A DNA stretch of 64,000 nucleotides from Octopus sinensis (GCF_006345805.1 NC_042997.1:156674001-156738000), one strand, 5' to 3'. Positions 1-64,000 are shown, counted from the first letter of the stretch. Notes: generated by a model from the letters alone, not told the origin. Translations and numbers: made by a program.

Positions 1-58
<58 letters not shown>

Positions 59-3000
59 CTTGCATATTTCAGTTTCCATCTGCTAAATCTACCCACAAGG
101 CCTTGGTTGGCCTGGGGCTATAGTAGAAGACACTTGCCCAAGATGCCAAGTAGTGGGACTGAAACCAAAACCATGTGGTTGGGAAGCAAGCTTTTTACCA
201 TAGAGAAATTTCTGTTTTTAAATGTCAAAATAATTTAAGTTTCTAGTTTCTTTTTCTTCCTCGATATGTTAAAAAATATACTTTTGATGACTTTTATTCA
301 GCTTTAAGGAGATTACATAATTAATTGTTAAATTTTTGTTAATTAACAAAGGATATAACAAATAAATATATCAATAAGTGGTTTATTCAAGGCTGTAACT
401 TGTAGTGTCATTTCCTGAAGGCTAAGCTTGTTTTAAGTTGCTATTATCATGATGAATGATTGCTTGAACTTTTAATCTTTGAAAAAATCTTTTTTGCAGT
501 TTTTCTGTTAAAAGCCTGTTCAGCTTGAATATCAAAATGTTTTCTTGATAATTAGAGTAAACCTTTGCAGTCTCACATGAAAAAGGCATTACTTCTTTTA
601 ATATCTTCTATTATGTATATATGTATATATATATACATTATTAGTTGCTCAAAGTCGGAAAGAAGCAGCGTACACTAAAAGAAAAACTGAGTGGTTATAC
701 TGTCATATTGTTGAGTAATATGTTTCTGGGTAAGCCCAGTTATATGGCATGACCAAGAATATACTACTCAACAATGTGTGTGTGTAGTTCTATATTTAAG
801 AGTTGAGGAATTATTTACATTAGACCGATATTTGTCCACATCTTGTTTGTTGTTAACACCAGCTGAAATACATACACTACAAGAAAAACTGGTTGTATTG
901 TTTGTTGTTTTGCATATCAGAGGATGAAATTCATGAGAAGACACTGTGAGACAGGTCTAGTCTATATTATTCCATGGAAAAATTAACATTAAAAAAATAT
1001 GAGGAAATGATGCTAATTTTCACATGCACTTGTTTACAATATTGTACATTTACTTAGTGGTTCTCTCAACTTTACTTTGGCAAACAGAGTTAAATCTCTG
1101 ATTTGATGAGGTGTTTTATTAAGATTTCTTCAGTTGAAGTGTAATTTTTCTTTGGAGTTGACTCCATATTTGCTGGAATGATAAAAATATTTTCCATTAA
1201 CTAATATTTAGTATATGTACATACAGATGTACACACATACATACATATATATTTCTTTACTACCCACAAGGGGCTAAACATAGAGGGGACAAACAAGGAC
1301 AGACAAAGGGATTGAGTTGATTACATCAACCCAGTGCGTAACTGGTACTTTATTTATCGACCCCGAGAGGATGAAAGGCAAAGTCGACCTCGGCAGAATT
1401 TTTGAACTCAGAACGTAACAACAGACGAAATACGGCTACGCATTTCGCCCGGCGCGCTAACGTTTCTGCCAGCTACACACATATATACATACATACACAT
1501 GCAAACACACACATACATACATGCATGTATGGGCACACACACTGACTCACTCACATGCGCACAAACAAACAAAAGGGGATGCAGTGTAAATAACGGACAG
1601 AGTTTTGACTATTGAAAAGGTTGCAAGACGCAACGAAAATTTTAGGAAAATAAAAATAAAAAATAAGTGGAAATTTTACCGGTGAGTGTAAGGCACATTA
1701 TAAGGCACAAAAAGAGAATTACTCGCCCCAGACACAACAGAATATGCTTCAACACACGAACTCATATAAAGAATCTTGCAAACCAAATCCCAAAACGAAA
1801 TAATATTTTACTTTACGGCATAATTATTTTTAATTATCTTTTCAATACTCACTACCCTAACCTATGTTAACCTGCATCATCAGCAAGATAAAGAAATCAT
1901 TCATCTACTTTTTGCTGAAAGACAAGAGCATGAGTTGAAGAATGCACCTTGAATATACCACACAAAGGAAAGTAGAAATTTTCCCACAAGTTACCTTGCA
2001 GGATATATCTAGATGTTTTAGTCACTATTCACCTCATTCCCTGCTGCTGAACTAAATATAGTTATCATTTAGCTACATATTTGTTGATATCACAAGTGGC
2101 TGGTACATAATTGATCAGGAATGTACCAAGGAATGATGTGGTTACTTTATATATATGAAAAAGAAATTGTTTTAGTAAAGTAGTGAAAAATACCTTCTGA
2201 GTGTTCTCATTACAATGATAATTGTTGTTGTCATTTGTCATCCTCTTTCTCCTTTTATGTCTATTTTTCCACAGTAATGCAGGTTGGAGGTGTCTCAAAA
2301 AGTCTTGTTCTCATTTTTCAGCAACTACAGTAAAGTAACATATAATAATGGAGAAAGCTAGCCACCTTTGTTGTGTATGTCATTTTTGGCATGGTTTTAT
2401 GGCTAGATACCCCTTTTTAGCACCAACCACTCAACAGTATAAACTGGGTACATGTTATCATACCACTTCCATAAGAGATATCTTTGAAAATACGAAAGAG
2501 TCTTTACAGTCCTAAACTATCCCAAATCTCCCCCCTTTTCTCTCTCTCTCTCTCTTTTTTTTTCGGTATGATTATTACAGTTAGCTGACCTTCCTATCAT
2601 CAAGCACTCTATAGCACATACTGACTGCATTTTATTGTGCTATCCAACCTAAAGAGGTTGTTTCTGATGACTAAGTACTCCTTTCTACCCTATATTTGCA
2701 TTTCTTCCATCATATATAAAAAGACAAAAAATTTCAAATATGCCACTTCAAATAATTTAAAATCCATTGTAACAGATTCTGGAATATATAATATCTATTT
2801 GTGTTATGTGATGGTATGTTATGTTTTATGTTATGGTATGTGTTTGTGTGTTTATATATCATTGCTATCATACAAAAGTATTATGAGTCCAAAATGTTGC
2901 TTTTTTGGAAAACAAAAAAATAGTTCCACCATTCCATTTCTTTTTACATTAGCAACAGTTTCAGCTTAACACAAATACTTTGTTGGGTGCATGAAATCGT

Positions 3001-3479
3001 AAACTCTATGCATATATGATATTTTTAGTCAGAAATATTTTTGCAAAACTAAGCACCATTCGAGTGTGATGGTTACCAGCGTCACCTTACTAGCACTTGT
3101 GCCGGTGTACAGCTGACACGTAAAAAAATAAAAACACTGTTTGGGCGTGGCCATTGCCAGTACTGCCTGACTGGCCCTCGTGCTGATGGCACGTAAAAGC
3201 ACCCACTATACTCTCGGAGTGTGCCAGATCATGATTGGAGCCTGGTGCAGTCAAATCGTCTAATCCATGCTAGCATGGAAAGCAGACGTTAAACGATGAT
3301 GATGTTGTATGTGGGACTTATTACACTTTTGCAAAATACTAAACCACTGTCCAATCTTCATCTGAAGCTGCTGAAGATATGATAGTTTGACCAAATGTAC
3401 CAGCTATTGCGAGCAAAATTAAATACCCTAAAAATGCATTTACTAAATTTGAACATACAACAGTTTAACATAAAAGCAA

Positions 3480-3545
<66 letters not shown>

Positions 3546-3548
<3 letters not shown>

Positions 3549-4733
3549 CAAAATCAAATCAAATCAAATCAAACCAAATCAAAATAGATGAACATCAATG
3601 GAATTTGTATCTTTGTGGTACCAGTACCGGTGGCACACAAGAAAACCATCCGAACATGGCCGTAGCCAGTACCGCATCGACTGGCCTCTGTGATGTGGGC
3701 ACATAACAAACACCATCCGATCGGGCCGTCCGCCAGCCTCATCTGGCACCTGTGTCGGTGGCACATGAAAACACCAACCGAAGACCCGGCAAGACTAGTC
3801 AGGCCATAACCCATGGCCCTACTTGGGACGTAGTCAGTCCACCTGTGCATACCTTCCTTCCTTCTTGTGACACTTGTGAAGACCTGTTGAGGCAAGTGAA
3901 AATCAAATCAAATCAAATCAAAATAGATGAACATCAATGGAATTGTATCTTGTGGTACCAGTGCCGGTGGCACACAAGAAAACCATCCGAATGTGGCCGT
4001 AGCCAGTACCGCATCGACTGGCCTCCGTGCTGTGGGCACGCAACAAACACCATCCGATCGTGCCGTTCGCCAGCCTCATCGGCACCTGTGTCGGTGGCAC
4101 ATAAAAACACCATCCGAAGACCCGGCAAGACTAGTCAGGCCATAACCCGTGGCCCCTACCTGGGACGTAGTCAGTCCACCTGTGCAACCTTCCTTCTTGT
4201 GACACTTGTGAAGACCTGTTGAGGCAAGTGAAAATCAAATCAAATCAAAACAAATCAAAATAGATGAACATCAATGGAATTTGTATCTTGTGGTACCAGT
4301 GCCGGTGGCACACAAGAAAATCATCCGAACGTGGCCGTAGCCAGTACCGCATAGACTGGCCTCCGTGCTTTGGGGACGTAACAAACACCATCCGATCGTG
4401 GCCGTCCGCCAGCCTCATCTGGCACCTGTGTCGGTAGCACATAAAAACACCATCCGAGCGTGGCCGTCTGCCAGCCTCGTCTGGCACCTGTGTCGGTGGC
4501 ACATAAAAACACCATCCGAGCGTGGCCGTTCGCCAGCCTCGTCTGGCACCTGTGTCGGTGGCACATAAAATCACCCACTACACTCTCGGAGTGGTTGGCG
4601 TTAGGAAGGGCATCCAGCTGTAGAAACACTGCCAGATCTGACTGGCCTGGTGCAGCCTTCGGCTCCCCAGACCCCAGTTGAACCGTCCAACCCATGCTAG
4701 CATGGAAAACGGACGCTAAATGATGATGATGAT
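3546..4733 (+). mobile_element. Tandem trimer of an RTE 3'UTR module (about 338-bp period) ending in VNTR, conserved tail and (GAT)n
   Basis: aaaatagatgaacatcaatgg recurs at 3581, 3920 and 4257. 62-bp repeats at 4387, 4449 and 4511. Flanked by (TA)n on both sides. Confidence 0.85.
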
Positions 4734-4984
4734 GATATATATATATATATATAAATTTAGAAAAAGCACCTTTTATCAATTCAAAATGAACAATTAAATT
4801 ACACCATCTAGAAAATTACATTTAATAGAAATATTAAAAATAAAATAACAATAATATACCGATGATTAAGTAAATTGCAAAATAAAAATAATAAACATAT
4901 ATATATATATATGTAATAATATGATTCGTATGGGATTTAATTTGATGATGATGTTATTCAACTTTTTCTTTGTATTTCTTTCAG

Positions 4985-5210
4985 TTTGATGCTGAATTTC
5001 GCCGATTTGCCATTGATAAAGATGGCAACTACCAGTTCGAGGACTTCCATGAACTGGTGGAAAAACTTCATCAGCTTCATCGCATTCCATTTGTGATTAC
5101 CTATACAGACCCAGCCCATGGTGATCTGCTTCCTATTAATAATAAAGACAATTATTTAAAGGCTGTCTCTACAGCTCGACCATTGTTACGGCTACAAGTG
5201 CAGCGGAAAG
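4985..5210 (+). CDS. PARD6: Par-6 coding exon (PB1 domain); internal exon, phase 0 acceptor / phase 1 donor
   Basis: Acceptor tttctttcag|TTTGAT at 4985 and donor AAAG|gtcagt at 5211. Translates FDAEFRRFAIDKDG...YTDPAHGDLLPINNKDNYLKAVSTARPLLRLQVQRK, the Par-6 PB1 signature. 226 nt = 75 codons + 1. Confidence 0.96.
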
Positions 5211-5459
5211 GTCAGTTTTTTTTTGTTTTTAGATGTTTAATAAATGATAATTTATTAATAATTGATAAATATTCAAAACCAGGATTATGTACATCAATCC
5301 CAGTCAGTGATACAGTTTGTTCACTTTTTCTACAAAGTCTCATTCTCTTTATTTACTAAGACTTGTTCACTTTACTAGGGCTGGTTCAGTATTTACTAGG
5401 TATAGTCTTTCAGTTGCTTCCCTTCACTCTTAGGATTTGTATTGAGGTAAAGCGAGTGA

Positions 5460-5790
5460 TAACTATCTATCTATCTAACTGGGTGGCCGGCTGACTGGCT
5501 ATCTGTCTGTCTGTCTGGCTATCTAACCATCTGTCTGTCTGTCTAACTATTTGTCTGTCTGTTTGTCTAACTATCTGTCTGTCTAACTATCTAATTATCT
5601 ATCTGTCTGTCTAACTATCTATCTATCTGTCTGTCTAACTATCCATCTATCTATCTATCTGTCTGTCTAACTATCTATCTATCTGTCTGTCTGTCTAACT
5701 GTTTATCTGTCTGTCTGTCTAACTGTTTATCTGTCTGTCTGACTATCTAACTATCTGTCTGTCTAACTATCTATCCATCTACCTGCCTGC
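5460..5790. repeat. Compound (TCTA)/(TCTG) microsatellite with aactat spacers
   Basis: Directly visible. Confidence 0.9.
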
Positions 5791-7269
5791 CTGTGTGTGT
5801 GTGAACATTGCTTCTCAATTTGTGATTGTGAAAATTGATGAATATAGAGTTCATTGACCATTTGAAACAGCTGTAAAGATGTAACTTCTCTTTCCATACC
5901 TAATTAAGTTTCTATCTACCTTGAGGTAGATTTTCTATCTACCTTGAGGAGCCATCTGGACACCTCATCTCACCATTTATCTCTTTGCAGCTCCTCTACA
6001 TGAGATTTCTTCCCCTCTCATATTTTAACCACTCATCTTTTAGCATAAAGCTGTTCTCTTCCCTTGGGGTTCACAGTCTTGCAACATGCATGGTGACCTC
6101 TCCAGTGTTAGTGGCATAAAAAAAAACACCCAATACATACTGTACAGTGGTTGGCATTAGGAAGGGTACCCAGCCATAGAAACTATGCAAAATGCAGACA
6201 CTGGAATATGATGCAGTCCTTGGACCCATCAGATCCTGCCAAACATTCCAATCCATGCCAGTGTGGAAGATGGAGATTAAATGATGAACTAAATGATAAG
6301 GATTACCATCATCATTATCATCGTTTTAATGTCCATTTTTCCCATACTTGCTTGGATTGAACTAAGGTCATTGAGGCAGATTTTTATAGCTGGATACCCT
6401 TATTGTTGCTAACACTTAACCTGTTTCCAAGAAAGGTAATATTTTCCCATGATCAGATGTGATGTTGCAGAATATTGGAAATGAATGATATTCACTTACA
6501 ACAATCACATAATGTCAAGACAAAAACACACACACACACACGTCACTAAAGTGACTAAGGGTACTAATCAGCACTAGTATTGCTAGAAATAAAAGCCAAA
6601 ATAATTCAATAGCCATGAAAAGCACTATCTTAATGACTGACAGGGGAGGTAAGCTTCCTATAGCAGCAGGCATAGCCAGATCATCGATGATTTTGCATTC
6701 CTTTGTTACATTAGTGACATCTATATTTCTGCCTTTAAGTTGTAAAATTGTGAATAAGCCACCCATATATATATATATACATACATACATACATATATAT
6801 ATATGTATGTATGTATATGTATAGGTGCAGGCGTGGCTGTGTGGTAAGAAGGTTTATTGCCTCAAAAGGTTTTTGTATAGCAAAAATGTAAGAGGTTTAT
6901 TGCCTCATTAATGTGTTTTTTCTTTTCTTTGTTTTTGAACTGTGTAAGAGGTTTATTGCCTCGATATGATACTTTAAAAGAACAATGTTTTAGAGAAGCA
7001 AAAGTCGGCAGGCGCTTTTCGTCTTCTCCCATCCTTATCATCCTTGTATCATTATCATTCATCTCATTAATGTCCGTGTCCAACCCACAAGCTTCCTTAC
7101 TCTATGTACTGCCTTTATGGCAAATTTAATAAAATAAAGAAGCTTGCTTCCCAATCATATGGTTCTGGGTTCAGTCCCACTGCATGGCACCTTCAGCAAG
7201 TGTCTTCTACTATAGCTTCAGGCTGACCAAAGCCTTGAGTGGATTTGGTAGACAGAAACTGAAAGAAGT

Positions 7270-7308
<39 letters not shown>

Positions 7309-9027
7309 CTGTGCATGTGTCTGTAATTATACCCCCCCCCCACCATCACTTGACAACTGATGCTGGTGCGTTTACGTCCCCATCACTTAGCAGTTTAGCA
7401 AATGATACCAATAGAATAAGTCAACTAAAGCCTGTGAGTGGATTTGGTTGACGGAAATTGGAAGAAGCCTGTCATATATATATGTGTATATATGTTTGTC
7501 CCCCCACCATCATCTGACAACTGATGTTGGTGTGTTTAAATCCCTGTAACTTAGCGGGTTGGTAATAAGAAACCGATAGAATAAGTACTAGGTTTACAAA
7601 GAATAAGTCATGGGGTCGATTTGTTTGACTAAAGGTGGTACTCCAGCATGGCTGCAGTCAAATGACTGAAACAAGTAAAAGAATAAGAGAATATATGACA
7701 AATTTCTTTTCAGTTTCCCTCTATCAAATCCACTCACATGGCCTTGGTTGGTCCAAAACTGTAGTAGAAGACACTTGCCCAAGGTGCCACACAGTGGGAC
7801 TGAACTCAAAACCATGTGGTTGGGAAACAAACTTCTTAACCACACAGCCTCATTGTGACAGAAAGAGCATATCTCTTGTTCATCCAACAGGCTATTTTGA
7901 GGATTGAGAATCAATAAATATGAGTATACTACCATATAAATAACTGGTGGCTTACTGAGATTCTTTTACTAGTCTCAGCCATTGGGTTGTGTCTATTCTG
8001 GTACCATTATATAGATTTGTATACTGCAATATGACTTGATGTAACTTCAGTGTTTAGAATAAAAGGAATCAATACAATAGCCGGTATCTGTTTTATGGAT
8101 TTTGTGTTGTCTTTTAGAAAGGCATTCCTAAAAATGTCTTGAATATTTGATTTTTACTTTTATCAGTAAAGTCAAACAATGATTCTTATAAACATTGCTG
8201 AAATAATAATTGGGTTATAAAATGTATAGAATTATGGGTTGGTGAAATGGATAAGCAAGAAAATGAAACATCGGTATTTTCCTGTTGTTCTTCTAGAGTG
8301 TAACTAATATGGTGACATATTTAATATGATAAAAATTGACTCTTATGAAATAGCTATATAATTTCCTGGTTTTAATTAGAGACACAGGCATAGCTGTGTG
8401 GGTATGAAGTTCACTTCACAATCATGTGGTTTCTGGTTCAGTCCTACTTCACAGTACCTATGGCATTTTCTACTATAGCCTTGGGCTGACAAATGCCTTG
8501 TGGTTGTGACGTTGTGTGGAACCCTGTCTTGTGTGTATGTATACACACAGACACACGCACACATTGATTTCCCTTAAGCATAGTGATACCAACAACCAGT
8601 TGTTAAAACTCAATATTCTAATGCTTTGACATTGTCAGGAGAGTACAGTGCGTAATATCAATAAATCAATTGCAAAAGAACAGGAGTTATATAATCACCT
8701 TCATTAGACTATGGTTTTTTTTGCTATAAGAAACAGTGAACTCTGAGCTGAGTGCTTGTGCAACATCTTATAGCTTCTGTAGAGCTATTAGAATTGTGTA
8801 TGTTTATTTTTTCATCACCATTGTTTAATGTCCACTTTCCATGCTGGCATGGGTTGGACAGTTTGACATGGAGCTGGTTAACAAGGAGCTGTCCAAATTC
8901 CAATTGCCTATTCTGGCATGATTTCTATGGCTGGATGCCCTTCCTAAAACCAAGGAGTTAAATCATAATTTACACACACACATATTGAGTTACTATAGAA
9001 TTTATTGTTGTCTAACAATAGTTACAA

Positions 9028-9393
9028 CTAGCACTATGCCGGGTCATAGTGCTAGTGCATGCATATACAGCTGCGTGCATGTGCACATACATGCGAGTAC
9101 TGTCCAAATCTCCGACCAATCACATACAGCTAGCAAGCTTTCAATTGGCGTATCAAGTTTCGGGCATTTTGATTGGATTTTGGATAGAAAATTCACAAAA
9201 AAGTCACTTCTATTGATTTTTTTAATGGCTTTGCGGGGTGACTGGGGAAATGTAAAGATGTGCATGACCACTCTTGGACGGTTTTGAATCACCATAGAAA
9301 GTGTGAGCCCTCTAACTGAAAAATTGTGGATTTGTATAAAGGACATGCACACACACACACACACAGATATTTTGCCGCTTATATATAGAGAGA
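9028..9393 (-). mobile_element. Non-autonomous Helitron-like element
   Basis: Minus strand starts A|TCTCTCTATATATAA, carries (TG)n, and ends with hairpin agcactatg-acccgg-catagtgct and CTAG|T. A/T target, no TSD. Confidence 0.7.
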
Positions 9394-12141
9394 TGATGTC
9401 TCCTTAACTTGCTGAGGTTTCTTAAACTGGTGTTAAGTTCTAGATACTGAAGTATTTGGCAGATGAAAGACAGAAATCTTCCCTATACCATTAAACATTC
9501 CTCAATTCTGCTTAAGAATCTACTCTAAAGAATTAATTGCTCTCCTTAGTATAACAAAAATGCTTGTTGTGTATATATGAACTCAAAATCTATAACTTGG
9601 TTATTTTACTTCAAATGTTTGATTCCAAAATATAGAAGATTAGAAAACTCATATTATTGATTGCAGATTACTTACAGATACAGTGGCATTGTAAAATACG
9701 TGTCTTGGTTCTTAGCTCATAAGTTTAGATTGTGAGTGAAAGTACTGTGGATTGAAGTAAGATGCTTAAGCAACTTTACTTATATTTCCAATCCACCAAG
9801 TTGAACCACTGAGAGAAGCAGGTACGATGTGATTGAACAAACTTTTAGAAATAGCAATCAAATCTTACTCAGATCTTGCCATACCCCACTCAAAAAAGGG
9901 AAGGACACTAGATGATCTCATGGATATACAAAAAGATAGTTTGGTCAGTGCTGGAATGTTCTTGATTTAAGGCTTTGTTCAATCAGGGTTGACCTGAGAC
10001 TAAAGATAACATCAGCAACATATTGAAATGCTGTTAAATAGAATGATAATTAATCCTTGATCAGAGCTAACCTGGGGCTAAACACATTTGAATGTTACAT
10101 TCTTAGTTATATCTTATTGTTATACACACAATAGTTGTAATGTATTGTTATATACACATTAATTGGAGAGTCACTCAGTAATATTTATGTAGAATATCAA
10201 AATTTATTTTTACAAGAAAATAGTCAGTAACTTTGGATTTTATTGTTCATTGGCTTCCTCAGACTGTCTGCTAAATCAACAAACAACAAAACTTGAAAGT
10301 CACTGTCAAACTTTTTCCTTATAAAAATACTGCTAAATGTAATAATAATGATTTTATCTTTTCAGAAACCTCACATATAACATAAGCTTGAATAACTTTT
10401 AGTAGTTTTGTGTTCAGAATTGTTTATGGGAATGAACTGAAAGCTTCATTAAAACAGATATTTAATTTTTTTATGGTTTAATGAGAGTAGGAAAGACAGT
10501 GCACATGACCTTTTGCAGACTGGTGAGAGTAAGCAAGAAATATCTCGATATTTTCAGACTGGGGACCTGGTTTGGTCCAATGCTTGTGACAGAGTGGACA
10601 TTGTTGTTAAAGGCACCTAAGTACCAAATTGTGGCATTGAACTAAATTAATAAAACCACTGGGACAGCTTTACTTTAACTAAACTGGTGTATATAGACAT
10701 GTTAAAAAAGCCATTAAGTAAAACTAGCAAAGTAGTTAAAGTAGTTTGTACTGTACAGTGAGGAAGGTGGTTTCTTTTGAGTGTTCATACTTTGGTCAAA
10801 ATCAAACTCATTCAAAGTATGTGAATTATTAGAAACATTCCATATAGGCATAGGCATTGCTATGTGGTTAAGAAGAAGCTTGTTTATGAGCTATGTGAGG
10901 GTTCAGTTTCACTGCGTGGTACCTTAGGCAAACATCTACTATTGCCTTGAGAGTGGATTTGGTAGACGGAAACTAGAAGAAGCCCATCTTTGCATGGCTT
11001 AGTGGTTAGGGTGTTGGACTCATGATTGCAAAATTGTGGTTTTGATTCATGGACTGGGTGATGTGTTGTATTCTTGAGCAAAATACTTCATGTTGCTCCA
11101 ATCCACTCATCTGGTAAAAGTGGGTAATCTTGCAACATATTGGCAACTCATCCAAGGAAGAATATATATATCAGAGAAACTGGGAAATGGACCCATTCAT
11201 TGCTCCTTATGGAGTAATGTGGACTAGCCATGTGTGTGTGTGTGTGTGTGTGTGTGTCTTTGTCTTGACATCACCAGATAGCTACAAGCAAGTATCACCA
11301 TCATACAAGCAATTTTGTTCATTTCTAGTATTCCACAAAAAAATCATATCAAGGGGAAATATTACCTGACCGGGAAATGATTTAAGGTTGGTTACAGGAA
11401 TGTCATCCATCCAAAAAACACTACCTCAGAATAGCTCTCCAGCTCATGCCAATAGGGAAAAGATAATGTAAAATGCTGATAAATGATAAAGAGGAAAGAA
11501 TGAGATTTGGTATGATTTTAATGCGTAAAATAAATGATGATGGTAGACATAAATTCCAGAGCAAATTAACTGTATACATTTTGCTCTGTAATAATTACAT
11601 TTGATGTTTTTACATGAAACAAGAGAAACTATATTCACTATAGTTTTTAATGGTTTGTAAGATGTCATCATACTAAAAGTGAAGTCTGGCGTAACATAGT
11701 AAATTCCATTGTCTCGACCACTATCGAATAATGATGGTGATGAAAAGTCAGACTTCATTGCTTATTTAATTAATTTTAATTAAAATTTTAGGATTGCCTT
11801 GCCTTTGTTTAATTTTTTTTAATTAATTATTTCCATAATGATTATTAAGGTTGTGAATCTAATATTTTTTGTCTTACTAATATTGTCCACTTTGCTAAGT
11901 TTTCATGCAATAATTTGTAGATATGATATAGCCAGGTGGATAAGGTACTGGATTAACTACTCAGAGATTAAATATATCTGCAACAAGTGTTTCCTTCTGC
12001 TTATGTATGAAATGATTTAATTTTACATAAGGAGCAATAATTCATGTTGAGAAGCAGTGTCATATTTTCTGCGAATGTTACCTGCAAATAATGTTGTTTT
12101 ATCCAAAGAGAGCAGATTCACTTTTTCATCTTCATGACATT

Positions 12142-12445
12142 GTTGTTTGTTCCTTCTCGAGCCACGACTGGCTCATAGGGCCAGTTTCCCAGTTTCCTTG
12201 GCATATAGGTTCCCTACCTGGACGGGACGCCGGTCTGTCGCAGGTGAGCTGCTAGATGCAGGAGGAAAGAGTGAGAGAAAGTTGTGGCGAAAGAATCAGC
12301 AGAAGTTCGCCATTACCTTCTGCTGGAGCCACGTGGAACTTAGGTGTTTCACACATAATCACACACATCGCCCAATCTGAGATTTGAACCCATGATCCCT
12401 CAACCGCGAGTCCACTGCTCTAACCACAAGGCCATGTGCCTCCAC
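12142..12445 (-). mobile_element. Intact tRNA-derived SINE with V-domain-like core and 9-bp TSD
   Basis: Head gtggaggcacatggccttgtggttagagc...gggttcaaatct; cctgcgacagaccggcgtcccgtccagg resembles the V-SINE domain (from memory); catgacatt at 12133-41 and 12449-57. Confidence 0.75.
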
Positions 12446-13084
12446 CTACATGACATTAGTTGATAAAAATTTTTGTCATTAGATGTAACTAGTGCTATAG
12501 AGCAATGGGTACATTTCCAGGGTACATCTGACACTATTAAACAACTGTTGCTGTTGTTATTACTGTTGTTTAGCGCCATAGCAATGTTGATATATTAGAC
12601 CCATAATTGCAGCTGCTCCACCAGTGACCATTACATGTTGTTTTCAAGTGTATTTTACATTATCCAATATGTCCTCCCATTTCAGATGACAGGGTGTAAT
12701 TTGAGAAAGATCTGGCTGATATATCCAGCAGGTCAAGCAATCTCATAGTACCTCTGATTGTTAGTTTTAATCATTGTTAATAACTGTTTAGTTTCACTCT
12801 TGGCCTGAAGATATATCACTCTGGTTCATATAAGATAAGTACCAGGTACATATTTTGTTTTGTTTTTCAATGAGTGAACCCAGATGCTCCCAGCAAGTAA
12901 CCTCCAGAAAGCATGATCGTCCAAAGCAATAACTTGATTTTGCAAATTTTGTAAACCTAGTGTCTTGTACTAGTTGGTTGGTGTGCATAAATCTTTAGCT
13001 GTGAGTTGGCTTTCATAGTCACAACAGATGTACTACTTCATCTTTGTATTTCCCACATCATCATCATCTGATCGTATTTGCTCA

Positions 13085-13520
13085 TGCATTTTTAACCCCC
13101 ACACACTAGCCCTCTCAGTCTTGCATCAATTGAGGAAGGTCTTCAGATATATAGCCAGTTTCTCTGGTGAGCTGATATACATACATTCTCTTCAGATGAC
13201 CTGCTTTGGCATCCATAGCTGTAGGGCACTTGCCAGCTCTTGTTTGGCTTGCTAGCAATGTCCCACAATTCATAAGTGCCTTTCCCTTATAATGGTGGAA
13301 ACAGGCAAGAAATCTCAATTAGGTTGTTTCTTGGTGGGATGAGTTCTCCATACTGCTCTTAAGATTCAGGTGTCTGTTCCATCTAGCTTGGATTACAGTT
13401 TTTTGGTAAGCATCTAGTTTGTTGCTCCATATAAAAGGACTGACTACTGTTGCACAAAAAAAAATTTGTCTTAAGGTTGTCTGATAGGGTTGATTTCCAG
13501 TCATCTAGTTTGTTTAGAAC
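13085..13520 (-). mobile_element. Ancient RTE-like LINE C-terminal remnant in par-6 intron
   Basis: Frameshift-tolerant translation ATVxSxLLYGAT..LTKKL.SKLDGT.T..LRAV.W..HPT...IIRER.L...GHC and ...YIYQLTRETGY..EDLPQLMQD resembles RTE ORF ends. Confidence 0.6.
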
Positions 13521-14202
13521 CAACCATGCTTAGACTGTACAAGATTTTACATCTTTTTTAAAGACCCCTAATTTCTATTAACATAATGCAGATGTTACTG
13601 GGAGTAAATTGCCTTAAAGTTCAGTATTTGTTCATGTTACCTCTGACATATTGAGCTTTATAGTAATGTGTAGGTATCATGTAACCAATTTTATCATGCT
13701 TTTGTTAAGAGTCTTGTTCCTGCTCCATACATTGGCACACTATTGTTCCTTCGACGAATTTAAGTTTCAGGTCTTGATTTAGATTTGATTTCTCTATTGT
13801 TGCCATTTTGTTGGATACTAACCAAGTTTAAGTGATAAAGCTTTAATACTCTTTACTGAGTAGGCTACAAGATACTAGAAATCTTTCACTTCTTTCAGTT
13901 TGTGTTCTCTTGTAATGTCTTGCTGATATCAAGATCAATTAAATCATCTAAAAGTCTGCGGCCTTTTGAAAATATAAGAAATCATTACTTGTACCATTAT
14001 CTTGCTTAATTAAGTTTTCTTGTTCATTTAAGTTTACACAAATTAAATATACTTATTTATCTGTTGTTTTTTTTTGTTGTTTTTTCTAAGTATTCTGTTT
14101 TCTGGAGCGCACTAAATTTAGTTTTATGCTTATCTCATCTGTTGTTATTTATTTATTTATTCTATTCTTTCTTTTATTTTATTGTATTTTTTTGTTTTTC
14201 AG

Positions 14203-14843
14203 GTGAGAGTTATGGTGAAGTGAATGGTTATGGCTCAGGACCAATGAAAAGGAAAAATCCAATTTCAAAGTTGATAGGAACTGGAGAGGCATCACCAAAG
14301 CCACGTCTTAGGATTGGTATGCCTGAGGAATTCCGCCGTGTCTCTGCTATTATTGATGTTGATATTGTGCCAGAGACACACAGACGTGTGAAACTCATGA
14401 AAAATGGTTCTGATAAACCATTGGGATTTTACATACGAGATGGTACTAGCTTCCGTGTGACTACCTCTGGGGTGGAAAAAGTACCTGGAATTTTCATTTC
14501 TCGTCTAGTTCCAGGAGGCCTTGCTGAAAGCACTGGCCTTCTGGCTGTGAATGATGAGGTTTTGGAAGTGAATGGTATCGAGGTGATGGGCAAGACTCTT
14601 GACCAGGTCACGGACATGATGGTTGCAAACAGCGCTAATCTGATTATCACTGTTAAGCCTGTGAATCAGCGAATGACTTTGGCTCCACAACGAGGTGGCT
14701 ATGGCCGCCATTCCCAGCTGTCGAATAAGTCACAGCAGTCTCAACAATCGGGGAAGTCCTATGACAGCGATGACGAAGATGATGTACAGGAGCTCCTTAG
14801 TAAGGAAGAGAAGGATAAAGACGGTCCTGTGGTTGTATTGTGA
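14203..14843 (+). CDS. PARD6: Par-6 terminal coding exon (semi-CRIB + PDZ + C-terminal PDZ-binding motif)
   Basis: Long polypyrimidine tract then ttttcag|GT at 14203, phase-compatible with the 5210 donor (G+GT=Gly). Encodes [17 protein letters not shown] (semi-CRIB), [21 protein letters not shown]...[30 protein letters not shown] (PDZ) and ends DGPVVVL-TGA. Confidence 0.97.
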
Positions 14844-14876
14844 GGGATGGTGGGAAAGTAAACAAAAATAATAAAC

Positions 14877-15021
14877 GTATATATATGTATTTACACATGT
14901 ATGTATATATACATGTGTGTATAAATACACATGTATATATATGTATACACACATGTATACACATGTATACACACATATGTATCTATGTATATACACACAT
15001 ATGTATGTATGTACACATATA

Positions 15022-15053
<32 letters not shown>

Positions 15054-15104
15054 CACACACATGTATATATATATATATATATGTATATATACACACACAT
15101 GTAT

Positions 15105-15140
<36 letters not shown>

Positions 15141-15201
15141 CAAGCACAAATATGTATGCATATATATACATGTATGTGTATATATATATATGTATATGTA
15201 C
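14877..15201. repeat. Mixed TA/TG/CA alternating purine-pyrimidine tract
   Basis: About 325 nt of nearly continuous RY alternation starting 34 nt after the par-6 stop. Confidence 0.9.
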
Positions 15202-15726
15202 ATTCTGGTGATGAGTGGAGTTATTGCTGTTGGCATTGTTATTGTTCCCCTCTTCCTCCTTCCCACCCCCCTTCAAAAATTCTCTATAATTTACCAACAC
15301 AAATGGACAGTGGGGTCAGAGAGAAGCTGTCTTAAACTAAATGCGTTTTACTAAGCGTGTTAAAACTAATGTCGAGCCTTCATTCATTTACATGTTCATC
15401 TCATTATGTTTCATCATGTGAGAATGGGTATCTAACTTTATATAATTAAATACACACACACTGACACACAGTATAATAATACCTCATACTACAAACACTA
15501 TCACACACTGAAACATGCATGCACCAACTACACATACACACAAATGCATATTTATATTATATATAGGTATGCATACTACATAGCTTTACATACACGCATT
15601 AATTAAATCACATGCACACAGACAAACAATTGATTAGTATCTTTCTTAATTTCTATTTATTTCTATGTCTTACTTTTCAATTTCATTTACCAAACATGGT
15701 TATATACATTTATTAATGTATGTATG

Positions 15727-15759
<33 letters not shown>

Positions 15760-15760
<1 letters not shown>

Positions 15761-16120
15761 CACACCTGTTTGTTTAGTCTACATCCATATATACACACAT
15801 CTGTATATTTGGTTTACATCTGTAAATGTGTTCACACGTGTTTATTTGGTTTACATCTGTAGATGTGTACATACACATCTGTTTATTTGATTTACATCTG
15901 TACATGTATGCAAGCACATTTATTTACATCTGTATGTGTGCATTCACACATTTTTTAAATTTTATTTTTTCATCTGTAGATGTCTTTATACATAAACATC
16001 TATTTGGTTTACATCTGTACATTGTGTACACACAGCTGTTTATTTGGTTTACATCTGTACATTGTATACACACATCTGTTTATTTGGTTTACATATGTAT
16101 ATATGTGTACACAATTTTTT
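15760..16120 (+). repeat. Degenerate about 39-bp minisatellite in the presumed par-6 3'UTR
   Basis: Roughly 8-9 copies of tttatttggtttacatctgtacattgtatacacacatctg. Confidence 0.8.
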
Positions 16121-16472
16121 TCTATATTTGTGTGTACATATTTGTTTATTTAATTCACATTTGTACGCTGTGTGTATGTATACACACCAGTTTATGTTTC
16201 TATGTATTCATGTTTATATTCATGTTTATTTTACATTCATATGTGTGTATGTACATACATGCACACACACATTTGTCTTCTACATTTGTGTGTGTGTATG
16301 ATTTGTCGAGATTTATTCTTGTGAAAGAGTGCCCATCTATTTATTTAGTTTATCTGTGTATGTATGTATGTATGTATGTATGTGTAAACAGTTGTGCTAT
16401 GTTTTCATCTGTAAATGTGCGTCCATCTGTTTGCCTGATTTTTACATCTGTTCATGCATGTATGTATGTGTG

Positions 16473-16527
<55 letters not shown>

Positions 16528-17450
16528 CCCAATTCACCACCATATTTTCTCTTCTTTCTTTGTGTGTGTATTCATGATTTGATTTGCATTCATGCATATA
16601 TGTGACTTTAACTGTATATAAAGTGCACATAATTTCACGTACCCCCACACAATCAAACACACAATATTATATGTAAATCAATGTATAATAAGTTCAGACT
16701 ATTAACCTCATTTCTAGAGATGAGAATATTTTTCTATAACATCTACATCTATACTATGTTTCAACCAGTTTATCAGTTATCATCAGATGTCTAACCTTGA
16801 TGTGTGGAAAGTGCCAAACTAGATTTGAACTAACAGTCTTTTATTTCTAATCTGTGTTAATAGTATAGTGAATAAGAGTATTACTACCCTTAATTTAAAG
16901 AGTATTACTACCCTTGATTTAAAAATAAATGTACCTTTATAAAAATCCAATCTTCTGCTATGTATGTATGTATCCATATATAAGATAACTGATGATGGAC
17001 CAGAGATAAACAAAATCAAAACTTAGTGTAGATGTAAATACTGAATATTTGTGCTTTTATCTCTGAAGATGAGATTGTTAGTCTGAAAACTATAATCTTT
17101 TTAACAACTCCTCATCTCAGGCATTTAAGTGTGTGTGTGTGTGTGTGTGTATGTATGTCTGCATATATGTGTGTGTGTGTGTGTGTGTGTGAGAAATTGT
17201 TTAGTTTCTACCCTTAGGGTGCCATAATCTTTACCTGTGTGTGTACGAGTGTCTTTATGCTACCTGTATGTCATACTTGCGTTGATACCCATTTTTATGA
17301 CAGTAAAATGTCAACTCCATCAGTAGAATCTACTGTTTTACTCCTTCCTCAGTCGTGTTTCAAGTAACATCTATGTATATGTCCCTTCTTGTACTCTCTC
17401 TTACTCGTTGTGTATGCAGCTATCTATCTACCCATCTTGACTTTATATAT

Positions 17451-17491
<41 letters not shown>

Positions 17492-18880
17492 CATATTACA
17501 TACACTGACATGCCTGTGTGTCTATATGTGATTGTTCCTTTCTTTATAAGTCATGTGTGTAGTTTGTCTTGTGTTCTGTCTATTTATTATATGTTGTAAT
17601 AGCTCCACTATCAACTTGGTTTAAAACATATCAACTTAAAATGCTATATTTATACCCCCAAACACTCCTGTTTATAAATAGCTCTATCTGTCTTTATATA
17701 TATATATATATATATATATAATCTTTCATCAGGGTTGAGGTGATTCCCTATTTAATTATCCATTTTCCTTTTGGCCTCTCTAAATGATAAATTTTTGTTT
17801 ATTTATCATTTTTGCTTTTTACTACATTCATTTTTTTTTGTCATATTTTATTTTCCTTTTGTTTACCAAAGAGAAATTTTTCATAACATCAATTTTCCTG
17901 TTCAATATTCCTGTTATGTGTATCTAACCAGCGTGTGTGTATGTTTAGATTTGTGTAGCAAGAAACTGTAGGGTTTAGGAAGTGGGGACACATACACACT
18001 TGTGCGTATACTCACTCAGATTCTTTTCGCTGTTTGTGTGTGTATATGCATGCAATACATGTAGTTATAGATGAATGAGGGCATATGTATGTATACACAC
18101 TGAGTGTATATCCCCTTATATCGTAGTTAGGGACTATTTTGTATTTGGGTTATCAGATTGAAAGACATGTTATCACACATTATTACATACCACATAGAAA
18201 TAGTGCTCATTAGCTTTTTTTCTTTTGCTCTTTCAAAAAGCATTAACTTTCCCAGTTAGACTTATTCTACTTGTGTTGATAAAGGCATAAATCACTACAG
18301 CACTTTATCAATATTCAAAAGGTTGTTTTCTTTGGCACATTTACATATATAATTACTACTGTGTTATATATACGTGACCATGGCTGTACACAATATGTAT
18401 GTTTTTATGTCAGATAAAAATAGTGTAATATAACAAATAAGATTCTCTGCTAGTTAAATGTAACCAAGAAATGCAACAAATGGCTGCACAAAATATAAAA
18501 TTTATATTTTTTATTGTGAAGACTATAAAGAGAATTATATTATTTTTTCAAATGGCCCCACTTCATCATATTTTTATAATTCCACTACTGCCTCCGTAAG
18601 CAGTTAATTTTTGTGCACTATTTGATATTTAAATAGCAAAACAAAGGAAAGCATATCTGTTAAATCTCTGATGCTCTTGTGCATTTTGAGAGAAAAATCA
18701 TAATTTCTGAAAAACTATATTGCTATGTTTGTGTATTTGTTTTTCATTATTCTTGATGTGACAACATGTGTTGAGACAGAAGATGGCTATCCCTAAGTAT
18801 AACAATAAGAATCTTGAAATGTTGACTAAATGCAAAATTGTTTGTCTACAGATAAGATGCCAAAACTTTTTTAGATTCTG

Positions 18881-18912
<32 letters not shown>

Positions 18913-20813
18913 CATGAGAGAGAGAGAGAGTCTAGTTGGACAGCATTCTAAAATCATAGCATTCTCAGTGTATCTGATATGGATTTCGTCCCCTCTTTAT
19001 TTGAATATTTCAAACTTTGGTGCAGCTGGAAAATAAAATATTTAAAAATGAAAATTTCGATATAACTGTTAATTTGAATTTTATTATTTTTTTTTATTTA
19101 TTACAATTTTTGTTTTCTCTTTAAAAAAAAATTTTAACATTTTTATTTCTGCATTAGAAATTTAAAGAAAACTTTTTTGGCCTTTTGGGATTTGGTTCAT
19201 ATAATGAAATATTTACATTGAATAAAATGATAAAGAAAGGAATTATTAAAAATTTTTTAATAAGTTTTTTTATTTGTTTGTTTAAATATTTTGTTTTTCA
19301 AATAAAATTATAATATAAAACTTTCTAAACCAAAATATTTAGTTCATTTCTATTTTCTATGCTAGATAAACCATTTAAGTTCTCTGCCCTTCAGCAAACA
19401 ATTTTCAGTCTGTTTTGGTTTCTGTGAAAGGACAACTGGGCTTATATTTTATCTCTTGCCACCAAACATTATTTAAGGCTAATATTGTCCTTGGAAAAAT
19501 TATGAACATCACACAACCTGATTTGCATTCCTTTTATTAATATAGATCGTAATGCCCATACCAGAAACTAACAAGTAATTATTATTAATTATACTTGATA
19601 TTTCAAATGCAAGGCATTGAAAAAAATTAAATTTTTAAGAATGCTAGATAAATTAACTATTTTTCTATTCACTAAAGTTTGGTATCTCAGAATTATGCAA
19701 ATTATTATTTTTTTCTTTTGTAACTTAGACATTAAAATAACAACTATGTTTTGCAGTTTATGAATACAGAACACAGATTTTTTTGCCCTTCCCAACAAGC
19801 AAAAATATCCTTTGCTGACTGAACTGAATTTCTATTGAGCTTAATATATCATACATGGTAACAATTGCAGAGATTTTTTAATATATATTTATATTTTTGA
19901 CTAAGTGATGCCACAGTAAATACTAACTGCATTTAAACTAGCTAAACTAAAATATTGATTACTAAACAGTTTCAGATTTCATTATAGTTTTCTTATTTTT
20001 CCATGTCAAAATAGAGGACACAAAATGTAACCAAAACCAGAAGTCTTTCACTGATACTTCTCAGAATAATAAAATATCAGATTTTATATTGAAAATTTGT
20101 AAACAAACTATTCAAAATCAAAGATCATCGCAGTTCCAAAATGTGATGTTCACCTGAATCTAGTTTATATTTGATAATTACTAAAAGACACTGTTATGAT
20201 GAGTCTTGGCCAAACCTTACTTTACAATTGATTTTTCACTTATTTTCTTATCTTAGTAATATAAAAATCCAGTCTTGTTAAATTACCTATGCTAAATAAT
20301 TGTTGGAGGTTGCAGCTTACCTCAGCTTGTCTAGAAATAATAGCTATTAATAGCAATTATTAAAAAAAAAATGAAATAAATGAAGAGAAAATCTGATGGT
20401 GAAAGGGGGAAAAAAAACTATATTTTTATAATAAATTTAAGGAAATTCATTCCTATTATATGGAGAATATCTAAATATCCTTGAAAAAAATCTTATGCAA
20501 GGTAGCACAAATGCCGACAAAACAAATTACTAATCATTTTATAATCCTTTGCTGATAGCTTACCTCTGGACTAACTAAACTAATTTAATCTATTTCTTCA
20601 TAGCCATTCCAGATATTATTACATCTTTGTAAAAAGAAACAAAAAGAAAAAAAAAATGCATGCTTGGATTTTATTTTTCTATGATCTGGTTTTTTGTTCT
20701 AATCTTTGTCAACTAATCATCATAGCTATGTTTGTCCATATATTTAGTGATCATGTCATTTCATCTAAAACTTTGCCATACATTGGTATTTTGAGGTTTA
20801 ACTTTCTTTGCAG

Positions 20814-20911
20814 GTGCTGATTATGACAAACCACTGGAAGATCGCAATAAAAGTAAAAGAAAATATCAACCTCTCAGGAGATATAGTCTGGCATACTGGT
20901 TAGGGTTTTGA
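20814..20911 (+). CDS. PARD6: Candidate alternative terminal exon of par-6 (xADYDKPLEDRNKSKRKYQPLRRYSLAYWLGF*)
   Basis: Acceptor tttaactttctttgcag|GT. The frame stays open for 32 codons to TGA 20909-20911 when entered in phase 1, the phase of both the 14800 internal donor and the 5211 donor. AATAAA at 21103-21108. No transcript evidence. Confidence 0.5.
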
Positions 20912-22145
20912 TGTCTACTGCCTGTGTGGAAGTTGGTTGAATATTGTGGCAGCATAGTATTTCTTGATGTGGGGCAACATTTGCTGTATAAACTGAAACA
21001 TTCTTCAAGATTATAGAGCCACATTTCTCTATGTAGGACTTTTAATTTCCTTGCTAATGAATTAAATATTATAGTTTCAAACTGATGTGTTGTTGTTTTT
21101 TAAATAAAAATATTCTATACAGAAATTGGTTATTGTAGTTGTTGTAAATGCTAAACATCAGAATCACTGATTTTATGCATCTCTCTTTGCACATCTTCAT
21201 CATGGTAAAGAATTCCCTTCTTCATGACCTGAAAAAACTTTAACTCTTCAACATTCAGATCACTCTGTCACATGTAATTAATCATACATTATCTCATACC
21301 TTCAAGATTTCAATATGATTGTGCAATTTTAGAATGGCATTGTAGGATAAGTGTGAGGGGTCAGATCTAACTGGTTTGAACATAAAACAGGTAGAATATT
21401 TGAGCCAGATTAAATGCTAAGATGTTAAACTTTAACAACTACCAACCTTATGCAAAATGTGACCTACATAGGGTATTGGTCCCACATCTGAGACGGTGCT
21501 ACTGGTACACATAAACATCCTAGACTTTATCAAAAGAGGAAAATAGAGATGGTAGCACCTGACTAATTGGTATGAAAATATTCACCAACATACTTTAAAT
21601 TTTCTGGTCCACAAACATGACATTTCCTCTCTCTCTCTCTCTCTCTTTTCTACTGTTACTTACAGTACAGCTGGCTGATATTGTGCCTCCTCCACTCAAG
21701 TGCTCCCAAATCACTCATGCATACTGTGTTTCCACCGCCAAGCCCCATGCTAAATGCTATACTGAGTTCTCTGGAAATTCACTTCTGTGTATGTCTTTCC
21801 AGCAATCAACTTGCATTCTGTTCAGTCTTGGTAGTTTTTAAGGGTCTGTAAAAACAATGGGCTCTTTCTTTCATATCAATATAAGACCACTGCCTTTTTT
21901 TATATCACTTAAGGAACCTGTGATGTCAATATAAATATGTGTGACGAAGAATTTCTAATTTTCAAGTCTGTTGTAATGCTTTTGGTAAACGAATGTTACC
22001 ATCAAAATATGTTTTAGATCTTTAATCTGAACATATTTAAAAACTTCCAACCATTCTCTTGACATTGCAAATGCCTCATCAATCATTTTATACATACATA
22101 TATATATATATCTTCTTTTACTTATTTTATACATATATATATATC

Positions 22146-22510
22146 TTTTACTTATTTCAATCATTTGAATGTAGTCATGCTGGAACACTGCCTTTAGTCA
22201 AACAAATCGACCCCAGGACTTATTCTTTGTAAGCCTAATACTTATTCTATTGGTCTCTTTTGCTGAACTGCTATGTTACAGGGACATAAACACACCAACA
22301 TCAGTTGTCAAGTGATGGTATGGGGACAAACACAAATACATACATACACATATGGGCTTTCAGTTTCCATCTATCAAATCCACTCACAAGGCTTTGGTTG
22401 GCCCGAGGCTATAGTGGAAGACACTTGCCCAAGATGCCACACAGTAGAACTAAATCCGGAACCACGTGGTTGGGAAGCAAGCTTCTTACCACACAGCCAA
22501 GCCTGCACCT
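22146..22510 (-). mobile_element. Full-length SINE family A copy
   Basis: Reverse-complement match by eye to 43629-44024. Confidence 0.8.
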
Positions 22511-24238
22511 ATATATATATATTCGCCTTATATATATATATATATATTCTCCATTGGCATTGCTTTATTTCATTTTACAGTTTCACTAATATTAAGCTCA
22601 TTGTTATTGCCTCCTGTTTCCATTTTTTTATTATTAATGTTTGCTGTGTTTTTTGTATATTTTTAATTGATAAATATTTAACGAATTCTGTGCAAGCAAG
22701 CCTATACAGACCATTTAAGGCATTTTTACATTTGAGTTTATTTAATGCTTAATGAAATTCTTGGTTTGTTTGATGTATGACTCTAATAATCCTGCTGGCC
22801 TTCTGTGTTTCTAGTTTTTCACTTGCTTTGTGGTTTGTAGAGTGACTCATTGCAATAGGAAGCTATTTCAGGTCAAGTTTGAAGCTGACTAATTCTGAAC
22901 TCTCTTTTTAACCTTCTCTTACATCACACACTGCAAATGGGAGAAGATATCACAAAGAATGTTAGCCATTTCTCTCTCTCTCTCTCTCAACATTTTCAGC
23001 TTTTTATTTAAATTACTTTGGCAAATAAATGTTGTTTCAAGGTGGTAGGTTTTAAATGTACTGTTGACCTCATCTAAACAAGATATTAGAAACTATTAAA
23101 AAAGTACTTCTAGTCATTTATCTTGGACATTTAATTTTGGTTTGTTAATAAAAAAGAAACACACTCAAATGGCTACAAAGTGATTTTGTTAAAACATTCA
23201 AGGAAGCACAAGAAAAAAGGGGAGCTTACAGTGATATATGGAGGGATTTTCAAAAATATATGCTTCTGTAACTGAAAAACCAATATGGTTTTATTAAATA
23301 GGTAAAAGCTGATTTAATGTTTAGAATATTAAAAAGCCACATTACTATGCTGCGGAACAGAAGAATAACAGAAGACCAATATAGTTTACAAGTATGGAAG
23401 ACAACACTTACCATGTTCTGCTCTTGGAACTTTTCAGTGTAATTTTTATTTGTTTTTTTTTTCTTTTTCTTGTTTCAGTCATTGGACTACAGCTATGCTT
23501 GAGCATTACTTGAAGGGTTTTAGCTGAACAGATCAACTTCAGTATTTTTTTTTTTTTTTAGTTTGGTACTTATTCTATTGGTTTCTTTTGTTAAACTGAA
23601 AAGTTATGGGAACATAAACAAACCAACACAGGTTGTCAAGTGGTGGTGGGGCAACAGACATAGGCACAAAGATGTGCTCACACACACATATATATACATA
23701 CATATATATATATATGTATTATATATGGTAAATGAAAGTCAGAAGATGGAACATATGACAATTTTTATTATTAATCACGATGATTGTTTCAACATGTCTA
23801 GCATTGATCCCTCATACGTGGGACACTTAACAACTGGTTCAGAAGCATCTAGTGGTGCAGATGTGCTTCATTGGGTGATAAATAGATACAACTCGTTAAA
23901 ATAACATTTCCGCATGACAGGCTTAGTGGGCTTCTTAGCTATACAATCCTGCCGTGTTGAACTAACAGTAATTAATCACTAAGTAAGAAAAGCATATGAC
24001 CAAGTATTAGTAGTAACACTGACAAAATAAAAGATAGCTCAGGAGGGGTTGTAGAGATGCTGGAGTTGAGGTGAGTAGAAATGTACTGAGAAGAGTTAAA
24101 ATGAAAGAGAGCTTAAGCAAAATTCTTCACATTCAAGAAGCATGTGTTCATTTAATGTGTGTGTTTTTTTTTTTGCCATGTCGGTTGAACAGGGAGTTGT
24201 GTGAGGCAGGATTTTAAATGTGCTTTCAGTCACTAACC

Positions 24239-24468
24239 TATTTTTTTACTACCCACAAGGGGCTAAACACAGAAGGGACAAACAAGGACAGACAAACGGA
24301 TTAAGTTGATTATATCGACTCCAGTGTGTAACTGGTACTTATTTAATCAACCCCGAAAGGATGAAAGGCAAAGTCGACCTTGGCGGAATTTGAACTCACA
24401 ATGTAATGGCAGACGAAATACTGCTAAGCATTTTGCCTGGCGTGCTAATTTTTCTGCCACTTTGTCGC
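24239..24468 (-). mobile_element. tRNA-derived SINE family B (Nin-domain-like) with 16-bp TSD
   Basis: TSD ctttcagtcactaacc at 24223-24238 and 24469-24484. Body gtcgactttgcctttcatcc...ataagtaccagttacacactgg. Relatives at 1251-1474, 41550-41855, 63590-63800. Nin assignment is from memory. Confidence 0.8.
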
Positions 24469-24639
24469 CTTTCAGTCACTAACCCTTATCTATTTTTCAA
24501 GTAAGAAATTTTTTTATGCCAGAGGTCATTGAAAGTGGGAAATGACCAGTCACAGTGTGAACAGGGAACTTAAACATCTTCACCATATTGCTGTCTACTT
24601 AATGTTCCATTCACTTCCATGCCACAGCAGCATGGAGGT

Positions 24640-26900
24640 AAATGGAACAGTAGACAAAACCATAGAAACTGAGAAAAAGCCTGGAAAGATTGGAAGGAAA
24701 GTGAGACCAGAAAATATCGGGTAACTAGAAGAGAAGCTAGGCATCAAGTATACATAATGTGGAGAGATGCTGAAAATAAGGAGCTTGATAATGCTATCTT
24801 GCAACAGGAAGATTAGAGTTGTGTGTGTATCAATGTGAACTTGGATGTTATTGGGGTAAAATGTGTTCAAAATGATATTGTTACTGAAAAGGAAAAGCTT
24901 TGGAAATGTTAGAGCGGGAGGTTGCTGAAGAGAATGTGTAGAAGTTGACTTAAAAGAAGAACCAACTATTGAAGTTGGCAGCTATAATGTTGAAAGGGCA
25001 ATTAAGGATATGAAGATAGAGAAAGTAGTCAAACTATCAATGACAGCTGCTGAGGTCCTGAAAATATCCAGCAAAGTAGGACATGGGTTGGTCACTCATA
25101 CATTCAATCAGGTAGTCCAAGAAGGGTTCATATGAGGGTGGGCTGAAAAGTTCATAGGTTGACAATGAAGAGGTATAAAATCTGGTATGCATTAATTTCA
25201 ACACTTCTTAATAACTGTATTGTTTCTTTCCAGGTAAACTCAGCTGACTGCTCAAAGAACATTTCAAAAATAACTAGTAGTGACTTCTCTTGAAAATGGA
25301 CAAAATTTGGCATCATGGTGTTATCAAATACCTGCAAAAAAGGGTTTAACCCCCCCCCCCCCCCTGAGATTCATGCTGATACTATTACTACATTAGAGGA
25401 TGATGCTCCAGCTTTATCAATACTGCAAAAGTAAGCAGTTAAATTTAGGAGGGGAAGAGATAATCTTGAAGGTGACCCAAGGTCCTTTAACTGCCACCAC
25501 TGAGGAAAACATTGTGTTTACCACATGGTGATGGATGACAGGTGATTGACTATAAATCAAATAACCAATGCTATTAGAATATCCCATGAGGGAATTTGGA
25601 ATATTCTGCACAATGAACTTGGCATGACGTTGGTTTCTGTTTGATGGGTACCATGTCTTCTGACACCTGATCAAAAGTATACCAAGCTGATTAGATCATA
25701 GGAAATGTAACATTGTTTGAGGTAGATCCACTGGGTTTCCTTGAGCATTCCTGACTCAGGCTGAGTGTTCGTTTCACCACTTTCAGCCTGAGACAAAGAG
25801 ACAATCCATGTAGTAGAAACACCCCTTATCACATGCTCCAAAAAGGCCATGGTCACTTCATCTACAAGGAAGGTGATGGCCTCAGTTTTATGGGAAACAA
25901 AAGGTGTGTTTATGACTATCTTCAAAAGGGCTACACTATCAATGGAGAATACTATGCCAAATTTTTGAGGCAGTTATGAAAGGCTATCAAGACCAAACAC
26001 CCAAAAAAACTGATGAAAGAGGTTTTGTTTCATCAGGGCAATGCTCCAGCACACAAGTCCTCGGTTTCAATGGCTGCTGTGCATGACTGTGGCTTTGAAT
26101 TGGTTGGTCACCTTCCCTATTCTCCTGATTTGGTCCCATCTGACTATCATCTGTTTCCCAACATAAAAAAAAAAACTTAGCTGGGGATGAGTATTGCAGT
26201 AATGATGATGTAATTTCTGGTGTTGATGACTTTTATGACCAACAGGATGACAGCTTCTTCACCAATGGGTCCAAACACTGCAACACCTGACATGAAGTAT
26301 GTGAACCGGAAGGGGGACTATGTTGAAAACTAAACTTTGTTTGGTCACATTTCATGATAGTATCTTGGTTGGCCTTTGAACTTTTCAGCTGAACCTCATG
26401 GCCACTGACTGACAAAACAGTATTACTAACTGTAAAAGAAATGCTCTAGGAAGACGTAACCACAGAGGCACCAAACTGTTGGACCAACTTATGGAAGTAA
26501 CAGCATTATATAACTCAACTGAGAAGAAAGACAATTGTTAGACAAGACACAGTTCAGGTTGTTGCAAAGATGGAGTATCACGGATACTTTCTTTCTAATG
26601 AGACGGCTACAGAAGTTCTGTTATGAAAAAGTTACTATACCTAGCATTTGTTAATCTGAAGATGGTTTTGACAGGGTAGTCAAGTGATTGCTTAGAAAAC
26701 TAGATGTAGCTGAATGGTTTGTGAAAGCTGTACAAGCTGTGTACAGAGATGCTGTCAAAAAGGTGAGATTTGGCCATGAGTTCCGTGAGGAAGTGAGCAA
26801 GCAGGTAAGTGTTGTAAGTGTTCATCAAGGCTCAGCTCTTGGCTCACTTCTGTTTCTTACAGTTCTCTTGGTCATAACAAAATTTTAAGGCTGGCTGTCT
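24640..26900 (+). mobile_element. Old RTE-clade LINE remnant, split by the mariner
   Basis: ERAIKDMK...EVLKISSKVGHGLVTHTFNQVVQEG before 25131. PTD..N..RGTKLLDQLMEV after 26400. LRKLDVAEWFVKAVQAVY...VHQGSALGSLLF at 26688-26888. Confidence 0.75.
25133..26398 (+). mobile_element. Decayed full-length mariner (DD34D-type) DNA transposon
   Basis: About 30-bp imperfect TIRs (tgagggtgggctgaaaagttcataggttga / tggcctttgaacttttcagctgaacctca), TA at left and TG at right, about 1.27 kb. Transposase remnant from ATG 25296: MDKIWHHGVIKYLQKKG...HQGNAPAH...PYSPDLVPSDYHLFP, with stops and frameshifts. Confidence 0.9.
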
Positions 26901-27075
26901 GTCATTTCTGATTTAAGGCACAAGACCAGCCATTTTGAGGGAAGGGGAAGTAGTTGATACCATCAACACCAGTACTTGACTGGATGAAAGGTAAAGTTGA
27001 CTTCAGCAAGATCAAATGTGAAGAACTGCAACAAATACTGTAATGCATTATTTTCAACATTCTAACAATTCTTCA

Positions 27076-27119
<44 letters not shown>

Positions 27120-28940
27120 CCATCTGTGTATCATGCTAAATGTATACATATTGTTAGAAGACATGATGCTGAGGAATTGTCTGAAATAAATCTCTTTACA
27201 GACTTGTTGTGCTTTGATATATTGGAAATAGGGAATAATACATTTATTGATATTGTGAAGGCTTGACAAACTAGAAAAACTTGATATATTCAATTGAAAC
27301 AGTATTAGAATAAAATTGCCATCTGTGTATCATATTAGAAGGCATAGAGCTTGATAACATATGACAATATCTTCTGTATATTTTGCTGACTGTTTCCCTA
27401 ATTCTCTTTCTGTGATTGATATTCTACAGACTTGTAGCAGGAATATTTGGCAGTCCCAAAACAACTAAGAATGGAAACTAGATTACTGAGTTTCAACAAT
27501 CAGGATTTGCGTTAGACATTGATGATGTGAGCACATGACTAACCAGTCAGAACTCTGGCAGAAATGACTGTATCAACATGAATGCTAGGCAGCACTAAGG
27601 AATTGATCGGATTTTTGTTGAAGCCATTGTTTACAATAAGCAAATAAAACATGTAGACGAGGGAAATTAATTGTATCTGGCCCGAATATCCTACCTGTTT
27701 TATGTTCAACAAACCAGATCTGGTCTCTCATACTTATCCAACAATCATCATCATCATCATCATCATCCTCATCATTTAGCATTTGTTTTCCATGGTGGAA
27801 CAGGTAGGGTGGTTTGACAAGAGCTAACTAGCTGAAGGCTGTTCAAGCTCCATGTTTGTTTTGGCATGGTTTCTATGGCTAGATGCCTTTCCTAATGCCA
27901 ACCACTTTAGAGTGTACTGGGTACTTTTACACAGAACCAGAAAGGATGCTTTTATGTGGCACCAGCACGGGTGCTTTTTACATGGCACTAGCACCCACGA
28001 GCTCACAAGGTAAGGATTGCTCAGCTGAAAAGGGATGCAAGGACAATCATGATTTATTTAGCTTGATGTGTCTTCTCAAGTGCAGCAAACCACCAGAAGT
28101 CACAGTCCCTTGTCATACCCTCTGTGAGGCCTAATGTCTGAAGATCCATTCTTGCCACTTGGTCTCATATTTTTCTGGGTTCACCCCTTTCACATGTTCC
28201 TAAAAATAAACAATAACATCATCAATGTTATGAGATAATGCATGATTAATTCAAAACAATGAGAATAACTAAGCATTACATTTCTCAGAGTTATTGGAAT
28301 GCTAAAGGGTTAGATAATGATGATGATTTCAATATGTATTTGGCATTTGCTAAATCCTGACATTTGTAATTAAAATTAATAATTTATCACTAGATACAGT
28401 TTGGCAAGCTCTCAATAATCAGGATTTGAAGAAGTGTAATGAAAAGCTGAAAATATTAATTACAAAGAGAAATAAATCAGTGGCTATCTGTTTCATGTTA
28501 ATGTCATTTTACCATACTGAGATGGTTTGGCTGGCTCTGTTCCAGGGTAATATCTCTTGTTGATTCATTCATCATTTGATATACACAACACAATAAATAA
28601 TTACTATGCATTTTTAACAGATATCTATATGAGTTGTGAATGGTGGTAACTTCATAAAAAAACAGTAAAATAAAGTGATTGATACAAGAATCAATCATTT
28701 CACTTTATTTTGTACTTTTGATTTCCAGATATAGTCAACAGCTTGGACTGAGATAAGATAAACACTGCTTAACCTATTATATGTGAGTCATCAATATTCA
28801 TAAATGTAAATATGAATGTGTGCATGCATGCATGCATGTGTGTGTATTGGCTTTTTTTTCAATATATTCAAAGATTAGGAATACATAGTTGATGCAAAAA
28901 ATTAAATTTTCTTACATCATATTTTATATACATGTATACA

Positions 28941-28974
<34 letters not shown>

Positions 28975-29825
28975 CATACATATATATATATATCGTCATC
29001 TAACATTTGTCTTCCATGCATGCATGAGTAGGACAGTTAACAGGAGCTGGCCATGTAGAAGACTACTCCAAGCTATTGTGCCTGTTTTGGCTGGGATTTT
29101 ATAGTTGGATGCCCTTCCTAACACCAACCACTCTGCAGAGTGGACTTAGTGCTTTTTACATGGCACTAGCAGGTGAAGTCATTTTTGGCAAGATTTTTAT
29201 GGCTGGATGCCCTTTCAAATGCCAACCATTTTACAGTGTGGACTGGATGCTTTTTACATGGCACCAACACTGACAGGGTCACCAAGTAACTTACAAAACA
29301 ATATATATATATACACACACACACACACATATTTCCGTGAGAGTTAGAGGTTGGGAAGCCAACCAACTAAGGGATAGTACCTATCCAATATACTGCTGGT
29401 AGTGTGCCCAATTATTAATACCTAAGTGCTGGTTATTGCGTAGCAATTTTGCAGTCGAGTGTCATATATGGGCGGTGTTAAAAGTGGCTTACCCTTAATT
29501 TATACAGCAAAAAGAAAATGGAGGGGATACAAGAATGACATACATCAGCCAGCAGACATTCTATTATATCTATTTATTCCAAAACAAGAGGGAGTATTAT
29601 AAGAATACATACACATTCAAATACTGTGTATTACACAAATATATACTAGTAATACATAAGAGTAAAAGATTAAAAGATCAGTTCCTTATGGCCATTTCTG
29701 CCAAAAGGCTACGATATCCTCCATGCTAGTTCTAATCTCTTAAGTGTTCTGTAGGGATGAGTAGATAGAGTTTGGATGTTGAGTATGCCTCTGATGAAGC
29801 CTAGAGGCACACTCAACATCAAAAC

Positions 29826-30690
29826 CTAAGACCTAAGAAGCATCAAATGTGGTGTGCAAGAGAGATGACTGCGCTGGTATGGGCATGTGGCGAGAATGGA
29901 TGAGGATAGCTGTGTGAAAAAGTGCCACGTCCTAGCGGTTGAGGGAACGTGTGGAAGAGGTAGACCCAGAAAGACCTGGGATGAGGTGGTGAAGCACGAC
30001 CTTCGAACATTGGGCCTCACTAAGGCAATGACTAGTGACCGAAACCTTTTGGAAATATGTAGTGTGTGAGAAGACCCAGCAAGCCAAGTGAGACCATAAC
30101 CCGTGGCTTATGCCAGGGGTGTAACCAACCCACTTATGCATACCTTTCCATCGTTGGACACTAAACTCTGCTTGCAAAGACCTGTTCAGACAAGTGAAAT
30201 CAAAATCAAATCAAATTCAATGACTGGCACCCGTGCCAGTGGAGCGCTAAGAGCACCATCTGAGTGTGATCACTGCCAGAACAGCTGACTGGCTTCTGTG
30301 CCGGTGGCACATAAAAAACACCATCCAAACGTGATCGTTACCAGTGTTGGCTTACTGGCACTTGTGCTGGTGGCACATGAAAAACATTCGAGCAAGGTCA
30401 TTGCCAGTGCCACTGGACTAGCTCTTGTGCAGTTGGCACGTAAAAAAAAAACATTTGAGCGTGGCCGTTGCTAGTACCACCTGACTGGCCCTCGTGCCAG
30501 TGAAACGTAAAAACACCCACTACACTTTTGGAGTGGTTGGCGTTAGGAAGGACATCCAGCTGTAGAAACTCTGCCAGATTAGATTGGAGCCTAGTGCAGC
30601 CATATGGTTCGCCAGTCCTCAGTCAAATCTTCCAACCCATGCTAGCATGGAAAGCAGACATTAAACGATGATGATGATGATGATGATGTA
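29826..30690 (+). mobile_element. RTE LINE 3' end fragment with 3'UTR repeats and (GAT)n tail
   Basis: ERxLRWYGHVARMDEDSCVKKCHVLAVEGTCGRGRPRKTWDEVVKHDLR, followed by (AAATC)-rich spacer, degenerate repeat units, conserved tail and gatgatgat. Confidence 0.9.
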
Positions 30691-31104
30691 AATATATGTA
30701 AACATTTTTTGCTTGTCTCAGTCATTGGATTGTGGCCATGCTGGGGGTACCATCTTGAAGGGTTTTAGTCAAACAACTTGACCACCTCCCCCTGTGGGAT
30801 GAAGTTAAAATAACAGATAGAGAACACCACTAGAAAATACGAAAACTAAAAGAAGCAGCACATATGCTAGGACACAACAATCTCCTAAGCAGACTAAATG
30901 CAGATACGAATAGGATATGGGAACTGGTTTAAGGAAGGATAGGAAAATATTAGATTTATAAGCCCTAAATTTCATTCCATAATTACCCAAGGATATAGTG
31001 GTTAAGAGCATGGGCTACTAACCTCAAGATTCCACGTAGTGACCTGAATAATAATGATAATAATAATAATAATAATAGTCATTGTCGTCGTCATCATCAT
31101 CATT

Positions 31105-31241
31105 GAAAAATACCTTAGGAATGAGAACCCAGGTTCAAAATTTTCCCAAGACATCTGATGAAGGCTGGAGGGTATATCAGCCAAATTGTTGTGTTAACAA
31201 CAAACAAGATGAGGACAAATATCCGTCAAATGTAAATAATG
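31105..31241 (+). mobile_element. Penelope-like LTR-type repeat remnant containing a decayed hammerhead motif
   Basis: Shares gtgttaacaacaaacaagatg(a/t)ggacaaatatc with 786-859 (-). Contains CTGATGA-GGCTG/CAGCC stem. PLE assignment inferred from the known PLE-hammerhead association. Confidence 0.5.
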
Positions 31242-31606
31242 AACTCGACCATTGTACTTATTTGTTATAAAGTCTGGTACTTATTTTATTGGTCTCTTTT
31301 GCCAAACTGCTTAGTTATGAGGATGTAAACAAACTAACATCTGTTATCAAGTGATGGTGGAGACAGACACAAACACAGAAACATACACATATGCATATAT
31401 ACAAGAGTTTCTTTCAGTTTCCATCTACCAAATCCTCTCAAGGCTTTGGTTTGCCTGGGACTACAGTACATAATAGATGACACTTGTAGGAGAATTGAAC
31501 CTGAATCCACGTGGTCGGAAAGTAAACTTCTTACCACACAGCCACAAAGAAGCTAAATACTAATGATTCAGCAAAATTTATCAGATATTATAATTACTTG
31601 CATGTT

Positions 31607-33205
31607 ATCATCATCATCATCATTTAGCGTCCGTTTTCCATGCTAGCATGGGTTGGACGATTTAACTGGGGTCTGTGAAGCCGGAAGGCTTCATCAGGCC
31701 CAGTCAGATTTGGCAGTGTTTCTACGGCTGGATGCCCTTCCTAACGCCAACCACTCCGTGAGTGTAGTGGGTGCTTTTTACGTGCCACCTGCACAGGTGC
31801 CAGACAGAGCTGGCAAACGGCCACGAACGGATGGTGCTTTTATGTGCTACCGGCACGGGGGCCAGGCGAGGCTGGCAACAGACATGAACGGATGGTGCTT
31901 TTATGTGCTACCAGCACGGGGGCCAGGCGAGGCTGGCAACGGACACAAACGGATGGTGCTTTTACGTGCTACCGGCACGGGGGTCAGGCGAGGCTGGCAA
32001 CGGACACGAACGGATGGTGCTTTTACGTGCTACCGGCACGGGGGCCAGGCGAAGCTGGCAACAGACACAAACGAATGGTGCTTTTACGTGCTACCAGCAC
32101 GGGGGCCAGGCGAGGCTGGCAACAGACAAACGATCGGATGGTTTATTAACCACAGCTGCAATTTCCACTGATGTTGATTTGGTTTGATTTTGACTGTTCT
32201 CACTGGTCTTGCCGGGTCTTCTCACACACAGCATACTTCCATAGGTCTCGGTCTCTAGTCATTTCCTTGGTGAGACCTAAAGTTCGAAGGTCGTGCTTCA
32301 CTACCTCATCCCAGGTTTTCCTGGGTCTACCTCTTCCACAGGTTCCCTCAACTGCTAGAGTGTGGCACTTTTGCACACAACTATCTTCACCCATTCTTGT
32401 CACATGCTCATACCAGCGCAGACGTCTCTCTTGCACACCACAACTGATGCTTCTTAGGTTCAACTTTTCTCTCAAGGTACTTACACTCTGTCGATTATGA
32501 ACACTGACATTACACATCCATTGGAGCATACTGGCTTCATTTCTTGTGAGCTTACGCATATCCTCAGCAGTCACAGCCCATGTTTCACCACCATGTAGCA
32601 TGGCTGTACGTACACATGCATCATACAATCTGCCTTTTACTCTGAGCGAGAGGCTTTTTGTCACCAGCAGGGGTAAGAGCTCTCTAAACTTTGCCCAGGC
32701 TATTCTTACTCTAGCAGTTACACTTTCAGCACACCCACCCCGGCTACTGACTTGGTCACCTAAGTAGCGGAAGCTATCAACTACTTCTAGTTTTTCTCCC
32801 TGGAACATGGTAGATATTGGTCTCTGCACATTTTCAGTGTTTATTGCTCCTGAGCATCTGCCACAGACAAAACTATTTTCCTAGTTAGCCTTCCTTTGAC
32901 ATTGCTACACCTCTTATGTGTCCATAGCTTGCACTTGGTGCATCTTATAGAGTTTCTACCTACACCTTTTTTACAGATCGAGCAGGGCCATCTACCTGAA
33001 GGCGTTTGTGACTTTCCTACTTATTAGGACTTTGGTTTTGGCTAGATTGATTCTGAGGCCCTTCGATTCTAGACCTTGCTTCCACACCTGAAACTTCTCC
33101 TCCAGTTCTGATAGTGACTCAGCAATTAGAGCAAGATCATCAGCATAGAGGAGCTCCCAGGGGCATCCTGTCTTGAATTCCTCCATTATTGCCTGGAGGA
33201 CTAAA
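31607..33205 (-). mobile_element. 5'-truncated RTE-clade LINE (RT C-terminus, Cys/His finger, C-terminal domain, 3'UTR VNTR, (GAT)n tail)
   Basis: LQAIMEEFKTGCPWELLYADDLALIAES, then ORF 32200-32829 (FRYLGD...LYDACVRTAMLHGGETW...ERRLRWYEHV...RGRPRKTWDEVV), frameshifts between them, then a 61-bp tandem array and (ATC)n on +. Confidence 0.93.
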
Positions 33206-33477
33206 CGTACTGAAATACAAAATTGCTTGAGTTTAGCCAAGCTTTCAGTTTTGTTATTTTCTACCCACAGAAGTGTAGTTAGTATTTTAGATGACAAAGT
33301 AATTAACAATAAACATTATACATGAAGATGAAACCTTTGTTAATATTTCAACAGTATCTGATTAAGGTTTTTGATGTTTCAACCAAAATACGATAACAAT
33401 TATAAAGAGTATGTTTAATCAATCAAAACAAATTTTCTTTGTTATTCAGTACAAAAATTTTCAGTTACCAACAAACT

Positions 33478-33483
33478 TTTATT
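33478..33483 (-). terminator. Candidate NUDT16 polyadenylation signal AATAAA
   Basis: tttatt on + about 200 nt past the NUDT16 stop; position only, AT-rich context. Confidence 0.35.
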
Positions 33484-33682
33484 TCAACCATTATTTTTGA
33501 GATTTTAGTCTGAGAATGTAAGTGTACTGTCCACAATTTTTCCTAAGATAGGTGATGCTCAAAATGTAAACAATGAAATGTTCCTCCTGAATAAAATTTT
33601 TTAATGCTCCAAATGAATATAATTTTTAAATGTTCTAAAAGAATAAAATTCTTAAAAATGTTCCAAATGAATAGAATTTGCA

Positions 33683-33880
33683 TTAAACATTTTGTTTCTT
33701 GATTATTTTACTTTTCATCACAGCTTCATTGATTTCAGTCTTGGAGAGAATTTCACAGGATTCTAATGCATATAATAGCTGTTGTTTTGCATTACCAATA
33801 AACATATTGGCAAGAAAGTTTGGTAAACCTGATATTCCATTGGACATAGTAAACAGTGGTGGGATAACTGTTCCCATTAC
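33683..33880 (-). CDS. NUDT16: NUDT16 exon 3 (terminal)
   Basis: Acceptor tttttcag|GTA. VMGTVIPPLFTMSNGISGLPNFLANMFIGNAKQQLLYAL matches family VLGxVRVPLYT...GLPxFLxNxFIGxAxxQLLxAL. TAA at 33683-33685. Spliced protein is 225 aa. Confidence 0.93.
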   Translation of the reverse strand, partial: VMGTVIPPLFTMSNGISGLPNFLANMFIGNAKQQLLYALESCEILSKTEINEAVMKSKIIKKQNV

Positions 33881-35723
33881 CTGAAAAATCATTAACATAG
33901 AGATTATGTTTTAAGAGGAGAAGGACAAAATATTTCATTTTCATAAAAGGTACTTCTACCTAGCGATCTATTCTTCCTGAGCCACTAACTTTTCTCTTAC
34001 CCTACTTGCTCTCCATACTGATATTTACCGTCAACCAAAATGCCACCCTTGTTCATCACTCATTACTTCACCTCTACCCCCTTCTCTAGCTATCAATTGC
34101 TCTCCCCTCATACTCTTATGAAACTTCTTACCTCACCCACCAATTCCCTTTCTGTCTCCTCTCTTATACTCACCTCCTTATATCTTGAGAGTTTGCTCTG
34201 GTACCCCATCGCAACCAGCTTCATCTTCTTCCCAGCTACTCCCATCCACTTATATAATATCGGGTAGCCATGTATCTTCAGCATAGCAAGACAAGTGTTT
34301 GTCTCTCAGTCATACTTTAGCTTTCAACACTTGGCTTAAATCCACCTCTCCCTTTTAAATACCCGCCTAAACATCTTAGGTTTTTTTTTTCTTTCTTCCT
34401 TTCCCCCCCTTTTCTTTTTCTGTTTTGCAAGTTACTTAACAACCTCACTAGTGCTGGTGGCATACAAAAAGTACCCAGTATACTCTGTAAAGTGGTTGGT
34501 GTTAGAAAGGGTATCCATCTGTAGAAGCCATGCCAAAGTTGACACTGAAGCGTGGGGCAGTTCTGCAGCTAGCTGGATTCCATCAAACTGTCAAACTATG
34601 TCAGCATGAGAAATGATTATGAACTAGAGAAATTTTCAACAAACTTACACAATTAATTGTGTTATAGAAAGATTTGTAAGCAAGTTTAATATTACATTTT
34701 ATGAACATTAAGATTGTTTAGTTTCTCATGTTTATGTACATAAGACTAATGTCGCCCCCTCACCATTCCTCTGTCACAGCAATAATAATCCTTTATCAAG
34801 AACAGTTGCTATATAAAGACTAAAAAAGTAACCTCTATTAAAATGCATCAACATCTTGTATATTAGAAACATAAAAACAACATTAAATGCAATCAAGCAT
34901 GACTCTCAATAACATAAAACAAAAAACAAAAGTATAAAGAATTACCGACAATAAATCTCCACAATAAATCACATAAGAAAAGTAATAAAACAAAAATGTT
35001 ACACAAACAATAAGAACACACATACACACACACATATCAAAACAATGAAGTCACTGCTATCTGGGCTCATAATCCCTCCACAACAAATCTAAACAAACTG
35101 CTAAGAACACAAAGTTGTAATTTCATACCTACACCTATAAAAAATCACTTCAATAGACCACACCTATTACCAACCTACACAGAGAACAAAATACATAAGA
35201 TAAAAAATACCTGAACTTTTTTTTAATCTTTTAGTCAGGAGAGAAAGCAGTGCCCATGACCTGTTATATGATCTCTGAGACAGATGAGAAGGGAGGAAGG
35301 TAGCATCAAACCCACAAGCCTGGCCTGAATGCTTGTAACAGAATGGACTCTGCTAAAGATACCCATGTTACTTTTAATAGAAAGTGATGTCAAATCAGAC
35401 AACATATTAATCCCACTACTCATGTAGGCCATGGAAGGATTTGAACTCAGAGTACAAAGTGTGAGAACAGATATTGCACGGTATCCAGTCTGACATTCTA
35501 ACAGTTCCACCAATCCTTTTTTATTGTGTGAGTTCATAAGAGTTTCAAAGGATGATCAGTGTCTGCGAAAACAGTTCCTGTCTGTATTTGTAAACCACTA
35601 TACATGACTGGTACTAGGTCGTCCTTGTGTTACACCTTCTTACCACAGGATGCCCGCAGACATTATCCAGCACCACCAGGTTCAAGAACAGACACTGCCT
35701 GGAGTTTAACCATTGCCCTCCAA

Positions 35724-35816
35724 TTAGCCCTAGCACCTGTCCACCTTGTCCAGTTAGCCCTAGCACCTGTCCACTTTGTCCAGTTAGCCCTAGCACCTGT
35801 CAGACCTGTCCACCTT
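35724..35816. repeat. 30-bp tandem repeat (2 full + partial copies)
   Basis: ttagccctagcacctgtccac(c/t)ttgtccag at 35724, 35754 and 35784. Confidence 0.9.
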
Positions 35817-37191
35817 GGGTGGCCCTACCAGGGACTCAAAGTCCCCAACAGCATAGCCTTGACACTCGTTTAACCTTCCCACCACAATGAGATCAAGAGT
35901 TGGACCTTGAGCAAGGGTTGTACCTTGAGCAAGGTTTTTTATTGATTGTGAATGGATGAAAGCCAATGTTGAACCTAGCAAGATTTGAATTCTGTTCAAC
36001 ACTCTAACAAATGTATTAATATGTCACAAGAGGAACAGTTTGTTGCTGTAACAAGTTCCACTTTGCTGGAACTTGTTGCAGGTGTCCCTGTTACTGCAGG
36101 TTCAATTACCCATGAACATGCAAATGCATATACAGTGGCAGCTTGTAGATAAAATTAGTGGGGGTGCTGCTTCAGAAAACTTTTAGCAATTGTTTTAATA
36201 GTGTGTAAAAGGAAAGAAACATATGAAAAGAATATTTATACATAAACTTGATCTGTTCGTGTTTTATCCTCTGCCAGGTAGTGTGTTTAATTTGTTCACT
36301 GAACACTGCCACGAATACCCCCTTGTTTTTCAAAAATCTCCCCTGAATCACAAAATAAGGGGGGGGGGGGGAAATCTACTCTATTTTTCAAAGAGAAACA
36401 CTACCTTTCACCAGCACTGTGTGAATGACTGTTGTCTCTCCTTAGTGTAAAGCTTCCTTTACATTGCTAGAACTGTGAAGCACACAGTTCTATACAAGGA
36501 TTTTGTATTTTTTTCATAAACTAGGGGATGGCTACTGACATTTAGCTTAAGGATTATATAATCCACAAGTATAAAGAAAGAATTAAAGAAAAAAGGACCC
36601 CTTATATTGAATGTTATCAATAATATTGAGTGAAAAGAGGGGGTGCTGTAGTTCTGCAGTGCTTATATATGAGCAGCCACTGTGCATATACAATGTTGTC
36701 CTAAATAAGATAACATTACAGGTGTAAAAGACTGGGAACATTATCTTTCCCACTAAGTCCAGTCAAACAAAAAATGCATATGATTACAAAACTAGCAGTA
36801 GTACCAGCATCTCATTAGCACTTACTGTCACCATTATAGATAGATAAGTCATACCTGTATTTCAAAGGGTTACCCTTGTTACATTCTGTCTCACACTGAA
36901 TCTGCATGAGAATAAATACGTTAAGAGTATGTGTGGATGTGGAGAGCTCAGCTGCTTGCATGTTAATTTCATGAGCAAGCTATTGTGCTGATTGGATCAA
37001 CTGGAACCCTCATTGTTGTAACTGATGGAGAGTCAGGCTAGAGATAAATGCAGAAGAACAGTTGATGAATCCTGACCAAGTGCATTCTGACTATATTAGT
37101 TTAGACCATCAACAGAACCTACTGGATCAGACAGGACAGCATAATGTGTACTCGATACATAAAAGCTCTACATGTCAGAATGAACAGTATA

Positions 37192-37804
37192 CAAGGGAGG
37201 GCTGAAAGACGTGGTTGGAAGCCCAACTTTCTGAGTTCTTTTACAGGGTTTAGAAAAACTGAAGGACTACTGAAATAAGTGTGTGAATCTGAGGATGGAA
37301 TATGTTAAATAAAATCATTGCAAAGACCTGTTGGGGCAAATGAAATCGAAATCAAATTCGATAACTGTCATTTGTGCTTGTGGAGCACTAAGAGCACCAT
37401 CCGAGCGTGATTGTTGCCAGAGCGGCAAACTGGCGTTTGTGCCGGTGGCATGTAAAAAGCACCATTCAAGCATGATCATTACCAGTGTCGCCTTACTGGC
37501 ACTTGCGCTGGTGTGCAAGTGACATGTAAAAAAAAGAAGAAAAACGAATTTTTCGAGGCCATTACCAGTACCGCCTGACTGGCCCCACTACACTCTCGGA
37601 GTGGTTGGTGTTAGGAAGGGCATCCAGCTGTAGAAACTCTGCCAAATCAAGATTGGAGCCTGGTGCAGCCATCTGGTTCACCAGTACTCAGTCAAATCGT
37701 CCAACCTATGCTAGCATGGAAAGCGGATGTTAAACGATGATGATAATTAACTCATCCTCCTGTATTTTCTTTTACCCAAAGTCAAGAACTTTTCAGCACC
37801 CCTT
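37192..37804. mobile_element. Same mariner MITE interrupted by an RTE-tail insertion (about 37319-37743)
   Basis: Left part (...aataaaatcat) and right part (ataattaactcatcctcctgtattttc...cttttcagcacccc) join to match the 46775 copy. Confidence 0.75.
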
Positions 37805-38382
37805 CACAGTCCCCAATCACATAGAGGAATGGTATGTCTAGAGTAGTGAATAAATGGCTTACACTCAGTCATCTAAGCATATCTCATTGACCTATATCAT
37901 ATTACTAAACATCTATCTATTTTATCATGGTTGACTGGGTTTACACAAGGAAAAAACAAAACAAAAATGGCATGCTTTGATTATCATGTTGCACTCTGCA
38001 CAACCAGTAAGTGTGTGATTATGATGGACTGTATATACTCAAGTTAGGCATTTTTTGAAAGCTGAATTTATGGATTGAACTGCAAAAATATCGTAGCTGG
38101 GATAGGGGGCTTTGCTGTCCTGGGCAGCTGTATAAACCTATATAGATAGGCTTGTGGGAACTGGGGAGCAAACTTAAGGGTCATCCTGGACAGCTCACAC
38201 TCTGGTTACACTACTGCATGACAGCTATGTCATGAATATACTTGATGATGATGTTGATGATGATGATATTGGTGATACTATCAGCATAATTTCAACAACA
38301 ACAACATAATTACCTCTCATCTTCGCAATAAAATTAAAGAGACCGTACTTAGATTAAATATGCTTTAAGTATCTATTTAAAT

Positions 38383-38500
38383 CAGTGGTTCTCAACTGGG
38401 GTCCATATGTCCTCTGTGAGTTCATATAAAATTGTTGAGGGGCCACACAACAAAATAGTAAACTGGGATCCACAATAGTAATTTAAGGGCCCCTGAAAAT
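38383..38500 (+). mobile_element. Possible hAT (Charlie-like) terminal fragment
   Basis: Begins CAGTGGTTCTCAAC; matching other end not found. Confidence 0.35.
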
Positions 38501-38914
38501 ATAAAGAACTTTAGAACTTTCTGTTATAAATCTTTAATCTTTTACTTGTTTCAGTCATTGGACTATGGTCATGATGGAGCAATGTCTTGAAGAGTTTAAA
38601 CAATCAAATTAGCCCTAATAATTGCTTTTAAAATTTGGGATCTATTTTATTAATCTCTTTTTCTGAACCACTAAGTTACAGATATATCATCATATCTTTA
38701 CACCCCACATCTTTACACATACACATACATACACATATCATATCACAACACACCACCCATACACCCATCCCCATATCTCCACACCCACACATACATACAC
38801 ACGTCCAGACCACCAGCCCTCTTTCACATGCACATACATACTCTCTTATATACACACGCACCTTCATGTTGGGGCAAAGTCACTTGACCCTGTTATCTCC
38901 CCTACTATCCCTCT

Positions 38915-39190
38915 AGCGTCTAACGTCTGACCTCTGATCTCTGACTTTTGCCTGAAATCAGAACGCCATGTTGGACTGTTAGCTCCTACACGCATTTTTT
39001 TCTCTCCTTGTTTCTTTTCTGTGTATCTTTCTGTCGAAGAGCGTAGACTCATAACGTAAAAGACTTGTTTTATTTCTATTCCTGAACGCCATACTAATAC
39101 AATTGTTTGTTTGTACTCCACCTGCCTTCGCCTTTTGTTTATTTTCGTAAACCTGCCTTTGTCTTTTGATTATTTTCGTAAACTTTCCCG
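38915..39190 (+). mobile_element. CpG-rich, T-rich interspersed repeat remnant (possible Penelope-like LTR)
   Basis: Hammerhead-like architecture at 39026-39063; composition unlike the flanking intron. Confidence 0.4.
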
Positions 39191-39191
39191 T

Positions 39192-39223
<32 letters not shown>

Positions 39224-39708
39224 CATACACGATGGGCTTCGACACAGTTTCCATGACACAGTTTCCATCTACCAAATTCTCTTACAAGGCATTAGTTGAC
39301 CTGAGGATAGAGTAGAAGACATTTGCCCAAGATGCAGTGCAGTGTACTAGAAGCTGAAACCTCGTGGTCGCAAAGCAAGCTTCTTAACCACACAACCATG
39401 CCTGTGCCTCAGTCCAATCTATTTGGTTTTGTTGCAAAGATGAGGCACAATTCTGTTGTTATTGTTATTGTTATGATGATCATCATCATTGTCATCCTAA
39501 CAACTACAACAATAAAATTATGACTCATTTTTACAATAAAATTATATAGATTGGATATTAAAAATAATTATCAGATCAAATATATTTTGAGCATCTCCCA
39601 AAATACAATCTACAAAATACCTCACAACTTTATTATAAATAGTGAAAAAAGTGAAAAATGAAAAGAAAAAGCTAGGGATTGGGAAAACTTGCAAATATTT
39701 TGAAATAC

Positions 39709-39975
39709 CTCTGTTCCATAAAATTCTGAAGTAAGACCTGCTGCTTGTATTTCGTTGAAATCCTCCTCTGTCACAGACTTTATAAAGAAATGTAGTACAA
39801 AATTTCTTTCTTTGTAAATATGTGATACAAGATGGTCACTATCTTTGATAGAGTATTTGTCAAGATTTAAAGCAATTTCTTCTTGTAGCTCTCGGTTTAG
39901 TCCCATCACAATTGTTTCATTTGCCTCCACAGCGCCACCAGGAAATCCTATGCATCCATCAAAGCGAAACTGCAT
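39709..39975 (-). CDS. NUDT16: NUDT16 exon 2 (Nudix box)
   Basis: Acceptor ttttag|ATG and donor GAG|gtattt. MQFRFDGCIGFPGGAVEANETIVMGLNRELQEEIAL contains the family MQxRFDGxxGFPGG motif and a Nudix box. 267 nt, phase 0/0. Confidence 0.95.
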
Positions 39976-40084
39976 CTAAAAGAAATAAAAACAAATGCCA
40001 AAGAAGTGGTCATTGTTTTCTTCTTATAACAACTACTGTTTGTAGATTCATGTATTAAAGTGGATGTGTGTGTGTGTGTGTGTG

Positions 40085-40430
40085 TGAAGATGCATAGCTC
40101 AATGGTTACAGTGTTGGGCTTGCAATCATAAGGTTGTGAGTTCAATTTCCAGACCAGGCTATGTGATGTATTCTTGAGCAAAACACTTTATTTCATGCTG
40201 CTCCTGTTTATGCAGCTGTTGAAATGAGTTGTGATACTACTGGTGCCAAGCTGAATCAGCCTTTGCCTTTCCCTTGGACAACATTGGTGATGTGAAGAGA
40301 GGAGACTGGTATGCATGGGTGACTGCTGGTCTTCCACAAACAACCTAGCCCAGACTTGTGCCTTGAAAGGGAACATTCTAGGTACAATCCCTTAGTCATT
40401 TGTGACCGAAGGGGGTCATTACCCTTTTAC
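40085..40430 (+). mobile_element. tRNA-derived SINE with CORE-like segment
   Basis: gcatagctcaatggtta...gagttcaatttcc head, then gtattcttgagcaaaacacttta. Related fragment at 10992-11130. Confidence 0.6.
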
Positions 40431-40444
40431 TCTTTATAACTATA

Positions 40445-40481
<37 letters not shown>

Positions 40482-40789
40482 TAGTTATAGGATTCATTAG
40501 AATCTAGGTACATCAACACATAGGACACCAGAAGTGGCTAGGTAGGATTCACAGTGAGGTAAAACCAGCACGGTGAGTATCACACGTTAGCAGGATACTG
40601 TAACTCTGTATGTACCAAATTCAATTTATACACTAGCTCTGACTCAGGGATGATTCTAGGTGTAGTGTAAGTATAAGAAGAGAACACAAATTGAGATTAA
40701 AATTTATGACAGATGTTTCAGTAGAACTTTACTGATGTATTCATAGAGTGATCAGCCGTGATGGATGTTTAATACTATACGTTTTGGAG

Positions 40790-40870
<81 letters not shown>

Positions 40871-41497
40871 TGAGAGATACATACATACTTATATACATAT
40901 ACAAATATATATATATACACACACATATATATGAAATTGTTTTAGGTTTTATTATTATTGAGAGAGCAGTGCATGCCATCATAGTGACACTGGGGTAAAA
41001 TATACGAAGCCCTGTATACCCATCATGACTACCTGTCTGATAAGGGTACACCAGGCACATGCATCACAACCATATGTGTGTGACATGGTAATCTCATATC
41101 AATATAAACAGCGCATGACCTTGCAGGTGGGGCCCAGTTAGAATCTTCTTCTGGTCAAGTAGCTCATCTCACTCAAAAGGTCCTTGAATAAGGATTCTTT
41201 AAGGATGTTGAATGAACCACCCATGTTTATCCAAACCTCCAAGAATTGCTTTCAACACACAGCTATGATGCTCCCCCACTACTTCTGCTCATGATCAAAG
41301 ATGCACATATCATCAGCCACTATGGGACATGGTCAACTGGTTATGGTCAAACAAATGACAAGCAAATCTGTGGTATTGAGCAGAATATTTGCTGTAGCCC
41401 ATCTTTTATATCAAGACAAAACAATGTACATGATAACATTTCCAATCAGTTAAGATCAGAAGCCATGAGAGCCACTGTCTTGTACTGCATCAGGGCA

Positions 41498-41528
<31 letters not shown>

Positions 41529-43628
41529 TATTATTATTATCACTATTATTAAGGCGGGAAGCTGGCAGAATCGCCAGGATTCTGGGCAAAATGCTTAGCA
41601 GCCTTTCGTCCTTCTTTATGTTCTTGATATTATATCCATCAAAGAATGTTTATGAACACCCATTTGCATGCTGGGCGAAATGCTTAGCAGTATTTCGTCC
41701 ATCTTCACATTCCGAGTTCAAATTCTGTCGAAGTCGACTTTGCCTTTCATCTTTTCAGGGTCATTAAAATAAGTACCAGCCGAACACTGGAATCAATGTA
41801 ATCAACTAGCCCCTCCCCCGAATTTCAGGCCTTGTGCCTATAGTAGAAAGGATTAATTAGTCACACATCTGGCCCTTGAAAGCCTTTAAAGAAGTCCAAT
41901 TTCTTGCAACCTCTCTGATCAGATCTCTAGTCTATGGATAATTCAATCCAGTGGCTTCTTGATGAGCTAGCGATCACATGTCTTAAATTTTTCTATTCTA
42001 CCTGCCCATTTCTGAATAACCTATATATATAAAAAAAAAAAACGAAAACCATTATCGGTGTTACCCTTTCCCATTTGAATAAGTTTTTAAAAAAACGAAA
42101 CAAAATAATAATCATATTATCGAAAAGCAACATAATTTACAAAAGTAAACAGTAAAATCTGTCCACTTTTTCTATTTTTCTTTTTTTTTCTCTCCTTTTA
42201 CCGCTTTTTCCTTTTTTTCTGTCTTTCTTTTGTAAAAACTATATTAGATAAAATTAAATTTGATTTATTGATGAAAAAAAAAAGGAGTTAAATAAATAAA
42301 AAGGTATGCACACTCCTTAAGTTAAACATTATACCAGGGGATACTAAAAAAAGATCTTGGAGCCACCCAGAATACAGCATTCCCGTCATTAATCATAAGG
42401 CTGAAACGTTAGGATGCAAATATCCTCACAATCGTCGTCTGCACACTTTGGTGAGACAGGACGTCGTCAACGATGTCAAAAACTCCTTTGTCGGTGTCCC
42501 AGCTCACCTGAATGCTGTGTAAATGTTACTGAATTCATCGACAAATCACGGTATTTTAGTATCTTATTCTATTTAGTAATGGACACGAATGACAGCAGAA
42601 CCTCTAACCGAGATATAACTGAGCACTTAGCAGTGCGTGGAATATATCAAACAAACTCTTTTCTGAATAGGTTCGAAAATAATGTAAATTATTACAAATT
42701 TACATTTATTTCAAATTCTTAGTAATTACACGGAATAAACACCCACAAATTCTGTATTTATTGTTATTATTTCTTTTTATTTCGACCTGCTTTAAAAAGA
42801 AAAAACAAGCACTCGTCAAAGAAAACGCGTAAGTTAAAAAGATACATAGTAGTTTTAAGCAGACTACAGCTTCGCTTGTTACTATGGAAACAAGCACCAA
42901 TATATCTGTAGTCTTTCAATTGGTTAAAATTCACAAAAATTTTGCAAACATTTAAAGTTGTTCACTTTCAATTTATTAATTTATAGCAAAAAAAAAAAAA
43001 ATTACATTTTCATAATTAACATACAAAACTGAATCAGTAAACCAGATTTGAAGACGATCGTGATAGCATCAAAAATGATCTGCCAAATCTTCATATCACA
43101 TTCTACTGTCTGAAAGAAACTAGAAAGGAACCATATGTGATGTAATCCTAAAAACAGTGTCAAGGAAAAACAGACGAAGCACTTATGGTTAAAATGCTCT
43201 CGCTGGTCTATTTATTCAAGTGAAACAACATACACCTCACATTGTGTCTCTCGAACATCGATATAATAGATACTACGTGTACAACTCCAACTGGATGGTC
43301 CTGTTTCACAGTGCCTTGCACAGTACAGTATTAATAAACTTGAATCATTTATATCAATGTACAGGTATCTGTATTTCATTTCATTATCTAAGTAAGTTTA
43401 ATATTTGTTTAATTTAATGTGTTGACGAAGGTGACTGTTCTTGGTTCGGAAATATCAGCACTCAGGAAATGTTTTGGAACCAAATGTTGCTGAAAATCCT
43501 AGATACATTAAGATAATATTGTCTTAAGGTTCATTATAGCGGGATTAAAAAAGAAAAAAAAAGACGATGATCAAGATTGGAGCGGCTTTGTTAGGCTTCA
43601 CATCACCTGTAGCTAAACGATAATTATA

Positions 43629-43789
43629 GGCGTAGAAGTGGCTGTGTGGTAAGTAGCTTGTTTACGAACAATATGGTTCCAGGTTCAGTCCCACTGCGTG
43701 GCACCTTGGGCAAGTGCCCTACTATAGCCTCGGGTCGACTAAAGCCTTGTGAGTGGATTTGGTAGACGGAAACTGAAAGAAGCCCGTCG

Positions 43790-43826
<37 letters not shown>

Positions 43827-44024
43827 GTGTGTGTATGTCCCCCACAACATCGCTTGACAACTGATGCTGGTGTGTTTACATCACCGTAACTAAGCGGTTC
43901 GGCAAAAGCGACCGATAGAATAAGTACTAGGCTTAGAAAGAATAAGTCCTAGGGTGGATTTGCTCGACTAAAGGCGGTGCTCCAGCATGGCCACAGTCAA
44001 ATGACTGGAACAAGTAAAAGAGAA
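43629..44024 (+). mobile_element. Full-length tRNA-derived SINE (family A) with CpGs intact, in NUDT16 intron 1
   Basis: A-box-like TGGCTGTGTGG 43639-49, B-box-like GGTTCAGTCC 43682-91, central (TA)n(TG)n, tail ...gactggaacaagtaaaagag. Many relatives in the window (e.g. 66-200, 6824-7690, 7700-7850, 8380-8520, 31270-31545, 39225-39410, 49110-49470, 60200-60370). Confidence 0.85.
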
Positions 44025-44160
44025 TACAAATATGAAACGTCAAATTTTCGTCTACATCTTTTAGTTTTAGTATTTCCAACTTAGAACAACAAAATTTAAT
44101 AAAGCGGAAAACGGCCGAGATAGAAAGAGAAAAGGACGAACAGCAGATAAACATGCTTAC

Positions 44161-44373
44161 CATGATGTTAGCTTTTATCGTGTTCCCAAACCAAGCTTTA
44201 TTCGTTCGGCAATATATCATACAATGGGCGGCATGGTCATATTCCGACGTAGGAACATCATTAACACGAGGAGATAGAAGTCGAACGAAAGTCATTTCCG
44301 AACTGTTGTCACATTGTGATCGGTCGTCGTCGGGGCAGCTGTTCATGACGACTCCTTCTGTGAAACCCGCCAT
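44161..44373 (-). CDS. NUDT16: NUDT16 (U8 snoRNA-decapping Nudix hydrolase family) exon 1
   Basis: ATG at 44373. MAGF...EYDHAAHCMIYCRTNKAWFGNTIKANIM matches the family HACHAxLY...LFG..IP...IL pattern. Donor ATG|gtaagc at 44160, phase 0. Start codon choice is less certain than the 3' part. Confidence 0.85.
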
Positions 44374-45303
44374 TCCTTGCTGTTGTTAATAAAGTGAAGT
44401 AAACCAACCGTAAAAAAAAAAAGCAGACAGCTAATCTAAGTTCTATGTAACAAATAAAACCTCTATGTGAATATATTTCTTATAAGATACATTATTGTCT
44501 ATGTGTTTAAGTTAATTTTGTAAATTATCCAGAATTCGGATGGATTTTAATAAAGTATGTTTTTCCTAATTGAACTATTTGAACTACTATCGATTTTCAG
44601 TTTCGTTTTGTGTTTTTTTTCAACGTCCATGCGTTAACTGGCGTGTTTACTTGTATTTAAACTCTTTATTTTTTATATTTTATCTTATCTCTTTATTAAT
44701 TTTATACTAATTTACAAGAGTAAAAATTAATATATAATAAAAATAAATAAATAAATAAGCATGCCCACTCTCTCAATTATATATCGTACCCGGATATACG
44801 ATTGCTGCCCTCCAAAAACTTTTGTGATATTCCCAAATATTCAAGATATATCTGCAGGTGATTGTGAGGGTTGGGCATCATCTGATAGTGTTACGAAGGA
44901 GGAGCACCAACGATAACAAAACCTTTATTGTCAAAGGGCCAAGAAGCAAACCTATTATCAAAAGTGTCCCAGTCACGAGACTGTGTCGTCTTTTTGCATA
45001 TGAAGAGCTTAATAGTTCAATGTGTACTTTTAGACTGCTGGGTGTAATTTAAAGAAAATTTGACTGCTATTTCTAGCAGGTCCACAGACCACGTAGAAGC
45101 TACCGTTTGCTGAAGTTTGGCACTACAAAAGTTTTTCCATAAAATCATGAATATGAGAACACTTTCGGAAGGATGTGTTTTGAACATCAGAACATCAAAA
45201 ACTAGGTGTTTTTTGTGCGTTGGTGTTAAACATATTACTAAAATTTCATACACAATATTCATCGTACATTAATTATTTAAAGCTGTTCGATAATTGATTA
45301 TTC

Positions 45304-45705
45304 GGCGGACATAAAGAATGTGGACCACATCCCCTTTCGTTCTTTTTTTTTTTTTTTTTACAGAATACCCCATTCTCGAGTACGGAGATACTGATTCGGC
45401 AAAAAAAAAAACCGCATTTAAAAATTTTAATTTCCCCCACCCTTCCCCAAATTCTTCAATTTTCACTTTCTTTTTTCAGAAATTTCTTTTTGCGAAAAAC
45501 GTAGAAAAATACGGAGATTATGATTCTAAAAAGAAATTTCTGAAAAAAGTGAAAATTGAAGAATGAGAGGTGGGGGAGGGGATTCAAATTTTAAAATGCT
45601 TTTGCAGAATCAGAATCTCCGTACTCAAAAATGGGGATTCTGTAAAAAAAAAATAAAATAAATAAATAACAAAAGTGGGTGCGCTCCACATTCTTTACGT
45701 TCGCC
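45304..45705. mobile_element. Foldback/MITE element with long inverted arms upstream of NUDT16
   Basis: Arms ggcggacataaagaatgtgga...cagaaatttcttttt and aaaaagaaatttctg...tccacattctttacgttcgcc are imperfect reverse complements over about 190 bp each. Confidence 0.8.
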
Positions 45706-46774
45706 TATTATTCTTAGATTGTAGATTAATTACAGTATCTATTTTGTATATTAATTATGTAAGATGCAAATTGAGTATTTTGTTTCTTTATCTAGTTTAT
45801 CTGTAACGTTAACGTATTTCTTTTTGCATCAATATTGCAAATATAGAAACTATTAGTAGTATTTACTAGCATTAATAGCAGTACTTGCTTTGTACATGAA
45901 TCTGGATTTAATACAAAGAAACTACAAACATTACTTTACTACACTATACTATACTATACTATACTATGCTTAATCGCTATTTCAGCAAATGGTGATAGCT
46001 ACACTTGGTGGAGGTAAATAATATGCACACTACCCCTTTTCGGCATAACAAAAACCCTAACCCCAAACGCCAGGTGTGCGTATTCTTTACCTTTGCCTTA
46101 TACTTCGTTGATGAGGTCATCATTGGATCGAAACATGAATGGAATTGCCTCCTGTATATTTTTAATAATAAAATATTTAATCTTTGTTCAATATTGATTT
46201 AGTAATAGTAATTTGCTAATACTATTTATTCATCACTACATAATTATTTCTCGTTAGCTCTTTGATTCTCTTAGCATTAAACATTTACACTGATTTAATT
46301 ATATATTAACGATAACTACATTAACTATATTATATCATAGTAGTTCATGCTATATTGTGTTATACTTATTTACAGCAATATCACATTGTAAACACCAGTT
46401 CTTGTCAAATTAGCAAAGATAAGCAATGCCAGTCCAAGTTATTTCTAATTAACATGTTAGAATTAATCCATTGTCCAGTGTAGCACCACTTGGCACCACT
46501 GCGGGTGCCCTTAGCAGAGCCCACTCTGCTGCATGCATTTGAATTAGATCTAGTTTGAGGATGCCTTCCTTCATATCTTCCAAATGTCTCAGAAACCCTA
46601 TGAAGCTGTGGTCACCAACCTCTTTTTCTACTATGAACTGGTTTTATGCAGGACAGTTTTGCCACAGACTGGGATATCACAACCATAACAAAACACAAAG
46701 TGCATGATATATAATTTAATCATTAGATATATAATACATCTATAATTTAATTATTAGATATATAAAACGTATAT

Positions 46775-46990
46775 GAGCAGGAATTGAAAAGTTTCTGGCT
46801 TTAAGGGTATCATGAAAGGCCTGGTTGGAGGCCTCACCTGAATTCTTTTATAGGGCTCAGAAAAACTGAAGGACTGCTGCAATATGTGTGTGAATCTGGG
46901 AAAGAATATGTTGAATAAAATCATAATTACCTGATACTCCTGTATTTTCTTTTACTCAAAACTAAGAACTTTTCAGAACCCCCTTGTATA
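46775..46990. mobile_element. Mariner-type MITE (about 215 bp)
   Basis: Ends tatgagcaggaattgaaaagtttctggc / aagaacttttcagaacccccttgta resemble the mariner TIRs at 25133/26398. Second copy at 37192-37804. Confidence 0.7.
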
Positions 46991-48334
46991 TGTCGATATG
47001 GCTCACCAGATGAGCTCCTGGGTCCTCAGAGCATTCTGATCCAGACAGCAAGATGTCATCATTCCCTTCTTCTCCTCCATTTTCTGGCAACATCTAGAAT
47101 ACTACTGCCCCTGTGGTCTACTCACACTAAACAAAACATTTCAAGAACTGAGTCACCCTAGAGAGCATTCATTAAAAAAAGTAAAATAAAGGGCATGACT
47201 GATCTTGATTATGGGACTGCCTTAAAACATTCAATCTTTATTCTCTCCAATGCTGCTATGAGCACTACATCATTTGCACCATGTGGAGAACATACCACCA
47301 GCCTTGCCCAAGCAACCTTAACATAACATTCAGAATTTATCCAAGGCTAGGGCCATGTGACATACACCTCCAACACAATTCAGGATCACAACGCATAAGT
47401 TAACTGTAACACAATTTCTTTTCCTTGACAGGCCCTGTTTATTTAACATTATCCCAAAACAAATAAAAGCAGTAAAATCCCATCACCTTCAGATGGAACC
47501 TGAGTAAGTTTCTTCAATGGATACCAGAGAAGCCGCCTAAACCTGGATACATCTCAGTAGACAACAACTCTCTACTTAAATGGGACATGATACCACAAAT
47601 CTTCACTTTAAAATGGCTTAACAGGCCTGGGCTAATCTTTACTGAAATATATCTAACTTATCTAAGTTATTATATATAATATGATGATGATGATATATAA
47701 GGCAACAATGCCCTCCAAACTGCGATAGTCGATAAAATAGAAATAAAAATAACTATTCTTTCTGTGTGATCGAATGTGAAATGATCCGTGTCCCCAAACT
47801 GGTGCACAGCCTGGTTGTTAGGAACCTCTGCTGTAAAGAATCACAAGAACTGTCCTTCCCTCCTAACTAAATGTAAGTTCTGAGAACAATAAGAATGATA
47901 TTGTTGTTTTCTTTAATTTATTTAGTAAGCACTGAATAGAGATATACTTAAAATAATGAATGAGTAAAATACTCTGGGACTCATGCTGCATTAAAAATTT
48001 TTTTTTTCTCATGAGGGAAGGTAGTGTTTAGTGACCTTTACTTGGCCTGAATTCTTATAATAGAATAGACTACACTAAAGGTATCCAGGATACTAGGATG
48101 TGATGTTAAACTGGGTGATAGATAAAGGTTACCCTCCATGTAGGCAATGACAGGATTTATACTCAGAACACAAAAAGCTGGAACAAATACTGCAAGGAAT
48201 CCCATCCAATGTTCTTAAGGTTCCACCAACTCAATGCCCCGGATTGGTACTTTTTTAAGGATCTCAAAATGATGAAAAACGTAACCTTGGCAGGATTTGC
48301 ATACCATGAAGCTCTCCATTTGATACCCTAATTA

Positions 48335-48905
48335 CTTTGTCAATTCATACTTGATGAAACAAGAGAAGAAATTTTGGAATGAGGACAACTGTGAAGAAGT
48401 GCTGAACTCTAATGGTGCAGGGAACCTGTGGAACAGGAAGACATGGGGTGAGGTGGTGAGGCATGACCTTTGAACATTGGGCTTCATGGAAGCAATGACA
48501 AATGACTGAGACCTTTGGCATTATGCTATGCTTGAGAAGACCTATCAAACCAAGTAAAATAGTAGTCATAACCGATGTCAGTGTCATGTAACTGGTATGT
48601 AAAAAGCACCCTTGAACGTTTGGGTTAGGGTTAGGCTGGAGCATAAAAAGCACTGCTTGAATGTTGACAGGTACCCGAGACCTTTGGCAATATATTGTGC
48701 TTGAGAAGACTTGTCAAACCAAGTGAGATCGTAGTTGTGGCCAATGCTGGTACTGTGTAACTGGCATTCATGCCAGTGGCATATATAAGGCACCCACTAC
48801 ACTCTTGGCATTCAACCATAGAAACCATACGAAATCAAATTGGAACCTGTTGCAGCTTTCAGTCAAACCGTCCAACCCATGCCAGCATGGAAAACGGATT
48901 GATGA
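48335..48905 (+). mobile_element. Degenerate RTE LINE 3' end
   Basis: Homologous by eye to 29880-30690 (ggaacctgtggaacaggaagacatggggtgaggtggtgaggcatgacctttgaac ... ccaacccatgccagcatggaaaacgg). Confidence 0.75.
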
Positions 48906-51760
48906 TGAAAGTTATACTCTTGGAGATGAGGATAATCGTTATATGAATGATTAGTTCCGCTAAAAACAAAAGTAGAGAAAACAGCCCTGAAATTTTAATC
49001 TCCATTGTAGATTACTACAATCCCTTTGATTACTCATAAAAACCTTTCTATATACAGTTAACCTGCTGCTAATTTTGGCCTATGTTATAGTCCCTTAATC
49101 AGGAAATTAATGTGGTAAGAAGCTTGCTTCCCAACCATGTGGTTCAGAGTTCAGTCTCATTGTGTGACACCTTGCACTAATGTCTTGTACTAAAACCTCG
49201 GGTCAACCAAAGCCTTGTGAGTGGATTTGGATGCATTTATATATATATATGTATGTGTGTGCTTTTTTGTGTCCATGTTGTCTCCCACCACCACTTGACA
49301 ATTGGTGTTGGTGTGTTTACATCCCCATAACTTAGATGTTTGGAAAAAGGGACTGATAGAATAAGTATCGGGCTTTTAAAAAATAAGTACTGTGGTTGAT
49401 ACATTCAACTAAAAATTCTTCAAGGCAGTGCTCCAGCATGGCCATAGTCTAATGATCAAAACAAGTAAAAGGTAAAAGGTATACAAGTAATGCTTACATG
49501 GCTATTGTCCTCATATTTGAATTTTAAAGTACAGGAAAGGTCTCTTCACTGGATTTGGCAAACGGTTCCTTATTATAGGAACTCTTCAACCACTAACTGG
49601 AACTTGTTGTGTGACCCTGAGACATTCTATATCCTACCTACTGGCCAGTAGATAGAATTCTTGAGGTCCCCTTAATGACACAACGAAATTGAAGTCAAAC
49701 GAAGCTCATCTGATTGAGATCAGCTGTGCATTATTAATGAGGACATTTAAATTGCCTGCTTTGTGACCTGCGGTCATTTCTGCCCTCATTTTTGGCACCT
49801 CCCCTAATAGGTGATCTCTTTTCTTCAAAGCAATTGATAAGAAACATATCAGTGATTTTTCTTTGTTTCTTTTTTATGATTTTGATCTAAGCTTAGAAGG
49901 CTGGCTAAGATTTTACAAGTGCAAAGGTTATGTTTCAGACCAAAATGAAGTAACAGTAAGACAGAGGGAGAGGGGAGAGAGAGAGAGAGAGAGCAAGGAG
50001 AAGGGTAGGGAGTGAGAGAAAGCAAGGAGAGGGGAGAAAGAGAGAGAGAGAGAAGGAAGAAAGAGAGCAAAAGACACTTGTACTACACTTGCTTGATATG
50101 TAGATAGGGATTTGATAAGCACTTACCTCTGTGTACACAGTGCAAAGAATAAAAGCACAAAAGATTCTGGATTTCAGGCAAACTGATAGGGAATCAGAAC
50201 TTTAAAATGTGCTAGAAGTACAGCAATAATGACTGGTTGGGCTACTCATGAAAAAGTTATAAACTGTTTGAATGACTCACTAGAAAACGTTGATAGTTTC
50301 TTGTTTTCTTATGTAACCTAAATAATCCTGGAGCACTTTTAATGAAAAAATATGAGCCACAATAGAAAGGTGGTGGTGGTGGTGGTGGCAGTGTTGTTAA
50401 CAAAGGCTTCTTTTATATATATATGTATGTATGTATATATATATATATATATAATGGGGATTACATGCTAGAGCTACATGGTAACTGAATACAGAAGTGC
50501 ATAGACATGTAATGTAAGCTGGCTTGAAATGTGGAGCTGATTTGAGATATATCAATGGTGATAGTGGTGGTAGTGGTAGTGATCGTAGTGGTGGTGGTGG
50601 TGGTGATGATTATGATGAGCATTGATATCCCATTTACAAATAACTCTTGAGAAATTTTCAAATCAACCACGAGTTCATGTTTGTGGTATAGCCCCCAGGT
50701 CAACCACACTTGAGTAGGCCTATGACTGAAGGCGTTCTAGCCATAACTTTTCCATCGTTTTAGGAGTATTTGAAGTATACTATCCATCATGTTCCTTATT
50801 TTGTTTAAGTTGGCAAGGTATGTTTTGAGGACTATTTAGCTGCTGTTTCTCCCAGGTGAAGCAACCTTGTAGACACTCTCATTTTCTCAACTCAAATGCA
50901 GGAAGATGTAAGCTTGTTAATTAAAGATAAAATATTGTGGTCTGACCATATTAGGGCAATATCTGGTGTTTGTTTGCAAGTAAAGAACAACTATGGACAT
51001 GTTTCAGTCTATTTTCATATTTTGCTTTTATACTTTCTACATTATATCTAATTTCTTGTAAATCTCTCCCTCTCCAGAATAACTTCTAAAAAAAATGAAC
51101 TCTACTAATTCCTTCTATTGAAGCTCTTTTAAATTGTCTCAGATGATGGGATATCATTTATTTCCCTGAAACAACTGTAAGACCACATTTCTATTTATAA
51201 ATATTCTATGAATATCAAATTGCTTTGGCCTTGTTATCTTACTTTATTTAATACTAGCAGTAATACCTGTCATTGATCAGGTAATTACTTTAACTCTTTC
51301 TTGGGAGCCACATTCAAAGTGTTATTATATATATATTTACTCCTCCTGTATGTGTGTTTTTTGTAAGAAAAAAACATGTAATAATTGAAGTAGAAAAAAT
51401 ATAAATTTCATACATGAACTTCTGTTTGTTTATTATATGACAACAATACGCAAGTTGTATGCATTATTTTATATATCAATACAGTAATAGCAATTATATT
51501 ATACACAAGGCTTTGATTGGCATGGAGCTGTAATGAAAGAGAATTGTCTAATGTGCCACACTGTGGGACTGAACCCAAGGCAACATGGTTGGAAAACAAG
51601 CTTCTCAACAACACAGCCATACTTATAAAGGAGAGATACATTTTGTATAATGTAATCCTTGATACAATATGCTTAACAAAAGATAGGATGTTTACGGCAA
51701 GAAGATCTTTGATTTTAATATTTACTCGTGCAACACAACCACTAACAATGCTGCACCATA

Positions 51761-52228
51761 CAGGATGTTCCAGAATTAACTATCTGTTTCAATGAAATTG
51801 AGCAAATTTTAAAAAAACTGACAGAATTTTATTATGAAAACAAATAGATTTATAAATCTTATGTCAAACTTTTATTGAAAATTTTCAATATGTCTGTATC
51901 CCTGCATACTTCAAATCTCTCCCTAGCATTGTGAAACACATTTTGAAGCATTTCAGGAGTTAGCGCGTGCACTGCTAACTGAATGTGTTCTTTAAGCTCA
52001 GCTGAACGATTGCTCCATCTTGGGGATGGAGATAAAGAAAATGATTGTTGCTATATTGAAAAAAAGTTGTGGACAAATAAGAGTCCATCAAGAATAAAAA
52101 TAAAATTATAAGCAAAATTCACAATTTATACATTTTTAACATATTAAACATAATAAACATAAATAAAAGTGAGTTTTAAAAAATGCATCCAATTTCACTC
52201 AAATCATCATTAATTCTGGGACACCCTG
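51761..52228 (-). mobile_element. Tc1/mariner deletion derivative (MITE-like), TA TSD
   Basis: TIRs caggatgttccagaattaa / ttaattctgggacaccctg with TA at 51759-60 and 52229-30. Internal minus-strand ELKEHIQLAVHALTPEMLQNVFHNARERFEVC resembles a transposase C-terminus. Confidence 0.8.
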
Positions 52229-54959
52229 TATTTACTTGTCTGGTTAAACAGGGGAGGGAATACATAGGGGGACTAATTGCAGGTGGCGAGCATAGTTTCC
52301 GGAAGTGGTCATGCAGTTGAACTCAAATGGCTGTGAATCACAACAGTGAGCAGCTTGTTTTTTTGTATGAACATTTTGCATTGTATAGTTCAGACATGGA
52401 TGACATACAAAGCAGACATGCTGCCGAGCCATGCTGTGTTGTGCAGGACTGGAAATGTGAAACATCAACAAGGCACTTCTGGAGAATGGATGAATGGGTT
52501 TATTGTGCCTTTACCCATCTGCACACACATGCACATGGTCTGGTGGTGCGTGGGATGGTAACATGAAGCATCAACAGGGCGCTGAAAAATATTTTAATTT
52601 TATTCTTATTTTACCTGCCAAATTGAACAAAAAAGTTTTTATGAAATATTATGCACTACATACGCTATTTATAATGCATAAGTAGTGTCAATACTTTATT
52701 ATTGGAAAATGGCCTAAAACAAAGATAAAATCCAGTGCAGTATACTCAAATCTGATTAATCTGCATTTTTAGGGGTTCCATAGTCAGCATTGGAAATTCC
52801 TTTAGTCAACAGCAATTCAAGGAGCCTGATTAATGCTTGTTGCAAATTTGGAAGAAAGCGACTGGATACTCTTCAATTTATGGGCCTTAATGCCACAAAA
52901 ATGCTTTAAAAATGTGGCTTATTTACCCATGGGACCGCATTAGGCCAGAAATTGAAAATCTTTTTAGCCCATGACAATCCACAGACTATGTAAAACATTT
53001 CATTGAAATTGGTTGTGTGGATCTCAAGTTTTAACGACATGACAAACACAGACACACATCCTGTGTTTTATATATATATATATATATATATATTACTAGT
53101 TTCAGCTTGAAAGCTGTGGCCATGCTGGGGCACCAGATGGCTACAGTGAATGGAGTTAAAAAAATGTGAATCTACACCGTTCCAAACATGTTCATAAATC
53201 TATATGTATGCAGTCATGCATTCATATATATTATGTGTAAATGTTTTTGAGAACACCTCCCATTTTAAGATAATCAATTCTATTCTGTGCCAGGCTAAAC
53301 CCAGTTAATAGTAAGGGAGAGTATGGAATAATATGGTTTACCATTGCTGATGTGTACTTGCTTAATATAGCCAAAAGTTTGTTCAACAAACTTTCAGTTT
53401 GTAATTGGCTATAACTTTTGATTGGTTAAAATCAAGTATGTGAGAACAGTGAAACTAAAATATTGCTTGTATTAGTTTGCCATAAAACTATCAACTATTT
53501 CAACAGCACGGAATTTTGTCAGTGAACAGGTTATGGTCTCAAAGCGACGAAAATATTTTGACAAATTAAATTTAATGTTGAAGTGAATCTAACGGATTTT
53601 GTGTGTTTCTTAAATGGCTTATAAACACCTTCCATGCTGCAATTGTTTTCATTCCAGCACACGATCTCAGATCAGGTCACTTGCTATGCAAGTACATCTC
53701 CGTAATATCAAGTATTTCGTTATTGATTTCTGACATTGACACAAATCAACACATTTTGAGATAGAGATAGAAAGCATATAAATTAATTTTGAGAGGTTAA
53801 TTCTTAACTTCTTAAGTTATCTTCCTTTTTGTTTGAGAATCGCTCACAACTACTGCTGGATTTTTGTTTATGATTAAGAATTTTTCACCTATGACATTCA
53901 ATATGACTTATCCCTAAACTTATTTATACAAATTATACTGGCCCCTACCTCAATAAATGACAAGAAACCAGGAGATATGGTGATTTGTTGTACTTGAAAA
54001 GACATGTCAGGCTAAGTAAAATCACTGTCTTCCACACATACAGGCTTGCCCTTTCAGGTGCCAGAGCTACTTAAAGGCACCTGTGCCTGTGCTGTGTAAA
54101 CACACCTGTGCTGGTGGCATGTAAAAAGCACTCCTTATACTCTTGGAGTAGTTGGCTTTAAGAAGGGCATCCAGCCATAGAAACCATGCCACAACAGACA
54201 ACTGCAGTTTGGACAGCTCCCAGTTAACCAGCTCCATGTCAAACCGTCAAACCCATGCCAGCATGGAAAGTGGATGTTCAACAATGATGATGATGATGCC
54301 TTTCACTGGCCAAGGATAATCTGTAACACAATTTTTTATATTTAAATATTTTTGCCAAATCATCAAGCAGGCTTTCTTAAATTATATTATGCTGATGAAG
54401 TCTAACAGACTGGAACATACCCATAGTTGTCCCATGCTTGCTACCAAAATCAGATTTTCCTTCTTCTAAGTGTGCAGAATTAGTAAATTTTTATTTTCTT
54501 TCCTCAACTGAATGAAAATTTTATTATGAATTTTTGTAAGCATAGTATTCAGTACAACACCTCTTACTTAGTTAAACCTACTACTGAGACTAGTAGAGCA
54601 TAAAAAAGATATAATTATATCTTTCCCTCCTTGAACTAACAAAGTAAAATTTGTGACCTAGAAAATATATTGACTATGACAAACTTTTAGTGATGTGGAT
54701 CATTTAAAAATTTCACCTTTTACTTTTTAAGAATTCATTCACAAATGTGATTAAACCGACTCTGATGCTTCCATCCCCTTCCCCCTGGCGTCCAGGCTAC
54801 CGATGTCCAGAGATGAAATGCTTATTTTAGTGAAATAAATTATTATTGTTATTTGTTCGGAGATTCTTGTTCCCGCTATTTTCCTTTCTACAACTATGTA
54901 AGGAATTGTGAGGCACCCATCAAGTGCCAACCTCACTTTCTACAATAGTATTAAATCTT

Positions 54960-55262
54960 ATACATACATACATACATACATACATACATACATACATACA
55001 TACATACACACATACATACATACATACATTCATACATACATACATACATACAGACAGGCAGACACATACATACAGATGTACATACATGCATGCACACACA
55101 CATACACACATACATACATACATACATACATACATACATACAAGTATATATGTGTATGTATGTATGTGTGTGTATGTATGGATGTATGTGTGGTTGTATG
55201 CATGGATGTATGTATGTGTGTGTATATGTATTTGACTGCATGTATGTTTGTGTGTATGTGTA
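54960..55262. repeat. (TACA)n followed by (TATG/TGTA)n compound microsatellite
   Basis: Directly visible; the two halves are mutually complementary. Confidence 0.9.
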
Positions 55263-56880
55263 TTATATTGTTTATAAATCTATAGTAGCCCTACCTATTT
55301 TATAATAATATACAATAATTACCACATTTTTTCGCTGTTTAATCTACATCATATTCCAACTATCTCTCAAACGAGCCAATAATGGAGCCTCTAAGCATTA
55401 TTTAACCTACTTGATATAACAGCTAAATCTATCTCAAACCACATCCTAATATTTGAGGCCAAAGGGATGGCAGGTAAGTTGATCTCAGCAGAATTTGAAT
55501 TCAGAATGTAAAGATGGATGAAATGCCGCTAAGCATTTTGCCCCATGTGCTAATGATTCTGCCATCTCGTTGCCTTAATTTCTACATATTGATAAATATT
55601 TCATCATCATCATCATCATCATCATCGTTTACCGTCTGCTTTCAATGCTAACATGGGTTGGACGATTTGACTGAGGACTGGCGAACCAGATGGTTGCACA
55701 AGGCTCCAATCTGATCTGGCAGAGTTTCTACAGCTGGATGCCCTTCCTAATGCCAACCACTCGGAGAGTGTAGTGGGTGTTTTTACATGCCACCTGCACG
55801 GAAGCCAGTCAGGCAGTACTGGCAATGGTCATGCTCAAATGGTGTTTTCTACATGCTACTTGCACAGGAGCCAGTCCAGTGACACTGGCACTGACCTCGC
55901 TTGACTGTTTTTTCATGTGCCAGTAAGGTGATACTGGTAACGATCACGCTTGAATGGTGTTTTTTATGTGCCACCGGCACCAAATATTTATTGAGGACAT
56001 TCTTATGATTTTTATAAGTTCACACTTGGTGAATGATTTTTCATTTTCCTAAAGAAAAGTCTTATACTTTTATTAATGATTGAGTTGGAAGAGAAAATAA
56101 GACAGTATATTTTTTATACATATGCACTCAAAATATATATTTACATGTGCATGCATATACTTGTACCTGGGTACTCATATATATTTGTACACATATAATT
56201 GTGTTCTCATATGTATTTGTACATATATTCCTATGTATATATACATCATCAGCATTATCATTCAATGTCTGTTTTCCATGCTAGCATGGGTTGGACAGTT
56301 TGATAGGAGCTGACAAGTCAGAAGACTGCGCAAGTCTCTAGTGGTTGCTTTAGCATGGTTTCTACACACACAAGCACGTGTGTGCACAGATGCGTGCGTA
56401 TGTGTGTGTGTGTACACACGTGCACACATGTACTCGTACTTATGTTATTTTTTAGTGATGAGTAACAAAATGTTGTTGTTTAGCCTCAAGTCAGCTATAC
56501 ATAGGCATATTGTCAGAAATCTTCCATGCATATATATTTTGTATTTTTGTATATCTAGGATTACATAGTCAAGCAGTTCTTTTTTGAAAGGATGGGTGAG
56601 TGTGATTCCAGGAAGATTTGGCTGCTGTTTCTAGCAAGTTGAGTAGCCATGTGGAGTCTTTCCTATATCAAAATGTAGTTTGAAAAGCTCACTAAAAAAT
56701 ATTATAAATTTGGATGATTTATTTGACCAATCTATTATTTCCTCTGTTTGGTACATGTTTACAATATATATGTCAAAACTATTTTATTTTATTCAATTAT
56801 TCTGTCATTTTACAGGAAGCAGTGAATTCATTCTAATGGTGTGACTAAAAATGAGAAGAAAAATATTTTAGTGATTGTCA

Positions 56881-57108
56881 TTTACTCTTTTACTTGTTTC
56901 AGTCATTTGACTGTGGCCATGCTGGAGCACCGCCTTTAGTCGAGCAAATCGATCCCAGGACTTATTCTTTGTAAGCCTAGTACTTATTCTATCAGTCTCT
57001 TTTGCCGAACCACTAAGTTACGGGGATGTAAACACATCAGCATCGGTTGTCAAGTGATGTTGGGGGGGGGGGACAAACACAGGCATACAAACATATACAC
57101 ACACATAC

Positions 57109-57140
<32 letters not shown>

Positions 57141-57470
57141 CATCATCATCATCATCATCGTTTAACATCCGCTTTCCATGCTAGCATGGACTGGACGACT
57201 TTGCCTGAGGGCTGGCGAACTAGATGGCTGCACCAGGCTCCAATCTTGATCTGGCAGAGTTTCTACAGCTGGATGCCCTTCCTAATGCCAACTACTCCGA
57301 GACGGGTTTCTTTCAGTTTCTATCTACCAAATCCACTCACAAAGCTTTGGTCGGCCTGAGGCTATAGTAGAAGACACTTGCCCAAGGTGCCATGCAGTGG
57401 GACTGAACCTGGAACCATGTGGTTCATAAGCAAGCTACTTACCACACAGCCACTCCTATGCCTACTTAAT
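56881..57470 (-). mobile_element. SINE family A copy with an RTE-tail fragment nested in its (TA)n
   Basis: SINE tail 56881-57100 and head 57301-57470 separated by (CAT)n...ctactccga (57140-57300). Confidence 0.8.
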
Positions 57471-58149
57471 GACAAAATTTTCTCACAATAGCAGCATTTT
57501 TAATCTTTTTCTTTTACTTGTTTCAGTCATTGGACTGCAGCCACATTGGGGTACTGCCTTGAAGGGTTTAGCTCAAAGATCAATCCCAGTGCTTATTTTA
57601 AAATTTAGTACTTATTCCATTGGTTACTTTTGCCAAACCACTAAGTTAGGCAATGTAAACAGACCAACACTGGTTATCAAGTGGTAATAGTGAACAAACA
57701 CAGCACAAACAAAAACCCTGTCTCCCAGTTATAATCAGCAGCAGAGTCAATGTGTGTCACTCATTGCAACAGTAACAACAGGTATCCCTTAATAGAAGTA
57801 CGACCCCATCCAATTTTTAGGTTGGGGATTAGATGGAAACTGAAAAGATAGGAAAAAAACCAAAGCAAAGAAACAAGGCAATAAAATAGTACATGGAATT
57901 CACTTCCCGTGAAGAAGAGATCAATGTTGAGGAAGAATGCATTGCCTATGAAAGGGAGTACATTTCCTGCGAAGAGGAACAAACCTTCACCCTAAATGAA
58001 ATGAAATTGACAGTCCTTTTGCTAGACTAACAAAGATCTGATATCTTTATCTTTTATTTGTGCCACCTCTCAGCTTACCAGCCCTGGTCAAACTTCCATC
58101 CCATGGCAGCATGGACAACAGACGTTAAATGATGATGATAATATATATG

Positions 58150-58193
<44 letters not shown>

Positions 58194-58194
58194 A

Positions 58195-58302
58195 TTCTTT
58201 ATTTGTAAATTAAGGCTACCATTGGTTTCATGTTAAGAAGAGTAGGAAAATATTTTCTTCTTAACATGAAAGCAATGGTAGCCTTAATTCACAAATAAAG
58301 AA
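58195..58302. repeat. Hairpin, 47-bp stem with 2 mismatches, 14-nt loop
   Basis: 58195-58241 pairs with 58256-58302; flanked by (TA)n-rich sequence. Confidence 0.95.
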
Positions 58303-58844
58303 ATTATATATCCACCGATGTGGTGTTGAGCACTCATTTCATTGTTCTACATTTACGTGCGTGTGTGTATGTGTGTGTATATATATATTTATATATATAT
58401 ATATATCATCCAGCCCATGCCAGCATAGAAAACAGATATTAAATGACGACAATGATGATGATGATGATGATGATGACATATGATGGGCTTCTTTCAGTTT
58501 TTGTTAACCAAATCCACTCACAAGGTTTTGACTTGTCTGAGGCTATGGTGGAAGACTCTTGCCCAAGTTACCACAGAGTAGGACTCAACTTCTTACTACA
58601 CAGCAAGGCTTGATATTTTTGAATGAAATGCACTTACAATTTCTAGAACAAGTATGGTGGTCAGGAAAGGAGTGGAACCACATTACAAAAAGTATAAAAA
58701 AAGACATAATATTAGCACAAATTTCCAACAGATATTACCAAGTGTTATAAGTCAATGATCCAATCCACAGGATGTAAGCTCTCACTCACTCACTGTAACT
58801 CAAGAGCTCCTCTTGAAATATCCTGAAATCATAAGGTATATAAT

Positions 58845-60118
58845 ATAATGAAATTATTGTATACAGTGCTCAGGTGCATCACAACTTGTCAGAAAGTGCA
58901 TATAAAGTACATGCAGTAGTGTAGAAATGTCTGGAAAGTGAACATGCTTGTGTGTGTATGGAGGGGAGAAAATCAAGTGTAGTGTTGGCGAATCTCAGGA
59001 AGCATGGCAGTCTTGAAGGATGCAGTGCTCCGACAACTAACAACCGATGTCGGCAGTTTGTTCCACGCTTCAGCAACTCTCAGTGTGAAAAAATGTTTCC
59101 TGAAGTCATGGGAGCTGTGCTGTTTTCTTACTTTGTAAATATGTCCACGGGTGTTAGATGGGTGGAGTTTGAAGAGGTGCTCAGAGTTATTGTTTGTGCG
59201 ATGGTTGATAATTTTATGGGTGTCTGCCAAGTCAGCTGCCAGACGTTGGAGTTTCAATGTGTCCATGCCCAGGGAAGTAAGGCGTTCAGGATATGGCAAA
59301 TGCCTGATGGAGGGTATTCTTTTGGTTGCACGTCGCTGAACAGCTTCCAGACGATTGATGTCCTGGGCAAGATAGGGGTTCCAGACCGGTGATGCAAATT
59401 CCTGGTGAGGTCTTACCATAGCTATATAAAGCCACAGATAGATAGCCGGAGAGCGGCTCACAAAGGATTTGGTGAGTGATGCCAAGACACCCTCAGCCTT
59501 CTTGACAATTTTAGCGATGTGTTTTGTCCAACGCAAATCACTGTTGACAATAACACCCAGGTCACGTTCACTTGAAGACTTTTTGAGACTAGTGTTGTGG
59601 AGGGAGTAGGTGGACGCTGGGTTTCTCCTCCCAAAATGCATGGTGGTACATTTGTCCACAGCCAGCTTGAGTTGCCAGTCCATGATTCACTGTTGCATTG
59701 TGTCCAGGTCTGCTTGCAATAGAGATCCATAGTGTATAGGATTTGACCTCTTTATTTCGAGGTACAGCTTGATGTCATCTGCATATTTCAGCACTGTGGA
59801 ATTCTTTAAGTTGGCATCTATGTCATTAACATATGCAACAAATAAAAGGGGGCCAAGAACAGATCCCTGCGGCACACCAGATGTCATCTCATAGGGCGAA
59901 GAGTGCTGTCCTAGAACTGTGACAACCTCTTTTCGGCCGAAAATAAAGGACTTTAACCAGTTATAGAGTTCGTCTCTTACACCCAACGCAGAAAGCTGCA
60001 CCATAAGTCTTTTGTGTGGCACAGAGTTAAAGGCCTTAGCAAAGTCCAGGTAAACAACATCCACCCAGGATCCGCGATCAGTGATTTGGGTAACGTCCTC
60101 AAGAAACTCGATGAGTAT
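58845..60118 (-). mobile_element. 5'-truncated CR1/L2-type LINE (RT to 3'UTR)
   Basis: YLDFAKAFNSVPH, SGVPQGSVLGPLLF, KYADDIKL, ERDLGV, RPHQEFASPVWNPY, LEAVQRRATK, LRVAEAWNKLP. The two track ORFs (59687-60124, 58973-59683) are in the same frame, separated by one TGA. Confidence 0.93.
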
Positions 60119-61414
60119 GAACAATTCAGAGAGAGAGAGGAAGTGGAAAAGTTGTTTTTTTCCAAAAAAAAGCTAGACAATATTTAAATTATATACATAC
60201 ACAGGTGCAGGAATAGCTGTGTGGTAAGTAGCTTGCTTACCAACCACATGGTTCTAGGTTCAATCCCATTGCGTAGCACCTTAGGCAAGTGCTTCAACAA
60301 TAGCCTGGGGCTGACCAAAGCTTTGTGAGTGGATTTGGTAGATGGAAACTGAAAGAAGCCCTTCGTATATATATATAAAGTCATTATTAAGAAAATCGGC
60401 ATTTTTTTCTATTTGCTGCTGATAAAAAACTGCATTCCTCCACCTCCTGCCCCACCTCCTCCTGTCCCTGCTCCTTCCTCCTGCCTCTCCTTTGCTGCTG
60501 CTACCATCACTGTCATCATTTAACATTTGCCTTCCCTGCTGGCATGAGTTGGATGGTTTGGCAGGAGCAAGCAAGCCAAGGGACTGCACCAAGCTCAACC
60601 GTCTGTTTTAGCATGGAAACTGTAGTAAAGCATCAAAGTCCTTGCTATTAGCTATGAACATTTCCTCATGGCCAGACATATTTTCCCTAGAAGACTGGAA
60701 ATTAGCAAAATCACTTGTGTGACAGTGATCCTTGTTAATAACCATCATGATATCAAAACAAGGGTCCATAGAAACACATACACGCATCACACACAAACAC
60801 ACACACATACACACACATGTATGTGTATATGTCACTAAATCTTAGAGGTTGAAGAAATGAGACTGATAGAATAAGTACTCTTTTTTTGAAAAAAAAATGT
60901 ATTGGAGTTGATTTGTACCTCTTCAAGGAGGATAGGCAGGAGGAGGAGGGGCAGGAGGAGGTGGGGCAGAAAAGTTTATAATATTAAATAAATAGGTAAT
61001 TAATTATTGCAACATAAAATATATAAGTTTCTATTAAGCAAAAGGTAGAATTATTATCTGTAGTTTTTATTCTTTATTTATCCATTAAGCATAATGTAGA
61101 ATTCTTGTCTGCAGTTTTTGTTCTTTAGATATCCAGTGTTGTCATCAATTTTAGTTGATAAATATACTAATTTTCTACATTAGTATGGTATTTTTTATAT
61201 TTGATTTTTATAAACTTAATTAGTTATTCAATGACGTCGCTCTTGATTGAATGAATGTCTAAAGTTAAATTTGGTTTGGCATTTCTTTTTGCTAATGTTT
61301 TTTAACAGCTAAAATTTTTTCAGAATTTTACCAATTTGGATTACCTTGATAATGTTGTGTTGACATAAATTTTCGTGCATATTATTATTAAATTTTAATA
61401 ATATTATGTATATA

Positions 61415-61810
61415 TCTTTATATATTAAAGAGAGGTTGTGTGCTGTCTGTCTCCTACGATTTAGATTCCTAACTACTCCCACATTTTGCAGTGCAGTTTA
61501 ACCAAAACCGGGCATCTTATAGTCATGATTCATATTGAGCCCTTCTGGGTATTAGCGCGCATCTACAATGAGTCTACGATTTAAAAAAAAAATTACCATC
61601 AATTTTTCCCATTTTTAATACATTTTTGGCATATATAAGGGAAGTAACTCTCTAAAAATTTATTATTAAATCTCAGAACGTAAAAAGCTACAGTAACACC
61701 CCCCCTTTGTGGTTAGCCATATTGAGATGGCTATTATACTTCACATCTTTAAAAATGCTTATATAGTTATTTCCCTTACAAACCCGAGCAACGCCGGGCG
61801 ATACTGCTAG
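61415..61810 (+). mobile_element. Non-autonomous Helitron
   Basis: A|TCTTTATATATT 5' end; subterminal GC hairpin cccg-agcaacgc-cggg (61783-61798); CTAG|T 3' end. Confidence 0.8.
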
Positions 61811-61931
61811 TATATATATATATATATATATCCGTAATAATGAAGGGTGAAATTAATTAATTTGGAATAATTATCAATTACACCAAGTAGTCTTCGGCAT
61901 GTAAAAGCCTCATTCGAGGAAAATTTAAGTA

Positions 61932-62166
61932 ATACTAAGCAATAAGGTTTAGCAACGAATTGCCTTACCACATACCGAATTTAGAAATAGCAGTCAAAGG
62001 GTATAGCTATTTCTTCTACTAAAAAGGGAGATCTCAGTAAAAACAGCAATTGCTGTTTTTACTGAGATCTCCCTTTTTAGTAGAAGAAATAGCTATAACC
62101 CTTTGACTGCTATTTCTAAATTCGGTATGTGGTAAGGCAATTCGTTGCTAAACCCTTATTGCTTAG

Positions 62167-62169
<3 letters not shown>
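61932..62169. repeat. 238-bp spacerless palindrome
   Basis: Centre cagcaa|ttgctg at 62049/62050. Arms of 118 and 120 nt are reverse complements apart from two 1-nt indels. Confidence 0.97.
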
Positions 62170-62223
<54 letters not shown>

Positions 62224-64000
62224 ATATGAAGATATATATATCTTTATATATATATATATATATATATAAAATACAAAATGGGACAAGAACGCAAAACATC
62301 TGGACAGCTAGGTGATACAAAAAGGGACAACAAAACATCCAGATAGACAATATGATGAAAACAAGGACAATCATTTGAAGTTTTCTTTCCTTAGTCAAGC
62401 ACCAGATTATCCTCGCAATTTCGGCTGATTATTCTTGAGATTGCTCCAATCTGGCCAGCCCCAAGGAAAAACTAAACTAAGAGCATTAGATTCTTTGGAA
62501 GAAAGCAGTGAATGTATACAAAAACAAGGACGGAAAAAACAGACAATGTTACACAAATATAAATACAATAAAAAAATACAATGTTAATGCAATTGAAACA
62601 ATTGTTAGATTTTTATGGTGTGATCTAAAATAAAGATATGATTTTCTTCATACTCTGAATTTCTTAAAATTCTGCATAAGGATTGTTAGATTTACCTGTG
62701 AAATATGAGGATTTACTTGGGATTTGTATTTTACATACATTTACATTTACTACATCTACTAGTTGGAAATTTAACCTTATTCTTTTATACCGAGTGTTTA
62801 CTAGATATCTGCCTGGATGTTTTAATCCCATTTTCTCTTGTATGTATGTATGTATGTAAGTATGTATGTATGTATGTATGTGTGTGTGTATGTGTGTGGT
62901 GTGTGTGTGTGTGTGTATGTGTGTATGTATGTATGTATGTATGTATTTGTTTAGACAGACAGACAAACAGATCTGTTTGTCAGTCTGTCTAAACAAATAC
63001 ATACATACTCAAATATTACAAAAATGCTTTCACTGATGAATTTACACACACCTAATTTATTGTCAACCATTTATTTAATGTCCTGTACAATGTTAACCAC
63101 ATCATAGAAGAAGAACAGTGGCTGTTTGTTTTCAACTTGGATAATTAAAAAGACAGAAAACATCTTACGTTACATGTCAGAATAATATTTGAGGTGAATT
63201 TGGAGGGGAGAACCTTTGCATTATTAAATTAGTACTTTGAAATATTTGGTACCTGTGTGTCTCAAATGACTAAGTTTTTATTTACCCCACAATGTAACAG
63301 TCTTTGAAGTTTAGTCTTTATCTGTTACTCACATACAGCACACCCTTTATGTCCAGTTAACTGTTCCTTTTATGTATTTAATGAACGTTGAAGTAACATG
63401 AGCTGTTGTTATTTTTCATTGCCTACAACTAAATACAAACTTCCAAGACAGTGAGAAGGCTTCTTTATGATCACTTAAACTGTTAAAAATAGCAGCCAGA
63501 TCGCCTTCAGATCATCACGTTGCTGGTTTAGAGCAGTAAAAGATACATTATATAATTTGGTACATTGGATATCCCTAAAATATATTTCTTTATTGCCCAC
63601 AAGGGGCTAAACATAGCGGGGACAAAGACAGACAAAGGGATTAAGTCAATTACATTGACCCCAGTGCGTAACTGGTACTTTATTTGTCGACCCCGAAAGG
63701 ATGAAATGCAAAGTCGGCCTCGCGGAATTTGAACTCAGAACGTAATGGCAGTCGAAATACGGCTACGCATCTCACCTGGTGTGCTAATGATTCTGCCCCC
63801 TAAAATAAAGACAAGGTAGTTGTAGCTAAAATGCTTTTGATGATAGATCTGCTTGGTCAGAGCTAGACTGGTGCAAAACAAGAAAGCCAGCTAAATATAA
63901 GTTCAAATTATTTCCAGAGGGTAATAACATATTTGTAAAAGTCACATAATGCACATTTTACTAAAACCACTACAGGGAAGACCCAAACAGCATGAAACAA

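Follow-up and report, generated by a model that had tools for sequence, protein, structure and literature searches.

A composite last exon in octopod Par-6 probably offers an ancestral PDZ-binding tail and a lineage-restricted basic tail

The immunoglobulin mu heavy chain, with its choice between secreted and membrane forms, is the classic case of a composite internal/terminal exon, where a 5′ splice site within the last coding exon is set against a nearby poly(A) site and use of the donor joins one or more distal terminal exons, altering both the C-terminus and the 3′UTR. Among polarity proteins, Crumbs3 is made as CRB3a (ERLI end) and CRB3b (CLPI end) by alternative last-exon splicing, which exchanges its C-terminal PDZ-binding motif (PBM) for a non-PBM tail. 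The octopod Par-6 locus described here would resemble both, but what its distal exon adds is a short, basic stretch of protein rather than a transmembrane anchor, and Crumbs3 is a different, vertebrate-specific, transmembrane protein.

Throughout the animals Par-6 serves as a scaffold for cell polarity, and what its C-terminal PBM contributes is debated. The initial annotation of this locus took binding of Par-3 PDZ domains by the Par-6 tail as established. Binding to PDZ1/PDZ3 has indeed been published (Renschler 2018, as cited in PMC9352551; PMC7211019), but its weight is disputed: in a purified Drosophila complex the contribution of the PBM was not measurable and energetically negligible (PMC9352551), while the same motif is reported as essential for Par3/Par6 condensates (PMC7211019). 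These binding data cover fly and mammalian Par-6 tails only (PMC7211019, PMC9352551), and distinguish PARD6B/G (ITL end), which binds Par3 PDZ3, from PARD6A (FSL end), which does not (PMC7211019). Vertebrates hold Par-6 with and without a Par-3-binding tail in one organism by gene duplication, whereas octopods would rely on an alternative exon of a single gene. A comparable branch exists in the beetle Diorhabda sublineata, whose par-6 isoform X1 (P0100) acquires an alternative C-terminus at the homologous point, at a phase-1 GT directly after a conserved acidic motif (DEIVDLT in the beetle, DDVQELL in octopus). The beetle intron is, however, constitutive, the variant being an intron retention with an unconserved tail, and the beetle PBM lies on the downstream exon, the reverse of the octopus layout. 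Our search for literature on Par-6 C-terminal splice variants found no paper.

The window (64,000 nt of Octopus sinensis DNA, GCF_006345805.1 NC_042997.1:156674001-156738000), which matches the GCA_006345805.1 assembly at 100% identity, contains the second and third coding exons of Par-6 (Table 1), with coding exon 1 (MGSPQQ...IEVKSK) lying outside it on the upstream side; Haliotis and Ostrea Par-6 have the same three-coding-exon layout. The protein carries an N-terminal PB1 domain (Pfam PF00564, E = 5e-13, residues 21-100), then a semi-CRIB and a PDZ domain (Pfam PF00595, E = 4e-11, residues 164-246), and a 25-residue semi-CRIB/PDZ block shows little or no variation in an alignment of 40 sequences. 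Its identity is 98% with 'partitioning defective 6' of O. vulgaris/O. sinensis and 60-82% with the Par-6 proteins of other molluscs and arthropods. Octopods have a single gene for this core cell-polarity protein.

Table 1. Features of the Par-6 locus, in positions of the window
Feature	Position	Strand	Remarks
Par-6 PB1-domain exon (coding exon 2)	4985..5210	+	Phase-1 donor AAAG/GTCAGT; Pfam PB1 match on protein
Composite last coding exon: semi-CRIB, PDZ, linker, canonical tail	14203..14843	+	TGA 14841-14843; Pfam PDZ match
Internal alternative 5′ splice site GTAAGG	14800..14805	+	Boundary 14799/14800, phase 1
Alternative intron, 6014 nt	14800..20813	+	
Canonical tail, PDZ-binding-motif end	14802..14840	+	Predicted when the internal donor is skipped
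Proximal AATAAA	14870..14875	+	27 nt past the canonical stop; presumed to direct polyadenylation of the read-through form
Third alternative exon, tail (I)YEYRTQIFLPFPTSKNILC and stop	19757..19818	+	O. sinensis isoform X2 XP_036361755.1; same internal donor
Conserved intronic flank	20767..20813	+	Branch-point-like TTAAC, pyrimidine tract, AG acceptor
Alternative terminal exon, coding part (S)ADYDKPLEDRNKSKRKYQPLRRYSLAYWLGF and TGA	20814..20911	+	Exact match to XP_029636463.1 / CAI9716174.1
Alternative-isoform 3′UTR	20912..21108	+	AATAAA 21103-21108 at its end

The 641-nt terminal exon holds a single instance of GT(A/G)AG, the GTAAG at 14800. In its context, CTTA/GTAAGG, the GT (14800-14801) cuts a Ser codon (AGT) after the first base, 14 codons before the canonical TGA, just as the initial annotation had placed this phase-1 donor. 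A 5′ splice site upstream of the stop within the exon is kept in all octopods examined, and the donor 12-mer CTTAGTAAGGAA is identical in O. sinensis, O. vulgaris, O. bimaculoides, Argonauta hians and two further octopod read assemblies. The acceptor proposed for it, with a 32-codon frame in the same phase and an AATAAA at 21103, is likewise present, reading ctttctttgcag/GT with the AG at 20812-20813 and the boundary at 20813/20814. The donated A and the distal exon together form the frame S-ADYDKPLEDRNKSKRKYQPLRRYSLAYWLGF, which stops at TGA 20909-20911; acceptor, in-frame stop and the exon's own poly(A) signal are all kept in Argonauta. By sequence alone there is nothing statistically special about this pairing of donor and acceptor: between 14850 and 24000, 20 YAG acceptors have a crude pyrimidine tract that is equal or better, and six of them open a phase-1 tail that is 32 codons long or longer. 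The pairing rises above chance because of the identical annotated proteins and the cross-species conservation given below. Direct joining of 5210 to 20814, suggested earlier as a source of a PB1-only product, holds as arithmetic, both sites being phase 1, but no such model or protein was seen. No other genes were called between the composite exon and the distal exon. We also considered the distal exon as part of the neighbouring Nudt16-like gene and rejected this, as that gene is on the opposite strand with its stop codon ~9.6 kb further downstream.

The alternative-tail isoform is already known, being listed in RefSeq and ENA annotations, and what is added here is evidence on its conservation, lineage restriction and mechanism. 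The peptide predicted from the 14799 to 20814 junction agrees, residue for residue, with O. sinensis isoform X1 (XP_029636463.1; P0001), which ends ...VQELLSADYDKPLEDRNKSKRKYQPLRRYSLAYWLGF and is identical to O. vulgaris CAI9716174.1. The anticipated exchange of tail and 3′UTR is borne out as well, since the splice gives ...SADYDKPLEDRNKSKRKYQPLRRYSLAYWLGF in place of the PDZ-binding tail, with a new 3′UTR. The alternative tail is also found in O. bimaculoides XP_052827343.1 (P0121) and in older models of that species (P0125/P0126), and its ortholog is carried by the A. hians model GAB1597513.1 (P0123).

Very probably, the last exon of octopod Par-6 is a composite one that yields the PDZ-binding tail when the internal donor is skipped and the distal basic-tail exon, an octopod-side innovation, when it is used. 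In the first case the weak donor at 14799/14800 would be ignored and the mRNA would read 14 codons on to the ancestral PDZ-binding tail (...KDGPVVVL and stop), probably terminating at the proximal AATAAA. In the second, the 6-kb intron would be removed and the distal exon joined at 20814, with its own stop, AATAAA and a different 3′UTR. Splicing would compete with proximal polyadenylation, as in the composite immunoglobulin mu exons. The resulting alternative isoform would retain PB1 (aPKC binding), CRIB (Cdc42) and PDZ, lose or change the Par-3-PDZ ligand, and gain a basic-hydrophobic segment that could bind acidic membrane lipids, perhaps under the control of phosphorylation at the serine conserved in R-N-K-S-K-R. 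The proximal AATAAA is present in O. sinensis and O. vulgaris, with a similar hexamer after the stop in both Sepia loci and two other octopods; in Argonauta and O. bimaculoides no clear equivalent is seen. The Logan transcript contig L007 extends at least 37 nt beyond it, and read-through mRNAs may therefore have longer 3′UTRs.

Membrane-targeting motifs of polarity proteins were reportedly treated by Bailey and Prehoda in 2015. Basic-hydrophobic (BH) motifs of this kind are described in bioRxiv 10.1101/588624 (PMC7337507), and the alternative tail resembles those of Lgl, Numb, Miranda and the aPKC pseudosubstrate region in being a short unstructured stretch of Lys/Arg with aromatic or aliphatic residues and a Ser in basic context, although it has no sequence homology to them. 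It comprises 32 residues, W, Y, F and L among them, with a net charge of +7, which agrees with the basic patch foreseen by the initial annotation, and has the conserved core RNKSKRKYQPLRRY-x-L-x-YWLGF. The RRxS kinase site also foreseen exists in Octopus (RRYS), but as a conserved feature it is ruled out, the Ser being Asn in Argonauta (RRYN). The Ser of R-N-K-S-K-R, a candidate aPKC-type kinase site, is conserved and fits RxxSxR. With a re-implemented BH scale, the values of which are approximate, the tail peaks at 0.94 in both Octopus and Argonauta, above the 0.6 threshold that PMC6960411 states for a 19-residue window, and the canonical tail has no peak. AlphaFold2 (isoform X1: mean pLDDT 59, tail <50) gave no support for the tail forming a helix or packing against the PDZ domain. 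We infer that the alternative tail may be a membrane-binding or phospho-regulated motif.

It is possible, if somewhat doubtful, that the main role of the tail would instead be that of another PDZ ligand, through L-G-F, or of a basic patch resembling a nuclear-import signal (KSKRK). The WLGF-COOH end is invariant between Octopus and Argonauta, with a synonymous GGG>GGT change, some canonical Par-6 proteins also end in Phe (...AVVTF in P0005), and the basic cluster is conserved; yet Gly at −1 and Trp at −3 do not occur in the ITL ligand of Par-6 beta, as seen in the structure with Par3 PDZ3 (PMC7211019), and a role of this kind would be compatible with membrane binding. Both C-termini are hydrophobic-x-hydrophobic (V-V-L canonical, L-G-F alternative). 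The swap of PDZ ligand claimed earlier stands as an exchange of tails; L-G-F still fits the formal pattern, and the alternative tail may change the Par-3-PDZ ligand rather than remove it.

A switch in the sense of a regulated, tissue-specific choice is something we infer because the intronic flanks are conserved. Quite unlikely, in our assessment, is that there is no regulated switch and that one form is real and the other a by-product, for example if splicing to 20814 were constitutive and the canonical tail came from unspliced or intron-retaining RNA. Such a reading would suit the RefSeq models, which for O. sinensis and O. bimaculoides include no canonical-tail form and are alternative-tail or X2 only; the Logan contigs L008-L010, which carry the canonical tail plus upstream intron sequence and so are unspliced; and the dN/dS of ~0.85 for the 13 codons of the canonical tail between Octopus and Argonauta. 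Against it, the VVL-stop end is kept, with unchanged stop position, in every octopod examined, Argonauta included, and L007 (P0127) is fully spliced across exons 1-3, yet reads past the donor into the canonical tail. Moreover, both forms are annotated in O. vulgaris, the canonical one as CAI9716175.1 (P0124), and TTA/GTAAGG fits the donor consensus on its intron side only, as expected of a site that is often skipped.

GT-AG ends bound the orthologous alternative intron in all four species, and its length, 6014 nt in O. sinensis, is 5987 nt in O. bimaculoides, 6251 nt in O. vulgaris and 9261 nt in A. hians. Comparison with other octopus and squid genomes had been proposed as a check, together with dN/dS. 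Against Argonauta, the donor is identical and the distal frame, stop and length are kept. The coding part of the distal exon (95 nt) is 84% identical without indels, with a dN/dS of 0.18 over the whole tail and ~0.04 over its last 22 codons (seven synonymous and two non-synonymous changes). This is conservation of the coding type and shows that, between Octopus and Argonauta, purifying selection acts on the distal exon. The 47-nt acceptor flank is 42/47 (89%) identical and gapless, falling to 59% further upstream, and the alternative 3′UTR is 65% identical with 18 gap columns and its AATAAA kept. When folded, the conserved islands of the intron formed no convincing hairpins (z-scores ~−2 to +0.7), and Rfam returned no match in 14000-22000.

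Splicing noise, or an annotation artefact copied across species with a functionless tail, is highly improbable: transcript support is indirect, by way of gene models, the proteins seen are all predicted, the neighbouring X2 exon does resemble noise, and protein-homology transfer between octopus annotations is possible, O. bimaculoides proteins having served as evidence for O. vulgaris (PMC10700109) and some alternative-tail models perhaps having been propagated from the 2015 O. bimaculoides set, but Argonauta, of a different family, retains acceptor, frame, stop, exon length and AATAAA and a synonymous excess amid mostly unalignable intron, a pattern unexpected for non-functional sequence. The alternative forms in the O. 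vulgaris annotation were added by PASA from RNA-seq and Iso-Seq (PMC10700109).

Among 179 Par-6-family sequences, VTL or LHL is the end of 132 and the majority of the others have similar ends, so that about 170 Par-6 proteins terminate in a PDZ-binding motif; the LGF end occurs in five octopod models only, and the alternative tail was absent from every other Par-6 examined. At the donor position Sepia reads ACC/ACA AAA, without a GT, and it has no recognisable tail exon within 10 kb downstream, and tblastn/blastn of the tail and intron against the two Sepia loci gave chance-level matches only. Given the lack of donor GT and tail exon in Sepia, and of the tail in other Par-6, we read the alternative tail as a likely novelty of the octopod branch of the coleoids. 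An exhaustive phmmer search with the 31-aa tail as query found no matches among 1.84 billion cluster representatives, which fits a de novo exon but is weak evidence, as isoforms are hidden within clusters. In a word-index protein search, a 44-aa tail query returned no candidate, a false negative given the exact matches in the database, and a 98-aa query returned only short pieces of Par-6, each with an ordinary tail, and missed XP_029636463.1 itself. The innovation probably arose from a latent Ser-Lys (AGT AAR) proto-donor, as also seen in Haliotis, which reads CTT AGT AAA at the homologous position.

With two tails under selection in one gene, the ancestral PBM and the basic tail (dN/dS ~0.04), octopod Par-6 would be a natural experiment, and argues for the importance of the tail in vivo. 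An extended scenario, unlikely as a whole, is that the octopod tail arose from intergenic DNA and the Ser-Lys proto-donor as a basic-hydrophobic membrane anchor regulated by phosphorylation, by which Par-6/aPKC would reach the cortex without Par-3 PBM contact, one gene doing the work of PARD6A versus PARD6B/G, perhaps in a tissue-specific (e.g., neural) manner.

The X2 exon has its frame broken in O. bimaculoides by a 1-nt indel, and a search of Argonauta yielded no counterpart. It may be a cassette exon, as suggested by a GTAACA donor at 19848.

The donor, acceptor, reading frame, stop codon and AATAAA hexamer from which the initial annotation had proposed a splice switch of the Par-6 C-terminus were each found in the window as described; the first Par-6 coding exon lies outside it. 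The internal donor is the sole GT[AG]AG within the terminal exon (GTAAG at 14800) and matches the consensus on the intron side only (TTA/GTAAGG; the constitutive PB1 donor reads AAG/GTCAGT). The next 9 kb hold 20 acceptor-like sites with a crude quality at least equal to that of 20814, six of which begin phase-1 tails of 32 codons or more, and the pairing of 14799 with 20814 from sequence alone is a reasonable guess without statistical distinctiveness. Direct joining of the PB1 exon to the same acceptor (5210 to 20814), also proposed, is in frame given the phase-1 end of that exon, but a PB1-only product is not supported.

Features of the par-6 locus and other elements in the window sequence (window coordinates; a slash marks a splice boundary)
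Feature	Position	Strand	Details
Par-6 PB1 exon	4985-5210	+	phase-1 end
Par-6 CRIB-PDZ exon	14203 to TGA 14841-14843	+	canonical protein end (21 letters not shown)
Internal donor CTTA/GTAAGG	GT 14800-14801	+	cuts Ser codon after base 1 (phase 1)
Alternative acceptor	20813/20814	+	ctttctttgcag/GTGCTGAT...
Alternative frame	opens 20814, TGA 20909-20911	+	S-ADYDKPLEDRNKSKRKYQPLRRYSLAYWLGF* (with donated A)
Distal AATAAA	21103-21108	+	
Isoform X2 exon	19757-19847	+	tail IYEYRTQIFLPFPTSKNILC*, then GTAACA donor
TA/CA/TG microsatellites	14876-15180, 15826-16605		
Intronic island	17729-17827		83-84% identity to Argonauta
Intronic island	18478-18582		83% identity to Argonauta
Intronic island	18993-19312		68% identity to Argonauta
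Nudt16-like exon	39622-39975	-	NUDIX hydrolase ORF, convergent with par-6
Reverse-transcriptase-like ORFs	32200-33309, 58973-60124	-	motifs YADDLALIAES and YADDIKLY
Near-identical ORF fragments	7594-7935, 22273-22752, 43933-44373, 51517-51795, 60281-60598	both	e.g., ...SIYQIHSQGFGWPEAIVEDTCPRCHTV..., ...FYLFQSFDCSHAGVPPLV...
Internally repeated blocks	3395-4779, 31653-32187		ORFs with reiterated ...CYRHRCQMRLADG... / ...CYRHGGQARLATD... units

The canonical product, used as a protein query, retrieved Octopus Par-6 clusters, whose members were then read. The predicted product of splicing from 14799 to 20814 was borne out by XP_029636463.1 (partitioning defective protein 6 isoform X1 [Octopus sinensis]), which is identical to O. 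vulgaris CAI9716174.1 and whose C-terminus, ...VQELLSADYDKPLEDRNKSKRKYQPLRRYSLAYWLGF, is exactly the one predicted. With one D>E change, the alternative tail is also present in O. bimaculoides, both in XP_052827343.1 and in two older models, while Argonauta hians GAB1597513.1 ends in ...DLLSAEYDSPHEERNKSKRKYQPLRRYNLGYWLGF. For the canonical tail, O. vulgaris has the annotated protein CAI9716175.1, and a fully spliced transcript contig of another octopod (Logan SRR3401912) carries it as well. Alternative forms in the O. vulgaris annotation were added by PASA from RNA-seq and Iso-Seq data (PMC10700109); the data sets behind that annotation include PRJNA718058, PRJNA791920, PRJNA547720 and E-MTAB-3957. 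The O. sinensis chromosome CM016859.1 (GCA_006345805.1) shows 100% identity to the window. The main interpretation, an alternative C-terminal tail produced by splicing, is supported. Precisely this isoform is already on record for the O. sinensis genome, as isoform X1; a literature search found no paper discussing it. Short queries with the alternative tail missed XP_029636463.1 in the protein index despite exact containment, making short-peptide negatives there unreliable.

A third C-terminus, that of O. sinensis isoform X2 (XP_036361755.1), shares the donor of isoform X1 and joins it to the exon at 19757. This exon is frame-shifted in O. bimaculoides by a 1-nt indel within a T run, a counterpart was undetectable in Argonauta, and it is probably non-conserved noise, a cassette or a poison exon.

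Orthologous loci were compared in O. vulgaris, O. bimaculoides and A. hians, the last an incirrate octopod from a family other than that of Octopus. The donor lies in a 12-mer (CTTAGTAAGGAA) that does not differ among the four genomes and two additional read assemblies. The alternative intron (6-9 kb) is mostly unalignable between Octopus and Argonauta, and the alternative exon is one of its few collinear, single-copy alignable islands. Between O. sinensis and Argonauta, identity is 59% at intron positions -114 to -48 (12 gap columns), 89% at -47 to -1 (0 gap columns), 84% across the 95 nt of the alternative coding part (0 gap columns) and 65% from the stop through the 3′UTR up to AATAAA (18 gap columns), with the same frame, stop and AATAAA retained in Argonauta. 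Frame and splice-site conservation and dN/dS, which the initial annotation had named as a check, came out in favor of the exon: donor, frame and stop are kept, and Nei-Gojobori counts (Octopus vs. Argonauta) gave a dN/dS of 0.18 for the whole tail and 0.04 for its last 22 codons (7 synonymous vs. 2 non-synonymous changes), residues 1-9 varying freely. The canonical tail and stop (VVL*) are kept in every octopod examined. Taken together, the segment identities, kept frame and stop, low dN/dS and retained VVL* mark the alternative exon as a functional, probably regulated, coding exon.

Three further single-copy, collinear islands lie in the alternative intron; they gave no match in Rfam and no convincing hairpin upon folding. 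The first starts directly after an acceptor-like ...ttcatcag, and splicing to it from 14799 would give ...ELL-RLR*. These islands may act in splicing regulation, belong to a long 3′UTR or be additional minor exons.

At the donor position, the two Sepia loci read ATT ACC AAA and ATC ACA AAA, in contrast to CTT AGT AAG in octopods, and therefore carry no GT there; a recognizable tail exon is absent from the 10 kb downstream in both. In a set of 179 Par-6-family sequences, the C-terminus is VTL or LHL in 132 and a similar motif in most others, with the LGF end confined to five octopod models. Isoform differences in the non-octopod taxa examined are N-terminal, not C-terminal, and a search of 1.84 billion cluster representatives with the 31-residue tail detected no relative. 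The last 60 nt of the Haliotis cracherodii par-6 coding sequence contain a homologous CTT AGT AAA (Leu-Ser-Lys) with a latent GTAAA; this latent AGT AAA donor does not occur at the homologous position in Ostrea or Sepia, and Haliotis and Ostrea have in common a three-coding-exon layout without an intron at the donor point. From the Sepia and Haliotis comparisons, the survey of tail ends and the lack of relatives, we therefore infer an octopod origin, in which a latent Ser-Lys proto-donor would have been sharpened to GTAAGG and a new terminal exon recruited from downstream non-coding DNA.

In the beetle Diorhabda sublineata, par-6 (locus L011, 7640-7670 and 9285-9300) has a constitutive phase-1 intron right after the conserved acidic motif, and the RefSeq isoform X1 of this species corresponds to its retention. 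The junction (GTC GAT CTT ACA G/GTAAAT ... cag/CT GGA) equals the octopus CTC CTT A/GTAAGG (14790-14805) in position and phase, which could mean that the intron position is ancient and shared, or that one module boundary was used more than once.

The last coding exon of Par-6 has the architecture of a composite terminal exon, with a proximal AATAAA at 14870, 27 nt past the canonical stop, and a comparable hexamer after the stop in Sepia and other octopods. Splicing to the distal exon would compete with read-through and proximal cleavage. The proximal-site part of this model is weakened by the hexamer being unclear in Argonauta and O. bimaculoides and by one transcript contig running at least 37 nt beyond the proximal AATAAA, so read-through mRNAs may have longer 3′UTRs. 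Long TA/CA/TG microsatellites start immediately after the proximal AATAAA, and because short-read transcript assemblies break at these tracts (Logan contigs L007-L010 all end there), definition of the 3′UTR is hampered.

The PB1, CRIB and PDZ domains are present in both isoforms, and the alternative tail removes the canonical PDZ-binding motif (PBM) end. The fly Par-6 PBM was reported by Renschler et al. 2018 (cited in PMC9352551) to bind weakly to Par-3 PDZ1 and PDZ3, and in a purified fly complex it contributed no measurable binding energy (PMC9352551). The mammalian Par6 beta PBM binds Par3 PDZ3 at ~1 uM and promotes the formation of Par3/Par6 condensates; Par6 alpha ends differently and shows no binding to Par3 PDZ3 (PMC7211019). 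The conserved core of the alternative tail has a net charge of +7 and eight aromatic/aliphatic residues, and its basic-hydrophobic score in Octopus and Argonauta is ~0.94 (an approximate value, above the 0.6 threshold), a peak that the canonical tail lacks. Since the WLGF-COOH end is invariant and formally still hydrophobic-x-hydrophobic, the tail may equally well have a different PDZ partner. The RRxS kinase site proposed earlier did not hold up, the Ser of RRYS being Asn in Argonauta; the Ser of R-N-K-S-K-R is conserved and fits an RxxSxR kinase pattern. AlphaFold was uninformative on the tail (pLDDT <50).

As a system, this is of an ordinary kind, an alternative last exon exchanging a PDZ-binding motif, for which CRB3a/CRB3b is a related case. 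Immunoglobulin mu chooses between secreted and membrane forms through composite exons, a logic that the proposed choice between splicing and read-through in octopod Par-6 would share. The division of labor between PARD6A and PARD6B/G is achieved by paralogues in vertebrates, whereas octopods would use an alternative exon of one gene. The isoform is already annotated, the host organism is hard to manipulate and the mechanism is of a familiar kind. The evidence of selection, the octopod restriction and the proposed mechanism go beyond the annotation records. As a well-conserved form of a central polarity protein that is specific to one lineage, the isoform is relevant to the dispute about the Par-6 PBM.

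Elsewhere in the window, the Nudt16-like gene also neighbors par-6 on its downstream side in O. vulgaris, O. bimaculoides and Argonauta, and synteny is therefore conserved. The reverse-transcriptase-like ORFs and their motifs indicate fragments of non-LTR retrotransposons, and the near-identical ORF fragments suggest a family of dispersed, SINE-like repeats. The internally repeated blocks resemble a tandem or satellite-like repeat that occurs twice in the window.
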